44,971 nucleotides of DNA from a virus: IMG/VR virus record IMGVR_UViG_3300026487_000006, one strand, 5' to 3'. The translations under genes and the position numbers were made by a program. The notes beneath the pieces were generated by a model. That model saw only the letters and a list, made by a program, of their open reading frames with translations, searched no databases and had not been told where the DNA came from. The first letter of the stretch is position 1; each line of letters begins with the position of its first letter. This document shows, piece after piece, positions 1-44,971 of this stretch.

Positions 1-127
1 AAATTATAAAGCACAACAACTCATCATAACGGATGCCGTAGCCATCGCCAGCCGCTTTCAACAGTCTTTTTTCACCTGTTTCACGTTTCTCCTTAACCTT
101 AACTTTATACGTTACGTCTACCTGGCG
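1..127. repeat. 127-bp exact duplicate of 44845..44971 (circularisation or assembly overlap)
   Basis: Base-by-base identity of the first 127 nt with the last 127 nt of the window. The duplication lies inside an ORF. Confidence 0.95.
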
Positions 128-2326
128 AGTACCTACTTGTTCCCCGCCCACGATAACAGGTTGGTCGGCTTTTCCTGACACTTCACGCTCAACTTCGACG
201 TCTTCGTAAATGTCTTCAAATTCATCGTCCCACTTGTCGTAACACAGGAATGCGTACATATCGGAATCCAGTCCATGCTTTACCAGCACATCACGAACGT
301 ACTGGGCACCAACACCGAAGTGATACCGCGCATTATCCTCACCTTTATCCGCAACTGCTTCCTTAAACTGAAACTTACGCATCATACCTTTAATTTCTAA
401 AGCAGCCTCTTTCTCTGCTTTTTCAATATCAAGGAAGTTTTTCTTTCTTACGTCGGATGTATTAATCGTACCGGTTGAGGCGTAAACCGTATTAAAGCGG
501 AATTGCGGAAGCCCCAGTGTTTTCGTCGCGTCAGTTGACGGGCGGAAGCTGTTGAATTCGGCAATATAACCCGGAGACAGGTTAACACTGATAGCTGCAA
601 GGGTTAAGGTGCCGTTGCCGGGTGTTGCATTGCCCCCCGTAGCTGAAATGCGCGCATCGTAATCAATGTCGTTGCCAGATGAGTGGAAATCTAAAGTTGC
701 GGTCGCCGCGGTGTCCCGACGCCCCATCTCGATATTCCCTTCCTTAGTTACGGCAAACGTTGTTTTATTGCCGTAAACATCTGGCTGGAACAGAATTTGA
801 AAATCTGAGTTAGCCTGGCTGTGGTACGTGGCCACCGAAGGCCAGATACCGTTGGCGTTTTTACCGGTGAACCCGTAGCCGGTTGCACCACGGCTTTCAT
901 ATCCTTTGTAGTAGTATCCACGCTGCATATAAGCAGTTTCACAACGCTTTGAACCGAGTGTAATTGCGTCATAGCACCATGTGTGCCACGTATCCGTCAC
1001 CGGGTCGTAGTCAAACTTCTCGTTACTAACGCCGAGCTCAAGCCCCACGGCGGCAATTGCGTGAGAATTGGAATCCATAAACACATTCGCATTCATGGCC
1101 CACGCTTTAGTAAACGGGTTAATGTTAACCCCCGTCCCGTTTGCGGGTGTTACTTTTGCGTGACTCGTCGCCAACCCATCGGCAAAATACCAACCCTCTA
1201 CGGTAAGAGACAAACCGTCTGTCGCCCAGCCAGTGAGAATGCCGGAGTATTTAGTAGGCGTATGTTTCGTGTCAATCACCATGCCTGTGCGCAATTTCTT
1301 AAGCTGGTCCGGGCTTAAGGCGGCCGCAAAAGTAACCGAAGTTGGCGTATAAGTACCTGTAGTCGTTGACCCAAGGATTGCCGGTGCGTAGTTTTCTGCG
1401 TGCAGACCAACTGAGTCGCGGTCGACATAAGTCGCAATCTGGTCAGGAGCAATTACCCCAAGAACCTGCGCCGGAGCTTCGGCACCACGGTTAGCACTAA
1501 CGCTAAACGAACAAGCACCGTCCAGAGTCCCGTGGTGCATAATATTGTTATTTCTTACACCTGGGCGGAAGATACGTCCGTTCAGGTTGTTTGGGTTAAC
1601 AAAAGTCGCCCCGGCGTCGCAAACCCAGGATACTGTCCGGCCGCCCGTATCTACCACAGAACTGAGCAAATAAACCCCAGCAGGGACTAAAACCTCGCAG
1701 AAGGGTGCGTGTGCAACCGGCGCATAAACCGAAGGCGCTAAATCTTTAGCGATAACAGCTTTAGCAGCTAAAGCGAAAGCGGCAGAATCGTCGGTAGAGC
1801 CGTTGCCGGTTGCGCCGAAATCTCTGACCGAAATTGATTCGGCGTTTTTATCGTGCTGTGTTCGGGCCACAGACGTTGCGAGTGTCGATTTAACCCCAAC
1901 TAAAGCATCGCCCAGGCCCACGGCAGCGGTGTTTAATAAATCGTCGCGTAGGTTTGGGTCTGTGCGGGGTCTCCAGTTTGAATCGGCTAGCGGGTTGGAG
2001 CCCGCGGGGATTGTTTTTGGTAATGCCCCCGCCCAGGAATACCACGCTTTACTAACACTGTCGTAAACCACTTTGTTGGCGTCGTTTACACCGAGCACAC
2101 CTCCGGACTGGAAGGTGAAACTGGCAGGCTCAAAACCAACATCACGCAGGATAGCAGGCAAAGTTTTTTGCACCTGCCCCGTGTTTTGGTTCGTTGCGTA
2201 ATCAATATCAGAACCGGAGGCAAGGCCGCCGGACTTACCAGTGATAACCTCCGCCTCAAAAATCTGGTTAGTCTTTGCTGTTTTTAAGTCTTCAAGTGAC
2301 AAAACGTCACCGCATCCGCTAGCCAT
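1..2326 (-). CDS. Tailspike/tail fibre with a beta-helix depolymerase-like domain and a C-terminal S74-type intramolecular chaperone. This is the 5' 2326 nt of a 2337-nt gene that continues across the circular junction.
   Basis: The minus frame is open from the ATG at 2326..2324 to the window edge. It is absent from the ORF track because it runs off the edge. My translation contains RDFGATGNGSTDDSAAF (nt 1775-1825), typical of pectate-lyase-like tailspikes. Its C-terminus reads ...INTSDVRKKNFLDIEKAEKEAA...YHFGVGAQYVRDVL...GIRYDELLCFII, resembling the self-cleaving endosialidase/tail-fibre chaperone domain. Confidence 0.85.
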   Translation of the reverse strand, partial: MASGCGDVLSLEDLKTAKTNQIFEAEVITGKSGGLASGSDIDYATNQNTGQVQKTLPAILRDVGFEPASFTFQSGGVLGVNDANKVVYDSVSKAWYSWAGALPKTIPAGSNPLADSNWRPRTDPNLRDDLLNTAAVGLGDALVGVKSTLATSVARTQHDKNAESISVRDFGATGNGSTDDSAAFALAAKAVIAKDLAPSVYAPVAHAPFCEVLVPAGVYLLSSVVDTGGRTVSWVCDAGATFVNPNNLNGRIFRPGVRNNNIMHHGTLDGACSFSVSANRGAEAPAQVLGVIAPDQIATYVDRDSVGLHAENYAPAILGSTTTGTYTPTSVTFAAALSPDQLKKLRTGMVIDTKHTPTKYSGILTGWATDGLSLTVEGWYFADGLATSHAKVTPANGTGVNINPFTKAWAMNANVFMDSNSHAIAAVGLELGVSNEKFDYDPVTDTWHTWCYDAITLGSKRCETAYMQRGYYYKGYESRGATGYGFTGKNANGIWPSVATYHSQANSDFQILFQPDVYGNKTTFAVTKEGNIEMGRRDTAATATLDFHSSGNDIDYDARISATGGNATPGNGTLTLAAISVNLSPGYIAEFNSFRPSTDATKTLGLPQFRFNTVYASTGTINTSDVRKKNFLDIEKAEKEAALEIKGMMRKFQFKEAVADKGEDNARYHFGVGAQYVRDVLVKHGLDSDMYAFLCYDKWDDEFEDIYEDVEVEREVSGKADQPVIVGGEQVGTRQVDVTYKVKVKEKRETGEKRLLKAAGDGYGIRYDELLCFII

Positions 2327-2337
2327 GTTGTACCCTC

Positions 2338-4911
2338 TTATAAGAAACCACTGCTGAAACCTTCGGAGAATGCGTGACCGAAAGGTGACACACCGTCATA
2401 CGCGTAATAATCATCTGTGTAGTTATACCCGGTAATCTTAACTGTTCTGTCGCTTCCGGGCTCTACTGTGGAAACAACTATCATCTGTGCATTATGCCTT
2501 TCTTCACTTCCAAAGGAAAATTCTGTTTTTAAAGCACTGTTGCCGGTGTAGATAGCTTCTTGCGGCGCGGAGGTCATTATCACCGTGCGGTCGTTGTGCC
2601 CAGGGACAACCCCCACACTTTGCACAGACCCATCCCTGCGTTTAAGAATTATTGTATGCTCGTCACCAGGAGTAAACTCTACGTTCTGGGACAGAACCAA
2701 AGTTAACCCATCAACGGCAACCACGTATCCGTCAAAAGGAGAGACACGTGAACCTTTAACCACGCTAATAGCACGGCCTGGTCGGGCAAAAACACCCTCT
2801 TCCATAGCGGTAAACTCAACGGCAACACGGTTAAGGTTATTACGCTGAAATCTTCGATAGGCCGCCCAGTACGCTTGCTGGTAGTTTCGAATACCCTTTG
2901 AGTCGTAAGTTTCAGTCTTTAAACCGCCAGTTGCGGGGATAGTTATTGTCTCTTTAATATTAGTCTTGGGGTCTATGTAGCTAAATTTCAAAGAATCATA
3001 GCGGTCTTTGGTATTGAAATTACGGGTCCATTTCTCCCCTGGCGCTTTGCTTCGATGTGTAAATACCATCTCAGGGCCTAATCGAGGTCTGTCGAAGTCG
3101 AGAAGAATCGCGCTGCCTTCACGATACGGCTTGCAGAAAATAGCGTCGCTAATGATGCTTATCATGTCCTGCATCGTAGCGTCATAAGAGTCAAACGTGT
3201 AACAGAATTGACCTGCTAACGCCGAACCAAAATAGAATTCAACTTCATTCTGAACCGCAATAAGCCGGTCCATGTTTTCGTTTGACAGATTAAGGTTACC
3301 GCATACGGGGTCCCGCAGAAGCCGTATTAACGACTGTATCGCCTGCGTATTGTTAGTTAAGTTAGTATCAAAAACACCGCCACCCAGGTAGCGATAAATT
3401 TTCTCGGTAACAACCAAAGCAAGCTTCGGAGATTTTATAGACGTCGCCCGCGGTGTCTGGCGGCGCGCAGTATGAATTGTTGTCCGGTTGCCGTAGTTAT
3501 TCGTATAGTCGGGCGTCTGTCCATAAAGATTATCGAAGGACACACTGTCTACTACCTGACCATTGAAATCAAAATCTTTGTTAGTAAGTCGCCTGGTACG
3601 GGCGCGGAACGCCGATTCAACCGGCAGCTCACCAATGATAGTAACACCTGTCTGGTCGCTGGAGCGTCCGGAAATATTGCCGGTGCTTTCGTACACAGGG
3701 CCATAAGGCGCTCCGGAATCATCAACAGCCTGGTACTGCAACAAGATATCGACCGAAGCTCTTTGCTTCGCCGATTTCCCGCTATCGCGATACATACCAC
3801 TGCTAGCGCCGTAGTTAGCAACGACTCGTTTACTTTTAACAAGGCTGATGGTAAACCAGTCTGTAAATGACTTTTCGACAAAATTAACAGGGCCTATAGA
3901 GCCTGTATTAGGTTTTAACTGTGCGCCGCTGCTGGTTATCGCGGCCCATACACTCATATTGGTGGAAACATCGATACTGATATCCACGCCACTCACACTC
4001 AACACCACATAATCTCCGCTCAGGTCTATTTCACCTGGTAAAGAAGCAGGGTCTGTCTTTATATTAAACAAACGCACACTGTCGCCCGCGGACATGTAAT
4101 CAGAGAAACCAGAGTCCCCCGTGGGGTCCGTTATAGTGCCTGTGGTGCCGATGCGCGTAGCGTATGACGAATCAGCAGTTGCCGCGTTTAGCTCGTTATT
4201 GGCTTTAAGTTCGGCACCATCAACTTCGTTAGAGACAGCCGTAATGTAAAGATTCTCGGTAATAAGGCCACCTATCTGAACCTGAGGTGAATGGCCGCTG
4301 TTAGGCGAAGTGTATGGTGCGTACACAGCAGCCGAAGAGCCTCCGATTTCAGCAAGTAAGGTGTCTCCGTCAGTAATACCGGAAATGGGTGTATCGAGGG
4401 GGCCGCGGCCCACGTCATAATACCCATACTCAATAACATTACCCGCAGCATCATATTTCTTATAGACCGTCATCAGGTCGTTCGGGATACTCTGCACAGT
4501 CCCGCAGATGTCATAGGTACGCTCATAAGGGCGTGGCTTGTTAGACCTGTCTGTGAGGCTGTTGTTAGGGCTCTGGCCCTGCTGGTTACTGGCAATGCCA
4601 GATGTTGCCGCCTGGGGGCTAATCAGCTTCTGGATGAGCTTAGTCACGCCTAACGGGTCGACGAAAAGCTTGAAGGCAAAGCTGTCGGCAAAGCCACCAC
4701 CAACGGACTCGACAACGAAGAATTCTGCCTCCTCTTTCAGGGCGTCAAAGTCTTCCGTCACGTCGTTCTCTTCACCGATAGCTTCGATGTAAATCTGGAA
4801 AGGCGTACCGTCAGGAATGTGTTTAATAACAAATTCCATTGGCGACATACGGTACTTTTTGCGGTCGAAGCCGCCTTCAGCATTACGTGCCAGGTGGTGG
4901 GTTATCGCCAA
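2338..4911 (-). CDS. Tail tip / host-specificity protein (lambda gpJ-like central fibre)
   Basis: 857-aa ORF located after the K-like gene and before the tailspike. The C-terminal half (..KFSYIDPKTNIKETITIP..AVEFTAMEEG..) resembles the J-type tail_3 domain. Start overlaps the upstream gene by 10 nt. Confidence 0.75.
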   Translation of the reverse strand: MAITHHLARNAEGGFDRKKYRMSPMEFVIKHIPDGTPFQIYIEAIGEENDVTEDFDALKEEAEFFVVESVGGGFADSFAFKLFVDPLGVTKLIQKLISPQAATSGIASNQQGQSPNNSLTDRSNKPRPYERTYDICGTVQSIPNDLMTVYKKYDAAGNVIEYGYYDVGRGPLDTPISGITDGDTLLAEIGGSSAAVYAPYTSPNSGHSPQVQIGGLITENLYITAVSNEVDGAELKANNELNAATADSSYATRIGTTGTITDPTGDSGFSDYMSAGDSVRLFNIKTDPASLPGEIDLSGDYVVLSVSGVDISIDVSTNMSVWAAITSSGAQLKPNTGSIGPVNFVEKSFTDWFTISLVKSKRVVANYGASSGMYRDSGKSAKQRASVDILLQYQAVDDSGAPYGPVYESTGNISGRSSDQTGVTIIGELPVESAFRARTRRLTNKDFDFNGQVVDSVSFDNLYGQTPDYTNNYGNRTTIHTARRQTPRATSIKSPKLALVVTEKIYRYLGGGVFDTNLTNNTQAIQSLIRLLRDPVCGNLNLSNENMDRLIAVQNEVEFYFGSALAGQFCYTFDSYDATMQDMISIISDAIFCKPYREGSAILLDFDRPRLGPEMVFTHRSKAPGEKWTRNFNTKDRYDSLKFSYIDPKTNIKETITIPATGGLKTETYDSKGIRNYQQAYWAAYRRFQRNNLNRVAVEFTAMEEGVFARPGRAISVVKGSRVSPFDGYVVAVDGLTLVLSQNVEFTPGDEHTIILKRRDGSVQSVGVVPGHNDRTVIMTSAPQEAIYTGNSALKTEFSFGSEERHNAQMIVVSTVEPGSDRTVKITGYNYTDDYYAYDGVSPFGHAFSEGFSSGFL

Positions 4912-5267
4912 AATTCAATCCTCGGATAGCGTTTACGAATATCGGTTAATGTTTCAAGTTTAACCTGTTTCGCTGCACGTTCACAGTGGCTGATATAACC
5001 GTTGTAGTATACGCCAGAGTGCCAGATAACCCGGCCCCCGTGGTCATAACCCAGCAGTACAGCATCATAGTCCTGCGGCGCGTCTACTTTAACCAGACCT
5101 TTACTATCAGCGTGGCCTGCGTCGAACATATCCTGTGCTGCCGTGGGGTAGAGCACGTCGAAAGCAGGAGTGTCGATTCCGGCGTCCGCACGGACGTTAC
5201 GGACGTGGTGCCAGCAGTTCCGTTTACGGAAATCATACGGCAACCCGGTATAGTCATTAATATTCAT
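4902..5267 (-). CDS. Tail tip assembly protein, NlpC/P60-like (gpK C-terminal-domain-like)
   Basis: 121 aa. Cys-His motif pair RKRNCWHHV ... VIWHSGVY typical of NlpC/P60. Sits between the L-like and J-like genes with overlapping stops and starts. Confidence 0.65.
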   Translation of the reverse strand: MNINDYTGLPYDFRKRNCWHHVRNVRADAGIDTPAFDVLYPTAAQDMFDAGHADSKGLVKVDAPQDYDAVLLGYDHGGRVIWHSGVYYNGYISHCERAAKQVKLETLTDIRKRYPRIEFWR

Positions 5268-5779
5268 GCCGCCAGAATCCCGCGCAGTAATGGGATTTCC
5301 TGCGGCGTCATCAGGATACCGGTCTGGCGCTCGTTAAGGCGCGGCACGCCGACATCAGCAGTGAATACACCTTTACTCTGGGAAAGCGACTGCAAGAGAT
5401 ATGAAACCGGACCGCGCGCCGGATAACTCAGGTCAGTGCTGACGAAGCCCCGGAAGGTAAACACCGGGGACTCTTCATCTGAAAGAGGAATACGCGCCAT
5501 CTCTTCATCGAGAAGATTACCAACATCCGGCAGCGTAAATGACGCCTGCTGGTCCATATCGTTGTTATTACCGCCGTCTTTAACTTCCATCGGCACGCCC
5601 TCAAACGTCACGTTCTCGCCTGTCTCCAGTGTTGCCGTTAGGTCAGTCGTACCGACTACCAGAAGATAGCGTTTAGAGAATAGTGAGTGTGTAATCTCGA
5701 CTGTCTCGAAGTCCATCTGACCTTCAGGATTAGAGGCCAGTTTCAGCTTGTACGCTGCTAATACTGAATCTTCACTCAT
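5264..5779 (-). CDS. Minor tail protein (gpL-like / DUF1833-like)
   Basis: 171 aa. Position between the M-like and K-like genes. ETVEITHSLF motif resembles DUF1833. Confidence 0.55.
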   Translation of the reverse strand: MSEDSVLAAYKLKLASNPEGQMDFETVEITHSLFSKRYLLVVGTTDLTATLETGENVTFEGVPMEVKDGGNNNDMDQQASFTLPDVGNLLDEEMARIPLSDEESPVFTFRGFVSTDLSYPARGPVSYLLQSLSQSKGVFTADVGVPRLNERQTGILMTPQEIPLLRGILAA

Positions 5780-5863
5780 CGCGACATCTCCTTTTAACCA
5801 AACGATAAGCTGTTTCTAAGTCTAAACGTGTTCGGGCTAAACTAAACCAGATTCTATGGGCTG

Positions 5864-6358
5864 TCATTGCATCGGGTCCCAGATTCGAGGAAAGGTCGTC
5901 TGCGCTACGCCGTAAGCCTTCAGGAAGCATCCTAGCTGGTCTCCATAGCATCCGAACAGGTCGGGCAGATTAGCCGTCAGACAGGTGTCCTCCTGGATTG
6001 CAGTGCGCTCAGCGGTGACTGTAAAAGAAATAGTCCAGTTCTTACCGTCATCGGTGCTTTCGTTAATCGTGCTCGTAATCATAACCTGATGCACAGCAAT
6101 ACCCAGGCCGCTGTCCAGGTACATGTTAAACGAGTCCGCACCCCCGTGAATGTTATTCAGAAAGCTAAGAAACGCCTGCCGTCCGAGGCCAGACGTAACC
6201 AGTGTGACAGAGAGTGGCACGGCCTCGAAGTAGATATCCCGCCCCTGCCTGGGAAGCCCGCCAGTAACTTCGTTACGGAAGATATTGCTGCCGCGTGTCG
6301 ACGAGTAGCCTTTGTTTACTATTGGCTTCAGAGAAACGGGTAGGAATAAATCGCTCAT
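5864..6358 (-). CDS. Distal tail / minor tail protein (gpM-like)
   Basis: 164-aa ORF immediately downstream of the tape measure gene (2-nt gap). Call is by synteny. Confidence 0.5.
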   Translation of the reverse strand: MSDLFLPVSLKPIVNKGYSSTRGSNIFRNEVTGGLPRQGRDIYFEAVPLSVTLVTSGLGRQAFLSFLNNIHGGADSFNMYLDSGLGIAVHQVMITSTINESTDDGKNWTISFTVTAERTAIQEDTCLTANLPDLFGCYGDQLGCFLKAYGVAQTTFPRIWDPMQ

Positions 6359-6360
6359 AA

Positions 6361-8595
6361 TTAATGCCCCGGCTGACCGCGGGTGCCGCGGCGCATCTTA
6401 GATATGGATGAATTACTATCGCCTAAATCGCTGCTGACAGTCTCGCGGATGATTAAGCGTAGTTTACCCTCATCCATCTGTTCTGTGGTAGCCGAATCAA
6501 TCTTTCCGGTGGTCTGATTGACAATCTGAATGTCTGGTATGCCGCTGCTTGACTGACCATTCTCGCCCATAATCTGGCGCATCTGCGCAGCGGTTCTTAC
6601 CCGCGACGCGCCTGCAGGCATGATAACCTCGGGCTGGCCGCGCTCGGCAATAGTCGACATCTGGCCCGCGGATAAGTTACCGCCCTGCTCACGCGCCGAA
6701 CGAATCTTAGCGACGTTAGCCAGACCCGCAGCAACGGCAGCTGCAGCAGCGATAGGGGCCGCAACCCAACCAACGATAGGGATAGCTGCTGCCGACTGGA
6801 ACGCGGCCACAGCACCCTGGTAGGTGTTCATAATCGCATTGGCGATGGCGAAGGCTTTATACATCTTGTTGCCTTCACCCAGGGCTGTGCGCAGATTGTC
6901 GGTCGTCTCCCCCAGCATTGCCGAGTATTCGGTGCTGCGCTTTTTATTATAGTTACCCGCAATAGCAACCAGAGAGCGTTGGTATTCCTCTTCACTGATT
7001 AGACCCTGATCCCGGTACTGTTTGGCGACTTCTTCCTTCTGCTTCTGCTGGATATCGTATAGCTCCAGTTCTGTGGCGTTCTGGCCCTGAATCTGAGCGA
7101 GGAAATTATCGCCTTTGTTATCTTTTTCTAGCTGGGCTTTTTTGCGTTTGTCGAGCTCCTCCTGGCGGGCAGTATCCGCCTCAAGAACGATTTGTGTTTT
7201 GGCGTCCTCGTATTCTTTCTGAGTTATAGCGCCCTGCTCATTTAACTCTTTTGCATTCTCAAGACGTTGGGATTCCGTTGCTTCGATAACCTTAAGGCGG
7301 TCAGTCGACGAACGCTGTACCAGGTCTAAAAAAGCATCGCCCTGTTTCTGCTCCCGCGCTAAAGCTGCGGCATCGCGTTTAGCCTTTGATTCTTCACGAC
7401 GCTGGGCCGCCTTGTCCTGACGGTCAGTCTTTTTCTTCTCCTGTTCGTCAATCTTAGCCACTTCGGTTTCGTATTGCTTATCGGCAGCGGCATTTGCACG
7501 TGACCGTTCAGCGTCACTAAGGCCTTCACGTTCTTTAATCTGTGCTTTAAGTAAATCACGCTCAAGGGCCGCCTGTTCTTTACCTTTAGCACCCCTTACC
7601 TCCAGACTACGGATATAGAGGTCGTTGGACGCCGCGTTCTTTTTATTGGTGTCCTCAACGATTGTTGTTAAAGATTTTTGAATGTTGCCGTTTTCTACGA
7701 CGGCCTGGTTAGCTCCCTGAACAGCACTGTTAAGCTCTACAAACCCGGAGCTTTGTTTACCTAAAGGTTTAGCCAACCCGTCAAGAGCCTTACCCAGTGC
7801 CGCGATGTTTTCACCACTCGCATTTTGTTGCACTGCGGCGAGCAGCGGCACAAGCGTTTTGGCCTGGTCCCGGGTAACACCAAGTTTATCTGCGGTTTTT
7901 TCCAGGTAGCCGTTAAGTGAATCAACTGCCGCGGCGGTCTTAAGCGAGTTTTCAGCACCAATAGCGTTACCATACCAAAGGGTGTCGCCCGCTTTAGCCG
8001 CAGCCTGCGCCGCCTGCTGCATACCTTTAAGTTGCTTGGCCGACGCGTCGGAAGCAGCCCCGACTTTAGCCTGAACTACGGCAGCATTAGCCCCAGACAA
8101 TATTAACTGGCGAAGCGCATCCGAAGCCCTATAGGCCCCGCTTGCAGTTCTTTCCAAAACCTGCTGTAGATTCTTCTGCGCTTCGGATAAATCTTTGGTA
8201 CTTATTTCAGCATCACCTAAAGACTTATACAAAGTTCCACCGATTGCAGAACCCAGAGCAATAACCGCGCCAAGAACTGCGCCACCGGGGCCTAAAACAC
8301 CGGCGAGCTGAGACGCCTGCTGCCCGAAAGCAACAAACACCGAGGTGCCGCTTTGGACCTGAACCACGAAATCCTGAATCTGGTAGCCTGCTTGCTGAGC
8401 CTTAGTCCCGAGACCTGACAACTTCGGCTCGGCTTTCTGCGTAGTGTTGCCGAGGTTGTCGCTGGCTTTATCGGCAGAAGCGGCGCTACTGGCAAAATTA
8501 TCCAGTTCTTTAGCGGCCTGTTCGGCCCCGTCTGTTTTTACTCTGGCTACTAGCGAAGCCGTATCAGCCATCTTCTCTGCCCTCAAATATGGCAT
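6361..8595 (-). CDS. Tail tape measure protein
   Basis: 744 aa. Long Ala/Gln/Lys-rich coiled-coil region, C-terminal hydrophobic Ala/Gly segments, and position after the chaperone genes. The ATG at 8571 (MADTASL, preceded by GAGGGCAGAGAAG) is a better start than 8595. Confidence 0.9.
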   Translation of the reverse strand: MPYLRAEKMADTASLVARVKTDGAEQAAKELDNFASSAASADKASDNLGNTTQKAEPKLSGLGTKAQQAGYQIQDFVVQVQSGTSVFVAFGQQASQLAGVLGPGGAVLGAVIALGSAIGGTLYKSLGDAEISTKDLSEAQKNLQQVLERTASGAYRASDALRQLILSGANAAVVQAKVGAASDASAKQLKGMQQAAQAAAKAGDTLWYGNAIGAENSLKTAAAVDSLNGYLEKTADKLGVTRDQAKTLVPLLAAVQQNASGENIAALGKALDGLAKPLGKQSSGFVELNSAVQGANQAVVENGNIQKSLTTIVEDTNKKNAASNDLYIRSLEVRGAKGKEQAALERDLLKAQIKEREGLSDAERSRANAAADKQYETEVAKIDEQEKKKTDRQDKAAQRREESKAKRDAAALAREQKQGDAFLDLVQRSSTDRLKVIEATESQRLENAKELNEQGAITQKEYEDAKTQIVLEADTARQEELDKRKKAQLEKDNKGDNFLAQIQGQNATELELYDIQQKQKEEVAKQYRDQGLISEEEYQRSLVAIAGNYNKKRSTEYSAMLGETTDNLRTALGEGNKMYKAFAIANAIMNTYQGAVAAFQSAAAIPIVGWVAAPIAAAAAVAAGLANVAKIRSAREQGGNLSAGQMSTIAERGQPEVIMPAGASRVRTAAQMRQIMGENGQSSSGIPDIQIVNQTTGKIDSATTEQMDEGKLRLIIRETVSSDLGDSNSSISKMRRGTRGQPGH

Positions 8596-9342
8596 CTATG
8601 CCCATTATTAACTCAGCCTCAAGAAGACTTAAGCGATGACCGGTCATTGTCTGGTACGCTACCAGGTCATGCCACGTAAGCATATCTCGCGGGTATAGGC
8701 GTATACTATCATCTGTGTTGCGCTGCAAGAACTTTAATCCACGATACTTCTCAAAGGTCCCGGTAAAAATAGAGGGGCACTCTGGCCCCTTATCTTCGCT
8801 ACGCCCGGCCTCTTTAATTACGCCCATCGCGATTAGTGCCGCCTCATGCCCCGCTGATATGCTGTCGAACTTTTGTCTTTTCTGCTTATCAACGAAGGAC
8901 CAGGTGGCGTAGTCATACAGCGCAATTACTTTGCGGATAATTCTTCTCGGCTGTCTACGTGGTGCTGCGCAACAGCACCGGCCAACCCGCGATACTGGGA
9001 GAGGAGTGTCAGAAGGGCTTCTTTACTGAAGGCGTCATCGAACGACCAACCGATAACGAGTTCGGCAGAAAGTTGTTTATTCAGGTCTTCAAGCCGGTAG
9101 CCGCGTTCGTCGTTGTACTTAGCAAAATTCTCTACCGCTTCACATTCTTTTTCCAGCGGGCGTAAATCATCATCCAATTTACGAACGGCTGCCGTGTACG
9201 CGCGGCCAGCCTGTACGGCTACATCACAATCCGGGCCCAACACCTGAAGCCACTCGCCAGAATCTGCGCCCGACGGCAGCAGGATTGGCATTTTAGTGCC
9301 TTCAGCGTGACGGTCTGCGAAATAAAAATCAGTAAGTTTCAT
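8564..9342 (-). CDS. Tail assembly chaperone fusion (gpGT-like) made by a putative -1 frameshift near 8929..8932
   Basis: The -1 frame relative to G is open from about 9013 to 8564, with no in-frame ATG, GTG or TTG between 8926 and 8827 and no RBS at the 8827 ATG. The last sense codons of G read GCA-AAG-TAA, which allows tRNA-Lys to slip from AAG to AAA. Confidence 0.55.
8926..9342 (-). CDS. Tail assembly chaperone (gpG-like)
   Basis: 138-aa acidic ORF directly upstream of the tape measure region. RBS AAGGATAAGATA precedes the ATG. Confidence 0.7.
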   Translation of the reverse strand: MKLTDFYFADRHAEGTKMPILLPSGADSGEWLQVLGPDCDVAVQAGRAYTAAVRKLDDDLRPLEKECEAVENFAKYNDERGYRLEDLNKQLSAELVIGWSFDDAFSKEALLTLLSQYRGLAGAVAQHHVDSREELSAK

Positions 9343-9448
9343 TATCTTATCCTTTGGTTAACAGGTTAGTGGTTAGAGTGTTGCGCCAGCCGGGAACCAC
9401 CCGGTTTTCAGTTGCGAGCCTAGGCGCACAATTATTCTATCAAATTAC

Positions 9449-9477
9449 TTGCACATATCAAAACAATACAATAGTAT
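9449..9477 (+). promoter_or_regulatory. Sigma70-like promoter of the plus-strand cassette
   Basis: TTGCAC-17nt-TAGTAT. Overlaps the palindrome AATAC-aata-GTATT, 30 nt upstream of the 9508 ATG. Confidence 0.6.
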
Positions 9478-9490
9478 TACCTGAAATCAA
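9463..9490 (-). promoter_or_regulatory. Sigma70-like promoter facing the tail chaperone/TMP genes
   Basis: Minus strand reads TTGATT-16nt-TATTGT. The -10 is one arm of the palindrome AATACAATAGTATT (9465..9478). Confidence 0.45.
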
Positions 9491-9507
9491 CCCATGAGGA
9501 ACACCAA

Positions 9508-9852
9508 ATGAAAAACGTAATCACTGCCGTAATCCTTACTTTGTCATTCAGCGCCGGTGCGGCCACCTGCGAGAGTATTGGCAAATCTATTGTGGACCAG
9601 TACTCCGCCGCAGGCAGTTTTACTAACGACACTCCTGAGCGTAAAGCTGCTTATCTGGACCTGGTCGGCGCTCACGTTAACGCCTGCCGTGCGGGTGTTG
9701 ATGTTCGTAAGAAAGGCTTGACGCCTCAGGAGTTAGCCAAGGTCGTTGAAACAGCCTATTCAACTCCTGCCGTAGTAGATAGCTTTACGCCGGTCATATC
9801 TAAATCTATGACCATCACATCCTATACCCAGGGCTATGCATTCGGAGAATAA
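9508..9852 (+). CDS. Small secreted protein (Sec signal peptide)
   Basis: N-terminus MKNVITAVILTLSFSAGA/AT is a classic signal peptide. The mature part has two Cys. RBS GAGGA. Confidence 0.7.
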   Translation: MKNVITAVILTLSFSAGAATCESIGKSIVDQYSAAGSFTNDTPERKAAYLDLVGAHVNACRAGVDVRKKGLTPQELAKVVETAYSTPAVVDSFTPVISKSMTITSYTQGYAFGE

Positions 9853-9855
9853 ATT

Positions 9856-10056
9856 ATGGAAACTTTAGAAATACTCACAGTACCCGCGTGGTTTGACAAA
9901 AACGAAATTCCTACCAGAATCGACGACCTCGACATTATCGCTTACCTTCTCCGCCGCAATGCCTTCGATTCTGCGGATGAGGCATTCGACTGTTGCATGG
10001 GTGCTAAGAAAGTCACCTTTGAAGTAACCATTAAAATGAAAGTGGAGAATATCTAA
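9856..10056 (+). CDS. Hypothetical protein
   Basis: 66-aa ORF. RBS GGAGA, with tight spacing to its neighbours. Confidence 0.6.
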   Translation: METLEILTVPAWFDKNEIPTRIDDLDIIAYLLRRNAFDSADEAFDCCMGAKKVTFEVTIKMKVENI

Positions 10057-10265
10057 TGCCTATCAATATCGTATGTACCAAAGCTGCTGGTCGTTTCGTT
10101 AAGGGTGAAACTTACGTCGCAGCCAAAAAGACATTTGTCGAAGGTTACAGTGTCCGTCCTGTTCAATGTGAATTTTTGCAGTTTATGTTTGGCGCGCATA
10201 TGGATGACGACTTCACCGTAAAGGAAAACGATGGTACTGCGCAATTCGAGCCTGCTAAGGATTAG
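10056..10265 (+). CDS. Hypothetical protein
   Basis: 69-aa ORF. TAATG stop-start overlap with the upstream gene. Confidence 0.6.
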   Translation: MPINIVCTKAAGRFVKGETYVAAKKTFVEGYSVRPVQCEFLQFMFGAHMDDDFTVKENDGTAQFEPAKD

Positions 10266-10327
10266 CGTAGCGCGACTAACCCAATAATGGTTAAATAAGA
10301 CTCTTCCTATTTATACCGAGGCAAATA

Positions 10328-11461
10328 ATGACAGGCACATCTAAAATAACCGACGAACAGCTAAAGGAATGTCTGTCGCAAAACATGACTACCAGGGAAA
10401 TAGCGGCTAAGTATGATATGACACACCGAGTCGTTAACCTTCGTCGCGCTAAACTCGCTAAGAAAGGTTTAGGCCACGGTCGTGACGTCAGCCATATCGT
10501 GCCTGACGGGTACCGGGTTAAAGGCACCAGCGCGCTCACAGACGCGATGGGTAACATCAAGCTGCAGTGGGTTAAGACCGACGTAGACAGCGAACGACAG
10601 CTTGAGATTATGCGCGCCGTTGTAGAGGGCATGTGCTCTGAGATTGTTCCGTTGCCGTGTGTGCCCTTGTCTGAACGCCGGATTGATAAGAAGTTACTGA
10701 ACCTCTACACCGTGTCAGACTTCCACCTGGGTATGCTTAGCTGGGCTGATGAAACTGGCGCTGATTGGGACATGAAGATTGGGGAAGACTTATTCGCGCG
10801 CTGGTTCGATGCCGCGTTTCAGTCCGCACCTGACGCGGGAACAGGTGTTATTAACCTGTTAGGCGACCTGGCACACTTCGACTCACTGGACGCGGTTACA
10901 CCTGCGTCAGGCCACGTCCTCGACGCAGACACGCGCTACCAGAAGCTGGTTCGTTATATGATTCGCATGGTGCGTCGTGTCGTAGAGATGGCTCTCGTGA
11001 AGCATGAGACGGTGAAGCTGCTGGTCGTGCAAGGCAACCACGACGAATCAGGCATGATTTGGATGGCGGAGATGTTCAGCACACTCTACGACAACGAGCC
11101 GCGCGTACTGGTCGACACCTCTGCCGATGTCTACAAGATGGTGCAGCACGGCAAAACCACTCTGTTCTTCCATCACGGCCACAAAGCCAGATTCGATGCA
11201 ATTGAGCCTGTCATGATAGCTAAGTTCCGCAAAGCCTTTGGTGACAGCATCTACAGCTATGCGCACGTCGGGCACCTGCACCACCAGAAGATTGTTGAGA
11301 GTCGTAACATGATTGTTGAGCAACACCGCACTCTGGCCGCTAAAGATGCCTACGCGTCGCGCGGCGGCTGGATGAGCGGCAGAAGTGCCAACGTTATCAC
11401 CTACAGTTCAGAGTTTGGCGAAGTCGGCCGTCTGACTATTTCACCGGAGATGTTGAAATGA
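10328..11461 (+). CDS. HTH domain fused to a calcineurin-like metallophosphoesterase (SbcD/Mre11-like motif set)
   Basis: 377 aa. N-terminal TTREIAAKYDMTHRVVNLRRAKLAKKG looks like an HTH. Metallophosphoesterase motifs appear in order: SDFHLG, LGDLAHFD, QGNHDES, FHHGH, GHLHH. Confidence 0.75.
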   Translation: MTGTSKITDEQLKECLSQNMTTREIAAKYDMTHRVVNLRRAKLAKKGLGHGRDVSHIVPDGYRVKGTSALTDAMGNIKLQWVKTDVDSERQLEIMRAVVEGMCSEIVPLPCVPLSERRIDKKLLNLYTVSDFHLGMLSWADETGADWDMKIGEDLFARWFDAAFQSAPDAGTGVINLLGDLAHFDSLDAVTPASGHVLDADTRYQKLVRYMIRMVRRVVEMALVKHETVKLLVVQGNHDESGMIWMAEMFSTLYDNEPRVLVDTSADVYKMVQHGKTTLFFHHGHKARFDAIEPVMIAKFRKAFGDSIYSYAHVGHLHHQKIVESRNMIVEQHRTLAAKDAYASRGGWMSGRSANVITYSSEFGEVGRLTISPEMLK

Positions 11462-11658
11462 AATATACATATCAGCTTTACTGGCAAGGAAAGGATGATT
11501 TAGGACGGGTTATTTTCGATTCAAACACAACTGTGGAATGGGCTAACCCTGGCACTAAAGAATTGGCAGAGTTAAACGACTCACTATTGTCCTTTGCAAA
11601 GAGTAGAAATGACAATGTCGTGCGGATTGTGACGATTAATATGTGGAAGATTGGTTAA
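11458..11658 (+). CDS. Hypothetical protein
   Basis: 66-aa ORF with an ATGA overlap to the upstream gene. Last gene before the terminator. Confidence 0.55.
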   Translation: MKYTYQLYWQGKDDLGRVIFDSNTTVEWANPGTKELAELNDSLLSFAKSRNDNVVRIVTINMWKIG

Positions 11659-11665
11659 TAGAAAT

Positions 11666-11692
11666 AAGGCCCCTTTCGGGGCCTTTTCTTTT
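11666..11692. terminator. Bidirectional rho-independent terminator
   Basis: AAGGCCCC-tttc-GGGGCCTT followed by TTTCTTTT, with an A-run on the other side. Lies between convergent genes. Confidence 0.85.
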
Positions 11693-12854
11693 AGTACGCT
11701 ATACGCTGAATCACGATAGATGACTGCACCGCGTTGCCCGTGGCCTGTCCTTCCATACTCAACGTAACCGACTCAGGACCGCCAACCTCTGGCGTAGCTG
11801 CCGTTAGCTCTGCGCGCTTCAGTGTGAAGCTCATAGCGCCGTCTGGACCGGTCAGAACGGAGGTAAGTTCAATCTGCTCTTCATTCAGGAACTGTTCCAG
11901 AAGAGTCATGTCGTACAGCTTACCAGCCAGCGAGAAGGTGTTAGCCGCACGGCCACGCTCTACGAAAGCAACAGAGGAGTTACCGAGCTCGTACTGAGCA
12001 GAGGCGCTGTTATCGTTGGTGATGGTGAAGGTATCGATAAGCTGCATCTTCGCTGTACCGTTGAACGCGGCAACATCAACACTTGAGAAAGGCTGCGCAT
12101 CGAAGTTAGTGGTGAAGGTAGAACCCGCCGGCGGACCTGTCAGGATTTCCTGATTGAGACCAATGAACGGGAAGCTGCCGGTGACCATGGCGTTAACCGC
12201 TTGCTCGATGGTGAAGCCTGAGAACTCGACGCCGCGCGTAATCAGATAGCTGTCAGCGCCGCCGCAACGACCTTTGAACCAGGTCAGGATTGAGTAAGTC
12301 TTACACAGGTTACCTGTCTCCAGTTTATCCGCCACAACCAGAGCCGTAGTAGCTGCGGCTTCGTCGGTCAGGGTGTGCGGGATAGCCGCACCTGTGACGA
12401 TGAGTGAGGTAACTGCGGTAACGATAAACGGCAGCGCGTTATCTCCGGTCAGGTCCGGGAAACGGATAAGGTCGCCGACTTCGGTCGCGGTAGTGAAATC
12501 CCCAGCCGCACGGGTAAAGGTTTTAGCGTCAGCATCGACGGTGACTGACAGACCGGCGACAGTTGAGCCTGCCACCCAGGAACTGGTCATAGCGCCGGCC
12601 AGCAGTTCGTCCTGACTCTGTGCGCTGAGTTCGATAGCGTATTCGCCGGCAACCTGTTTGTTACCAGTACGGATAGACGACGTCTCGCGGCTCCCGTCCA
12701 GTTCGTTAGATACCAGAGCGTCACGGGTAATTGCAGGAATGCCGCTGGTGTTGCGCAGCGGTGACCAGCTTGGGTTAGCGGGGGTAACACCTGGGGTTGT
12801 TTCCAGCACATAGAATTGTGCGGTATTCGCGCCCTTATACGGTTGAATAGCCAT
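11691..12854 (-). CDS. Major tail (tube) protein
   Basis: The start at 12854 (MAIQPYKG) has a GAGGA RBS. 387 aa, following the tail terminator-like gene. Call is by synteny. Confidence 0.65.
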   Translation of the reverse strand: MAIQPYKGANTAQFYVLETTPGVTPANPSWSPLRNTSGIPAITRDALVSNELDGSRETSSIRTGNKQVAGEYAIELSAQSQDELLAGAMTSSWVAGSTVAGLSVTVDADAKTFTRAAGDFTTATEVGDLIRFPDLTGDNALPFIVTAVTSLIVTGAAIPHTLTDEAAATTALVVADKLETGNLCKTYSILTWFKGRCGGADSYLITRGVEFSGFTIEQAVNAMVTGSFPFIGLNQEILTGPPAGSTFTTNFDAQPFSSVDVAAFNGTAKMQLIDTFTITNDNSASAQYELGNSSVAFVERGRAANTFSLAGKLYDMTLLEQFLNEEQIELTSVLTGPDGAMSFTLKRAELTAATPEVGGPESVTLSMEGQATGNAVQSSIVIQRIAY

Positions 12855-12855
12855 T

Positions 12856-13269
12856 TTAAATCCTCGCAGTGAAGGCGATAAAATTAATTGATAAAGGGCG
12901 CTTAGCCCATCCATTTTCTACAATCAGCGGCCCCAGGCTCACGGACTGGACTTCTGCGCAGATAGCATTACGCTGAAACGTGCTTCCTGCTTTGAATGTG
13001 GTGTTTAATGAATCGGCCAGCTTATTGATTGGCGCGCTGCCTTTGGTAGAAGCAACGTTGATATCAATCTGGTAGATACCGGCTCGCTGCTCTGTAAAAC
13101 CCAGGTCAGCCTGCTCAGTATCCGCCAGTAACATATAACCGACCAGGTAGGGCGTTGCCGTGCTGGTCGGCGCATCGATGTTCTCCAGGGCGACAGCGAC
13201 GTCGTTAAGCGTTCCAAACGCCTTTAACGGAACATCAAACGCTTTTGTCAGGTCTTCGAAGTAACCCAT
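12856..13269 (-). CDS. Tail terminator protein (gpU-like role)
   Basis: 137 aa, between the gp10-like gene and the tube gene. Call is by synteny. Confidence 0.5.
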   Translation of the reverse strand: MGYFEDLTKAFDVPLKAFGTLNDVAVALENIDAPTSTATPYLVGYMLLADTEQADLGFTEQRAGIYQIDINVASTKGSAPINKLADSLNTTFKAGSTFQRNAICAEVQSVSLGPLIVENGWAKRPLSINFIAFTARI

Positions 13270-13668
13270 CTATCGCACCTTAGCCGCTTCTTCATTAATC
13301 AGTTGCTGAAATCTTAACACGTTGACTCTCACGACTCCAGTAGGGGCCTGCTTAGACCAGCCATACTCCAGACGCTGTGCATAAGGGAGGTTGTTAGTAA
13401 GAGTCAGTTCCTGCCAGACGGGTGTGTTGCCGATGAAGGTCGTTGCGCTATTCACGGCTTTGTTACCAGTAGTATCAACACCTGCAATATTACCTGACGC
13501 TGGCGTGGCCCCGGATGTCTGCCAGTTCATACGAAAGCGGCCGGTGTCAACGGGACTACCCTTGATGATTGCGCTGAATAGCTTAATCGAAACCGACCGC
13601 ATTACCGTCTCAGGGTTCTTCTTAGCCTTCTCGCAGAAAGTGCGCACATCAAGAGTGAATTTACTCAT
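13270..13668 (-). CDS. Tail completion / neck protein (HK97 gp10-like)
   Basis: 132 aa. Motifs SPVDTGRFRMNW ... NNLPYAQRLEYG resemble the HK97 gp10 family. Confidence 0.7.
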   Translation of the reverse strand: MSKFTLDVRTFCEKAKKNPETVMRSVSIKLFSAIIKGSPVDTGRFRMNWQTSGATPASGNIAGVDTTGNKAVNSATTFIGNTPVWQELTLTNNLPYAQRLEYGWSKQAPTGVVRVNVLRFQQLINEEAAKVR

Positions 13669-14024
13669 TTTCTAACCTGGATAAACCACGCGATAATGTC
13701 ATCGTTAACCATCTTGGTTTCGATGCCAACGACGGACCATCGAGCGCCTGCGAAATCAATCTTGTCTTCCATCTTCGGCAGCACGCTATAGTCCGCTTTG
13801 ACCACCATGTCGCCAGCCTGAATCGTCGTACCGTTGACCAGACCGACGTTTACCGGAACAGGCACAGAGACCAAATGAATAAGTGTATCTGACTGTGGGA
13901 TATATTCGCCCAGGTCCGCGTCCCAGACTTTACCACCAGCACGGACCAGAGTAACAGTGCTGCCGTATTTGCCAAGCAAGCGCGTTGCTACTCCCTGCAT
14001 CTTTTTGCTGAATGCGGTGCTCAT
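13665..14024 (-). CDS. Head closure / head-tail joining protein
   Basis: Start at 14024 (MSTAFSKK) via a TGATG overlap with the upstream stop. 119 aa and beta-rich. Call is by position in the neck block. Confidence 0.5.
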   Translation of the reverse strand: MSTAFSKKMQGVATRLLGKYGSTVTLVRAGGKVWDADLGEYIPQSDTLIHLVSVPVPVNVGLVNGTTIQAGDMVVKADYSVLPKMEDKIDFAGARWSVVGIETKMVNDDIIAWFIQVRK

Positions 14025-14641
14025 CAGACGGGCTCCAGGCGGGATACAACAAGGAGAGCTGAAGGCGCAGCACCCCATGCTGTAAGCGTAGTAGGGGTTA
14101 GCGGGACAAGTCCTCCCGAGTTTGTTCCTGCGCTATCGCGAATAATCTGCAATGACAGAGTTGCACCGGCAGCCACATTAATGGCTACGCGTGACTCCGT
14201 TGCAAAAATCTGGTTAGCGTTCTCTATGCGCGCAACTGAAGGGCTTCCAAAAGGGGCACCATTAACCAACAATCGGCTGAAAATTATAGAAGTACCGGTA
14301 CCACCTGTGCGTCCTAATTGCAGTTTTAATCGAACCGCATAGCTACCAGCTATGTTGAAAGTCAGTACCCCGGCAGCACTAAGCATAACGGGATTACTGG
14401 AACTGCCAGAAGCAGAACCAAATAGCACCTGATAGGCCGTGTCCACGGCTGCGGGGGCCTGAATGGCGGTACTTGAAGACCGCAGTAGTTCAACCTCTTT
14501 AACACCAGCAGCGGAGTAAAGCATGGAGTCCGCCAGTTGTGTGGTAACCTCGCGAAGTTTCTCAGGAGTAATTGCACCACTGGTATTATCAGGAAGATTG
14601 GCCCCGATAAGTGTAAACATTTCTGTTTTAGTCTTAGCCAC
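14024..14641 (-). CDS. Virion-associated hypothetical protein with a fibre-like N-terminus
   Basis: 205 aa. N-terminus ..LPDNTSGAITPEKLREVTTQLADS.. resembles the conserved N-termini of phage fibre proteins. Embedded in the neck gene block. Confidence 0.35.
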   Translation of the reverse strand: MAKTKTEMFTLIGANLPDNTSGAITPEKLREVTTQLADSMLYSAAGVKEVELLRSSSTAIQAPAAVDTAYQVLFGSASGSSSNPVMLSAAGVLTFNIAGSYAVRLKLQLGRTGGTGTSIIFSRLLVNGAPFGSPSVARIENANQIFATESRVAINVAAGATLSLQIIRDSAGTNSGGLVPLTPTTLTAWGAAPSALLVVSRLEPV

Positions 14642-14643
14642 GG

Positions 14644-15153
14644 TTAACCTCGATAAACATTAAATGAAGAACCGTTGTTACTACCACATAGCAGAGGTCG
14701 TAACGCGTCCATAGCTGCCGTGATGGTGGTAGTTGACCCGTTAGCGCCGTTGTCGAAGTACTGGACGGTCACGGCACCTTCTACACGTTCCATTGATGTT
14801 GAACGGCCATCAGATGATGCCCGCACATCAGTACCCTTACCGTATTCAACTGAGGCGATAACCTGCGCGCGGACAACCTGCGACGGGATAGTGGCGCGGG
14901 ATACGTCGAAGCCGAACAAACGGATGCCAGTGCGCGGGAATGCCATTGCCTGGGTTGGTGACACACGGCGACCACACATCGCGGGCTCCTGCAGGTCAAT
15001 GTACAACGCACCATTGCGTAACGCCGCTTCGGCTTCGTCGTCGTCCAGTGGCAGCGCCATACCAAATTTAGCGGCGAGTTCGCGCGCGTCAGTCAGGCTG
15101 ACGTAACTGTCGGCAAAAGGCACAATGCTTCCGTCTTCAACGATAAGCGCCAT
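14644..15153 (-). CDS. Head-tail adaptor (gp6/gp15-like, DnaT_2-like)
   Basis: Start MALIVEDGS.. via a TAATG overlap. ..YVSLTDARELAA..ALRNGALYID.. resembles the adaptor family. Confidence 0.55.
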   Translation of the reverse strand: MALIVEDGSIVPFADSYVSLTDARELAAKFGMALPLDDDEAEAALRNGALYIDLQEPAMCGRRVSPTQAMAFPRTGIRLFGFDVSRATIPSQVVRAQVIASVEYGKGTDVRASSDGRSTSMERVEGAVTVQYFDNGANGSTTTITAAMDALRPLLCGSNNGSSFNVYRG

Positions 15154-15419
15154 TAAACTAACTCCCAATCCTCGGCGAATAAATCACCCTGCGAAGGTGC
15201 CCAACCAGGCTGCATGATTCCTTGTGCATTTTTCAAGTCAAGGTGTGGCGCAATTATGAATTGACCAATAATACCTGCGCGAGCGTAGTCAGAACCCGGC
15301 CTAGGTTCGTCTACGACATAACCCCCCGCTTTAATTACAAATTGATTTTTACCATTCCATCCCTTCCTGGCAATTTTAGACCCGGATTTAACAAGAATCA
15401 GTGCTTCGCTAAAATCCAT
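15153..15419 (-). CDS. DUF2829-like small protein (Tad2-like candidate signal sponge)
   Basis: 88 aa. MDFSEALILVKSGSKIARKGWNGK at the N-terminus and PGWAPSQGDLFAEDWELV at the C-terminus match my recollection of the DUF2829 signature. Confidence 0.65.
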   Translation of the reverse strand: MDFSEALILVKSGSKIARKGWNGKNQFVIKAGGYVVDEPRPGSDYARAGIIGQFIIAPHLDLKNAQGIMQPGWAPSQGDLFAEDWELV

Positions 15420-15421
15420 GA

Positions 15422-15616
15422 TTACTCCTCGTCAATCGTGTTACGGCGACGGCGTTTAGGGGCTGCGCCAGCACCATTGTTATGCGCACCTTGGTCGTCA
15501 GGCTGAGTTTCGACAAGTTCTTCCGGCAACACTTCGCCGCGCTGAGGAATAACCTGGCCGTCAACAACAGTCAGACCATTATACTTTTCACGAACAACAT
15601 AATTATCGGCCATCAT
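15422..15616 (-). CDS. Hypothetical protein
   Basis: 64-aa ORF with a basic KRRRR tail. 2-nt gap to the downstream gene. Confidence 0.5.
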   Translation of the reverse strand: MMADNYVVREKYNGLTVVDGQVIPQRGEVLPEELVETQPDDQGAHNNGAGAAPKRRRRNTIDEE

Positions 15617-15629
15617 GGCTCCTTAATAA

Positions 15630-15645
15630 CGGCCCTTTCGGGCCG
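15630..15645 (-). terminator. Weak hairpin / attenuator
   Basis: CGGCCC-gaaa-GGGCCG on the minus strand, followed by TTATTAA. Confidence 0.35.
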
Positions 15646-15650
15646 CGGGG

Positions 15651-16001
15651 TTAAGCAGTTACGGTAACAGTGGTCGCGCCGGAAATGATGTTACCGTAGT
15701 CGTCATTAACAACGACTTTGTAGACACCCGCATCCGCCGCGGCAGCACTGGCTTTGGTATAGGTCAGAGCCGTAGCGCCGGCAATGGCGTTACCGTCTTT
15801 GTACCACTGTACTTTATAAGGCTGCGCGCCGCCAGTAACAGCGACAGTCAGCGTCAGTGTTGCACCAGTAGCAACTGACTTAGTCGCAGGCAGTGCGGTA
15901 GAGAAAGAGGCGGGAGAAATGTTCTCCATAACAACTTCTACCTGACCGTCGTCGTTCGCGTCATCCAGACCGGTGGTGCGGCGTTTGATTACATCAACCA
16001 T
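15651..16001 (-). CDS. Ig-like domain decoration protein
   Basis: 116 aa. ..TLTLTVAVTGGAQPYKVQWYKDGNAI..AGVYKVVVND.. is an I-set-like Ig signature. Confidence 0.7.
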   Translation of the reverse strand: MVDVIKRRTTGLDDANDDGQVEVVMENISPASFSTALPATKSVATGATLTLTVAVTGGAQPYKVQWYKDGNAIAGATALTYTKASAAAADAGVYKVVVNDDYGNIISGATTVTVTA

Positions 16002-16015
16002 TTTTAAATCCTCAA

Positions 16016-16288
16016 TTAAGGTGTAATGATGCCAGCGCTGCGTAATTTAGCCAGCAGGGCATTAAATTCGGCCATAGTGGGTGCAGCGGCAGAATCAGTT
16101 TGTGCAGCCTGCAGAAGCACACCGCCACGCTGCGTAGTGGTAGGAGTTTTATTCCCGGCCATCGCGGTCGTTGCCGTGGTGCCTACAGTCGGTGTGAACG
16201 TACTCGGTTTACCTGTTACATCAGCCCATGCGGCACTGATTTTAGCGTCTTTCAGACTGCGCGGCAGCCCTTTACCTGTGGTAGCCAT
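16016..16288 (-). CDS. Head fibre / decoration-like protein
   Basis: 90 aa. Thr/Ala-rich with a C-terminal ..EFNALLAKLRSAGIITP, a motif I associate with head-fibre-type proteins. Immediately downstream of the capsid gene. Confidence 0.5.
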   Translation of the reverse strand: MATTGKGLPRSLKDAKISAAWADVTGKPSTFTPTVGTTATTAMAGNKTPTTTQRGGVLLQAAQTDSAAAPTMAEFNALLAKLRSAGIITP

Positions 16289-16312
16289 ACATATTTCTCC
16301 TGTATGAATGTG

Positions 16313-16334
16313 AAAAGAGGGGCCGTAGCCCCTC
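16313..16334 (-). terminator. Rho-independent terminator/attenuator after the capsid gene
   Basis: Minus strand reads GAGGGGC-tacg-GCCCCTC followed by TTTTC. Confidence 0.7.
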
Positions 16335-16352
16335 CCGCATTATACGCTACCG

Positions 16353-17402
16353 TTACGCGCCGACGCCAGTAACCAGGAACGCGATAGGAATATGCTTACG
16401 CTCCATTACGCGGTTCCAGTTGGAGGCGTTCGCCAGGTCCTGCCATGAGGCGGAGCGTGCGATAGTCTCACTGCCGTTGCCGGTGATTACCGCGCTGGTG
16501 AAGCTGTAGCCAAGTGGGTGCAGCAGCCAGGTTTTACGGGTCCACAGCACTTCGACGCCGCCGCCGTTACCGCGCTCAGGAGAGCGGTCATATTCCAGTG
16601 GCACAGTTGGCGAGCCTTCGCCGTAGCCAATTGCACCCTGACCAAAGATGATGCTGATGAACTTACGGTCAGCACCAGTACCAACTACAGTCATGCTGTC
16701 GTCGACAACCACACGGTAACCCTGGTATGTGGCGAACATGGTGTTGTTGTCTGCGTCACGCACGAAATCAATCAACTGCTGCTTACGAGCCTGTGCGTAC
16801 ACGAAGCTGTGCATCGCAATAGCACCGAGCGTTTCGCCAGTAGAACCCATCAGCGCATCGCCCATAGTCTGGGTTGCGTCGATGAATGCGCCAGCGTCAA
16901 AGCCCAGGGTGGCTGACACGTCAATAACCATGTCGTTCTGGGTGTGGAAAGCATCAGTCGCAGCAACGTTGTCGTTGTACAGGCCGAGAGCGGTCGCCAG
17001 CAGACGACGCTGTGCCTGACGCTGCCAGAAGTTATCCAGACGGTTAGCCACAGATTGCAGTGGGTTCTGGCTGGTCAGCTCAACAGTCAGGTCGGCCTGG
17101 CCGAAGCCTTCGTTCAGGTACGCAACGCGCGCCATCATATCGCCGGTCTGGACGTTACGCGGAGTCGCGATATCCTGGAACACGTCATTCGAGTAGTTAG
17201 GCTCGATTGAAGTATCAATTGCCTTCCAGTAAGGAATGTTGGCGATATTAGAAGAACCGCGAGCAATCTCGGCAGCGTACTGTGACGGCGTCAGGATACC
17301 TGACTGGAAGAACGCAGTTTTCTCAACCGGCTCTTCTGTCATATAAGACAGGATGACGGGTTCGTTACCTGTTACGATATCGCCAATAGTGGTAATAGCC
17401 AT
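16353..17402 (-). CDS. Major capsid protein
   Basis: 349 aa, directly after the scaffold gene and followed by a terminator. Call is by size and synteny. Confidence 0.8.
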   Translation of the reverse strand: MAITTIGDIVTGNEPVILSYMTEEPVEKTAFFQSGILTPSQYAAEIARGSSNIANIPYWKAIDTSIEPNYSNDVFQDIATPRNVQTGDMMARVAYLNEGFGQADLTVELTSQNPLQSVANRLDNFWQRQAQRRLLATALGLYNDNVAATDAFHTQNDMVIDVSATLGFDAGAFIDATQTMGDALMGSTGETLGAIAMHSFVYAQARKQQLIDFVRDADNNTMFATYQGYRVVVDDSMTVVGTGADRKFISIIFGQGAIGYGEGSPTVPLEYDRSPERGNGGGVEVLWTRKTWLLHPLGYSFTSAVITGNGSETIARSASWQDLANASNWNRVMERKHIPIAFLVTGVGA

Positions 17403-17404
17403 GT

Positions 17405-18097
17405 TTATTTCTTCCTCTGGGCTTCAAGTTGCCGTTTAAATTCGGCCGGGTCAGATTTGCTGAACGCGATGCGCTCGGCGTCATTCATTTCATTTAACGT
17501 CTTCGCGGCCCCGCCGCCTTTACCACCGGAAGCCCCGCCGCCGGATGCTGCATTAGCCTTAATAAGGTGGCTGAATGCTTTGTGTTCACGCAGATACTTG
17601 CGGAACTGTTCCGGGTCCGTAGTAATAACGCTGCCGTCTGTACCGACGAACTTCGTTACCACTTCGTCCCCTTCAAACTCTGTGCGTACGAAAGGTGCTA
17701 CCAGGTCAACTGTTTCCGGCGTAATGAAGTCACCGATGAACGAACCCAGTACCGCCTTACGCTCGCTACCAAGCACGCGAGATGCCAGGGTAGTATAACG
17801 CTCATCTTTCTCTTTCAGTACCGGTTCATACTGGCTACGAATCGTCTTTTCGAACTCGTCCATCTTGCCTGCGGACTTCAGCGCCTCCTGATGCTCGCGC
17901 TGACGTGCCTCTTCGGCTTCCTTCGCCCGGCGTGCCGCTTCCTTCTTCTCAGTCAGCAGCGCCTCATTATTGGCCTTCAGACCGGCAACCAGCTCGGCAA
18001 CTTCCCGTTCGGTGTAGGTCTTCGGCGCGTCTCCACCTGCTGGTTTGTCTGCTTCGCCTGCTTCTTCGTGAAGCGGATAACGTAAAAAACGATTCAT
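17405..18097 (-). CDS. Scaffolding protein
   Basis: 230 aa. Highly charged Glu/Lys/Ala coiled-coil, immediately upstream of the capsid gene. Confidence 0.75.
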   Translation of the reverse strand: MNRFLRYPLHEEAGEADKPAGGDAPKTYTEREVAELVAGLKANNEALLTEKKEAARRAKEAEEARQREHQEALKSAGKMDEFEKTIRSQYEPVLKEKDERYTTLASRVLGSERKAVLGSFIGDFITPETVDLVAPFVRTEFEGDEVVTKFVGTDGSVITTDPEQFRKYLREHKAFSHLIKANAASGGGASGGKGGGAAKTLNEMNDAERIAFSKSDPAEFKRQLEAQRKK

Positions 18098-18189
18098 AGT
18101 CAGTATGTCCCCTGGACGTCAGTAGCCGGGCCACCCGGTTTTACACTGTCAAGAATAAAAGAATATCGCGCGCTATGCAACTTTTGTGG

Positions 18190-18219
18190 TTGACAGTTTA
18201 CATAATACTGTCGTATTGT
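18190..18219 (+). promoter_or_regulatory. Sigma70-like promoter
   Basis: TTGACA-18nt-TATTGT. Contains the palindrome AATAC-tgtc-GTATT (18204..18217). Confidence 0.65.
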
Positions 18220-18256
18220 TCAGTCATTGAAACGAAACAGCTACCGGAGCAGAAAA

Positions 18257-18409
18257 ATGGAAAACAAAGTTAAAGCATTACTCATCAAATGGGGCAACAA
18301 CCAGGACGATGTTGAAGCAATGATGTCCAAATGGTTCGAAGTAGTCTACAACGGCAATAAAGATGAATCAGCACGATACATCGCCAATATGATTCGGACA
18401 GCATGGTAA
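18257..18409 (+). CDS. Hypothetical protein
   Basis: 50 aa starting from the ATG with a GGAG RBS. The longer track ORF would need a non-ATG start. Confidence 0.55.
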   Translation: MENKVKALLIKWGNNQDDVEAMMSKWFEVVYNGNKDESARYIANMIRTAW

Positions 18410-18615
18410 TGGAAATAACAGAAGTCTCTATTAGTAAAATCAAGGTGGGTGACACGGTCATCCACCACGGCCAACAAAGAACGGTTTGTATTCGCGCCTT
18501 CGGGTACGACCCGTTTGTCGGTGTTCTTTTGTGGGGCGACAGCTACAACATGGGAAACACAAAAGTTAAAAAGATTACTTTCCCGCGATGGTATAAAGGC
18601 GTACGTTATGATTAA
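18403..18615 (+). CDS. Hypothetical protein
   Basis: 70-aa ORF. An alternative start at 18409 forms a TAATG overlap with the upstream stop. Confidence 0.55.
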   Translation: MVMEITEVSISKIKVGDTVIHHGQQRTVCIRAFGYDPFVGVLLWGDSYNMGNTKVKKITFPRWYKGVRYD

Positions 18616-18617
18616 AG

Positions 18618-18637
18618 AAGCCCCTTACGGGGCTTTT
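18618..18637. terminator. Bidirectional rho-independent terminator
   Basis: AAGCCCC-ttac-GGGGCTT followed by TTTAT. Lies between convergent genes. Confidence 0.8.
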
Positions 18638-18638
18638 A

Positions 18639-18884
18639 TCATTCTGTTGTAACGTTCCTTACCCAGTCCTGCAACCGGTACACTTTCAGCCTGTTCTGGC
18701 GCACACAATCCGAGTTCTGCACATCAATAGCCAGGTCCTCATCAGCATCAGCGGCCGGTGCGCTTAACTTACACGGTGCCACCATCAGCGATGCATCGAC
18801 AGGCGGCAGCTGTTGCGCCGGCGGAACGTACTCAGACGAGCAGCCTGTCAGAAACACCACACCCGCCAGAATCAGTTTATTCAT
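18639..18884 (-). CDS. Rz1: o-spanin (outer-membrane lipoprotein)
   Basis: Start MNKLILAGVVFLTGC carries a lipobox (LTGC). The start overlaps the last 8 nt of the i-spanin gene. Confidence 0.85.
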   Translation of the reverse strand: MNKLILAGVVFLTGCSSEYVPPAQQLPPVDASLMVAPCKLSAPAADADEDLAIDVQNSDCVRQNRLKVYRLQDWVRNVTTE

Positions 18885-19233
18885 GGTCGTAGCCTTCAAT
18901 GTTATTCGCATTTTCAACAGCGCGGCGTTTCAGTTCAACACGCTTAGGGTCGAACTCGCATTTAGTCCGGCCAGGCGTCTGGATGTACTTAACCACCTCC
19001 TGCGTAATGGTAACGGTACGAGCTGCGCCTTTGGTGTCGGCGGCGGCGGCCTTCGTGTCGTTTTGTTGTTGCCGTGTGATTTGCTTTTCCAGTCGCGCGG
19101 CGGCTTTCGTCTTTTGTTGCTGGACTAAGTCCTGTCGTCCGGCGTCCCAGGCACGGTGGTATTGCCACTGGCCCCAGAGAAAGGTCGTCAGTACTGCGGC
19201 CGATACAACTGCCAGAATAATTCTCAGATTCAT
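18877..19233 (-). CDS. Rz: i-spanin
   Basis: 118 aa from MNLRIILAVVSAAVLTTFLWG (N-terminal TM helix), followed by a Gln/Lys/Ala coiled-coil. RBS GGTGGGAG. Confidence 0.85.
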   Translation of the reverse strand: MNLRIILAVVSAAVLTTFLWGQWQYHRAWDAGRQDLVQQQKTKAAARLEKQITRQQQNDTKAAAADTKGAARTVTITQEVVKYIQTPGRTKCEFDPKRVELKRRAVENANNIEGYDHE

Positions 19234-19618
19234 TGTGTCTCCCACCTCTGCGTATAAGTGGGGAGAAGCCTAAGCGTATCCCCACCCCGATACTATTACG
19301 GCAACACACTTTTAATCTTATAGTTGCCGTAAGTCATTGAAGGGACTGGTTGTCCGTTCCTGTCCGCTGTGATTCATCGAAGATGAATAGATTATCCCCG
19401 ATGTCTGTTTGACCGGTGCTGGCGTACGACGCTTAACGCTACAGGGGCTGTTCGGCCTTACGGCCCGCCCCTAGCGTCTCGCTGCGCCCCTGTGGGGCGA
19501 CGCGTGACTTCAGTGCTGTTAGGTCAAGGGCATTATACAAATATGTGTCAAGCTTTTCATAACTCATAATTTAGATAGATTCTTACTGCTTTACCAGTTT
19601 TTCCGGTTAAGGAAATGG

Positions 19619-19647
19619 TTTACAGCTTAATATTAGTGTTGTATTAT
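19619..19647 (+). promoter_or_regulatory. Sigma70-like promoter
   Basis: TTTACA-17nt-TATTAT. The spacer carries the 11-mer TAGTGTTGTAT. Confidence 0.6.
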
Positions 19648-19680
19648 TAGTCCCTCGAAACAACAAAAGAGGAAAGCACT

Positions 19681-19983
19681 ATGGGACAGAAGACACTTTT
19701 AAAAAGCGACGTTAACAAACTACTCCAATTAATTGCTGACCGGGAGTGGGCTGAGCATTTTGCGGAAAGTGATTTAGGACGGAACCTGGAGAGCGCCGTG
19801 ACAGACTTACATAATGAAATATCAGAATTGCAGGATAAGGTCTCCGAACTCCAGGCAAAGCTCGATAATCAACCTGTTGTGGATTTACCTTACAGCGACG
19901 CAATTCGACTTCACGGCAATATGATGTACAGCGATGCCGTAGTCACCGCCTTACAGAAGGCCGGGGTTAAATATAAGTGGTGA
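19681..19983 (+). CDS. Coiled-coil hypothetical protein (paralogue family)
   Basis: 100 aa. RBS AGAGGAAAG. C-terminus QPVVDLPYSD..YSDAVVTALQKAGVKY parallels the 20809 ORF. Confidence 0.65.
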   Translation: MGQKTLLKSDVNKLLQLIADREWAEHFAESDLGRNLESAVTDLHNEISELQDKVSELQAKLDNQPVVDLPYSDAIRLHGNMMYSDAVVTALQKAGVKYKW

Positions 19984-20011
19984 TGTCTTATGGAAACGAG
20001 AGGACCTAAGC

Positions 20012-20161
20012 ATGACATCCTGGCACACAAGTTACTTTATCGATGCCGCGCGTATCGCCCACTATCAGGGCCTGCGTCGGCGGCGCAACGGCAACCCGGC
20101 GCTCGCTTACCAGTCGTTCGCGGAGCGCGACTACTTTATTAAAATGGCAAGAGGAAACTGA
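20012..20161 (+). CDS. Small hypothetical protein (49 aa)
   Basis: Below the 60-aa limit of the ORF track. RBS GAGAGGA lies 7 nt upstream, and the stop is 1 nt from the next ATG. Confidence 0.45.
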   Translation: MTSWHTSYFIDAARIAHYQGLRRRRNGNPALAYQSFAERDYFIKMARGN

Positions 20162-20162
20162 G

Positions 20163-20597
20163 ATGAGTGAAGTTAAGCGTTGGAATGTTGAGAGTGATGA
20201 GCAGGACGGTCCTTGTTCATTATGGAACGTTGAAAGTGCAGAAGGTGAGTTTGTTGAATACGAAGACTACGCCGCCCTCAAAGCAGAGCGTGAAGCGTTG
20301 GCGGTGGAGTGCGCACAGTATAAATCTCTGGCAGAAAGGTTTGCAGAAAGAGCGGATGACTATAAATCAGGACATTTTGGCTACTCGGTCTTTGATAGCT
20401 CAAATGAATTTAAGCAGCACATTAAAACCCCAGCCACCGACGCCTACCTCAACTCTGTGCGGGCTGATGCAATATTTGAAGCAGCCAGCTTAATTGCTGC
20501 TCAGATATGGGAAGAGGACGAAGGGCAAGGTATGGTTGCCGCTATTGACGCGCTTGCAATCATTGAGCAAAAAGTCCGCGCAGGAGAGCCATTATGA
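20163..20597 (+). CDS. Hypothetical protein, Ead/Ea22-like architecture
   Basis: 144 aa from MSEVKRW (RBS AGGAAAC). The Arg-rich upstream extension in the track lacks an RBS. Confidence 0.6.
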   Translation: MSEVKRWNVESDEQDGPCSLWNVESAEGEFVEYEDYAALKAEREALAVECAQYKSLAERFAERADDYKSGHFGYSVFDSSNEFKQHIKTPATDAYLNSVRADAIFEAASLIAAQIWEEDEGQGMVAAIDALAIIEQKVRAGEPL

Positions 20598-20803
20598 AAG
20601 ACTTAACAGTAGACGCATCAATGATTACATTCCATAGTTCTCAGGCTGAGCCTGAGTTCAGATTTATTTTTATACCGCCTGGTTTAGATAAAGGCATTTA
20701 TTTTGTTGGTGGCGACGTGCCCGAATTAGGTGATTCAGTCGATATCGTCTGCGTTAAAAACGACGATGGCGGCCTAGTTCTTCAGTTCAAAACACGGAGG
20801 TAG
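20594..20803 (+). CDS. Hypothetical protein
   Basis: 69 aa with an ATGA overlap. Confidence 0.6.
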   Translation: MKDLTVDASMITFHSSQAEPEFRFIFIPPGLDKGIYFVGGDVPELGDSVDIVCVKNDDGGLVLQFKTRR

Positions 20804-20808
20804 CCATC

Positions 20809-21081
20809 ATGACAAACGAAGAGAAGCATGCCCTGATTGAGCACTGCAAAGAAGAAATCGAAAATCTAAAATGGAGGATGGATCGAACAATAGCCACGCA
20901 GGGTAACGTGGCATACCTTATTAGTTGCCTTAAGAGGCAGGAAATCGCACTCGCCGCACTGACCGCACAGCCGGTTAAGCTGCCTGATGTTCAGGTGGAC
21001 AATCCAATTGATGGATTCTTTTACAGGTGTGATGAGGTTATCGCAGCTATCCGTATGGCAGGCTACGAGGTACAGGAATAA
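20809..21081 (+). CDS. Coiled-coil hypothetical protein (paralogue of the 19681 ORF)
   Basis: 90 aa. RBS GGAGG. C-terminus QPVKLPD..FYRCDEVIAAIRMAGYEV. Confidence 0.65.
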   Translation: MTNEEKHALIEHCKEEIENLKWRMDRTIATQGNVAYLISCLKRQEIALAALTAQPVKLPDVQVDNPIDGFFYRCDEVIAAIRMAGYEVQE

Positions 21082-21590
21082 TGAAAGAGCTGAATGAGTT
21101 AGTTGCTATTGCCGAACGTGCCGATGCATACGGCAACTTAATGAATGCTAATCCGCATAAAATTCTTGCCATTGCCGAAGCATTCCGTGAGCTGGAGCAG
21201 CGCGCAGAAGCAGCAGAAGCGAAGCTGGAAACAGAAAATAAATGGCGTGACCTCGCTTTGCAGTTTGATGGACATCGGATGCAGGCAATTTCCCTACTAA
21301 AAATGATTGTAAATGACGCGCCAGAAAAACAGTTCACATCGGTGCGCAACTTTTTAAAATGCGGCCCGTTATCCGGCGAGGAGGTGATGAATGAGCGTTT
21401 GCTTGTCATTGCTAATTCCCGACCCGCGCCCGCCATAAGCCTGGCGGAGCTGGTGCCGGATGAGTGCGAGCCTCACCAGTCTGGACTTTATGGATGCAAG
21501 CTAGACATGAGGCTTAAAACACCGGACTGGGCAGAAGGGTTCAGCGCCTGTCGCGCCGCCATCCTGCGTAACATTGAGGAAGCGAAATAA
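21081..21590 (+). CDS. Hypothetical protein, Ead/Ea22-like architecture
   Basis: 169 aa with a TAATG overlap and an N-terminal coiled-coil. Confidence 0.6.
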   Translation: MKELNELVAIAERADAYGNLMNANPHKILAIAEAFRELEQRAEAAEAKLETENKWRDLALQFDGHRMQAISLLKMIVNDAPEKQFTSVRNFLKCGPLSGEEVMNERLLVIANSRPAPAISLAELVPDECEPHQSGLYGCKLDMRLKTPDWAEGFSACRAAILRNIEEAK

Positions 21591-21592
21591 TT

Positions 21593-21618
21593 AAGGCCCC
21601 GTAAGGGGCCTTTTCTTT
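21593..21618. terminator. Bidirectional rho-independent terminator
   Basis: AAGGCCCC-gtaa-GGGGCCTT followed by TTTCTTT. Confidence 0.85.
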
Positions 21619-22081
21619 ACTCTGCGTCTTTAGCCTTAACCACAGCAGCTTTAGATACTGCTGTCTTACCATCTGCGTCAGTCACGACGGCCCAGTACTT
21701 ACCTGCTTCCGACACTGACAGCTTCTCACCACCATCGGGCACGTTAACCACCTGTTTGTCGTCCTTGTACCACTGCACTGTGTACGGTGCTTTACCGGCT
21801 TTAGGTGTTGCCGTGAGGGATGTGGCTTTAGTTCCCAGCTTCGCATCTTCTGGCTGAGTCGCAAAATAAACATCACCTGCCTCTTCCAGGTATGGTACTT
21901 CGAACAGTGCGCCACCTGCCTGAACCGGGATACCGGTCTTGTAGATAAACGGCATCGGGTCTACCGCCGTACCCAGGACCGACTCATCCTCCAGCCAGAC
22001 TGCGCCGTTATCAGATGACGAGGCACGTTTGTACTGAACGACGCGGCGGTCTGGCACGTCAATTACGTTAAAGAAACCCAT
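21617..22081 (-). CDS. Ig-like domain structural protein
   Basis: 154 aa. C-terminus ..TATPKAGKAPYTVQWYKDDKQV..AGKYWAVVTDADGK is an Ig I-set-like signature. Confidence 0.65.
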   Translation of the reverse strand: MGFFNVIDVPDRRVVQYKRASSSDNGAVWLEDESVLGTAVDPMPFIYKTGIPVQAGGALFEVPYLEEAGDVYFATQPEDAKLGTKATSLTATPKAGKAPYTVQWYKDDKQVVNVPDGGEKLSVSEAGKYWAVVTDADGKTAVSKAAVVKAKDAE

Positions 22082-22082
22082 A

Positions 22083-23126
22083 TCATAACCCCTTCAGGTA
22101 ATCGGCCACTCGCGAGTCGAGTTCAGCCATCTGGTTTAGTGTAAGTGGTCGTCCGAAGCCATCCACTGAAATTGTGCGGAACTCTTCCGGACTGATGCCG
22201 GAGTTACGGAAAATCTTACCGCGAACCGGTCCTAATGCTTCGTCCTGGAACCATGCTGGCTGTTGCTTCAGGAAGTCGTAATACGTCGTGCTCGCGTCGA
22301 CCTGTGTTCCGCCTTCCGCACCACGGGCGGCACGTTTAGCACCCACGTCGAGGAAGTCGAAGTCTGAACTGATGACCGGTGCTGTTGCTGAACGGCAGTT
22401 AGGATGTGCCGGCGGTAAGGGGCCTTTACCGATTTCCCACTTCTGTCCATCACGACTACGGCAGATTGTTGACGTCCTGCTGTCGAGGGTAGAGACCCAT
22501 TCGTATTTCTCTACGATGTCACTGTTCTTGGCGTAGACCTGTTCACGCGCCTGTGTTGACACATGGTTCAGAGCTGTACGCACAACAGTTGCAGCGTTGC
22601 GTTGCGACACATCCGCAAGACCACCAGCACCGACGACTTCTTTAACAATCTGGCGTGTGGTCTTGCCTTGTACGAAGCCTGATTTAACGCCCATCACCAG
22701 CCGGTTAACCTCAACCCCAACCCAGCCAGAAATCAGGTTCATCACTTCAACGGGCTTATTATCGAGTGCCAACGGGTTGAACTTAATAGCGGACCAGACC
22801 TGCTCCGGCGAAGGTGTGACAAACTCGGCGGACACATTACCGGACAACGTCCGGACAGTCCAGTCCGCCTCATAGCCCGCCAGGTCCTGCAGGTCTTCAG
22901 TTAATTTTGATTCCCAGCCATCAGTAATACCTGACAGGATATTATCCAGGTCGCGCAGCATCTTCTCCAGGTTCTGCCGTGTGCGGCTGTCGTCGCCGAA
23001 CTGCAGAACCTGTGCACGGACTTCATCACGCATCTGCTGGATAAACGGCACCAGTTCGTTTACCTCATGTGAGGCATTGCGCTGTAGCCAGACCTGGTGG
23101 CTGATGAAGTTTGAGATAAGGCTCAT
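22083..23126 (-). CDS. Head morphogenesis protein (Mu F / SPP1 gp7-like)
   Basis: 347 aa. Motif STLDSRTSTICRSRDGQ...PPAHPNCRS is typical of the Mu F family. Follows the portal gene. Confidence 0.85.
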   Translation of the reverse strand: MSLISNFISHQVWLQRNASHEVNELVPFIQQMRDEVRAQVLQFGDDSRTRQNLEKMLRDLDNILSGITDGWESKLTEDLQDLAGYEADWTVRTLSGNVSAEFVTPSPEQVWSAIKFNPLALDNKPVEVMNLISGWVGVEVNRLVMGVKSGFVQGKTTRQIVKEVVGAGGLADVSQRNAATVVRTALNHVSTQAREQVYAKNSDIVEKYEWVSTLDSRTSTICRSRDGQKWEIGKGPLPPAHPNCRSATAPVISSDFDFLDVGAKRAARGAEGGTQVDASTTYYDFLKQQPAWFQDEALGPVRGKIFRNSGISPEEFRTISVDGFGRPLTLNQMAELDSRVADYLKGL

Positions 23127-24625
23127 TGCTGAGCCTCTTCGCTATTCTGCTGCTCGGTGTCAACTGTCACGTCCTGTGCTACTGCGGGGATGGCTCCCAC
23201 CACCGTCGTAGCACTCGGCAGCGGCTGGTCAGCGATAGAGTCCTGAATCTCTTCGTCGGTCCAGTCAGTCACACCTGCTTTACGCAGCGCGGCGTAGTAG
23301 GCTGTTGCCGGTAGTAGGCTAGCATTGATGTCAGCCATCCATGCCGCGCGGTCCTGCGACGTCATAGGCGTCAGAAAGAACTCCATGTTCAGCTTAAACT
23401 CAATCTCCACGCCTTCACGCAACCCCATCATGGACGCAACCCACTTCAGCGCCTCTGTGTATGCCATGCTGACGTTGCGTGCGATGGTCGCCATAACTGA
23501 CGTATCGGCACCACGCTGGAGGCGCGCGGACTCGGCTGTAATCTGCTGAGTCGGCGTAATAAGCTGCGCACCAATCTGGATAGCTTGCGTCTCTTTGTCC
23601 AGCATGTTCTGCTTAGCGAGGTTATTCTCACCGGCCTGAATAAGCTGCGCGCTACCGCCGGCCCCGAGGTTATGACCTGTGCGACTGCCAAATTTGATGC
23701 CGTTCGGGTTCGCCTCCTGGAAGGTCTGCAACGACATGTTCTCGCCGGGGTAGATAAACAGCGTCGGCTGACCCACTACGAAGCTGGACTCCTCGTTATC
23801 CGCACTGTTACGGAAGTGCCCGATGTTCAGTTCAGCAAGCGGCAGCAGGGGCGCATCATCAATCGAGGCGTCGTTATTGCTTGCGCCGATGAACGTGAAC
23901 GGTATTTTGCCCGCTAGTTGCGGGCCCAGGTCCGGGTAGATAACAACGACCGGTTCAGCCTCGCCGCCTTCTGCTTTAAACCGGTATAGGCGCTGGCGGT
24001 ATTTGCCGTCTTCGTCGAGGTCCAGTACGCGATACTGTTCGCCACACTTAACCACGAACTCGTTATCAGCCTCGAAGTATTCCCACACTTCACGTAGCAC
24101 CACCATGACGACACGGTTAACTGAGCCAAAGCGTTTCAGACGCCAGTTGATGATGTTCTCTGCTGTGTAGAATGCGATGACCGGGTTAAGTAACCCTTCG
24201 TTCTGCTCGGCAGCAGTAGCCGCACCAGTTTCCGGCGCATCGACCAGCAGCCCGCCACGACCGACAGAGTCAATCTCCATCAGAGTATCCTGGGCGTGCT
24301 GCCACAGTCCCACACCGGAGCCGTCGCAGTTACGCAACAGGTACTCCAGTTCATCAGGGATAATCTGCTCGGGGTCTTTACGCATGACGCTGCCGACCAT
24401 ACCGGATAACGTGCGCTTGGTGAAGTTGTAGCAGATAGCGCCAGCGGCGTACTCTTCCTGTCGGGCTTCTCCATAGGATTTATCAGGCTCGTTCAGTCCG
24501 ACGTTGCGCAGGTAACAAATCAGGTCGCCAGCGATTGCATTACGCACCCGTTTCCATTTGGCGTAGTGGTATTCCCACTCGCGATGCTTAGTCTTTACGC
24601 CATTGTTCTGGCCGTTAGTTAACAT
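23123..24625 (-). CDS. Portal protein
   Basis: 500 aa, between TerL and the MuF-like gene. Acidic C-terminus. Confidence 0.8.
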   Translation of the reverse strand: MLTNGQNNGVKTKHREWEYHYAKWKRVRNAIAGDLICYLRNVGLNEPDKSYGEARQEEYAAGAICYNFTKRTLSGMVGSVMRKDPEQIIPDELEYLLRNCDGSGVGLWQHAQDTLMEIDSVGRGGLLVDAPETGAATAAEQNEGLLNPVIAFYTAENIINWRLKRFGSVNRVVMVVLREVWEYFEADNEFVVKCGEQYRVLDLDEDGKYRQRLYRFKAEGGEAEPVVVIYPDLGPQLAGKIPFTFIGASNNDASIDDAPLLPLAELNIGHFRNSADNEESSFVVGQPTLFIYPGENMSLQTFQEANPNGIKFGSRTGHNLGAGGSAQLIQAGENNLAKQNMLDKETQAIQIGAQLITPTQQITAESARLQRGADTSVMATIARNVSMAYTEALKWVASMMGLREGVEIEFKLNMEFFLTPMTSQDRAAWMADINASLLPATAYYAALRKAGVTDWTDEEIQDSIADQPLPSATTVVGAIPAVAQDVTVDTEQQNSEEAQQ

Positions 24626-24632
24626 GATGTCC

Positions 24633-25868
24633 TCACAATGCGAATGAAACCGGGATGTTTACCATCGGGCGATTAACCGGGAAGAGTCTGTGCATACAAT
24701 AACCCAGACTGTCGTTCCAGTCATCAATAGCCGGATGCGTATTGTATTTCTCAGGCTCGCCTTTATCGGTGTAGCCTTGCGTCTCCAGGGCCTGAACGGT
24801 CTTGGGACACTTACTCAGGTTGATAGCCAATCTGCCGTGTGACAATAGCGAGTTAACCGCATTGATACGGTCGCGGACAAATGGGTTCTTTGACGGCGCT
24901 TCTACTCGTAAACCTGCTTGCTCAATCAGTCCGATATCAGAGACTGTTGCATTCGTGCGCCCCGCCCGACCTGAAGCATCCGGGTATACCGTCACGTCGT
25001 GTTGTTGGTACCGAACAGTAACGTTATTGATGAAATCACGCGTGTCGTGGCTAACGAACTCATCAACGGCAATCGGCCCTTCATCGTCGAGTACAAACAC
25101 AACAGCGCAGCAACCACCAATGTTGAAGTCAAGTCCGATATGCAACCGGTCCCCTTTTTCGATGACCGCATTGCTGCCGTGGGTCTCGCGGCTGAAATAG
25201 TGATACACCTTGTTGGTTGTCAGGCTGACAAATTCGCCGTTGATGTACATCTCCGCCAGTGCGGCGTCGTAGTTGGCCCGAATCTGGTCAACATAACCCG
25301 CCGGTAAATACGGATTTGATAGCGTTGAAGCTTTAATAAGCTCTGTGGACTCATCCGCTCGTGTAACCCAACGGTCGTAGACGAAGCCTGAATAACCCTG
25401 GTCTGGTGTTGTCACAGCAGCTATTGAGTTAGGAAGCTTGCTGACCTGGCGGGTACGCTCTGAAATCTTACGCCACACAAGATTAGCTTGCTCTTTCGTC
25501 AGAACGTCAAGCTCATCGGCAACAGAATGTGCCACCTCAAAAGCAATCAGACGGTTCGGGTTGTCGTATGAGCGGAAGAACATGGTCCCGAGCCCTTTGA
25601 TAACCACTGCGTAGTCGGACTTGTTGAGCGTATACTTCAGGCCCAGCATGTTCAGGTCATCCAACACACCGGGAATGGCCCGAAGCTTAAGAAGGTCATA
25701 CGTCGGCATTGTGTACAGCGTGTTTATGCCGGGGTTCTGCAGCATCAGAAGAATAAGGCGCATCGTAGCTGCTCGGGACTTACCCGCGCCCAGACCTGCG
25801 ACGATTGCCGGGTGTGGCTTCTCGCTGAACACGAAGTCGCGCTGCGGGTCCGTTAATGGGACATCCAT
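24633..25868 (-). CDS. terL: Terminase large subunit
   Basis: 411 aa. Walker A reads AGLGAGKSRA. Acidic nuclease-type motifs occur downstream. TAATG overlap with terS. Confidence 0.9.
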   Translation of the reverse strand: MDVPLTDPQRDFVFSEKPHPAIVAGLGAGKSRAATMRLILLMLQNPGINTLYTMPTYDLLKLRAIPGVLDDLNMLGLKYTLNKSDYAVVIKGLGTMFFRSYDNPNRLIAFEVAHSVADELDVLTKEQANLVWRKISERTRQVSKLPNSIAAVTTPDQGYSGFVYDRWVTRADESTELIKASTLSNPYLPAGYVDQIRANYDAALAEMYINGEFVSLTTNKVYHYFSRETHGSNAVIEKGDRLHIGLDFNIGGCCAVVFVLDDEGPIAVDEFVSHDTRDFINNVTVRYQQHDVTVYPDASGRAGRTNATVSDIGLIEQAGLRVEAPSKNPFVRDRINAVNSLLSHGRLAINLSKCPKTVQALETQGYTDKGEPEKYNTHPAIDDWNDSLGYCMHRLFPVNRPMVNIPVSFAL

Positions 25869-26362
25869 TATTCAGTCCCCGGCTTGACCGCTTTCACAAT
25901 GCGAATCTCAAGAGGCTTGTTATCGTCGTTCTCTTCAGGTGCATCCTTCATGCCGTGGTTAGTGCGGAGCATCAGCGCGGTAACGTGGTTAGCAACACCG
26001 GCAGCACCCAGCTCTAACAGGAAGGCTTTCTGAAGATTACTCGCCATATCCCAGGCTTCTTTGAACTCAGGATGGTTTTCGCACCAGCGGTCTTTTGCAG
26101 TTGATACTGAGATACCAATCTCATGGCACCAGCGCTCGAAGGTAGGCAGTTTGCTGTGGGGCAGGACCTTGCCGCTGTTCTTCAGGTCGTAGTTAATCTC
26201 CCAGGAAATGGCCTGGCTGAAGTACTCAACAAGAGACTGGCAATACTCCTCGCGGTAAAGCGTCGGCTTCTTCCACGGATGGCCTTCAGGTGTTGGGTCA
26301 CCTTTCTTACGAATCGGCGTATATCCGGCAATGCCCGGCGGTTTAGCCTTGCCAATCTTCAT
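25868..26362 (-). CDS. terS: Terminase small subunit
   Basis: 164 aa. HTH-like segment ..FERWCHEIGISVSTAKDRW.. First gene of the late operon. Confidence 0.7.
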   Translation of the reverse strand: MKIGKAKPPGIAGYTPIRKKGDPTPEGHPWKKPTLYREEYCQSLVEYFSQAISWEINYDLKNSGKVLPHSKLPTFERWCHEIGISVSTAKDRWCENHPEFKEAWDMASNLQKAFLLELGAAGVANHVTALMLRTNHGMKDAPEENDDNKPLEIRIVKAVKPGTE

Positions 26363-26382
26363 TATAAATCTCCTGATTGCAC

Positions 26383-26399
26383 GAGTGTGACCGTCACAC
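26383..26399. promoter_or_regulatory. Perfect 8+8 palindrome in the terS leader
   Basis: AGTGTGAC-c-GTCACACT, 21 nt upstream of the terS ATG. Confidence 0.5.
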
Positions 26400-26430
26400 T
26401 ACATGTTTCGCGCCCTGCGCGTCTCAGGCG

Positions 26431-26459
26431 ATTATATAGCGCACTACACAAAATGGCAA
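26431..26459 (-). promoter_or_regulatory. Strong sigma70-like promoter for the terS/terL operon
   Basis: Minus strand reads TTGCCA-17nt-TATAAT. Confidence 0.65.
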
Positions 26460-26544
26460 AAGCCTATATTTTTAAGCCTAGTCCTAACCACCGCATCAGA
26501 CGATTCTTATACGATATCCGCGAACAGTTAAACGGAGGTTAAGT

Positions 26545-26928
26545 ATGGGTGCTACGCGTTTTGATATAACCACGACCGGAGATAGCGCAGGCTCTAAGCT
26601 GCTGCCGGTGAATGGTGCCGATGTGACGTATTTAAGTCCGGCCCTGAGCATCGTCTCGCGTCGGGTGAGTGTTTACGTTGAGTTTTACAATGCCTCCGGA
26701 CAGCCGGTTAACCCCACAGCCGGCAGCGTCCAGATTCTGGGTCGGCCTATGGGCAACGTCTGGCTCGAGGCGGTTAACTCACCCCTTAAAGCGGTCGATG
26801 TTAACCACCCTATGGCGACCTACACGGTGCCGTATATGGATGGCTTGGTGTCACGCGTCTCTATCCGCTTTATCGGCGTCACAGGCGCGGCTATGGCCTC
26901 AGTTGCTATTTACAGGGAGGACGCATAA
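26545..26928 (+). CDS. Hypothetical beta-rich protein coupled to the collagen-like gene
   Basis: 127 aa. RBS GGAGG. TAATG overlap with the next gene. Confidence 0.65.
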   Translation: MGATRFDITTTGDSAGSKLLPVNGADVTYLSPALSIVSRRVSVYVEFYNASGQPVNPTAGSVQILGRPMGNVWLEAVNSPLKAVDVNHPMATYTVPYMDGLVSRVSIRFIGVTGAAMASVAIYREDA

Positions 26929-27839
26929 TGCCTTATCCATCAGCAGGAATGAACGGCAGCGGTAGTCCGGGGCCTGTTGGTCCTAAAGGTGATACTGGAC
27001 CCGCTGGCCCGGCCGGGAAAGACGGGGTTAATGGTAAGGACGGATTACCCGGTGCACCAGGAGCTACAGGGCCAACGGGACCAAAAGGCGATACAGGTAG
27101 TCAGGGTTCGACAGGACCACAAGGACCTTCTGGTGATACAGGGCCACAGGGCATACCCGGAAAAGACGGCGCAATCGGGCCTCAGGGGTTGAAGGGGGAT
27201 ATCGGGGCTACCGGTCCTCAAGGAGCACCTGGTAAAGATGGTGCCGCGGGGGCCGCAGGGACACAAGGGGTGAAGGGTGACACAGGAGCAACTGGCGCTA
27301 AGGGAGATATCGGTCTGACAGGACCGCAAGGGCCTAAAGGCGATACTGGTGCCCCAGGTCCGGCCGGAGCTCAGGGTTTAACAGGGCCTAAAGGTGATAT
27401 AGGCGCTATCGGCTCGCAAGGTCCGGCAGGCACAGTCGGGGCAAATGGCGTCAGCTACAACCCTCAAGCGCCCACCCAACGAGCCAATACGGCAGTCGGA
27501 ACAGCATACCAGCACAGTGACGTAACCAAGCCGTACAAGGTGATTGTTAACGCCCGGGCTACGTCTAACGTAACCTTGCTGGCTCTGGGGCAGACTGACA
27601 GGGTAGAACTGAAGATAGGCCCTACGGCAGCCTCTGTCGCGTTAGGTGCTGCCGGTGGTGTGATTATGGGTGTGTGGGAGACGGGGATTACTGGTATCTC
27701 TGTGACGGTCGGTACGTCGCTGCAGGATGGCGGTCAGCTTAGCGCCGACGTACCTGCGGGGTGGTACTTCTCGGTGAATCGCCAGGCGGGCACATCCGCG
27801 ACGATTGTTAACTGCGTTACTCAGTCGATGACCGCATAA
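26928..27839 (+). CDS. Collagen-like triple-helix repeat protein with a C-terminal globular domain (fibre-like)
   Basis: 303 aa. 54 uninterrupted G-X-Y triplets (residues 12-173, nt 26961..27449). Confidence 0.9.
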   Translation: MPYPSAGMNGSGSPGPVGPKGDTGPAGPAGKDGVNGKDGLPGAPGATGPTGPKGDTGSQGSTGPQGPSGDTGPQGIPGKDGAIGPQGLKGDIGATGPQGAPGKDGAAGAAGTQGVKGDTGATGAKGDIGLTGPQGPKGDTGAPGPAGAQGLTGPKGDIGAIGSQGPAGTVGANGVSYNPQAPTQRANTAVGTAYQHSDVTKPYKVIVNARATSNVTLLALGQTDRVELKIGPTAASVALGAAGGVIMGVWETGITGISVTVGTSLQDGGQLSADVPAGWYFSVNRQAGTSATIVNCVTQSMTA

Positions 27840-27845
27840 AACTAA

Positions 27846-27863
27846 GCCCGCACGGAGGCGGGC
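27846..27863. terminator. Bidirectional terminator
   Basis: GCCCGC-acggag-GCGGGC flanked by T-rich and A-rich runs. Lies between convergent genes. Confidence 0.7.
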
Positions 27864-27868
27864 ATTTA

Positions 27869-28111
27869 TCAGTACGCATAAAAGATATTATCGAAGTCTT
27901 GTGCCTTGATACAGGGTGACAGACAATCTGCGAAGACCAGTTCACCGGTCTCCAGAACTACGAACCTCCATCCACGGAATATATCTTCAGAGATACCATC
28001 GGCAACTTCTCTCACCATTTCCGGCATACACTCCGGGAACCGGTCGAAGTTATTAGCCAGAAACTCCATCGCGTCACACCTGTTAAGGTGGTAATTATCA
28101 TAAGCTACCAT
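27869..28111 (-). CDS. Hypothetical early protein
   Basis: 80-aa ORF, the last gene of the small-gene operon. Confidence 0.6.
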   Translation of the reverse strand: MVAYDNYHLNRCDAMEFLANNFDRFPECMPEMVREVADGISEDIFRGWRFVVLETGELVFADCLSPCIKAQDFDNIFYAY

Positions 28112-28112
28112 G

Positions 28113-28211
28113 TCAGCACCACCGTCTTGTCTTTACTCGCCTGCCATCGCCGCCGTAGTGGTCATTGGCTACCGGGTATTCCCAGGAGTTGAAGAACATG
28201 TAGAGTTTCAT
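28113..28211 (-). CDS. Micro-ORF (32 aa)
   Basis: MKLYMFFNSWEYPVANDHYGGDGRRVKTRRWC. ATGA overlap upstream. Its stop is 1 nt from the next ATG, and it exactly fills the gap between the neighbouring genes. Confidence 0.45.
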   Translation of the reverse strand: MKLYMFFNSWEYPVANDHYGGDGRRVKTRRWC

Positions 28212-28423
28212 TCTTGGTTCTCCAATTTCTTTCTGAAGTATTCTGCGATGTCCATATGGCAGTCTCGCTCATGCTCCGCCACTTCAATGGCCCGCTGCGC
28301 AGATACTAAAGCTTTACAGACCACCAGATACTTCTCTTCCTTCAGCGACAGATGATGCTGAGATTCCAGGGCAGCAATCATAGAGGCCAGTTCGTCTTTA
28401 GTAATCATTTGGCGACTCCGCAC
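28208..28423 (-). CDS. Hypothetical early protein
   Basis: 71-aa helical ORF. Confidence 0.6.
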   Translation of the reverse strand: MRSRQMITKDELASMIAALESQHHLSLKEEKYLVVCKALVSAQRAIEVAEHERDCHMDIAEYFRKKLENQE

Positions 28424-28644
28424 TTACGGCATAGGCCGGTAACAAAACCCAGGCCTGCAATAGCGACAGACTCGAAGTCGTGATGGCACTTATTCAAATC
28501 GTACTGATTCACAATCTCGCGCCGGCTGTGCAGCAGAAACACCAGCGTGCTCTCGACCTGTTCAATCTGTTTATCTACGGCAGCCAGTTTACGGTGGCCC
28601 ATTGCGGCCTGAACAGATGCGGTTTCGTATTCGGTATTTGTCAT
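28405..28644 (-). CDS. Hypothetical early protein with a Cys/His cluster
   Basis: 79 aa from MTNTEYE. Contains ..CHHD.. and a C-terminal CRKC motif. Confidence 0.55.
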   Translation of the reverse strand: MTNTEYETASVQAAMGHRKLAAVDKQIEQVESTLVFLLHSRREIVNQYDLNKCHHDFESVAIAGLGFVTGLCRKCGVAK

Positions 28645-28649
28645 GATAA

Positions 28650-28736
28650 TTACCCCAGGAGATAAATTGATGCTGTACACCAGATAGCGGCGGACAGGAC
28701 TAACATCAGGAGCCAGGTCGTACCACGGTCACTCAT
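28650..28736 (-). CDS. Micro-ORF: 28-aa single-TM peptide
   Basis: MSDRGTTWLLMLVLSAAIWCTASIYLLG. ATGA overlap with the upstream stop. Confidence 0.45.
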   Translation of the reverse strand: MSDRGTTWLLMLVLSAAIWCTASIYLLG

Positions 28737-28924
28737 AGAATAGCCTCGTAGCATGAAACCTCTACACCATCGCCAGCAAACTCATGATTTGCGTCAGCAA
28801 AGGGTAGTCGGCTATTATTGCGTAACTGCTCCGCCCTTTCTTCAGCGTCAGACTCGCTGCAATATACGCTGTCAATACGGAAGCCTTCATAATTATAATT
28901 TATCTGAACAATATAAATATTCAT
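28733..28924 (-). CDS. Hypothetical early protein
   Basis: 63 aa from MNIYIVQ. ATGA overlap. Confidence 0.55.
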   Translation of the reverse strand: MNIYIVQINYNYEGFRIDSVYCSESDAEERAEQLRNNSRLPFADANHEFAGDGVEVSCYEAIL

Positions 28925-29154
28925 TCCACACCCCACTTCTTCTGAATCTTCTTAGCGATAGCTTCTTCGCGTTTACGTTTAGCCGCCATCTTTGAGCGAT
29001 GTGCTGCCGTGGTGATGTACTTATTCTGGTCCGGACCGACGAAGCTGTTACGCGCCAGTAACTCATCGCGCGATGGCATAGCCTCTTTGGTGCGGTCGTA
29101 TTTCGGCGCGGATAAAGACACGCCGTAATTCTCATAGCCGTAGTCACGCATCAT
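28921..29154 (-). CDS. Hypothetical early protein (basic C-terminus)
   Basis: 77-aa ORF with an ATGA overlap. Confidence 0.6.
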   Translation of the reverse strand: MMRDYGYENYGVSLSAPKYDRTKEAMPSRDELLARNSFVGPDQNKYITTAAHRSKMAAKRKREEAIAKKIQKKWGVE

Positions 29155-29288
29155 TTCACCCCATACGCTTCTTTCAGTGACTTCATAGCAGCAGCCCAGA
29201 ATGATTCAGCTTGCACCTTATCGGCGGAGAAGAATGCGATGCGGGCCATAGATTGTGCGTCTTCGAACGCGCTCTGGTTGATGCTCAT
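29151..29288 (-). CDS. Small hypothetical protein (45 aa)
   Basis: MSINQSAFEDAQS... ATGA overlaps at both ends. Confidence 0.45.
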   Translation of the reverse strand: MSINQSAFEDAQSMARIAFFSADKVQAESFWAAAMKSLKEAYGVK

Positions 29289-29413
29289 TTCTTAAACCAT
29301 TCGCTAGTAATTTTAACCTCGAGATTATCACCGTTGCAGATAATGCATGTGTCGTAAACTACATAAAAAGTTATGGCTTCTGCCAACGTCATAGTTTCAT
29401 ATGATTCTTTCAT
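29285..29413 (-). CDS. Small hypothetical protein (42 aa, CxxC)
   Basis: MKESYETMTLAEA..CIIC.. RBS GAGGTAGTGAGAG. First gene after the promoter. Confidence 0.45.
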   Translation of the reverse strand: MKESYETMTLAEAITFYVVYDTCIICNGDNLEVKITSEWFKK

Positions 29414-29448
29414 CTCTCACTACCTCTGTTGTTTGCTGGTGTGAATAG

Positions 29449-29477
29449 ATAATAGAACTGTATTATCGCGATTGCAA
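29449..29477 (-). promoter_or_regulatory. Sigma70-like early promoter
   Basis: Minus strand reads TTGCAA-17nt-TATTAT, with AATAC-agtt-CTATT in the spacer. Confidence 0.6.
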
Positions 29478-29488
29478 TAGGTATAGAT

Positions 29489-29520
29489 AAAAAAAAGCCC
29501 CGAGCTATTAACTCAGGGCT
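29489..29520 (-). terminator. Strong rho-independent terminator
   Basis: Minus strand: 9-bp stem AGCCCTGAG/CTCGGGGCT with a 7-nt loop, followed by T8. Confidence 0.9.
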
Positions 29521-29830
29521 TTCGGTCTGCTAACCACACGCAGCGGGAGATAGGGACCACCTCCTCTGAACTCATTGTCGTGTTGGTTGTGGCTGCCGGT
29601 CTTGCACCGGCATTCGAAGGCTAACCATCTGCATTACTTTTATGCTAAACCACAACGGAAAGAACATTGCGCACATTGCCTGGGGTCTATGCTGCTGCGT
29701 GGATTGGCTTATGAAGCCGTCACGCCAATGTTCTTTCCGTTGTGCCCTGTTTCGTAGGGCCTACGGCTCGGCGAGGTTTTCGACAGCGTCTGCGCAGCAG
29801 TTCTATCTAATAATCTGTCCTTACGACCTA
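29521..29830 (-). ncRNA. Candidate structured non-coding RNA or structured 3' UTR of the lysis transcript
   Basis: About 310 nt with no credible ORF. Contains a 19-bp perfect inverted repeat (29651..29669 / 29726..29744), several further hairpins, a promoter-like element upstream and a terminator downstream. Confidence 0.4.
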
Positions 29831-29844
29831 ACTATACAACACTA
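29831..29844 (-). promoter_or_regulatory. Conserved motif AAATAGTGTTGTATAGT (-10-like TATAGT) overlapping the endolysin stop codon
   Basis: One copy of the 11-mer TAGTGTTGTAT. The -35 is weak (TTGGAC at 19 nt). Confidence 0.35.
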
Positions 29845-30327
29845 TTTAACGTCGCGTCCAACCTTTTCTGCCTGCTGCCACAGCATCCCGTCGAACAGTG
29901 CCAGGCGACCGGCAGTGCGGCGGCGCAGGCCGAGGAGTGGCTTGCCATTCTGGTTGATGAACAGCGCAATCTTGGCGCGCAGTGCGGCAACGTCACCACG
30001 ACGCAGCGCCTGGCCCGTACCGGTAGAGGCCGCGATTACCCCCGCGCCTGCGTTGTACACCAGGTCGCATACAGCGTCGAACTGCGGTTGTGTCAGAGAG
30101 GCGGCAGCGGCTGCGTCAACGGCCTGTACTGCTTTAGCCATATCGTTCGCCAGGAGTCGCAGGGCTTGCTCCTCGCTCATGACCTGGTCGGCCGATACGT
30201 CAGCACCGTAATGGCCGTATCCGATAGTCCAGTACTTCTCTGCTGCCGTTGCTTTATACGCTTTGGCCCGGAACTGTTCCCAGGCGGCTGTGAAATGTAA
30301 GCCATTCTCACTGATATTACGTGGCAT
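29842..30327 (-). CDS. Endolysin, lysozyme-like (GH24-type)
   Basis: 161 aa. ..WEQFRAKAYKATAAEKYWTIGYGH.. resembles the T4/P22 lysozyme catalytic region. Follows two membrane-protein genes. Confidence 0.8.
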   Translation of the reverse strand: MPRNISENGLHFTAAWEQFRAKAYKATAAEKYWTIGYGHYGADVSADQVMSEEQALRLLANDMAKAVQAVDAAAAASLTQPQFDAVCDLVYNAGAGVIAASTGTGQALRRGDVAALRAKIALFINQNGKPLLGLRRRTAGRLALFDGMLWQQAEKVGRDVK

Positions 30328-30329
30328 AT

Positions 30330-30659
30330 CTATTTACTCCGATTGTGTGCTTTGGCCTGTTTAACCTGAAGGGTATACCAGCTACGGAATCTTTGCCAGG
30401 CTCCAGACCCGAGCACCATACGGCGAACCATAGTGACGCCTATAAACACCAGCAGCGTGTTTACTGTGCGTGGTGGGTGGACGCCTTGCACCATGTGGAT
30501 TATCGCAGCGATGCAGCAGGTAGAGATACCCAAGTAGAGCACCCGGCCCAATAAGCCGTCGTCAATCCGGGTATCAAACACCTGCACCAGGCAATAGAAC
30601 AGGATAAGAAGGCTGCCGGTTAGGCCGAGGGTGTTATAGAATATTGTGAGGTGAATCAT
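30330..30659 (-). CDS. Three-TM membrane protein (holin or antiholin-like)
   Basis: 109 aa. Three hydrophobic helices and a basic C-terminus. Confidence 0.6.
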   Translation of the reverse strand: MIHLTIFYNTLGLTGSLLILFYCLVQVFDTRIDDGLLGRVLYLGISTCCIAAIIHMVQGVHPPRTVNTLLVFIGVTMVRRMVLGSGAWQRFRSWYTLQVKQAKAHNRSK

Positions 30660-30661
30660 CG

Positions 30662-30988
30662 TTACTGTCCCTTACCAATGTTGAAACGGGCCTTGATGAT
30701 TTCCACAATGTCGGCGGCATCGATTCCGCGTTTAACAGCCTGCAGTACGGCAGCACCGAATATGCCAATTGCAAAGCCGAAAAAGGTACGCGCTCCGTCG
30801 CCAGTGATGTGGAAGTAGTCGGCGAGATAGGGCGCGCCGTAGAAACTGGATAAGCCACCACATAAGGTGAAGTAGAGCTTCTGCTTGGCTGTCTTAATCT
30901 CGGTATACATAAACAACCCAACGAAAGCACCAGCCACCCCAGCCAGCAGCAAATCCAGTCCGGCCTCTAGCTTTTCAAGCAGCCACAT
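30662..30988 (-). CDS. Holin (class I-like, 3 TM)
   Basis: 108 aa. Three hydrophobic segments and a charged C-terminus. First gene of the lysis cassette. Confidence 0.65.
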   Translation of the reverse strand: MWLLEKLEAGLDLLLAGVAGAFVGLFMYTEIKTAKQKLYFTLCGGLSSFYGAPYLADYFHITGDGARTFFGFAIGIFGAAVLQAVKRGIDAADIVEIIKARFNIGKGQ

Positions 30989-31100
30989 AATAAATCCCCC
31001 GTGGCCTTATCTCGCCGTTAGTCTGGTTCATTCAATAGCCCCGTGCTGTTTTAGTAAATAGGAATGTTCTGAACGAATAATAACCGCTAATGTTACAAAT

Positions 31101-31124
31101 AAAAAGCCCGCCGTAGTGGCGGGC
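31101..31124 (-). terminator. Rho-independent terminator
   Basis: Minus strand reads GCCCGCC-actac-GGCGGGC followed by TTTTT. Confidence 0.8.
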
Positions 31125-31140
31125 CTTAAAGGGTGTGTTT

Positions 31141-31365
31141 TCAGAAGAGTTGTATTTTAACTTCGCCCTTCAACGTTTCAACAATCAGTTCACCGTCGAT
31201 GTGCTCCGGGTACCCGCGCTCGTCGATTTTAACCCTGACGATTTCGCCGAGGATGTCGTCGGCATATATAACATGCCACTGTTTAACACCATCCAGCCAG
31301 ACATAAGCGCGCTCGCATGGTGCGATAAGTTCCCCGTGAATATCTTCGTCTACTGTAATTCTCAT
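31141..31365 (-). CDS. Hypothetical early protein
   Basis: 74 aa from MRITVDED. ATGA overlap with the upstream stop. Confidence 0.55.
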   Translation of the reverse strand: MRITVDEDIHGELIAPCERAYVWLDGVKQWHVIYADDILGEIVRVKIDERGYPEHIDGELIVETLKGEVKIQLF

Positions 31366-31589
31366 ATCGCATCTCTCGTTCGTGGTTGCCGTGGGATAGT
31401 ATCCGGATGATGGCCCTTCACGACCCAATGACAGAAGAGCCTGTACGCCAGTGACGCACGCTCTGCAGTGTCGAACGTACCCAGCGAGATTACATCAGCC
31501 AGGTGATTAGCCTGACTGCGGAACCGGCCATTAGGCGCTTTGGTAGTGCCCTTGATTCCGGGCTGCCGGCGGTAGCGGTGTTTGCCCAT
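31362..31589 (-). CDS. AP2-like DNA-binding domain protein
   Basis: 75 aa. ..NGRFRSQANHLADVISLGTFDTAERASLAYRLF.. fits the AP2/ERF-type beta-sheet-plus-helix pattern seen in phage HNH-AP2 proteins. RBS GGAG. Confidence 0.45.
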   Translation of the reverse strand: MGKHRYRRQPGIKGTTKAPNGRFRSQANHLADVISLGTFDTAERASLAYRLFCHWVVKGHHPDTIPRQPRTRDAI

Positions 31590-31590
31590 A

Positions 31591-31683
31591 TCACTGCTCC
31601 TTCTTCAGTTTGTAATAGGCGCGCTCGAAGCCCATCCACCCACGCCAGTAACGGAACCTCTGCCATTTAGTGTGGAGAAGCAT
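31591..31683 (-). CDS. Micro-ORF (30 aa, Trp/Arg-rich)
   Basis: MLLHTKWQRFRYWRGWMGFERAYYKLKKEQ. TGATG overlap upstream, and it fills the gap exactly. Confidence 0.4.
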   Translation of the reverse strand: MLLHTKWQRFRYWRGWMGFERAYYKLKKEQ

Positions 31684-31979
31684 CACTTCACCTCACTCGA
31701 TTCAATCGCCTTACAGCTCTTCCATCCGAAGTCACCCACTATCCGGAACGCCAGGCGGCCTTTAGGTGTCTCGCGCGTCAGCATACTGCGGTCTTTGTTC
31801 TGGTATGTGTTAATCAGGTTCATGTTCTTGTCCAGGGTGCTGTGACTGTACTGTGTGAGCTCTCCGTCAGCCTTCAGGAAGCGCAGAGGCTCTACGTTAA
31901 CCTCGTACAGGCCGCAGGCATAGGTCGCTGCCAGAGACGGCAGAGGCAACAGGAACAGGGTTAGGAGGATTGGTTTCAT
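31683..31979 (-). CDS. Small secreted protein
   Basis: 98 aa with signal peptide MKPILLTLFLLPLPSLAATYA. Confidence 0.65.
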   Translation of the reverse strand: MKPILLTLFLLPLPSLAATYACGLYEVNVEPLRFLKADGELTQYSHSTLDKNMNLINTYQNKDRSMLTRETPKGRLAFRIVGDFGWKSCKAIESSEVK

Positions 31980-32155
31980 ATCTTACCCACCGTCCGTTCG
32001 GCCCACGCCACAAAACGTTTACGTGTCGTCGTCGCATTAACTGACCAGCGAAAGGCCCGCTTATCGAGCCAGGCCGTGATGTATTCTACGAACAGCAGCA
32101 CCAGATAGACCGGGGTCAACAGGATGCTGCCGATTAACCATTTGGCGTGTTTCAT
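31976..32155 (-). CDS. Small membrane protein (59 aa, one TM)
   Basis: MKHAKWLIGSILLTPVYLVLLFVEYI... ATGA overlaps at both ends. Below the ORF track threshold. Confidence 0.5.
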   Translation of the reverse strand: MKHAKWLIGSILLTPVYLVLLFVEYITAWLDKRAFRWSVNATTTRKRFVAWAERTVGKI

Positions 32156-32739
32156 GATTTTACCACCCGGTAGGCGATGATGTCGCCCGGGCTCCCGTTA
32201 TGGGACCAGTCATACACCTGAGCGCAGAACCCTGAAGATACGTAACCATCGCGGCGTTTGACATCAACACAGGTTTCACCGTCCCGGGTAGGCCACCCGT
32301 CAGCATCACCACACCACTCAATCCAGCCATCGTCCGCCGCCTCAGTATCTTCTTTTCTGCAGCCCGCCTGCTCCGTCTCTCTGAAGTATGCAGGGTCTGC
32401 GCCCAACATATCTTTCAGCGCGTCCCGCTCTTTAACCAAATTGGCAACACGGCCCTTAAGCTGCCGTATGGTGTTGTCGCGCTGCTTCAGCAGAGACTCA
32501 AGCGACTGCTGCTTCGGTTTAACTGCGGCAATGTCCTGCGCCAGCATCGCATCGTTGAGACCTGGCGTTGTAGCATCGATTCTGCGCTCTGTATGGGCCA
32601 CAGGAGCGACGTTGGTGTTATTCAGGTGCGCCAGTACGTCATGTAGCGCATGAGCCAGCCTGATGGCGCTGGTGGGGATTGCCGTGCCGCTCGCAAGCAT
32701 CGACACCATAGTGTCCTGGTGGTCTTTCAGTGTTTTCAT
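32152..32739 (-). CDS. Hypothetical protein with the C-terminal DGWIEW...AYRVV domain
   Basis: 195 aa with a central coiled-coil. The C-terminal domain is shared with the 33139 ORF. Confidence 0.65.
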   Translation of the reverse strand: MKTLKDHQDTMVSMLASGTAIPTSAIRLAHALHDVLAHLNNTNVAPVAHTERRIDATTPGLNDAMLAQDIAAVKPKQQSLESLLKQRDNTIRQLKGRVANLVKERDALKDMLGADPAYFRETEQAGCRKEDTEAADDGWIEWCGDADGWPTRDGETCVDVKRRDGYVSSGFCAQVYDWSHNGSPGDIIAYRVVKS

Positions 32740-32858
32740 TTTACGTTCTCCATAGAGGGTTCAACTGCCAGCTCGTCGCCGTTGCATGGGTAGATTGCGT
32801 CAAGGAACTCAAAATCCCACAGCGCCTCGCCTAACGCGATAACCGAGTAATCAAGCAT
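32736..32858 (-). CDS. Small hypothetical protein (40 aa)
   Basis: MLDYSVIALGEALWDF... RBS AAGGAGACAGACC-ATG. The longer track ORF would need a TTG start. Confidence 0.45.
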   Translation of the reverse strand: MLDYSVIALGEALWDFEFLDAIYPCNGDELAVEPSMENVK

Positions 32859-32976
32859 GGTCTGTCTCCTTCTCAGAGATACGCGCAGACTGCCAGTCAG
32901 CGTCACAATCCAGTGGGCGGGAGGTTCTTTCGTAAAGGTCAATCGCTTGTGAAACGAGAATCAATTCGTAACTCAT
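32851..32976 (-). CDS. Small hypothetical protein (41 aa)
   Basis: MSYELILVSQAIDLYE... An identical GGAGACAGACCATG initiation region is reused at 32858. Confidence 0.4.
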   Translation of the reverse strand: MSYELILVSQAIDLYERTSRPLDCDADWQSARISEKETDHA

Positions 32977-33004
32977 GGTCTGTCTCCGTTGTGATGTTAC
33001 AGTA

Positions 33005-33033
33005 ACAATACAACACTAATATTATGGGGTCAA
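33005..33033 (-). promoter_or_regulatory. Sigma70-like early promoter
   Basis: Minus strand reads TTGACC-17nt-TATTGT. The spacer carries TAGTGTTGTAT. Confidence 0.6.
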
Positions 33034-33138
33034 GCACCAAATTGCGGCGACATGCATAGTGCGCGATTTAGTTGTGTTCGATTGAATTGACAGCTATCTA
33101 ATCGCTTCCTACCAAGTCGCGCACCATTAAGTAGCAGG

Positions 33139-33504
33139 CTAACTAACTATGCGATACGCGACGATGGTATTGTCGCCGGCGAACCACTCCCAGTTCCAAT
33201 CTTCTGGAAATGTATCTGTAGACGTTTCCCCACAGCGAAACATAACCTGTGTACGCGCACCCGCCGCTACGGGGCACACACCACCACCACGCCACTCAAT
33301 CCAGCCATCAGCATCGGCGGCCATTGGGTGTTCATCTTGTGAGGCAAGCAACCCAACAAAAGTAAACAGCTCACGGTCTGTATTAGCGAACTCATACGCG
33401 GCCTGCATCTTCTGTTCTGTTGTTGCCGTGTGCAATCTGTTCAGAGCGTCGCGGTTCTCGAGGATAAGGTCTGTCAGTTTTTGTACGTCATACTGTGAAA
33501 TCAT
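33139..33504 (-). CDS. Hypothetical protein with the C-terminal DGWIEW...AYRIV domain
   Basis: 121 aa from MISQYDV (RBS AGAGGAG). Paralogous C-terminus to the 32152 ORF. Confidence 0.65.
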   Translation of the reverse strand: MISQYDVQKLTDLILENRDALNRLHTATTEQKMQAAYEFANTDRELFTFVGLLASQDEHPMAADADGWIEWRGGGVCPVAAGARTQVMFRCGETSTDTFPEDWNWEWFAGDNTIVAYRIVS

Positions 33505-33534
33505 CTGTAATACTCCTCTGTTTAAGATACACAG

Positions 33535-33563
33535 ACAATACAACCGTATTACCCGTGTGTCAA
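33535..33563 (-). promoter_or_regulatory. Sigma70-like early promoter
   Basis: Minus strand reads TTGACA-17nt-TATTGT, with the palindrome AATAC-ggtt-GTATT. Confidence 0.7.
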
Positions 33564-33619
33564 TCGCTGTCGCTAAATTCTTTGTTGCCGTGTTGCATGC
33601 ATAACTGAATAATCATCTA

Positions 33620-33825
33620 GGTGGATGGTGGGTCCGACAGACCACCACCATTCATCGTTAGATGATAGTGTCGGAAATTCTGTCGGAACCCCCGGCAACC
33701 CGCACCGTTACTCAATCCGACAACTTTCCGACGCACTGTCGGGAACCAATTCTGTCGGAACTTTTGTCGGTGCATAACTATTCACTATTTTTGCCTAACT
33801 ATTCAGTCGGATTTTGTCGGCTGAG
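33620..33825. repeat. Iteron array (TGTCGGAA-like, at least 9 copies in both orientations); putative replication origin
   Basis: Copies at 33633 (inverted, centred in an imperfect palindrome), 33669, 33681, 33716 (inv), 33727 (inv), 33737, 33753, 33765, 33805 and 33815. Confidence 0.7.
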
Positions 33826-33832
33826 CGTGGTT

Positions 33833-36139
33833 TTAGTCTGCTAAATCCACATCTTCTAATACATCAGTAAAGTCATTCGGGCCGACAGGAATACGGAACT
33901 GCAGGTGTCTGTCCTCTTCTCCGTTAAGCAGACGGCCTTTTTTGTCGCGTCCGTAACAGATGATATTACGTTCCGCCAGGGCAATTACTGCTGGTCTGCG
34001 CCTCCCGCCGTCACCGCATATCTTCATAATTTCCGAAAGACTATAGCCCTGCGGCCGGTCTTCGGAATCCTGCAGTGATTCCAGGGCGGCGTAAACTTTA
34101 CCCTCGTCCCCCTTCAGCATCGGGCCGTCGCTTTTCTCCTTAGCCTCTTTAGCCGCAGCCTTGCCGACCTCTGCCGCCTGTGACATGAACGGTGATAAGG
34201 CCACAGGGATAAGCACCAGCGTCTCGTCACGTGGTGAGGAGTCGAACGGGCGCACGGTCAGCCCTTCCAGGTGCAGCGAGAAGTCAGGCGGCAGCTTATC
34301 CGACTGCAGCGCGATAATGGCGTCGTCGTGCGTCTTCTCGATAATGATTTTGCACTTGGACAGGGTGAAGCCGCGTGGCTGCTGCTTGGTGCGGCCGCGG
34401 GCCTTCTCCATGTAGAAGTTAAGATGCAGCGGCTGCGACTCGTCAGGCTGTTCGATGAAGTAGACGAAGTCCACGGCACCGTGAAGCGCACCGGAGCCGC
34501 GACCAATACGACGGGTTCCCTTCTCTGATTTAGCCGGATGATGCACGACGCCTGCACACGCACCCGTCTCATCAGCAATCATCTTAAGCGCGGTGGCGAC
34601 AGCACCCATATCAGAGGATGAGTTCTCGTCGAACGGGTTTTCCCGCAGTGCGACAGCCTGGTTCAGTGAGTCGAACGCAACGATGCCGACCGGGTCAGTG
34701 CCGGCTTTCTCCCGGATGTAGCGCAGGATAGCCCTGCGTCCGGTCTTGCTCGTCATGTCCCAGCCTTCTGACTGCAGGTCAACAATATGCAGCCACGACA
34801 GGTCGTCGCCGTAGGTGAGCTGTAATGCCTGTTTGCGGTCGAGCGTCGTGCTGCCGCCTTCTGCATCGAAATAGAAGCAGTGCGAGCGTATAACCTTAGC
34901 GCCGGCGAACGGGATACCTGCTGCAACACACGCCATCTGCCCCAGCAGGAAAAATGATTTACCGATGTTGGATTCGCCGACCAGCTCGAAAGAGGACTTG
35001 AAGTTAATGATGCCGTCGATGATGGGGTCGCGCTTGGTGAACAGCGACGCCGGCTCGTCCATCAGGTCCTCGTCCTGGCAGATATGTGCTTCCAGACCCT
35101 CCGCCGCGGCGTCGACCTGCTCGCGGTGCGTGTTGGCAATTTCCTCTTCATCGAAGAACGGCAGCAGCTCCTGCAGTTGCTTCTTACTGATGTTATGCGC
35201 TTCGGGCAGGTAGTGGTTCGGTACGCCCGCCAGTTGCAGCGACAGGTGTTGGTGCCCGTTCAGGCCGCGACAGTGGTCGTGCTGGCAATTGAACCGCACT
35301 TCAGGGTGTAATGAATCCGGCAGCAGAATAGCTGTGCTGCCGTCTGTGCCGTCGTTCGATGAGTGCGCCATGTGGTTAGGACACTGGATAGCCCAGCCAC
35401 GACCGGACGACATCATCTCCAGGCCCATCTCGAATGCCCAGCCTGCGATAGCCTGGCTGTTCTCCGACGCAGAGGCTAATGCCTCTTCTGACCACTTAGT
35501 GTTGCCGGATTCGGACGGAGGCTCGTAACCATTGTTCAGCATACGGGTGATGCTGACGGGCTTACCGGTGCCTTCTTCCCATTCAGCGCCGTATGGCGGC
35601 ACGAACATGATACGCGCGCGCTGGCAGGCGGTCAGGTCGACGCCTTCCGTTTCATCCAGGCCGATTGTGTGCAGGAATGAGTGCTGGACGTGCCAGATTT
35701 CGTCGGCGTCCATCGGTCGATTGGTCGGCACCAGGAAGCGGACGGCGCGCGAGTCAGCGCCCCCTTTCAGTGTGTGGCGGTCGGAGCTGGTGCCGTGCAT
35801 GAACCAGGCATAACCCTTCTGGGTCAGTGTGCGCTTAACCTGGCGCACCTGGCGTGTGGTGACGCCGTCAAGGTCAATATAAAGGATAGAGCGGCCGAGA
35901 ATAGTGTCATTACTGCGCACCTTATCTACGGCAGCGGCGATATAGTTCTGCTGTTTCTTTTTGCGGTCGTACTGCTCTTCTGTTTCTTCTCCGGAAAATT
36001 CGATGCCTAGTGAAGGCTCGTCGATATAGTCCATCATGTCCGCAACGAACTCAGGCCATGTAAGGTCGAAATTGCGGGCACGTTTCTTTTTGGCGTCGTG
36101 GCCAATAGAGAAAATAATGTTATCCATGTTGGTTCTCAC
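33833..36139 (-). CDS. Bifunctional primase(-polymerase)/helicase with a C-terminal winged-helix-like domain
   Basis: 768 aa. The N-terminal primase-like region has a Cys/His cluster (CPNHMAH...CQHDHC). Walker A reads GESNIGKS and Walker B-like reads IVAFDSL (RecA/DnaB-like). Confidence 0.8.
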   Translation of the reverse strand: MRTNMDNIIFSIGHDAKKKRARNFDLTWPEFVADMMDYIDEPSLGIEFSGEETEEQYDRKKKQQNYIAAAVDKVRSNDTILGRSILYIDLDGVTTRQVRQVKRTLTQKGYAWFMHGTSSDRHTLKGGADSRAVRFLVPTNRPMDADEIWHVQHSFLHTIGLDETEGVDLTACQRARIMFVPPYGAEWEEGTGKPVSITRMLNNGYEPPSESGNTKWSEEALASASENSQAIAGWAFEMGLEMMSSGRGWAIQCPNHMAHSSNDGTDGSTAILLPDSLHPEVRFNCQHDHCRGLNGHQHLSLQLAGVPNHYLPEAHNISKKQLQELLPFFDEEEIANTHREQVDAAAEGLEAHICQDEDLMDEPASLFTKRDPIIDGIINFKSSFELVGESNIGKSFFLLGQMACVAAGIPFAGAKVIRSHCFYFDAEGGSTTLDRKQALQLTYGDDLSWLHIVDLQSEGWDMTSKTGRRAILRYIREKAGTDPVGIVAFDSLNQAVALRENPFDENSSSDMGAVATALKMIADETGACAGVVHHPAKSEKGTRRIGRGSGALHGAVDFVYFIEQPDESQPLHLNFYMEKARGRTKQQPRGFTLSKCKIIIEKTHDDAIIALQSDKLPPDFSLHLEGLTVRPFDSSPRDETLVLIPVALSPFMSQAAEVGKAAAKEAKEKSDGPMLKGDEGKVYAALESLQDSEDRPQGYSLSEIMKICGDGGRRRPAVIALAERNIICYGRDKKGRLLNGEEDRHLQFRIPVGPNDFTDVLEDVDLAD

Positions 36140-36217
36140 TTGTTGATTTAATCGCCAACATGATTAATAATAATAATGTTGACGCTTAGAGGTGTCAGTA
36201 ACAATCCTAACTTCGAG

Positions 36218-36254
36218 AAAAGCCCCTACTATACTTGGTCGGGGCTTCTTTTTT
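36218..36254. terminator. Hairpin terminator after the HTH gene
   Basis: AGCCCC-14nt-GGGGCT flanked by an A-run and a T-run. Confidence 0.5.
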
Positions 36255-36471
36255 ATTCTTCCCCTGTAGCCAGCCACTTCGCATCGCACTCCAGTGCATC
36301 CGCCAGTTTGAAAATAATTTCTGCTCCTACCATTTTAGTGCGGCCGGTAACAATGTGGCCGATGCCACCCTGTGTCATGCCGGCGCGCTCTGCCAGGTCC
36401 ATCTGGGTAATGCCTGTCGCCTGCATCATGCGTCGTACTCGTACGTTCAGACCGTTACTCTCGTATCTCAT
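36253..36471 (-). CDS. XRE/Cro-type helix-turn-helix transcriptional regulator
   Basis: 72 aa. ..ITQMDLAERAGMTQGGIGHIVTGR.. is a classic HTH_3 pattern. RBS GAGGA. Confidence 0.85.
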   Translation of the reverse strand: MRYESNGLNVRVRRMMQATGITQMDLAERAGMTQGGIGHIVTGRTKMVGAEIIFKLADALECDAKWLATGEE

Positions 36472-36501
36472 TTAGGAATCCTCATGGTTGTATGTGTGGA
36501 G

Positions 36502-36531
36502 ACTATACCGTAGTATTGCATCACACGGCAA
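36502..36531 (-). promoter_or_regulatory. Promoter of the HTH gene
   Basis: Minus strand reads TTGCCG-18nt-TATAGT, with AATAC-tacg-GTATA overlapping the -10. Confidence 0.6.
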
Positions 36532-36557
36532 GCATGAAAATAAATTGGATAAAGTGC

Positions 36558-36584
36558 TTGCAATCGTTAATACCGACGTATTAT
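36558..36584 (+). promoter_or_regulatory. Promoter of the plus-strand replication operon
   Basis: TTGCAA ... TATTAT (15-nt spacer, short) with the perfect palindrome AATAC-cgac-GTATT (36569..36582). Confidence 0.5.
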
Positions 36585-36624
36585 AGTTTGAAGCGTCAAC
36601 CACATATCACTAAGGAAATAACCC

Positions 36625-37140
36625 ATGTTAGATAAATTTCTTGTACTGTTAGAACGTTTCGTTGTTGCTCACGAACTGATTGCCAAGACCAATGCAGAGC
36701 GCGGTACTCTTGTTGTCGGAGACTTTAACGCTGAGTTGGCGGAGCCTGCCGTTCGAATGGTCGTTAAAGAACTGCCTGTCGAAGGTGAAGAGATTATCGA
36801 CACGCCGAAGAAGTCAAAGGCCAAAGCGGCAGCCAAGCCAGAGCCTGAAGACGACCTGGCCGACGATGAAGAGCTGGAAGAGAAGCCGGTGCGCAAGTCT
36901 AAAGCAAAACCTGCGCCTAAAGAAGAGCCGACTGCTGATATCGCGGCTATCCGTGAAGATATTAAGACCATCGCCAAGCACATCGCGGCCGGCGAGTCTG
37001 ACCAGTGCGCCGACCTGTTTGACGAGCTGCTGGAAGAGTACAAGGTGCGCACTGTAACCAAGCTGCCGGATGATGCAGTAGAGGCGTTCTTTAAAGACGC
37101 TAAGACACTTGTCGCCAAATACTACGATTTAGAAGATTAA
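36625..37140 (+). CDS. Acidic/lysine-rich hypothetical early protein
   Basis: 171 aa with a low-complexity KKSKAKAAAKPEPEDDLADDEELEE centre. RBS AAGGAA. Confidence 0.65.
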   Translation: MLDKFLVLLERFVVAHELIAKTNAERGTLVVGDFNAELAEPAVRMVVKELPVEGEEIIDTPKKSKAKAAAKPEPEDDLADDEELEEKPVRKSKAKPAPKEEPTADIAAIREDIKTIAKHIAAGESDQCADLFDELLEEYKVRTVTKLPDDAVEAFFKDAKTLVAKYYDLED

Positions 37141-37149
37141 TCACTATCG

Positions 37150-37173
37150 CCCTGGTTCGCCGGGGCCTTTTCT
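37150..37173 (+). terminator. Weak terminator/attenuator
   Basis: CCCTGG-ttcg-CCGGGG followed by CCTTTTCTC. Confidence 0.4.
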
Positions 37174-37188
37174 CAAGAGGGTTAGGTT

Positions 37189-37386
37189 ATGAAATTATCT
37201 GAAACTGTAAACGTATTTCCGGTACGTGTTGAAGTTGAACCAGGAGTAATATCACCCGAGATAGTTCTTTACGGATGGCATTCCGGGCTAGACGCTGAAG
37301 TAGGTATTTCTCTCGACGCAACTACCGCAGCAGAACTTATACCTGTTCTGCAACACTTCATCAAAACCGGAGAGTTGTCGCAATGA
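37189..37386 (+). CDS. Hypothetical protein
   Basis: 65 aa. RBS AGAGGG. Confidence 0.6.
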   Translation: MKLSETVNVFPVRVEVEPGVISPEIVLYGWHSGLDAEVGISLDATTAAELIPVLQHFIKTGELSQ

Positions 37387-37613
37387 AATTCGAACTCTAT
37401 GAAGCAACCGACAAGCGTGACAACCGCAAGATGATGTGGCTGCGTGACCTGGATAATAACCGTGTCGCTACGTTCTGCCACAAATGGGCCCCGTCGCGGA
37501 TTAAGCACCGCACGGCAGCCTCACCGGACAGCATCATCTGGGAAGATGGCGACCTGTTTAAGAAGCACGCCATCCTGATTGACCGTATCGACGTGTGGGA
37601 GTTTTCGTTATGA
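37383..37613 (+). CDS. Hypothetical protein
   Basis: 76 aa with an ATGA overlap. Confidence 0.6.
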   Translation: MKFELYEATDKRDNRKMMWLRDLDNNRVATFCHKWAPSRIKHRTAASPDSIIWEDGDLFKKHAILIDRIDVWEFSL

Positions 37614-37804
37614 AAAATTACCGTTATGTTCACTTTGTCGCACGTTTCAATAATCGTTATCTCTCCGGTGTAATAGACGCTGCGGCAGAAACGGACGCTG
37701 TGCAGGTCCACGAAGGTATCCAGCTTCACGTTTGCCGTAAGTGGCATTTAAGCGAAATGCATCAGGACGACGTTATTGTCGAAGAGATGAGGCCGATTGA
37801 ATGA
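37610..37804 (+). CDS. Hypothetical protein
   Basis: 64 aa from MKNYRYV. ATGA overlap. Confidence 0.55.
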   Translation: MKNYRYVHFVARFNNRYLSGVIDAAAETDAVQVHEGIQLHVCRKWHLSEMHQDDVIVEEMRPIE

Positions 37805-39090
37805 AACTAAAGCTGAAAGGCACCACGACAAACTCTAATCACGACCATGCCTTACTCTCACCAAGCGCCGCCCGTAAATGGTTAGGTTGTCCTGCGGCGC
37901 TGGCGTGCGAGTTCGGGGTACCTAACGAGTCGGGTGCTGCCGCAGTCAATGGCACAGCAATGCACCATATTTCAGAGGTTATCCTGGCTCGGCTGATTAA
38001 CGGCGAAAAGGCCGACGCTAAGCCTTACAAAGGGTCACACGTGCTTAACAACGGTAAAGGACCTATCAAGGCACTGGCGGCACCGATGAAAGGCGCGGTG
38101 CTTATCACAGATGACTTCGTTAGTCAGGTGGATAAGTACGTCGACTACTGCCGCCCTATTATCGACGCTGCCGAAGTCGTAGAGGTGGAATCCCGTGTTA
38201 ACCTGACGCGCATCCTGCATCCGGGCGTCGAGGTAGACGGTAAGCCACTGGCTACGTTCGGCACTGCGGACCTGGTGGCGGTCATGCCAGACGGTATGCT
38301 CATCGTCGGCGACCTGAAGACCGGACGTCACCGCGTATCGGCCAAAGAGAACAAGCAGATGATGCTCTATGCTCTGGGCCTGCTGCGTGTCTACCGTCGC
38401 CTGTATGACATCACCGCCGTGCGTCTGGTTATCTTCCAGCCGTATGCGGGTGGGGCCGACGAGTGGGACATTACGCCGGAAGCACTGGAGCAGTTCGGCA
38501 AGTTTGCGCAGACGCGTGCGCTTAAGGCTATTGACGCGTTCCAGCGCGGTAAGAAGGGTCTGAAGCCTGCTGACTTCCGTCCTAGCGCAGACGCCTGTCA
38601 GTGGTGCCGCTTTGCAGAGAAGTGCCAGGCTAAGCGCAAGGTTGCTACGTCGGGTATAGACTTCGTGGTTGTGTCCGACGAAACGCCACTGGAGATGTCC
38701 GTATCTCATCTTAAAATGGAGTGGGACAAGCTGCCGTTGATGTCCCAGCACATCGCTGACATCGAGAAGGCTATGTACGCAGCGTTGATGCGCGGCGAGC
38801 AGATTGAGGGGCTTAAGCTCGTCGAAGGTCGGCCGGGTAATCGGAGTTGGGACAACCCTGTATGGGTTGAAGAGCTAGCCTGCAGGCATCGTGTTGACTA
38901 CGATTTGCTGATTAAAAAGTCCGTGATGAACCCTGCCGAGGCGGAGAAGGTTTTAAAGGGGGCCTATGACCGTATGTGGGCGGAACTCGAAACACACATA
39001 GAGCGCAAGCCAGGCCAACCGTCTATCACCACGGCAGACGATAAGCGGCCCGCCTGGGCCCCAGTGTCAGATGACGACTTATCAAATTAG
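37801..39090 (+). CDS. PD-(D/E)XK exonuclease, Cas4/RecB-like (DUF2800-like)
   Basis: 429 aa. Motifs FGTADLVAV, GDLKTGR, QMMLYALG and a C-terminal CQWCRFAEKC (C-x2-C-x5-C) Fe-S-type cluster. Confidence 0.8.
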   Translation: MKLKLKGTTTNSNHDHALLSPSAARKWLGCPAALACEFGVPNESGAAAVNGTAMHHISEVILARLINGEKADAKPYKGSHVLNNGKGPIKALAAPMKGAVLITDDFVSQVDKYVDYCRPIIDAAEVVEVESRVNLTRILHPGVEVDGKPLATFGTADLVAVMPDGMLIVGDLKTGRHRVSAKENKQMMLYALGLLRVYRRLYDITAVRLVIFQPYAGGADEWDITPEALEQFGKFAQTRALKAIDAFQRGKKGLKPADFRPSADACQWCRFAEKCQAKRKVATSGIDFVVVSDETPLEMSVSHLKMEWDKLPLMSQHIADIEKAMYAALMRGEQIEGLKLVEGRPGNRSWDNPVWVEELACRHRVDYDLLIKKSVMNPAEAEKVLKGAYDRMWAELETHIERKPGQPSITTADDKRPAWAPVSDDDLSN

Positions 39091-39093
39091 TGG

Positions 39094-39122
39094 TTGACAC
39101 ATTAATATTGTTCTATTAATCT
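39094..39122 (+). promoter_or_regulatory. Sigma70-like promoter
   Basis: TTGACA-17nt-TAATCT. The spacer carries AATAT-tgtt-CTATT. Confidence 0.55.
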
Positions 39123-39176
39123 TAGCAGCACTGGCCCAGCAGATTCTGGGAGTAAATGAAAAAGTGAGAATGAGAC

Positions 39177-39863
39177 ATGGGTATTAAGCTGAATCTGAAA
39201 AATGTGCGCGTTGGTTGGTTGAACGTATTTGAGAAAGCACCGGACCAGACTATTGACGGTCAACTGAAGAAAGGTAAATTCCAGCTAACCGCTTACCTCG
39301 ACAAAGACGACCCGCAGCTTAACAAACTGGACGCTACAGTGCTTGAAGTGCTGACCGAAGGTTTAAAGTCACCCCGCGCTGCCGAAAAATGGATGGATAA
39401 GAACTACGGCTTCGGCAACCATGCTGACAAATGTGCTATCCGTGACCTGGCAGAACGTGACAAGCCAATCGAAGGTCTGGAAGAGGGTATCTACTTCAAA
39501 GCGACCAGCCAGAAGCGTCCTCAAATTAGAACATCGACTAACGAGCATCAGACCGAACGGGGGCTGACAGTCGCCGGAGACGACATCGAAGGCAAAGAAG
39601 TTTACGCCGGTTGCTACGCTAACATCTGTGTCGAGATTTACTGGTATGACCAATACAAAACACTGCTGGTGAATCTGCTTGGCGTGCGCTTCCGTGAAGA
39701 TGGTGCTGCGTTCGGCGGTGCGGATGAAACTGCTAATGATGATGACCTGTCAGACGACGATGAGAAGCCATCACGCACTAAGCGTCGTCCGATTGAGGAT
39801 GACGAAGAGGAAGAAGAGCTTCCTCGCAAAAAGCGTCGCAACTATGAAGACGACGAAGAATAA
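39177..39863 (+). CDS. ssDNA-binding protein (DUF2815-like) with an acidic C-terminal tail
   Basis: 228 aa, between the Cas4-like nuclease and DNA polymerase genes. The tail is rich in D/E and KRR. Confidence 0.6.
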   Translation: MGIKLNLKNVRVGWLNVFEKAPDQTIDGQLKKGKFQLTAYLDKDDPQLNKLDATVLEVLTEGLKSPRAAEKWMDKNYGFGNHADKCAIRDLAERDKPIEGLEEGIYFKATSQKRPQIRTSTNEHQTERGLTVAGDDIEGKEVYAGCYANICVEIYWYDQYKTLLVNLLGVRFREDGAAFGGADETANDDDLSDDDEKPSRTKRRPIEDDEEEEELPRKKRRNYEDDEE

Positions 39864-39881
39864 GCCTTAACGGCACCCAGA

Positions 39882-39906
39882 GCCCGCCGCGTGCGGGCTT
39901 TTCTTT
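39882..39906 (+). terminator. Rho-independent terminator
   Basis: GCCCGC-cgcgt-GCGGGC followed by TTTTCTTT. Confidence 0.8.
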
Positions 39907-39921
39907 AAGTAGGGATTAACC

Positions 39922-42186
39922 ATGATATACACCCCCGATGATGTCTTTATTGACCACGAATCTTTTTCAGAAGCTGACCTTAAACGTGTCGGCTCTTACG
40001 CGTACAGCGAACATAAATCCACCGAGATTCTGCTCACTACCTATGCCTTTGGCGATGAAGCCGTAGAAGCCTACGACGCCACTGCCGGAGGTAAAATACC
40101 AGCGGAACTCCGCGACCTTCTGCGTTATCTCCAACGCAAGCCTGGTAAGAAAGGCAATCCGAAACTAATCGGGGCAAACTACCTCCTGTTCGACCGGCTA
40201 CTTCTCCGTAACTGCTGGGGTTTCGAGATAGACCCGCGCGATATTATCGATACGATGGTGTGCGCATTCCGCCACTCACTCCCCGGCAGCCTGGCTATGC
40301 AATGTGAAGTACTGCAGATTGCCGAAGAGAACGCCAAAGACAAGCGGGGTAAAGCGCTCATACAACGATTCTGTAAGCCTACTCCGAAGAACTATAAAAT
40401 CCGTCGCTATGATGCATCTACGCATCCTGAAGAGTGGAAAGCCTTTATTCAGTACGCTAAATCAGATATTACGTCGATGCGTGAAGTATTCACCGCGCTG
40501 CCAGATTGGGGGAATATTGAGTTCGAGAACACTGTCTTGGCTGTAGACCAGCGTATTAACGACCGTGGCTTCTTCGTAGACACAGCCCTGGCTAATGCAG
40601 CCATCGACGCGGTAAAACACCACAAGATAGAACTCCAGGCAGAAGCTAACGACAAGTACGGCGCAGGCCTGACCGGTGCGGCTTTCCTTCCGACGCTGCG
40701 CGAACTGGCCCCGGCGCACGAAATCCTCAACGCGCAGAAGTCGACGCTTAACGACCTGCTGGCGGATGATGATTTGCCGGATGACGCACGGGTCATTATC
40801 GAGATGCGTCTGGGGGCCAGCTCCACGGCATCTACTAAATATAACCCGTTGTTACTGGGCTTGTCTGCTGATGGCCGGTGCCGGGGGACGATTCAGTATG
40901 GCGCGGCCAAACGAACCCTGCGTTGGGGCGGCCGTCGATTTCAGCCGCAAAACATTTCCCGCGGCTATTTTGACGGAGATGAACTGGCCCACGGCATCGA
41001 AATGCTACTTAAAGGGCGAGCGCATTGGCTTTACGACGTATCCCGCCTTACCGCGTCTACGGTTCGCAGCTGCATCATACCTGAGCCCGGGAATAAGCTG
41101 GTTGTTGCTGACTACTCCAACGTAGAGGGACGTGGACTGGCCTGGCTGGCTGGCGAAGAGACGGCACTGGCTACGTTCCTGGCCGGTCTGGATATCTACT
41201 GTGTTACCGCGGGTAAGATGTTCGGCCTCGGCCCAGACCTGATTAAGAAGACACGTAAAGACCTGCGTCAAATTGGTAAAGCCTGCGAGCTAGGACTCGG
41301 CTACGGAGGAGGTGTCGCTGCGTTCCTGACATTCGCTAAGAACCTCGGGCTGAACCTTTACGAGATGGCTGACGTGATGAAAGGCACATTCCCGGAACAC
41401 ATCTGGGCCGCCGCTAAACGTGGCTATGAGTACGCCCGCATCCAGGAGAAGAACAAGCGCGGCTTTAACGACCAGAAACCTGACCGTCCGTCTTACGACC
41501 TGCCTAAAAATGTGTGGCTGACGTGTGACAGCATCAAGCGCATGTGGCGTGAGTCACACCCGGCAACCTGTCGATTCTGGAATGACCTCGAAGCCGCAGC
41601 GATGAACGCTATTAAGAATCCTGGCGAAGAGTTCTGGGCCGGCGCAGCGGTGCGGGTGAATGGCGACCGGGCGATTAAGATTACCCGAACCGGCACAGCC
41701 CGTAAGCCGGGGTGGTGGTTAAAAGTGGAGCTGCCGTCGGGACGTATCCTGTCTTATCCCGGTATCGGGATATCTGTTGAAAAATCCGTTGAAGAGGATA
41801 ATGTTGGTGATTACATCGCTCATGTTAAGGAAGGGACAATACACTTGCGCGCTGAACCTAAAGTTACTTACCGCGAACGCATCCGCTACATGGGCGAGAA
41901 TCAGACTACACGGCAATGGGGTAAGCAGTATACCTACGGCGGCAAGCTGTCGGAAAACATCACACAGGCGCTCTGCCGTGACCTGCTGGCCGTAGCGCTG
42001 GTGCGTGTAGATGCTGAAGGCTGGCCTATTATACTCCATATTCATGACGAAGTGGTCTGCGAGGTGCCAAAGACAGAAGAATATTCTGTTGCGAAGCTGG
42101 AGGCTATGATGTGTGAATTGCCGTCGTGGGCTAATGGCTTCCCTTTAGCGGCGGAAGGTGCAGAATTAATGCGCTATGCCAAATAG
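39922..42186 (+). CDS. Family-A DNA polymerase (Pol I-like)
   Basis: 754 aa. Motif A VVADYSNVEGR, motif B RQIGKACELGLGYGGG, motif C HIHDEVV. Confidence 0.92.
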   Translation: MIYTPDDVFIDHESFSEADLKRVGSYAYSEHKSTEILLTTYAFGDEAVEAYDATAGGKIPAELRDLLRYLQRKPGKKGNPKLIGANYLLFDRLLLRNCWGFEIDPRDIIDTMVCAFRHSLPGSLAMQCEVLQIAEENAKDKRGKALIQRFCKPTPKNYKIRRYDASTHPEEWKAFIQYAKSDITSMREVFTALPDWGNIEFENTVLAVDQRINDRGFFVDTALANAAIDAVKHHKIELQAEANDKYGAGLTGAAFLPTLRELAPAHEILNAQKSTLNDLLADDDLPDDARVIIEMRLGASSTASTKYNPLLLGLSADGRCRGTIQYGAAKRTLRWGGRRFQPQNISRGYFDGDELAHGIEMLLKGRAHWLYDVSRLTASTVRSCIIPEPGNKLVVADYSNVEGRGLAWLAGEETALATFLAGLDIYCVTAGKMFGLGPDLIKKTRKDLRQIGKACELGLGYGGGVAAFLTFAKNLGLNLYEMADVMKGTFPEHIWAAAKRGYEYARIQEKNKRGFNDQKPDRPSYDLPKNVWLTCDSIKRMWRESHPATCRFWNDLEAAAMNAIKNPGEEFWAGAAVRVNGDRAIKITRTGTARKPGWWLKVELPSGRILSYPGIGISVEKSVEEDNVGDYIAHVKEGTIHLRAEPKVTYRERIRYMGENQTTRQWGKQYTYGGKLSENITQALCRDLLAVALVRVDAEGWPIILHIHDEVVCEVPKTEEYSVAKLEAMMCELPSWANGFPLAAEGAELMRYAK

Positions 42187-42197
42187 TGTTGTATTAC
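42184..42197 (+). promoter_or_regulatory. Conserved motif AAATAGTGTTGTATTAC overlapping the polymerase stop codon
   Basis: One copy of the 11-mer TAGTGTTGTAT with a -10-like TATTAC. No good -35. Confidence 0.35.
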
Positions 42198-42200
42198 TAA

Positions 42201-42237
42201 GGTGACAGTGCTAGTATCAGTGCTGTCACCTTTTCTC
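42201..42237 (+). terminator. Hairpin with U-tract (terminator or 5' stem-loop)
   Basis: A 12-bp stem, GGTGACAGTGCT/AGTGCTGTCACC, that includes two G-U pairs, followed by TTTTCTCT. Confidence 0.6.
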
Positions 42238-42249
42238 TATGAGGTTTAT

Positions 42250-42591
42250 ATGAAACCACTACTCTTTAAAGTACCTCTGTTCGCTGGCCGCGTCAGGGTA
42301 TTCTTCTCGCTTGAGGATTTTCACAAGGCAGACCCATCGACCGTATCACGCGACTTCAGAGGCTATGACGCTTTTTTCTGGGAACGTAAAATCGGCTTCT
42401 GTATCGTATTTATCAAGTATTCCGAAAGCACGCTGGCGCACGAAGCCGTCCACTGTGCCTGGTCAATCCTGGATAATGCCGGTGTGGTAGTCACGTCGGA
42501 TAACGACGAGCCTCTGGCGTATCTGGTAGACCGTATTTTCGACAAGGTGCAGAAGCACTATAAGAAGGAATCGGCTAATGACAACACCTGA
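42250..42591 (+). CDS. Small HExxH-motif protein (putative Zn-metallopeptidase-like)
   Basis: 113 aa from MKPLLFK (RBS GAGG). Contains TLAHEAVHCAW. Confidence 0.5.
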   Translation: MKPLLFKVPLFAGRVRVFFSLEDFHKADPSTVSRDFRGYDAFFWERKIGFCIVFIKYSESTLAHEAVHCAWSILDNAGVVVTSDNDEPLAYLVDRIFDKVQKHYKKESANDNT

Positions 42592-42892
42592 AGGCGCTAT
42601 CCAGAAGTACGGCCAGGAGCAACTCAAGAAGCGAGGCTGTCTGGTGCGTAAGATTTCCTACGAAGGCCGCCGCGGGTGTCCGGACCATCTGGTGCTGGTT
42701 CCAAAACGAGGCTATTTTAAACCTGAATTTGTGCTGTTCATCGAATACAAGAAAGACGAGAACACCGAACCCGAGCCGCACCAACTCCGTGAACACGAAC
42801 GTATGCGGGCTGTGGGGGCTGATGTGAGAGTCATTGGCACACGGCAGCAGGTGGATGAGCTCGTTGCCGAGTTATTTCCGGGGGCAGTATGA
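42578..42892 (+). CDS. VRR-NUC domain nuclease
   Basis: 104 aa. ..RGCPDHLVLVP...LFIEYKK.. is a D...ExK nuclease core. Confidence 0.8.
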   Translation: MTTPEGAIQKYGQEQLKKRGCLVRKISYEGRRGCPDHLVLVPKRGYFKPEFVLFIEYKKDENTEPEPHQLREHERMRAVGADVRVIGTRQQVDELVAELFPGAV

Positions 42893-44337
42893 CCGAGTTC
42901 ACCCGTCGCCCTTACCAAAAACTAATTACGGCGCATATTCTGAAGCACCCGCGCAATAACATTTTTGCAACTATGGGATCGGGAAAAACGTCAAGTGTTC
43001 TTTGGTCCCTGAATAAAATGTATCAATCCGGCATCCTCGACGATTGGGACCAGGAGAAATGGAGCGGCGACCGCGTGCTTGTTCTGGCCCCGCTGCGTGT
43101 CGCCTCTGGTACCTGGCCGGCCGAGCAGGCACGATGGCAGTTCCCTGCGCTGCGTGTCGTAGATGGCACCGGCAGCCGCCAGTATCGTGAAGATGTGATG
43201 CTCAACGACGATGCTAACGTGGTCTGCTGCAACTACGACATCCTGGAATGGCTGGTCGAGTTCTGGGGCGACCGCTGGCCCTTCACGGTTATTGTTGCCG
43301 ATGAGTCAACTAAGCTGAAGTCCTTTCGTAGCAAAGGCGGCAGCAAGCGCGCCAGAGCACTTGGTAAGGTGGCACACAAGAAGATTAAACGCTTTATTAA
43401 CCTGACCGGTACGCCCGCGCCAAATGGCCTCAAGGACCTGTGGGGCCAGGTGTGGTTCCTCGACGCAGGACAGCGCCTCGGCAGCAGCTATCAGGCGTTT
43501 ACCGACCGCTGGTTCGTCAGCGTGCAGGAAGGCACGCACCACGCTGCTAAGTCATATAAACCGCGCTGCGGTGCAGACGACGAGATACATCAGAAGATTG
43601 CTGATATCTCACTAACCGTCGACGCCGCAGAATACTTTGGTTGCGATAAGCCTGTAGTGGTGCCGGTTGTGGTGCCGCTGCCGTCTAAGGCCCGTAAAAT
43701 CTATGACCAGATGGAGAAGGAACTTTTCGCCCAGCTCGAAGCCGGAGAGGTGGAGGCTGCCAACGCGGCAGCACGCACGGCGAAGTGTCTGCAGATTGCT
43801 GGCGGCGCGGTGTACGTCACCGGTGACGACGGCGAAGCAAGCCGCGAATGGGAACTGGTGCATAACGCCAAGCTGGACGCGCTGGAGTCAATCTACGACG
43901 AACTGAACGGTGCACCGCTACTGGTGGCGTATCAGTACCAGCACGACCTGGCACGCATCCTGAAGAAGTTCCCCGAAGCGGTCGGCCTGGCTAAAGGTGC
44001 GAAGGGAAACAAGCAGATTGAAGCGTGGAACCGCGGTGAGCTGCCGATGTTGTGTGTTCACCCCGCGTCAGCCGGCCATGGTTTGAATCTTCAGGACGGA
44101 GGGCACCACCTGTGCTTCTTCTCTCTGACGTGGAACTACGAGCATTACGCACAGATTATCGAGCGTATCGGGCCAGTCCGTCAGCATCAGGCCAACCATC
44201 CGCGGCCTGTGTTCGTGTACCAGATACAGGCCGAAGGCACTCTTGACCAGGTCGTACAGGCTCGCGTCGAGGGTAAAGAAGACGTGCAGCAACTTTTGAT
44301 GAATTATTGCAAACAAAAGAAAGAGGCACCACTATGA
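42889..44337 (+). CDS. SNF2/DEAD-like helicase
   Basis: 482 aa. Motif I MGSGKTSS and motif II VIVADESTKLK. C-terminal helicase lobe contains ..HPASAGHGLNLQ.. Confidence 0.88.
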   Translation: MTEFTRRPYQKLITAHILKHPRNNIFATMGSGKTSSVLWSLNKMYQSGILDDWDQEKWSGDRVLVLAPLRVASGTWPAEQARWQFPALRVVDGTGSRQYREDVMLNDDANVVCCNYDILEWLVEFWGDRWPFTVIVADESTKLKSFRSKGGSKRARALGKVAHKKIKRFINLTGTPAPNGLKDLWGQVWFLDAGQRLGSSYQAFTDRWFVSVQEGTHHAAKSYKPRCGADDEIHQKIADISLTVDAAEYFGCDKPVVVPVVVPLPSKARKIYDQMEKELFAQLEAGEVEAANAAARTAKCLQIAGGAVYVTGDDGEASREWELVHNAKLDALESIYDELNGAPLLVAYQYQHDLARILKKFPEAVGLAKGAKGNKQIEAWNRGELPMLCVHPASAGHGLNLQDGGHHLCFFSLTWNYEHYAQIIERIGPVRQHQANHPRPVFVYQIQAEGTLDQVVQARVEGKEDVQQLLMNYCKQKKEAPL

Positions 44338-44504
44338 AATCGCCAACAACGACATCACTAAAACGATTGCTGGCCGAGCGCCTGACCCACCTGCGCCGGA
44401 TTAAGGAACTGGAAGAAGAGACCGAACGCCTACGGCAGCAGCGTGACGCGGCGAACGCAGTTATCCAGGAACTGAACCGGATTATCGCAGGAGACGTCGA
44501 ATGA
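44334..44504 (+). CDS. Hypothetical coiled-coil protein
   Basis: 56 aa from MKSPTTT (RBS AAGAGG). ATGA overlap. Confidence 0.5.
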   Translation: MKSPTTTSLKRLLAERLTHLRRIKELEEETERLRQQRDAANAVIQELNRIIAGDVE

Positions 44505-44788
44505 AAGCACAGGACGCATTACAGGCGGCTATCGCCACACTGGAACTCAGAGGTAAGCAGAACGGCTACGACAGCGCACAGGAACGTAGTGCTGCCGATA
44601 TCGCTAATCTGTTTAACTGGCACACGGATAAGGTGCTGTCTGAGGAAGACGCCTGGCGCTTTATGATTTGTCTGAAGGAAGTGCGACTGAAACGGCAGCG
44701 GGAGAACGGAGGGGATATTACGGATACGCTGATTGACCTGATATCCTACACCGCACTGCTGGCGGAATGTATCACAGAGAAGTCTTGA
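44501..44788 (+). CDS. Hypothetical protein (DUF6378-like)
   Basis: 95 aa. ..ELRGKQNGYDSAQERSAADIANLF...MICLKEVRLKR... resembles that phage family as I recall it. Confidence 0.5.
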   Translation: MKAQDALQAAIATLELRGKQNGYDSAQERSAADIANLFNWHTDKVLSEEDAWRFMICLKEVRLKRQRENGGDITDTLIDLISYTALLAECITEKS

Positions 44789-44809
44789 GACTCGGAACGA
44801 GGTTAAGGA

Positions 44810-44835
44810 AAGGCCCCTTCCGGGGCCTTAGTTTT
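44810..44835. terminator. Bidirectional rho-independent terminator
   Basis: AAGGCCCC-ttcc-GGGGCCTT followed by AGTTTT. Lies between convergent genes. Confidence 0.85.
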
Positions 44836-44971
44836 ACATAGCTGAAATTATAAAGCACAACAACTCATCATAACGGATGCCGTAGCCATCGCCAGCCGCT
44901 TTCAACAGTCTTTTTTCACCTGTTTCACGTTTCTCCTTAACCTTAACTTTATACGTTACGTCTACCTGGCG
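44834..44971 (-). CDS. 3' end of the tailspike gene (45 codons plus TAA). Positions 44845..44971 duplicate 1..127.
   Basis: In-frame continuation of the minus-strand ORF that leaves the window at position 1: ...CFIISAM-stop at 44836..44834. Confidence 0.85.
   Translation of the reverse strand, partial: RQVDVTYKVKVKEKRETGEKRLLKAAGDGYGIRYDELLCFIISAM
44845..44971. repeat. 127-bp exact duplicate of 1..127
   Basis: See the first feature. Confidence 0.95.

Follow-up and report, generated by a model that had tools for sequence, protein, structure and literature searches.

An accessory-gene island with an HTH-metallophosphoesterase gene in the tail module of a Guernseyvirinae-type phage

Between the genes for the tail assembly chaperone and the tail tube, the viral record IMGVR_UViG_3300026487_000006 carries five plus-strand ORFs of 114, 66, 69, 377 and 66 aa, and all five were found where a previous reading, made from the sequence alone, had placed them. 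That reading took them for a novel five-gene cassette. Having analyzed the whole stretch of 44,971 nucleotides (the window) and compared it with related phages, we consider that, taken as a whole, the locus is probably best explained as the usual island of rapidly changing accessory genes by which the tail module is split in Guernseyvirinae-type siphophages, and not as a dedicated five-gene system. The locus is overall ordinary for its lineage.

Layout of the island and turnover of its genes

The island is flanked on the left by the minus-strand gene for the tail assembly chaperone (G product; 8926..9342; PF08748, E 3e-5), with its -1 frameshift extension at 8564-8827 on the same strand (PF23812, E 4e-16), and on the right by the minus-strand gene for the tail tube protein (11691..12914; PF18906, E 2e-37). 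The first ORF on the plus strand (114 aa; 9508..9852) encodes a predicted secreted protein with a Sec signal, a candidate for superinfection exclusion, and is followed by two orphans of 66 aa (9856..10056) and 69 aa (10056..10265), by the HTH-metallophosphoesterase of 377 aa (10328..11461), which belongs to the phrog_704 / T1 gp16 family and is the usual large occupant of the island, and by a last orphan of 66 aa (11458..11658). A GGAG/GAGG Shine-Dalgarno box was found 7-10 nt 5' of every one of the five start codons, and ATGA overlaps are present at two junctions, that of the 69-aa ORF with the preceding orphan and that coupling the last orphan to the enzyme gene. The chaperone is only 48-51% identical to those of the closest relatives, versus 71% to that of the Bas71-type Kagunavirus, and therefore a recombination junction lies at the edge of the island.

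The bidirectional terminator described previously was called by the terminator scan on both strands at 11666..11685 (AAGGCCCC-TTTC-GGGGCCTT), as an intrinsic terminator with an 8-bp stem containing 6 GC pairs. The same stem is found at 21593 and 44810, where it closes a plus-strand unit each time, the number of copies expected by chance being 0.04. The replication-gene unit shares with the island both its strand and this identical stem; the replication module of the window comprises a family A polymerase, a DUF2800 nuclease, an SSB, an SNF2 helicase and a primase-helicase.

The island was detected in every Guernseyvirinae-type phage examined, in a lineage formed by relatives of Jersey, K1G and Pantoea AH01. 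The order chaperone (-), island (+), tube (-) was found in 49 related loci, which were fetched with the enzyme as bait, so that the presence of the enzyme in 49/49 of them is circular, and also in Pantoea phage AH01, Kagunavirus SHAK7858 and Bas71. Phages that were picked up by their tube gene alone (Sciku, vB_STM-ZS and Shewanella 3/49) have the island as well, and since those of the vB_STM-ZS-type Salmonella phages and of Shewanella phage 3/49 contain no enzyme gene, the enzyme is dispensable in some relatives. Position, orientation, divergent spacer, terminator and enzyme are common to the Guernseyvirinae islands (genes 39-41 of AH01, 20-24 of Sciku and 21-24 of Bas71). The claim of a novel arrangement is therefore not sustained, as the same island with its enzyme is found in Kagunavirus, Jerseyvirus and Pantoea phage records and the enzyme family includes gp16 of phage T1.

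The contents of the island, by contrast, are exchanged between relatives. In Pantoea phage AH01 the protein of the 114-aa family is 63% identical and the enzyme 98% identical, but the window differs from AH01 and the others in having two extra orphans between slot 1 and the enzyme gene, and a further orphan downstream of it, where AH01 has a 161-aa nuclease-like gene and the others a PNKP plus a kinase, an HNH gene, a Rha/Ant gene or a 76-aa gene. In the 49 loci the downstream slots were found to hold the 76-aa gene (23 loci), HAD_PNKP with a P-loop kinase (17), HNH_3 (6), Rha/ANT (5) and others. We propose that the island has a fixed order of slots with exchangeable contents, the other slots being filled with lineage-specific cargo, which here would be the three orphans and elsewhere a split polynucleotide phosphatase and kinase, homing endonucleases, Rha/Ant regulators and small membrane proteins.

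The three small ORFs are, as far as sequence comparison goes, lineage-specific orphans restricted to near-identical contigs. The first 66-aa ORF and the 69-aa ORF gave no Pfam, PHROGs, NCBIfam or PADLOC match, nor did either of them match anything in the 50,697 phage records or the ~300 fetched loci; the former is missing from the closest relatives and occurs intact as 3 protein variants that are nearly identical and differ by conservative changes, and the latter was found in 3 variants. For the last 66-aa ORF, no Pfam, PHROGs, NCBIfam, PADLOC or phage-record match was obtained, its own 7-member cluster was the only one retrieved among 5.8 billion proteins, and its slot is filled by unrelated genes in relatives.

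These data bear on the idea that the five genes constitute one co-adapted host-takeover or counter-defence system with interdependent parts. They do form a single promoter-to-terminator unit, tightly spaced and with the two ATGA overlaps, and the same five proteins are found together in a few near-identical contigs, but their co-occurrence, which the sequence-only reading had expected to be checked in other phages, is confined to such near-identical genomes, whereas the closest relatives (with enzymes 93-99% identical) have neither of the two middle ORFs, and their downstream genes are different ones. Moreover, the 114-aa family is found without the enzyme, and the enzyme without the 114-aa family in most phages. 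A system of this kind, which we regard as barely credible, is contradicted by the comparative data, because no genes other than those for the 377-aa and 114-aa proteins recur elsewhere, these two also apart from each other, and the other genes are freely swapped among the 49 loci. The observation made in the previous reading is thus confirmed and its interpretation partly supported, and its premise that the genes are one unit is not confirmed.

The intergenic spacer and its structured RNA

The regulatory spacer beside the island is highly conserved and contains inverted repeats. The sigma70-like promoter attributed to the island corresponds to a weak predicted promoter-like site on the plus strand, TTGCAC-17-TAGTAT (9449..9477). 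TTGCNN-17-TAnTAT is kept at its position in 46/46 distinct homologous intergenic sequences, but the site itself matches the consensus at only 7/12 positions and was not called by the promoter scan. A second promoter-like site, for the tail operon, is predicted on the minus strand, TTGATA-16-TG-n-TAGAAT (9434..9461), with a 10/12 match and an extended -10; its TGn and TA...T were found in 46/46 distinct relatives, and an RNA motif follows the site at a distance of 6 nt. Two overlapping and divergent sigma-70-like promoters would then occupy the 165-bp spacer, the minus-strand one restarting the tail operon with a transcript that opens with a structured RNA leader, and the plus-strand one driving the island up to the bidirectional terminator that it has in common with the tube gene.

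The finding of this RNA, in conserved intergenic DNA and on the strand opposite to the island, was unexpected. It appears to be an int-alpA-type structured RNA with three helices, located at 9364..9430 on the minus strand, where it would form the 5' leader of the tail operon that begins with the chaperone and includes the tape measure. The window copy gave a full-length match to Rfam RF02996 with 25.5 bits versus a curated cut-off of 35.8, a score lowered by the weakening of its helix 2, and the orthologous elements of two Kagunavirus loci (L002 and L003) gave 36.6 and 35.8 bits, at or above the cut-off. When 22 distinct sequences were compared, 96.1% of the cells were found to pair and 4 pairs to be changed on both sides, the covariation score was reached by 0/500 shuffles, and slid controls were paired at 31-61%; the G-U pairs favour the minus strand. 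These data support that the three-helix structure is maintained by compensatory change. The int-alpA motif is usually found next to integrase or alpA genes, and the element described here resembles it in its full-length fit to the three-helix consensus but, in contrast, starts a tail-gene operon. It could act as a leader controlling this operon.

The secreted protein of slot 1

In agreement with the earlier claim that the 114-aa protein is secreted, a signal peptide was predicted in it (MKNVITAVILTLSFSAGA, with A as the residue after the cleavage site), followed by two invariant cysteines, C21 and C60. The protein belongs to phrog_14165, a PHROGs family of unknown function, and was modelled by AF2 as four helices (pLDDT 73), with which a fold search of the PDB found no match to any solved structure. 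It is a distant homologue of the 108-aa protein that occupies slot 1 in other Guernseyvirinae (hhalign E 3.6e-5, probability 71%), and Salmonella phage vB_STM-ZS is the one in which its family was found without the enzyme.

Slot 1 of the 49 related loci is occupied by a protein of the Imm_superinfect family (PF14373) in 29 cases, by the 108-aa two-cysteine protein in 12, by the 114-aa family in 6 and by others in 2; no locus among them carries two slot-1 types together, and Imm and the two-cysteine protein are mutually exclusive. Because sister phages hold a T4 Imm-family protein in that slot, the 114-aa protein is likely to act in superinfection exclusion, judging only from its genomic position. 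The previous guess of superinfection exclusion has thus positional support for this gene, but similarity to Imm in sequence or fold was not found: the 114-aa protein neither matches Pfam PF14373 nor has two transmembrane helices, and whereas T4 Imm is a two-pass membrane protein, it is predicted to be a periplasmic helical protein with a cleaved signal. In our model, slot 1 would always be occupied by a small envelope-targeted protein, and the 114-aa protein would block the entry of a second phage.

The HTH-metallophosphoesterase

The 377-aa protein matches phrog_704 along almost its complete length (E 1.2e-158), with residues 5-377 aligned to positions 2-390 of a profile of 390, a profile to which gp16 of phage T1 also matches (E 7e-155), and its second PHROG match is phrog_284, labelled "exonuclease". 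Matches to the phrog_704 enzyme were found in 2,045 phage records and in 4,422 representative clusters at 50% identity. The PHROG label of the family is "DNA repair exonuclease", and in GenBank its members appear as putative phosphoesterase, HTH and metallophosphatase protein, or winged-HTH protein. T1 gp16 also has 377 aa, is 46% identical and shows the identical HTH plus metallophosphoesterase architecture, but in T1 and other Drexlerviridae the gene ends a replication/methylase block beside the lysis genes, whereas that of the window lies inside the tail module. The literature searched contained no experimental study, activity, substrate or phenotype for any phrog_704 member, which agrees with the previous statement that no role had been described.

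The set of phosphoesterase motifs (DFH, GDLAHFD, GNHD, HHGH and GHLHH) is complete, and the metal ligands, whose possible mutation had been raised as an objection, are intact. An alignment of 118 sequences shows no variation at D131, H133, G179, D180, N237, H238, H283, G315 and H318, and at H183 and H316 conservation is at least 90%; the score for Pfam PF00149 was 20.5, just below the 21.5 cut-off. The AF2 model (mean pLDDT 92.6) consists of a three-helix N-terminal domain at residues 9-45, which is the HTH, a beta-hairpin (62-86) and a helix (88-103) as further N-terminal extras, and a metallophosphoesterase (MPE) core that ends at residue 377, so the fusion proposed previously is borne out. 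The HTH has weak LuxR/GerE-type matches (Pfam E 0.055; GerE in the PDB, E 0.027) and is kept across the family in the consensus of the 118 sequences, and the N-terminal region is replaced in many distant homologues. The dN/dS values of the enzyme (0.015-0.05) are equal to those of the tube protein, indicating purifying selection as strong.

Foldseek fitted the AF2 model to many solved MPE structures with a probability of 1.00, the best matches being the PolD DP1 exonuclease, Mre11 and Rv0805, all with a TM of about 0.4. Rv0805, GpdQ and LpxH were almost equal to Mre11 (TM about 0.3-0.5), and nucleases were not separated by this search from cyclic-nucleotide or lipid phosphodiesterases. The comparison of the 377-aa profile with the single sequence of E. 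coli CpdA by hhalign gave a probability of 2%, in a test that was equally blind to SbcD. In the alignment with Mre11/SbcD from T. maritima the DxH and GDLxH motifs match, GDLAH (with H183) falling on GDLLH. Mre11/SbcD and the archaeal PolD DP1 proofreading exonuclease, which share with the enzyme the two-metal fold and the motif set (GDLxH, GNHD), are the solved structures closest to it in sequence and fold, with a TM of only about 0.4. The enzyme differs from Mre11/SbcD in its extra N-terminal HTH, and in that its AF2 model contains neither the Mre11-type C-terminal capping domain nor the Rad50/SbcC-binding helices; no Rad50/SbcC partner was found in the island, among the large ORFs scanned (plus-strand and replication regions) or among the neighbours in 59 lineages. 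Furthermore, E. coli SbcD matches phrog_100, as opposed to phrog_704 and phrog_284. In other phage families the neighbours of the enzyme gene belong to DNA or nucleotide metabolism (endonuclease VII/RusA, PNKP phosphatase, ligase, dNMP kinase and helicases), none of them being constant across lineages.

On the basis of these comparisons and of the structural model, the enzyme most likely works by itself in the DNA metabolism of the phage, as an Mn-dependent DNA phosphodiesterase. The HTH would tether it to duplex DNA, and a two-metal centre, probably with Mn2+ (D131/H133/D180/N237/H283/H316/H318, with H183 and H238 as catalytic helpers), would hydrolyse DNA phosphodiester bonds without a Rad50/SbcC ATPase, serving either the degradation of host DNA or the trimming of DNA ends for recombination-dependent replication. 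In this way it would also weaken the responses of the host, which has been shown for an enzyme of a mycobacteriophage that is distantly related to it. The metallophosphoesterase Gp48 of mycobacteriophage A10ZJ24 is reported to be an early-expressed enzyme with phosphodiesterase activity, by which host DNA is damaged and host defence genes are silenced in consequence (PMC12287305). Like the window enzyme, Gp48 and gp47 of Bxb1 are stand-alone phage metallophosphoesterases, but they have ~255 aa, no HTH and belong to phrog_221; family-level homology to the window enzyme was not found (hhalign probability 8.5%, E 0.004, motifs III-V only), and by sequence they are related to it at the superfamily level only. 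The data presented show how the locus is built and conserved, that its genes turn over, that the RNA is structured, and which fold and intact active site the enzyme has, and the substrate of the enzyme, the timing of expression and the exclusion function of the 114-aa protein are what we infer in this model.

An unlikely alternative, in which the MPE would heal nucleic-acid ends by removing 2',3'-cyclic or 3'-phosphate groups and, together with a polynucleotide kinase/phosphatase and a ligase, mend tRNA or DNA after cleavage by the defence nucleases of the host, is suggested by its neighbours. The central domain of Clostridium thermocellum Pnkp is an end-healing MPE of this type, a HAD_PNKP phosphatase (E 3e-20) and a P-loop kinase directly follow the enzyme gene in 17/49 Guernseyvirinae loci, HAD_PNKP lies downstream of it in 4/59 lineages, and podophages Reminis and Nifs112 have, in this order, endonuclease VII, the enzyme, PNKP or a phosphatase, and an ATP-dependent ligase; T1 also encodes a PNK, elsewhere in its genome. 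However, no PNKP or kinase is present in the island of the window or was seen among the scanned ORFs, most lineages have no PNKP neighbour, a HAD phosphatase beside an MPE phosphatase would be redundant, and the HTH suggests duplex DNA instead.

The destruction of cyclic-nucleotide signals of CBASS, Pycsar, Thoeris or type III CRISPR, put forward in the sequence-only reading as one of two options, is very improbable. It would fit with the complete metal site, with the matches of the model to the cAMP phosphodiesterase Rv0805 (E 1.6e-7, TM 0.35/0.43) and to GpdQ, which rival those to Mre11, and with an island that otherwise gathers host-interaction genes. But a DNA-binding HTH would be of no use for a small-molecule substrate, motif II is the Mre11-style GDLxH, PADLOC gave no match for the protein, and slow, tube-like evolution with retention in many phage families, T1 included, is unlike typical anti-defence cargo. 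Acb1 and Apyc1, the phage enzymes known to degrade such signals, have other folds. It is also quite improbable that the protein is primarily an HTH-led regulator, acting for example on the divergent promoters or the tail operon, or that it assists another DNA enzyme, with its esterase fold in a subordinate role. Such a role would fit with the conservation of the HTH in the family alignment and the AF2 model, with the adjoining conserved spacer and its inverted repeats, and with the metallophosphoesterase annotation of Bxb1 gp47, which is reported to serve as a recombination directionality factor. Nevertheless, catalysis is favoured because all catalytic residues are invariant in the 118 diverse sequences, and the N-terminal swaps in distant homologues, the enzyme genes of Drexlerviridae and podophages, which have no such spacer alongside, and the assignment of gp47 to another family argue in the same direction.

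Going back to the preferred reading of a DNA phosphodiesterase, we tentatively suggest, as a possibility well short of probable, that the T1 gp16-type enzyme, tethered to DNA, acts as a nuclease by which the host chromosome is destroyed or disabled early in infection, and so serves generally in counter-defence and in the scavenging of nucleotides. If this were true, such a role would extend to thousands of virulent phages of Gram-negative bacteria. By its position, the secreted protein with two cysteines could exclude superinfecting phages as a factor of a new kind that can take the place of T4 Imm and vice versa, and a leader role in the tail operon, if true, would be the first function for the orphan int-alpA RNA motif.

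An opposite-strand island with exchangeable contents

The window is a Guernseyvirinae-type siphophage genome, whose nearest GenBank record, Pantoea phage AH01, shows around 90% nucleotide identity over part of the region only. Five plus-strand ORFs are present at exactly the positions proposed by the sequence-only reading, between two minus-strand tail genes recognised with Pfam, a tail assembly chaperone (8926-9342, with a frameshift partner at 8564-8827) and the tail tube gene (11691-12914). They encode a secreted 114-aa protein (9508-9852), small proteins of 66 aa (9856-10056) and 69 aa (10056-10265), a 377-aa HTH-metallophosphoesterase, hereafter the enzyme (10328-11461), and a last 66-aa protein (11458-11658). 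All five have a GGAG/GAGG box 7-10 nt before the start codon, an ATGA overlap is found at two of the gene junctions, and the bidirectional terminator described previously was called by a terminator scan on both strands at 11666-11685. Two other ORFs were discarded as genes, one of 47 aa (9354-9497, plus strand) that covers the conserved RNA and promoter spacer and whose open frames differ among relatives, and one of 113 aa (10291-10632, minus strand) that is antisense within the enzyme gene. The original observation was correct and the anatomy of the locus is clean. Elsewhere in the window, a plus-strand 303-aa protein (26928-27839) carries collagen triple-helix repeats (PF01391, E 1e-26), and a 754-aa family A DNA polymerase (39922-42186, plus strand) has its Pfam match confined to residues 378-481, with no exonuclease domain recognised by Pfam in its N-terminal 370 residues.

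The five genes had also been put forward as a candidate novel system, with their co-occurrence in other phages as a check. For this, 49 loci with a minus-strand chaperone, a plus-strand enzyme and a minus-strand tube gene were fetched with the enzyme as bait, all plus-strand ORFs between the tail genes were clustered, and further phages were sought through the tube protein alone. The locus turned out to be known and repeatedly annotated in its phage lineage, and its contents vary over the 49 loci. Downstream of the enzyme, 23 loci have a 76-aa gene, 6 have HNH_3 homing endonucleases and 5 have Rha/Ant-type proteins, besides other small genes. In 17 of the 49 loci (L002, L016 and 15 others) this position holds a PNKP-type HAD phosphatase (HAD_PNKP) of 162 aa next to a P-loop kinase of 184-189 aa that is annotated as dNMP kinase; neither occurs without the other, and the pair resembles a split T4 polynucleotide kinase/phosphatase.

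The three small ORFs of the window are singletons in this set, and had no relatives in 50,697 phage records (tblastn) or among the ORFs of around 300 fetched loci (phmmer); a single IMG/VR scan returned near-identical copies only, and the last 66-aa ORF matched nothing beyond its own cluster among 5.8 billion proteins. They are probably real genes: each has a Shine-Dalgarno box, and across the slightly differing protein variants known for them (3, 3 and 7) the frames stay intact and the substitutions are conservative. In the nearest relatives, whose enzymes are 93-99% identical, the two middle ORFs are missing, and the downstream gene is one of 51 aa, an HNH gene or one of 161 aa. Among the phages found through the tube protein, Sciku has Imm (the T4 superinfection-immunity family, PF14373), the enzyme and three hypothetical genes between annotated terminators, Salmonella phage vB_STM-ZS lacks the enzyme and has a 120-aa homologue of the 114-aa protein as the sole occupant, and Shewanella phage 3/49 has a 60-aa membrane protein and a 129-aa protein, also with no enzyme. 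Every phage of the group examined has an opposite-strand island whose first gene encodes a small envelope protein; the enzyme is usually present there without being obligatory, and is separable from the 114-aa gene. There is no five-gene system as such, and the enzyme comes from a family that is very large and already catalogued.

The island also marks a point of recombination. In the window the chaperone shares just 48-51% identity with those of the closest relatives (L001, L009-L011) and 71% with that of a Bas71-type Kagunavirus (L003), whereas the enzyme and the tube protein are 93-99% identical to those same closest relatives, so that an exchange of the tail-tip genome half has apparently taken place here.

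The HTH-metallophosphoesterase and its predicted role

The enzyme is a full-length member of phrog_704 (E 1e-158), labelled 'DNA repair exonuclease' in PHROG. Relatives were detected by tblastn in at least 2,045 of 50,697 phage records, including Guernseyvirinae, Drexlerviridae, some Autographiviridae, Vibrio phages, roseophages and Campylobacter phages, and 4,422 representative clusters at 50% identity were matched in an exhaustive search. Phage T1 gp16 falls in the same PHROG (E 7e-155); it equals the enzyme in length and shares 46% identity with it. In classical T1 genetics, mutants with defective host DNA degradation have been mapped, and gp16 could correspond to one of them. Literature searches returned no functional study of the enzyme family or of the island, and none of the five island proteins had a match in NCBIfam or PADLOC.

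The motif set recognised in the earlier reading is indeed complete, and every predicted metal ligand and the motif III histidine are invariant in a 118-sequence alignment, in which the motif II histidine (GDLAH) is conserved in at least 90%. The AlphaFold2 model (pLDDT 92.6, confident) begins with a three-helix HTH at residues 9-45, continues through a beta-hairpin (62-86) and a helix (88-103), and closes with the phosphoesterase core at 120-377, no element lying beyond it. Foldseek searches against the PDB gave the PolD DP1 exonuclease, Mre11, the cAMP phosphodiesterase Rv0805, LpxH, GpdQ and purple acid phosphatases, all with TM scores around 0.3-0.5, in such a way that the predicted fold confirms the superfamily and leaves the substrate unspecified. 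At the sequence level, the only matches among solved structures, both weak, were T. maritima Mre11/SbcD, with DxH and GDLxH aligned, and a GerE-type HTH; comparison of the 118-sequence profile with single E. coli sequences by hhalign did not discriminate between SbcD (probability 3%) and CpdA (2%). The enzyme was rejected as a canonical SbcD/Mre11, since it lacks the capping domain of these proteins, no Rad50/SbcC was found among the window ORFs scanned, and E. coli SbcD sits in a different PHROG. Membership of the mycobacteriophage enzyme family was likewise rejected (Bxb1 gp47 belongs to phrog_221; hhalign probability 8.5%). Against four close relatives, dN/dS was 0.015-0.05 for the enzyme and 0.03-0.056 for the tail tube protein, so the enzyme is under the same constraint as a structural protein.

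The genes around the enzyme were also compared, using a family-wide locus collection built from four divergent single queries and a Pfam scan of the four flanking genes, two per side, across 59 lineages that cluster below 75% identity. No constant partner was found in this census, the commonest neighbours reaching 3-4 of 59 each; Holliday-junction resolvases, HAD_PNKP and the dATP/dGTP diphosphohydrolase domain appear in 4 of 59 each, and HNH endonucleases, lysis genes and methylases also occur. In Drexlerviridae (T1, herni) the enzyme gene is the last of a helicase/methylase block, directly before the lysis genes, and in the podophages Nifs112 and Reminis its neighbours are endonuclease VII on one side and a PNKP-type phosphatase, a dNMP kinase and a DNA ligase on the other. 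These neighbourhoods point to a common theme of DNA and nucleotide metabolism, in which the enzyme would act without a partner. HNH homing endonuclease genes recur directly 3' of the enzyme gene in unrelated phages (42028-42510 in phage T1, 5131-5619 in L010, and other loci), as expected of selfish elements targeting a conserved gene.

The best-supported reading is that the enzyme is a stand-alone two-metal DNA phosphodiesterase, tethered through its HTH. Its role would be to break down host DNA, or to process the ends of DNA in support of phage replication and recombination. This prediction draws on several features: the protein has a DNA-binding domain and an Mre11-like motif II, nucleases are among its neighbours in fold and sequence, it is widely distributed under selection of a housekeeping kind, and the genes next to it in other phages point to DNA metabolism. 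There is also the experimental precedent of a distantly related phage enzyme, the mycobacteriophage metallophosphoesterase Gp48, which damages host DNA early (PMC12287305). The repeated adjacency to PNKP and ligase genes would fit instead a role in end-healing together with these proteins, which we regard as unlikely, the partners being missing here and in most lineages. Hydrolysis of cyclic-nucleotide signals, as the sequence-only reading had suggested, is compatible with the fold data, but the HTH, the conservation pattern and the motif speak against it and leave it highly improbable, just below a chiefly regulatory role of the enzyme, to which we also give very little weight.

Alternating envelope proteins at the first position

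The first gene position of the island is occupied in the 49 loci by an Imm-family protein (E 9e-13; 29 loci), a 108-aa secreted two-cysteine protein (12) or the 114-aa family (6), never by two of the three in one locus; the other two loci differ, one having another membrane protein. Distant homology between the 108-aa and 114-aa families is probable (hhalign E 3.6e-5, probability 71%), their alignment matching both cysteines as well as a K-x-G-L-x-P-Q motif. The 114-aa gene is saturated at synonymous sites (dS 1.4-3) between genomes with neighbouring genes at dS 0.4-0.5, which marks it as a swapped allele and is a second sign of recombination at the island. Its structure model, for which two rows from the loci were left out of the input, was moderate (pLDDT 73), and a PDB fold search gave no match better than E 2.6. 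Its export signal, its rapid replacement and its strict alternation with Imm make the 114-aa protein a candidate superinfection-exclusion factor.

Putative expression signals and an int-alpA-type RNA in the spacer

Across Jersey-, K1G- and AH01-type phages, the spacer between the chaperone and the 114-aa gene (9343-9507) is much more strongly conserved than the genes on either side of it. The sigma70-like promoter proposed earlier at 9449-9477 (plus strand, TTGCAC-17-TAGTAT) has only 7 of 12 consensus positions and was not called by the scan, although TTGCNN-17-TAnTAT is kept at the same position in 46 of 46 distinct homologous spacers, so the putative promoter is backed by conservation rather than strength. 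The motif was not found at the other plus-strand units of the window. An identical terminator stem, AAGGCCCC-N4-GGGGCCTT, occurs three times in the window (11666-11685, 21593-21612 and 44810-44829; chance expectation 0.04), each copy ending a plus-strand transcription unit. The island shares strand and stem with the replication-gene unit, which gives mild support to its expression in a non-late phase. The 21593 copy closes a second opposite-strand island (around 18200-21600, plus strand), which interrupts the minus-strand structural region with about eight small ORFs of 60-184 aa, the two largest having no Pfam match.

Most of the spacer conservation lies on the minus strand, where a full-length match to the int-alpA RNA (Rfam RF02996) was detected at 9364-9430, with 25.5 bits against a cut-off of 35.8; orthologous elements in two Kagunavirus loci reached 36.6 and 35.8 bits. 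With 22 distinct sequences aligned, pairing within the three-helix structure reaches 96.1%; four pairs are changed on both sides, no shuffle matched the covariation score and slid controls are only 31-61% paired. In 10 sequences a G-U pair would become an A-C mismatch if read on the plus strand. A conserved extended -10 (TGnTAGAAT type; 46 of 46, with a 10/12 match in the window) ends 6 nt before the motif, supporting that the element is the 5' leader of the chaperone/tape-measure operon, which would have to restart past the terminator behind the tube gene. In two separate loci (L014 and L064; columns 36 and 42 of the RNA alignment), the loop-closing G-C of helix 3 is changed to A and A, both non-compensatory; this closing pair may be recognised rather than merely paired, or the loop may be able to widen. 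Literature searches turned up one paper that mentions the int-alpA family, and the text of its discovery paper does not discuss it. A further Rfam match, to Trp_leader (31098-31189, minus strand; 26.4 bits against a cut-off of 41, E 0.28), is probably due to chance.

The locus is thus typical of its phage lineage, and the five genes are not suited to pursuit as one system. The interest that remains lies in three of its parts. One is the function of the T1 gp16 family, which includes a classical phage and extends to many phages studied for therapy (Klebsiella Webervirus, Salmonella Jerseyvirus and E. coli Kagunavirus). Another is the first position of the island, a natural experiment in which Imm-like and secreted two-cysteine proteins alternate. 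The third is the putative int-alpA leader, through which an orphan RNA is now placed at a defined position, the 5' end of a tail operon.

What the first reader, a model, noticed from the sequence alone, without database searches (positions are those of the whole stretch)
15153..15419. DUF2829/Tad2-like small protein translationally coupled inside the neck gene block
The 88-aa ORF starts MDFSEALILVKSGSKIARKGWNGK and ends PGWAPSQGDLFAEDWELV. This matches the DUF2829 pattern as I recall it (N-terminal F-x-x-A-L-x-x-L/V-K-x-G-x-K-I/V-x-R-x-G-W and C-terminal W-x-P-S-Q-x-D-L-x-A-x-D-W-E). The Thoeris anti-defence protein Tad2, which sequesters the cyclic ADP-ribose signal, was described as a DUF2829-family protein. 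Here the gene shares a TAATG stop-start with the head-tail adaptor gene, so it would be made late and in quantity. That timing is unexpected for an anti-defence factor, unless the protein is packaged or acts on late abortive-infection signalling.
Basis: partly seen in the sequence, partly recalled or inferred. Interest (0 to 1): 0.65.

Follow-up and report, generated by a model that had tools for sequence, protein, structure and literature searches.

The report
Tad2 immune-signal sponge gene in phage neck operon
A small phage gene sitting between head and neck genes is a genuine member of the known Tad2 family, whose proteins soak up bacterial alarm molecules. The protein itself is ordinary, but related phages repeatedly carry such genes in this late structural block rather than among early genes.

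Summary
An 88-aa ORF at 15153..15419 on the minus strand matches Pfam PF11195 (Tad2-like) over its full length (E=4.6e-23, 82 bits against a cutoff of 25). The AlphaFold2 model has pLDDT 95.9, and its only significant PDB matches are the 24 Tad2 chains. The core pocket residues W21, N22, W73, S76 and D79 are conserved. The adenine-contacting Thr of SPO1 Tad2 is Gly here, so the ligand is uncertain.

The gene overlaps the Ad1 head-tail adaptor gene by TAATG. It is a clean 266-nt insertion relative to the closest cultured relative, Pantoea phage AH01, and has lower GC than its flanks (44.9% against 52%).

Its nearest homologues (77-95% identity) all lie between the major capsid gene and the adaptor gene in related siphophage contigs. 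One such contig carries two Tad2 genes plus an Acb2/Tad1-hairpin gene in the same late block. The gene is under purifying selection (dN/dS 0.03-0.17). Homologues at 78-80% identity in podophages lie in non-structural regions, so a virion role is unlikely.

"Made in quantity" is not shown. Two terminator-like hairpins lie upstream, and no promoter-like site precedes the gene.

Verdict: a new member of a known family in an under-noticed late-operon context.

The parts
15153..15419 (-). Tad2-like (PF11195) coding sequence, 88 aa
   Evidence: Pfam 82 bits. AlphaFold2 pLDDT 95.9. The top 24 Foldseek PDB hits are all Tad2 structures.
15151..15155 (-). TAATG: the Tad2 stop codon overlaps the adaptor start codon by 1 nt
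   Evidence: The same overlap type occurs at the homologous junctions in L010, L011 and L004.
15425..15430 (-). GAGGAG Shine-Dalgarno sequence inside the 3' end of the upstream 64-aa gene, 5 nt before the Tad2 ATG. In AH01 the same element serves the adaptor GTG.
   Evidence: Junction comparison.
15162..15166 (-). GGGAG Shine-Dalgarno-like sequence formed by the conserved D-W-E codons of Tad2, 8 nt before the adaptor ATG
   Evidence: GATTGGGAG is conserved in window, L010, L011 and L004.
14644..15153 (-). Head-tail adaptor Ad1 gene, downstream and translationally coupled
   Evidence: phrog_477, E=1.7e-54. 94.7% aa identity to AH01 gene 33.
15422..15616 (-). Conserved 64-aa gene of unknown function (phrog_4451), immediately upstream
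   Evidence: It is adjacent to the adaptor gene in AH01, Bas74 and PhiSTP1.
15629..15646 (-). GC-rich hairpin (GCGGCCC-GAAA-GGGCCGU) between the Hoc-like gene and the 64-aa gene
   Evidence: -22.7 kcal/mol for the 66-nt stretch, z=-2.4.
16312..16335 (-). Terminator-like hairpin plus UUUU just after the major capsid gene
   Evidence: GAGGGGC-UACG-GCCCCUC followed by UUUU, z=-3.4.
16353..17402 (-). Major head protein gene, upstream in the same gene string
   Evidence: phrog_247, E=8.7e-118.
11666..11685 (.). Bidirectional terminator-like hairpin after the tail tube gene, the likely end of the scaffold-to-tube transcription unit

Best explanation
The ORF encodes a Tad2-family signal sponge. By homology it should form a small soluble homotetramer that binds and sequesters a nucleotide-derived immune second messenger, which blocks the effector of a signalling defence system in the infected cell. 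The messenger is most likely a TIR-made ADP-ribose derivative of a Thoeris system.

In this phage the gene is an accessory cassette placed exactly at the adaptor start codon. It has no promoter-like site of its own. It would therefore be transcribed by read-through of the scaffold-to-tail-tube unit and translated from the strong SD that formerly served the adaptor gene. It then hands ribosomes to the adaptor gene through TAATG and an SD built from its own D-W-E codons.

Shown: family membership, fold, conserved pocket core, the insertion anatomy, purifying selection, and recurrence of this placement in relatives.

Inferred: tetramer formation, ligand binding, anti-defence activity, and co-expression with head and neck genes. 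Also inferred is the idea that co-production with capsid proteins is useful because capsid proteins are known Thoeris triggers.
For: Family and fold:
- Pfam PF11195, 82 bits, full length.
- phmmer against the PDB hits only Tad2 proteins: SPO1 Gp34.65 (2e-10), ModTad2, SptTad2 and HgmTad2/AcrIIA7.
- The AF2 model has pLDDT 95.9. Foldseek gives 24 significant hits, all Tad2, with TM 0.62-0.76; the next hit has E>1.
- The pocket residues of SPO1 Tad2 (W25, N26, W73, S76, D79; paper 10.1101/2023.05.01.538930) and the mutated HgmTad2 residues W21/N22 and S90/D93 (PMC10680739) correspond to W21, N22, W73, S76 and D79, which are invariant in the clade.

Insertion and selection:
- Clean insertion relative to AH01, with lower GC.
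- dN/dS is 0.03-0.17. The protein is at least as conserved as the neighbouring structural genes.

Context:
- The same MCP-to-adaptor interval holds this Tad2 clade in seven other homologue clusters, P0001-P0004, P0006, P0008 and P0020. It holds a second Tad2 clade and, nearby, an Acb2/Tad1-hairpin gene in L004.
- Homologues at 78-80% identity lie in replication or regulatory clusters of Kuravirus and Murrayvirus, which fits a soluble accessory factor.
- A Thoeris system is triggered by the major head protein (PMC12578639).
Against: - The position of SPO1 T78 / HgmTad2 T92, which gives the one direct H-bond to adenine, is Gly in this whole clade.
- Other adenine-side residues differ in the pairwise alignment (I63->L, T65->N, D67->Q, H71->P).
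- Family members bind different ligands (3'cADPR, His-ADPR, N7-cADPR, cUMP/cCMP, cyclic dinucleotides), and about a quarter of tested sponges inhibited none of seven systems (PMC12393519).
- Sponges act stoichiometrically and the field expects early accumulation. Two hairpins upstream may limit the mRNA level.
- No transcript data exist for this phage.
Confidence: 0.75

Rival explanations
1. It is a Tad2-fold sponge whose real target is not a Thoeris signal. The target would be a Pycsar cyclic mononucleotide, a CBASS cyclic dinucleotide or an undiscovered signal, possibly bound in the second (intradimer) pocket.
For: MoTad2 binds cUMP/cCMP, and HgmTad2 and SptTad2 bind cGG and 3'3'-cGAMP, at a second site (PMC12393519, PMC10680739). 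SPO1 F44, which occludes that site (10.1101/2024.01.03.573942), aligns with P39 here (this is a low-confidence loop region). The clade has Gly at SPO1 T78.
Against: The canonical ADPR-pocket core (W21, N22, W73, S76, D79) is invariant, which argues that this pocket is in use. The beta2-beta5 insert is short: the W21-to-W73 spacing is 52 residues, against 48 in SPO1 and about 66 in HgmTad2, whose long insert builds the dinucleotide pocket (PMC10680739).
Confidence: 0.12
2. It is a structural or assembly factor of the head-neck junction that happens to share the DUF2829 fold.
For: It lies between capsid and adaptor genes and is translationally coupled to the adaptor. Many distant homologues lie next to MuF/minor head, portal, terminase or scaffold genes. 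There is a weak Foldseek match to a phage 812 neck chain (E=1.1, TM 0.45).
Against: It is absent from AH01, Bas74 and PhiSTP1, which otherwise have the same module. Homologues at 78-80% identity lie in non-structural clusters of podophages and in prophages. Its position inside the interval varies between three sites. The neck match is not significant.
Confidence: 0.03
3. It is an anti-CRISPR of the AcrIIA7 type.
For: AcrIIA7 is a DUF2829 protein and is among the PDB hits (8kbi at 8.4e-9, 9kzr). One phage record annotates a homologue as 'anti-CRISPR protein' (H117).
Against: The Acr activity of AcrIIA7/HgmTad2 and other Tad2 homologues could not be reproduced in vitro or in vivo (PMC10680739). 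Type II-A Cas9 systems are, from general knowledge, not typical of Erwiniaceae or Enterobacteriaceae hosts.
Confidence: 0.02
4. It is a neutral or selfish passenger with no present function, tolerated because it does not break the operon.
For: It is a compact cassette with lower GC than its flanks. The same site holds an unrelated 50-aa Cys-rich ORF in other relatives.
Against: dN/dS is 0.03-0.17 with saturated synonymous divergence. Conservation is equal to or above that of capsid and adaptor proteins. Pocket residues are invariant.
Confidence: 0.03

Closest known systems
SPO1 Tad2 (Gp34.65; PDB 8SME/8SMF/8SMG/8WJE)
   Same: Single PF11195 domain of about 89 aa. Same fold (Foldseek probability 1.0, TM about 0.65-0.70). 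Pocket residues W25, N26, W73, S76 and D79 are conserved as W21, N22, W73, S76 and D79. The insert between beta2 and beta5 is short.
   Different: Only about 32-35% identity. T78 (adenine H-bond) is Gly. I63, T65, D67 and H71 are replaced by L, N, Q and P. F44 is not conserved. The host phage is a siphophage of Gram-negative bacteria, and the gene lies in the head-neck block.
ModTad2 / MoTad2 (PDB 9EIB, 8V3E), a His-ADPR and cUMP/cCMP sponge
   Same: It is the best Foldseek hit (E=6.9e-7, TM 0.72), has the same length (88 aa) and the same W-N ... W-x-P-S-x-x-D framework.
   Different: 33% identity. Its motif is PSVSD against PSQGD here. Whether the window protein shares its type II Thoeris or Pycsar specificity is unknown.
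HgmTad2 (AcrIIA7; PDB 8KBI-8KBM, 8WJC) and SptTad2 (8WJD)
   Same: Same core fold and gcADPR pocket (W21/N22, S90/T92/D93).
   Different: They carry a roughly 41-residue insert that forms the cyclic-dinucleotide pocket. The window protein has the short form.
Uncharacterised Tad2 homologues of Kuravirus phages (Bas86-88, EK010) and Murrayvirus phages (IME_EC2, sortsyn)
   Same: 68-80% aa identity and the same PSQGDLFA(E/D)DW motif.
   Different: They are the last gene of replication or regulatory gene clusters, not of a structural block.
DUF2829 gene P7 of Bacillus phage BceA1 and relatives (phi4J1, Waukesha92, SpaA1)
   Same: A Tad2-like gene embedded in the morphogenesis module, with a 1-nt overlap with the preceding MuF-like head gene.
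   Different: About 42% identity. It lies at a different site (between the MuF and scaffold genes) in a different phage lineage.
Classical morons of lambdoid phages
   Same: An accessory gene inserted between two structural genes that are adjacent in relatives, with deviating GC.
   Different: There is no own promoter or terminator. It relies on operon read-through and translational coupling.

Membership tests
Tad2 (PF11195 / DUF2829) sponge family | Significant full-length match to the PF11195 profile | tested here: met
   E=4.6e-23, 82 bits against a cutoff of 25, profile positions 1-73 of 73.
Tad2 (PF11195 / DUF2829) sponge family | Tad2 fold: N-terminal helix, antiparallel beta-sheet and short helices in the loops | tested here: met
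   AF2 pLDDT 95.9, with elements H3-11, six to seven strands, H44-47 and H77-81. All 24 significant Foldseek PDB hits are Tad2.
Tad2 (PF11195 / DUF2829) sponge family | Conserved ligand-pocket core (SPO1 W25, N26, W73, S76, D79; HgmTad2 W21/N22, S90/D93) | tested here: met
   W21, N22, W73, S76 and D79 are present and invariant in 47 relatives.
Tad2 (PF11195 / DUF2829) sponge family | Adenine-side contacts of the 3'cADPR binders (SPO1 T78, I63, T65; HgmTad2 T92) | tested here: not met
   G78, L and N stand at the aligned positions. This bears on ligand specificity, not on family membership, because ModTad2 also differs (PSVSD).
Tad2 (PF11195 / DUF2829) sponge family | Homotetramer with two inter-dimer pockets | not testable with these tools
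   Only monomer prediction is available.
Tad2 (PF11195 / DUF2829) sponge family | Binds and sequesters, without degrading, an immune signalling nucleotide and rescues phage from the cognate defence | not testable with these tools
   This needs binding assays and plaque assays.
Long-insert, cyclic-dinucleotide-binding Tad2 subgroup (HgmTad2/SptTad2/SaTad2) | An insert of about 40 residues between beta2 and beta5 that forms the dinucleotide pocket | tested here: not met
   88 aa in total. The W21-W73 spacing is 52 residues, against 48 in SPO1 and about 66 in HgmTad2 (PMC10680739).
Moron (autonomous accessory transcription unit in a late operon) | Own promoter and terminator flanking the inserted gene | tested here: not met
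   There is no promoter-like site between the capsid gene and the ORF. The insert is 266 nt of pure coding sequence.

The most novel reading that the evidence does not exclude
In this siphophage group (Guernseyvirinae and relatives) the capsid-to-adaptor interval may be a dedicated landing site for signal-sponge genes. Its cargo includes two Tad2 clades, with an Acb2/Tad1-hairpin gene nearby. Sponge placement there, and next to MuF, portal or terminase genes in many other phages, may be selected because it couples sponge production in time and dose to the capsid proteins that trigger TIR and CD-NTase sensors. A less likely version is that the sponge is loaded into capsids and delivered with the DNA.
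Probability: 0.25. Interest if true: 0.6.

Novelty: new member of a known kind. Interest (0 to 1): 0.42.

Why it matters
Sponge proteins act stoichiometrically, so when and how much they are made matters. The published expectation is early expression. This window and its relatives show a strongly conserved Tad2 clade that sits in the head-neck block without a promoter-like site of its own. A rough sample suggests that many distant Tad2 genes also sit beside head or packaging genes. Capsid proteins have since been shown to trigger a Thoeris system. Together these points give a concrete, testable case for trigger-coupled counter-defence. The case also flags an untested enterobacterial Tad2 clade (PSQGD motif) whose ligand may differ from 3'cADPR.

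Tried and rejected
- Own promoter. The sigma-70 scan of 9000-27000 gave 19 sites against 15.2 +/- 3.8 expected. None lies upstream of the ORF, and two weak 9/12 sites lie inside it. An autonomous moron was therefore rejected.
- Structural role. The phage 812 neck match is insignificant and the gene is absent from the closest relatives, so this was rejected.
- Other anti-defence genes in the window. Pfam scans of 19 ORFs lacking AH01 homologues found none; the hits were only DUF7265, DUF7336 and a collagen-repeat protein.
- Cultured Guernseyvirinae with a Tad2 gene. None was seen among the best hits. The best tblastn hits with either Tad2 type were Kuravirus, Murrayvirus, Pasteurella phages and others. 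Weaker hits were not all inspected.
- Neighbour census by PHROG scan of 126 neighbours. It was too diffuse to quantify (151 families), so a smaller, biased sample of large neighbours was used instead.
- Supplementary tables of the sponge-diversity paper, to find tested close homologues. They are not held.
- Literature linking DUF2829/Tad2 with a structural-module or late location, or with Guernseyvirinae. None was found.
- Polarity of the indel (gain here or loss in AH01). This could not be settled. Lower GC and the exact start-codon junction favour gain.

Full report
1. The observation

The minus strand carries an 88-aa ORF at 15153..15419. Its TAA (15155..15153) overlaps the ATG (15153..15151) of the next gene, giving TAATG. 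That next gene is a head-tail adaptor Ad1 (phrog_477, E=1.7e-54). The preceding 64-aa gene (phrog_4451) stops 2 nt before the ORF's ATG. The neighbours are a standard siphophage head-neck string:
- scaffold
- major head protein (phrog_247)
- head fibre
- Hoc-like decoration
- the 64-aa protein
- this ORF
- Ad1 adaptor
- a 205-aa protein
- head closure
- tail completion
- tail terminator
- tail tube

hmmscan gives PF11195 'Tad2-like' at E=4.6e-23, 82 bits (gathering cutoff 25), covering the whole profile.

2. What the protein is

phmmer against all PDB sequences returns only Tad2 proteins. These are SPO1 Gp34.65 (2e-10), ModTad2, SptTad2, and HgmTad2 (deposited as AcrIIA7). An AlphaFold2 model built on 47 homologues has mean pLDDT 95.9. 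Foldseek against the PDB gives 24 significant hits, all of them Tad2 chains (probability 1.0, TM 0.62-0.76). The next hit has E>1.

The SPO1 Tad2 paper names the residues that hold 1''-3' gcADPR. W25, W73, N26 and D79 are the main contacts. S76, H71 and D67 coordinate water. T78, I63 and T65 contact adenine (10.1101/2023.05.01.538930). In HgmTad2 the mutated pocket residues are W21/N22 and S90/T92/D93 (PMC10680739).

By the pairwise alignment the window protein has W21, N22, W73, S76 and D79. These are invariant in the 47-sequence alignment. However, G78 replaces the Thr, and L, N, Q and P replace I63, T65, D67 and H71. The whole enterobacterial clade carries W-x-P-S-Q-G-D-L-F-A-E-D-W.

The protein is the short form. 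The W21-W73 spacing is 52 residues, compared with 48 in SPO1. It lacks the roughly 41-residue insert with which HgmTad2 and SptTad2 bind cyclic dinucleotides (PMC10680739).

Tad2 proteins differ in their ligands: 3'cADPR, His-ADPR, N7-cADPR, cUMP/cCMP or cyclic dinucleotides. About a quarter of tested sponges inhibited none of seven systems (PMC12393519). Family membership is therefore secure, but the ligand is not.

3. What the phage is, and the insertion

The window has an exact 127-bp terminal overlap, so it is a circularly permuted complete genome of 44,844 bp. It is collinear with Pantoea phage AH01 (Guernseyvirinae), at about 89% nt identity over most of the head-neck query stretch and 69-99% over the other aligned blocks.

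In AH01 the 64-aa gene and the adaptor gene are 3 nt apart. The same holds in Kagunavirus Bas74 and Cornellvirus PhiSTP1. The two junctions compare as follows:
- AH01: GACGAGGAGTAA-GCC-GTGGCGCTT
- window: GACGAGGAGTAA-TC-ATGGAT...GATTGGGAGTTAGTTTA-ATGGCGCTT

In the closer relative L010 the spacer is still GCC, and the Tad2 ATG occupies the place of the adaptor GTG. The cassette is therefore 266 nt of pure coding sequence placed exactly at the adaptor start codon.

The GAGGAG Shine-Dalgarno that serves the adaptor in AH01 now lies 5 nt before the Tad2 ATG. The adaptor gets an ATG plus a GGGAG formed by the conserved D-W-E codons of Tad2, 8 nt upstream.

The insert has 44.9% GC, against 52-54% in the flanks. 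In all related contigs the Tad2 gene is also lower in GC than its locus. I favour gain over loss, but the polarity is not proven.

4. Relatives and contexts

The protein database holds no identical copy. The nearest clusters are at 95%, 90%, 84%, 83%, 83%, 80% and 77% identity. Every one of those that I looked up lies between the major capsid gene and the Ad1 adaptor gene of a related siphophage contig. Three placements occur:
- Directly before the adaptor: L010, L011-14 and L104.
- Before the small gene that precedes the adaptor: L099-L103 and L107-108.
- Directly after the capsid gene: L004-L009.

Some of these phages have a different capsid family (PF20036) and only 38% capsid identity to the window, yet 80% Tad2 identity.

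In L004, L007 and L009 the pre-adaptor site holds a second, SPO1-like Tad2. It is 84 aa, has the SQTD motif, scores 89 bits on PF11195 and is 46% identical to gp34.65. L004 and L008 also carry an Acb2/Tad1-hairpin gene (73 bits) just upstream of the scaffold gene. In L005, L006 and L008 the same pre-adaptor site holds an unrelated 50-aa Cys-rich ORF. All these cargo genes overlap the adaptor start.

Selection is purifying. dN/dS is 0.03-0.17, and synonymous sites are saturated between lineages. The protein is conserved as well as or better than its structural neighbours.

Outside this group, homologues at 68-80% identity lie at the end of replication or regulatory clusters in Kuravirus phages (Bas86-88, EK010) and Murrayvirus phages (IME_EC2, sortsyn). 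They also occur in prophages, near the terminase genes. This argues against a virion role.

5. Expression

No sigma-70-like site lies upstream of the ORF, and the scan as a whole is at chance level (19 sites against 15.2 +/- 3.8). A terminator-like hairpin with a U-run follows the capsid gene (16312..16335, z=-3.4). A second GC-rich hairpin follows the Hoc-like gene (15629..15646, z=-2.4). A strong bidirectional hairpin follows the tail tube gene (11666..11685).

The gene is therefore most likely read as part of the scaffold-to-tube transcript, downstream of two possible attenuators. Its mRNA level would be that of the neck genes, although its SD is strong. 'Late' is a reasonable inference. 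'In quantity' is not shown. In the only Kagunavirus time-course found, structural genes fall in a broad middle class that peaks at 30-100 min (PMC12645636).

6. How unusual the placement is

The discoverers expected sponges to accumulate early (10.1101/2023.05.01.538930), and engineered phages use early promoters (PMC12393519). Even so, deposited Bacillus and Staphylococcus siphophages (BceA1, phi4J1, Waukesha92, SpaA1) carry a DUF2829 gene between the MuF-like head gene and the scaffold gene, with a 1-nt overlap.

I also sampled 18 IMG/VR Tad2 loci that have large neighbouring ORFs. This sample is biased. Nine have a head or packaging neighbour (minor head/MuF, portal, large terminase, scaffold). 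Seven have a DNA-metabolism, sigma-factor or auxiliary-metabolic neighbour.

I found no paper that comments on this pattern. A staphylococcal Thoeris system is activated by the major head protein (PMC12578639), and tail fibre alleles set type II Thoeris sensitivity in Migulavirinae (10.64898/2026.06.04.730250). Producing a sponge together with the trigger is therefore a plausible rationale. It is an inference only.

7. Rivals

- A non-Thoeris ligand is a real possibility (0.12).
- A structural role, anti-CRISPR activity and a functionless passenger are each unlikely, for the reasons given in the structured fields.
- The AcrIIA7 activity could not be reproduced by others (PMC10680739).

8. Verdict

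The protein is a new member of a known family. The ligand is open because of the Gly at the adenine-contact position.

The interesting part is contextual. A promoterless, translationally coupled sponge cassette sits at the adaptor start codon. Its nearest homologues recur in the same capsid-to-adaptor interval across diverged siphophages, sometimes together with a second Tad2 and an Acb2-like gene.

Interest is moderate (0.42). The trigger-coupled or hot-spot reading has perhaps a 0.25 probability and would merit about 0.6.

Noticed in passing
window 1-127 and 44845-44971: There is an exact 127-bp terminal overlap. The window is a circularly permuted complete phage genome of 44,844 bp, and the tailspike gene runs across the window ends.
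   Followed up: yes
L004 1905-2141, 4001-4270, 5152-5406 (also L007, L008, L009): A related metagenomic siphophage contig carries three sponge-family genes in its late block. An Acb2/Tad1-hairpin gene lies before the scaffold gene, one Tad2 lies after the capsid gene, and a second SPO1-like Tad2 lies before the adaptor gene.
   Followed up: partly
L005 5152-5304, L006 5152-5304, L008 5152-5304: The same pre-adaptor site holds an unrelated 50-aa Cys-rich ORF (zinc-ribbon-like CxH...CxxC) with no Pfam hit. It also overlaps the adaptor start.
   Followed up: partly
L018 (Bacillus phage BceA1) 3084-4273; IMG/VR loci L028, L031, L090, L091: Tad2-like genes repeatedly lie immediately downstream of MuF-like minor head / head morphogenesis genes, with a 1-nt overlap in BceA1. 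I found no paper mentioning this.
   Followed up: partly
window 11666-11685 and 21593-21612: Two bidirectional terminator-like hairpins share the same stem (AAGGCCCC-N4-GGGGCCTT) and bound the convergent gene blocks.
   Followed up: no
window 24633-25868 (-): The large terminase is only 38% identical to that of AH01, while the adjacent portal (93%) and small terminase (84%) are close. This looks like a mosaic replacement of the packaging enzyme.
   Followed up: no
window 22083-23126 (-): The MuF-like minor capsid protein is 347 aa, against 619 aa in AH01 gene 20. Only the N-terminal roughly 244 aa match, so AH01 carries an extra C-terminal part that is missing here.
   Followed up: no
window 26928-27839 (+): A 303-aa protein with collagen triple-helix repeats (PF01391, E=1.1e-26) has no AH01 counterpart. 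It is preceded by a DUF7265 protein at 26545-26928.
   Followed up: no
window 15222-15506 (+): A 94-aa antisense ORF overlaps the Tad2 gene. It has no AH01 match and was not otherwise tested for homology. It is most likely not a gene, but it can mislead length-based gene callers.
   Followed up: partly
L107 7971-8147, L108 6477-6653: Relatives carry a superinfection-immunity family gene (PF14373) on the opposite strand just after the tail tube gene. This is another accessory slot in the late region.
   Followed up: no

What the first reader, a model, noticed from the sequence alone, without database searches (positions are those of the whole stretch)
29489..29844. About 300-nt ORF-free, highly structured region between the endolysin gene and a strong terminator: candidate novel ncRNA
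The endolysin stop lies at 29842, but the first terminator (9-bp stem plus U8 on the minus strand) is at 29520..29489. That leaves about 320 nt with no credible ORF. The region contains six structural or repeat features. (a) A 19-bp perfect inverted repeat, 29651..29669 / 29726..29744 (CACAACGGAAAGAACATTG / CAATGTTCTTTCCGTTGTG), encloses a 56-nt loop. (b) An 8-nt segment of that loop (29692..29699, CTGCTGCG) is perfectly complementary to 29793..29800, outside the stem. This gives a pseudoknot-type or alternative pairing reminiscent of a switch. (c) There are three further hairpins: TGCCGGT-cttgc-ACCGGCA (29594..29612), GGCTT-atg-AAGCC (29706..29718) and CCCT-gtttcgt-AGGG (29745..29759). (d) Three direct copies of GCTAA(A)CCA lie at 29529, 29620 and 29644. 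(e) At the upstream (minus-strand) edge, the conserved motif AAATAGTGTTGTATAGT provides a -10-like TATAGT at 29836..29831. (f) The next early promoter starts only about 12 nt beyond the terminator. A long perfect stem, crossing complementarity and a dedicated terminator are not expected from a simple 3' UTR. The RNA could be a regulatory or anti-defence RNA, a protein-sponging RNA, or a cis element controlling lysis timing. I recognise no known RNA family in it.
Basis: partly seen in the sequence, partly recalled or inferred. Interest (0 to 1): 0.7.

Follow-up and report, generated by a model that had tools for sequence, protein, structure and literature searches.

The report
Conserved tRNA-like RNA cassette after endolysin
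The gene-free stretch after the endolysin gene holds a horizontally acquired, conserved structured RNA (a long stem enclosing two hairpins, followed by a tRNA-shaped unit) from a large unannotated family that, in hundreds of other phages, lies next to tRNA genes and a tmRNA-like tag-coding RNA.

Summary
The 19-bp inverted repeat is real. It is the closing stem (the "clamp") of a three-way-junction RNA read from the minus strand.

I found 106 homologous copies (62 unique). They are 99.2% paired, and 7 base pairs show compensatory changes against 1.1 in shuffles. No Rfam family matches.

In lambdoid prophages this RNA always lies between the Q antiterminator gene and the lysis genes. In the window it is a ~250-nt insertion relative to Pantoea phage AH01.

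Scanning with the clamp arms alone revealed a much larger family. The clamp is conserved, its "cargo" is hypervariable, and a tRNA-like unit follows. This family occurs in hundreds of enterobacterial phages, next to tRNA genes. In HK620, N4-like, ViI-like and FelixO1-like phages it lies next to a tmRNA-like RNA encoding 10-aa tags (ANDDVVLMAA, ANEEMYLAVA).

The window copy has no tag frame, no G·U pair in the clamp, no T-loop and no CCA. It is therefore a solitary, reduced member of the family.

The proposed pseudoknot is at chance level, and the three direct repeats are not significant.

The most likely function is a tRNA-mimicking RNA matured by tRNA-processing enzymes. That mechanism is inferred, not shown.

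The parts
29831..29860 (-). Sigma-70-like promoter candidate, TGGACG-18-TATAGT. It overlaps the endolysin stop codon. It contains the repeated motif TAGTGTTGTAT.
   Evidence: Promoter scan. The motif has 3 copies against 0.08 expected. One copy sits in a good promoter at 33005-33021. The Klebsiella phage counterpart has TTGACT-17-TATTGT at the same relative place. Function is inferred.
29774..29837 (-). 5' segment homologous to the start of a long non-coding, tRNA-linked region of ~60-kb Klebsiella siphophages. It contains the local hairpin CUGC-UGC-GCAG.
   Evidence: blastn 80% identity over 63-65 nt to 9 Klebsiella phage records. Context.
29745..29759 (-). 4-bp hairpin CCCU-ACGAAAC-AGGG that directly abuts the clamp.
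   Evidence: Sequence. Homologous CUCC-ACGAAAC-GGAG in L013, L029, L036, L057 and others.
29726..29744 (-). Clamp (P1) 5' arm, CACAACGGAAAGAACAUUG.
   Evidence: Conserved as CACAACAGG(U/A)AAGAGCAUUG in hundreds of phages.
29697..29725 (-). P2: GCGUG/CACGC plus GGC/GCC, capped by the loop UUCAUAA. This is an anticodon-loop-like loop with CAU at its centre.
   Evidence: RNAalifold and pair counts. The third apical pair is G-C in 54 sequences, C-G in 6 and A-U in 1. With the loop left free in the search pattern, CAU was kept in 105 of 106 copies.
29671..29692 (-). P3: GCAU(A)/(U)GUGC hairpin with a variable loop.
   Evidence: Compensatory changes occur in L070 and L086.
29651..29669 (-). Clamp (P1) 3' arm, CAAUGUUCUUUCCGUUGUG. 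Its last bases overlap the 5' strand of the tRNA-like unit.
   Evidence: In L070 a real tRNA-Arg starts inside the last 3 nt of this arm.
29586..29655 (-). tRNA-like unit. It consists of the acceptor-like strand UUGUGGUU, a D-like hairpin (29631-29645), an 18-nt linker, a T-like hairpin (29594-29612) and the strand GCCACAAC (29586-29593). There is no encoded CCA.
   Evidence: The fold is cloverleaf-like, z = -1.94. Positional homology to 84 related units: in 80% a hairpin abuts the CACCACAA strand, against 14.6% at random positions. There are 21 different stem sequences, and 6 units have canonical T-loops.
29489..29583 (-). Backbone terminator module shared with Pantoea phage AH01. It has a 14-pair stem and a U8 run. 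The stem-loop is identical to the terminator downstream of PR' in HK620.
   Evidence: A 31-nt 100% match to HK620, HK633 and Emek. HK620 annotation.
29842..30327 (-). Endolysin gene (upstream context only).
   Evidence: ORF. Annotated homologues.

Best explanation
Window 29586-29767 on the minus strand is a horizontally acquired RNA cassette of a large, undescribed phage family. A conserved ~19-bp clamp helix encloses a structured cargo. Here the cargo is two hairpins, one capped by a CAU anticodon-like loop. The clamp abuts a tRNA-shaped unit.

The cassette is transcribed with the lysis operon, or from its own promoter at the endolysin stop codon, and ends at the backbone terminator.

I infer that host tRNA-maturation enzymes cut at the clamp/tRNA-like junction, with RNase P the most likely candidate. 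This would release a very stable three-way-junction RNA of about 95 nt and a tRNA-like RNA of about 70 nt. I further infer that these act as tRNA/tmRNA mimics that bind a host translation or tRNA-directed factor. It is an accessory function, not a lysis switch.

Shown: homology, structure, strand, genomic context and the insertion. Inferred: processing and mimicry.

The stated confidence applies to the whole statement including the inferred mechanism. The descriptive part alone I would put near 0.9.
For: Structure and conservation:
- 106 copies, 62 unique.
- 99.2% of cells are paired.
- 7 pairs have changes on both sides against 1.1 in shuffles (0 of 500 shuffles reach this). Slid controls give 0-3.

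Strand: a U·G wobble is present in 57 of 62 sequences. It would be a C·A mismatch on the other strand.

Context:
- The element lies between Q and the holin/lysozyme genes, on the gene strand, in nearly all lambdoid loci (annotated examples).
- It begins right after an isrJ-type short RNA terminator.
- tRNA genes are adjacent in many loci, and in L070 a tRNA-Arg begins inside the clamp's 3' end.

Superfamily:
- The clamp is conserved around dozens of unrelated cargos of 25-170 nt, some containing canonical T-arm sequences.
- The clamp motif hits 482 phage records and 1699 of 5426 E. coli genomes. This search used a permissive E-value limit of 10, so it includes partial hits.

tRNA-like unit:
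- A hairpin abuts the acceptor-like strand in 80% of units against 14.6% at random positions.
- There are 21 covarying stem sequences.
- 6 units have canonical T-loops.
- CCA follows in about a third of units.

tmRNA link in relatives:
- The same clamp type flanks a tag-coding RNA with 10-aa tags of the form AN[DE]..L[AM][AV]A.
- Rfam tmRNA_permuted scores 33 bits, E = 6e-5, below its gathering threshold of 47.
- A pseudoknot after the tag shows compensatory changes by my reading of the sequences printed.

Insertion: the cassette replaces 34 nt of AH01 sequence between the endolysin stop and the shared terminator.
Against: - There are no expression or processing data for any member.
- The window copy lacks a tag frame, a T-loop, an encoded CCA and the conserved U·G pair. 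Its tRNA-like fold is only marginally better than shuffles (z = -1.94).
- The acceptor-like helix has no G3·U70 pair, so charging by AlaRS is unlikely.
- ARAGORN and Rfam call no tRNA or tmRNA here.
- AH01 does without the cassette, so it is dispensable for this phage type.
- The near-identity to L009 (95%) means that intactness could simply reflect recent transfer.
- Conservation of much of P2 was imposed by my search patterns.
Confidence: 0.45

Rival explanations
1. RNA processing and stability element. The long clamp helix is an RNase III-type or exonuclease-blocking structure. It defines and protects the 3' end of the lysis mRNA, or the ends of neighbouring tRNAs and small RNAs. The cargo has no function of its own.
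For: A 19-bp perfect stem with very low folding energy. It sits in transcribed spacers between genes, tRNAs and small RNAs. The hypervariable cargo in the superfamily fits a role that depends only on the helix.
Against: The cargo of this subfamily is itself conserved, with compensatory changes in P2 and P3. The clamp sequence is conserved far beyond what a helix-only signal needs, including a specific U·G pair. A strong terminator hairpin already protects the 3' end.
Confidence: 0.2
2. Evolutionary debris or recombination linker. The cassette is a decayed fragment of a tRNA/tmRNA-like gene cluster carried in by mosaic recombination. The conserved clamp arms act at the DNA level as boundary sequences for module exchange. 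There is no RNA function in this phage.
For: The window copy lacks a tag, a T-loop, CCA and the U·G pair. It is absent from the closest phage. In CUS-3, annotated 'boundary sequences' flank the clamp region. Homology breaks coincide with the clamp ends.
Against: Compensatory changes and strand-specific G·U pairs indicate selection on RNA pairing. The window stem is perfect rather than decayed. Promoter-like and terminator signals frame the cassette.
Confidence: 0.2
3. A single ~300-nt regulatory RNA uses a pseudoknot or alternative pairing to act as a switch controlling lysis timing.
For: An 8-nt complementarity crosses the stem. The location is next to the lysis genes.
Against: A second, unrelated 8-mer complement lies in the same region, and about one is expected by chance. 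The partner sequence is missing in the lambdoid homologues. The element lies downstream of the lysis genes here and upstream of them in prophages.
Confidence: 0.03
4. A small protein gene explains the region.
For: A 34-aa ATG ORF at 29572-29676 on the minus strand.
Against: Its start and first codons lie in P3 and the clamp, where most homologues differ. Downstream of the clamp the homologues share no sequence with the window. No ribosome-binding site is evident.
Confidence: 0.02

Closest known systems
Circularly permuted (two-piece) tmRNA genes (Rfam RF04321, RF01849)
   Same: In relatives (HK620, IME11, HC6, Magnus, Klebsiella phage VLCpiS10a) the same clamp type flanks an RNA with three tmRNA-like features. 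First, the resume context AUAAAU-GCA-AAC-GA. Second, 10-aa tags ending LAVA, LMAA or LAAA. Third, a stop codon in a hairpin followed by pseudoknots. The order along the RNA is hairpin, long helix enclosing a variable segment, UUUUCG motif, tag. This mirrors the order in permuted tmRNA genes: T-arm, acceptor stem enclosing the excised spacer, UUUCGAC, tag.
   Different: The window copy has no tag frame. No canonical tRNA-like domain is present: no G3·U70 with ACCA, and ARAGORN finds no tmRNA in 37 of 38 tag-bearing loci. Rfam scores stay below the gathering threshold. The helix is ~19 bp rather than 7 bp.
tRNA genes and tRNA-like structures in phage tRNA clusters (for example the stable RNAs of the T4 tRNA region; from my own knowledge)
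   Same: Adjacent to tRNA genes. Acceptor-like helix with an abutting hairpin. Canonical T-loops and an N-CCA end in some relatives.
   Different: Not detected by ARAGORN or the Rfam tRNA model. The middle region is hypervariable instead of an anticodon arm. The window copy lacks a T-loop and CCA.
Bacterial Y RNAs (YrlA) (from my own knowledge)
   Same: A conserved long stem formed by the 5' and 3' parts, combined with a variable tRNA-mimicking module.
   Different: No Rfam hit. The stem sequence is different. I did not test for linkage to an rsr gene.
Short prophage sRNAs of the lambdoid late leader (IsrJ, STnc100/PasD, PasA/C, StxS)
   Same: They share the same intergenic region between Q and the lysis genes. 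An isrJ-type RNA ends immediately upstream of the element in L004. See the Pas preprint 10.64898/2026.05.13.724894, and PMC7547250 for StxS.
   Different: Those are terminator-ended, Hfq-binding sRNAs. The clamp cassette is a separate element between them and matches none of their Rfam models.

Membership tests
tmRNA (standard or permuted) | Tag reading frame with a resume codon and an in-frame stop | tested here: not met
   No GCAAACGA or other tag start anywhere in the window. It is present in relatives.
tmRNA (standard or permuted) | tRNA-like domain with G3·U70, A73-CCA and a T-arm | tested here: not met
   The window acceptor-like helix UUGUGGUU/AGCCACAA has G3-C70. CCAA follows it, not N-CCA. 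The T-like loop is GCAAG. The clamp wobble pair is U-A in the window.
tmRNA (standard or permuted) | Match to Rfam or ARAGORN tmRNA models | tested here: not met
   No hit at E <= 10. ARAGORN reports none.
tRNA | Cloverleaf recognised by ARAGORN or Rfam RF00005 | tested here: not met
   The fold is only cloverleaf-like, z = -1.94.
Clamp-cargo plus tRNA-like cassette (family defined here; I found no description of it) | Clamp arms CACAAC(A)GGNAAGARCAUUG ... CARUGYUCUNUCCGUUGUG that pair with each other | tested here: met
Clamp-cargo plus tRNA-like cassette (family defined here; I found no description of it) | The clamp is followed by GUGGUN, then a hairpin that abuts a complementary NCCACAA strand | tested here: met
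   Window row. Family statistics.
Any curated RNA family (Rfam 15) | Covariance-model match | tested here: not met
   The only weak hits fall on the terminator.
Riboswitch or pseudoknot switch | Conserved alternative or crossing pairing | tested here: not met
MITE or other transposable element | Terminal inverted repeats with target-site duplication and a conserved interior | tested here: not met
   No duplication at the flanks. The interior is hypervariable while the arms are conserved. G·U asymmetry points to selection on RNA.
RNase III or RNase P substrate | Cleavage by the enzyme | not testable with these tools
   Only the geometry can be assessed.

The most novel reading that the evidence does not exclude
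The clamp-cargo plus tRNA-like cassettes, together with the tag-coding RNA they flank in HK620-like, N4-like, ViI-like and FelixO1-like phages, form a previously unrecognised, phage-specific class of rearranged tmRNA/tRNA mimics. The hypervariable cargos would be decoys that titrate host tRNA-directed factors. For the window cargo the target would be a factor that reads the CAU anticodon loop shared by tRNA-fMet, tRNA-Met and tRNA-Ile2. Possible targets include anticodon nucleases, tRNA-modifying toxins, or SmpB and aminoacyl-tRNA synthetases. The window element would be an active solo decoy.
Probability: 0.2. Interest if true: 0.9.

Novelty: new variant of a known kind. Interest (0 to 1): 0.75.

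Why it matters
If real, this is an abundant RNA family that genome annotation misses completely. Records show "none" or spurious tiny ORFs under it. It is shared by temperate and virulent enterobacterial phages of unrelated families. It points to RNA-level mimicry of tRNA and tmRNA as a common accessory strategy in phages. It may also account for part of the long "gene-free" regions next to phage tRNA clusters, and for part of the long late-operon leader of many lambdoid prophages. It gives a concrete, testable set of molecules: tag peptides, a processed three-way-junction RNA and tRNA-like RNAs.

Tried and rejected
- Rfam scans of the window region, L004, L070, HK620 and IME11 gave no family for the clamp. 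They returned only isrJ, tRNA, and weak tmRNA, STnc100 and DicF hits nearby.
- ARAGORN found no tRNA or tmRNA in the window and no tmRNA in 37 of 38 tag-bearing loci.
- I searched for cis antisense targets of the P2 and P3 loops within +/-2.5 kb. Only chance-level 8-10-mers turned up, with no covariation with the loop variants.
- I tested whether the cargo derives from phage tRNA-Met or tRNA-Arg by local alignment. The scores were not significant, with 113 to 725 of 2000 shuffles reaching them.
- Integron attC, retron, CRISPR-repeat mimic, hammerhead-type ribozyme and Y RNA were considered from memory. I set them aside because no defining motif or partner gene was seen. These were not formal tests.
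- An Ala-type (G3·U70) reading of the clamp top is attractive for relatives: U·G is present in 66 of 86 clamps. It fails for the window copy, and the register is ambiguous.
- Literature searches for the clamp sequence, the tag peptides and phage tmRNA-like RNAs found nothing that describes this family.
- My first regular expression for the tRNA-like units was wrong. I corrected it.

Full report
**Setting.** The window is a Guernseyvirinae (Jersey-like) siphophage. Its nearest record is Pantoea phage AH01, at ~85% identity over 37% of the 25-kb segment queried. Around the finding all genes run on the minus strand. The endolysin gene is at 29842-30327, and the next small gene is at 29285-29413. 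I therefore read the region 5'->3' on the minus strand.

**Checking the observation.**
- The 19-nt perfect inverted repeat, the three extra hairpins, the 8-nt complementarity, the GCTAA(A)CCA copies, the terminator and the downstream promoter-like site are all at the stated coordinates.
- The 108-nt core folds at -47.9 kcal/mol with z = -6.15.
- Two items do not exceed chance. The crossing 8-mer has an unrelated twin in the same 380 nt, and its partner is not conserved. The direct repeats are matched by 6 of 100 shuffles.
- The motif at the endolysin stop is a real repeat, with 3 copies against 0.08 expected. Elsewhere in the window it forms the spacer and -10 of a good promoter. A promoter at 29860-29831 is therefore plausible.

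**The region is a mosaic.**
- In AH01 the endolysin stop is followed after ~50 nt by the same terminator module that the window has at 29489-29583.
- The window replaces 34 nt of AH01 sequence with ~250 nt (29584-29833). It also lacks AH01 gene 9.
- The terminator stem-loop is identical to the terminator downstream of PR' in HK620 and other P22-like phages.
- Window 29774-29837 matches the start of a long non-coding, tRNA-linked region of ~60-kb Klebsiella siphophages, where a strong promoter precedes it.

**The inverted repeat is the closing stem of a conserved three-way junction.**
- blastn found the 96-nt core in Cronobacter phage ENT39118 (88%), in two E. coli chromosomes and in an Enterobacter plasmid-borne prophage.
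- Pattern scans found 77 viral contigs, 25 metagenome contigs and 4 species-representative genomes (Enterobacter and Pseudocitrobacter).
- This gave 106 complete copies, 62 of them unique.
- RNAalifold predicts three helices:
  - P1, the inverted repeat.
  - P2, GCGUG/CACGC plus a 3-bp apex with a 7-nt loop.
  - P3, a 4-5-bp stem with a ~15-nt loop.
- On this structure 99.2% of cells pair. Seven pairs change on both sides, against 1.1 in shuffles (0 of 500 reach this) and 0-3 when the partners are slid.
- A caveat applies. My patterns fixed much of P2 and the top of P1, so the invariance there carries no information. The compensatory changes lie in positions that were left free.
- A U·G pair present in 57 of 62 sequences would be a C·A mismatch on the other strand. 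The RNA is therefore the gene-sense (minus) strand.
- With the P2 loop left free in the search pattern, the loop stayed YYCAUAA and the central CAU was kept in 105 of 106 copies.
- The common form, GGGCUCAUAACCC, equals the anticodon stem-loop of E. coli initiator tRNA. CUCAUAA is the anticodon loop of all three CAU tRNAs. Both statements come from my own knowledge. The window has GGCUUCAUAAGCC.

**Context of the homologues.**
- In nearly all lambdoid loci the element lies downstream of the Q antiterminator gene and upstream of the holin and lysozyme genes, on their strand (annotated cases).
- In L004 it starts just after the terminator of an RNA that matches Rfam isrJ at 58.9 bits. It is therefore inside the Q-dependent late leader.
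- tRNA genes are often adjacent. In L070 a tRNA-Arg(UCU) begins within the last three bases of P1.

**A much larger family.**
- The arms CACAACAGG(U/A)AAGAGCAUUG ... CAGUGCUCUUUCCGUUGUG are conserved. The enclosed cargo (25-170 nt) is hypervariable, with dozens of unrelated sequences. Several contain canonical T-arm motifs.
- Variant arms carry compensatory changes, for example AUGAGAG/CUCUCAG. A U·G pair next to the core is present in 66 of 86 unique clamps.
- blastn with the arms found 482 phage records and 1699 of 5426 complete E. coli genomes. This search used an E-value limit of 10, so it includes partial hits.
- The phage hits include temperate phages (HK620, HK633, HK629, CUS-3) and virulent ones (N4-like IME11, Ackermannviridae Magnus, HC6, SopranoGao).
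- The match is almost never annotated. In CUS-3, "boundary sequences" are annotated on either side of it. In lytic phages it lies in gene-free stretches next to tRNA genes.

**The unit after the clamp is tRNA-like.** Downstream of the clamp comes GUGGUG, often a D-arm-like hairpin (GCGC-AGGCUGAU-GCGC), a variable stretch, and then a hairpin that directly abuts the complementary strand CACCACAA. Among 84 unique units:
- 67 have such an abutting hairpin, against 14.6% at random positions.
- 21 different stem sequences keep the pairing.
- Six have canonical T-loops (UUCGAUU or UUCGAGU).
- CCA follows CACCACAA plus one base in about a third.

The window has the same layout: UUGUGGUU, the hairpin at 29631-29645, an 18-nt linker, the hairpin at 29594-29612, and GCCACAAC at 29586-29593. 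It has a 5-nt loop in the T-like hairpin and no CCA, and its fold is only marginally better than shuffles.

**Link to tmRNA.**
- In HK620, IME11, HC6, Magnus and Klebsiella phage VLCpiS10a, the clamp is part of a ~350-nt scaffold. The order is:
  1. a first clamp with cargo;
  2. the motif AGUUUUCG;
  3. the resume context AUAAAU followed by GCAAACGA;
  4. a short reading frame ending in a stop codon inside a hairpin;
  5. two pseudoknots, which show compensatory changes by my reading of the sequences;
  6. a second clamp;
  7. the tRNA-like unit.
- The frames encode ANEEMYLAVA, ANDDVVLMAA, ANDEQFLAVA, ANDNVFLAVA, ANDDLMLMAA and similar peptides. All are 10 aa long.
- Rfam tmRNA_permuted scores 33.1 bits (E = 6e-5, gathering threshold 47) and alpha_tmRNA scores E = 3e-4 on IME11. 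The scores are weaker on HK620.
- A canonical permuted tmRNA with a similar tag (ANDNAFLMAA) is recognised by ARAGORN in one viral contig, L262. The enterobacterial-phage versions are not recognised.
- The HK620 tag core matches 661 phage records, including Ackermannviridae, Felixounavirus, N4-like phages and SSU5. None is annotated as an RNA.
- I found no paper containing the clamp sequence or these tags. The tmRNA database papers list phage tmRNAs mainly from mycobacteriophages and Bacillus phage G (PMC4131195) and 79 phage sequences in 2025 (PMC11915505).
- The window has one clamp unit and no tag start, no UUUUCG motif next to it, and no T-loop. It is a solitary, reduced member.

**Mechanism.**
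- Shown: a conserved, covarying RNA structure on the transcribed strand. It is inserted between the lysis genes and a terminator. It belongs to a family tied to tRNA genes and to a tmRNA-like RNA.
- Inferred: the geometry places a tRNA-like 5' end exactly at the foot of the clamp, and in L070 a real tRNA sits there. I therefore expect RNase P and the 3'-end tRNA-processing enzymes to cut the cassette into a stable three-way-junction RNA and a tRNA-like RNA.
- Several features fit an accessory, conflict-related role such as tRNA or tmRNA mimicry better than a housekeeping regulatory element:
  - hypervariable cargos;
  - spread across unrelated phages;
  - location in accessory hot spots;
  - the CAU anticodon-like loop.
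Each is weighed in its own entry.

**Verdict.** The finding is a real RNA element. Its interpretation as a novel ncRNA is right in outline and wrong in its details. Its main value is that it led to a large unannotated RNA family.

Noticed in passing
L224 (HK620) 1889-1921; L225 (IME11) 2388-2420; L005 about 2535-2567 on the minus strand; many IMG/VR loci: An unannotated tmRNA-like tag-coding RNA with 10-aa tags (ANEEMYLAVA, ANDDVVLMAA and similar), followed by covarying pseudoknots. It occurs in 661 phage records, including ViI-like, FelixO1-like and N4-like phages and SSU5. ARAGORN does not call it.
   Followed up: partly
window 29493-29523: The terminator stem-loop is identical (31 nt) to the terminator downstream of PR' in HK620, HK633 and Emek. 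It is annotated in HK620 as a putative qut site. A lambdoid late-leader piece therefore sits in a virulent Jersey-like phage and in AH01.
   Followed up: partly
window 33005-33021 (-) and 42181-42197 (+): Two further copies of the motif TAGTGTTGTAT. The first lies in a TTGACC-17-TATTGT promoter. The second is immediately followed by a long hairpin with a U-run (AAGGUGACAGUGCU...AGUGCUGUCACCUUUUCUC). This could be a shared operator or promoter element.
   Followed up: no
L004 5111-5187 (-): The short RNA between the Q gene and the element matches Rfam isrJ (58.9 bits). IsrJ-type sRNAs are probably the terminated PR'-proximal transcripts of these prophages.
   Followed up: no
L004 about 4880-5005 (-), and the same type in L006, L010, L014 and others: A ~125-nt tRNA-like RNA with a canonical T-arm (AUCGG-UUCGAGU-CCGAU) and the acceptor pairing GUGGUG/CGCCAC. 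It has three internal hairpins in place of the D and anticodon arms. One of these hairpins covaries (CUGGC/GCCAG, CCGG/CCGG, CUGGA/UCCAG). Neither ARAGORN nor Rfam detects it.
   Followed up: partly
alignment A4 columns 70-75 (P3 loop): The two common loop variants, UUGGCG and CGCCAA, are reverse complements of each other. This looks like a small inversion inside the loop.
   Followed up: no
L175 6430-6447 and 6800-6817; also L128, L306, L319: Clamp units occur in tandem arrays, as CACCACAAC-A-CACAACAGG... The GUUGUG strand can then pair either with the upstream or with the downstream CACAAC copy.
   Followed up: no
L070 7101-7150; also downstream in L075, L078 and L083-L085: A DicF-like sequence (Rfam E = 0.024) follows the cassette in loci that lack Q and lysis genes. 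The cassette therefore also occurs in other prophage operons.
   Followed up: no
L225 (IME11) 1553-3639; L226 (Magnus) 2000-4900: Gene-free regions of up to 2 kb next to phage tRNA clusters are packed with degenerate tRNA-like hairpins. Some are annotated as tiny hypothetical ORFs. A similar 'unusual 2 kb region' is mentioned for phage CBA120 (PMC3184105).
   Followed up: no
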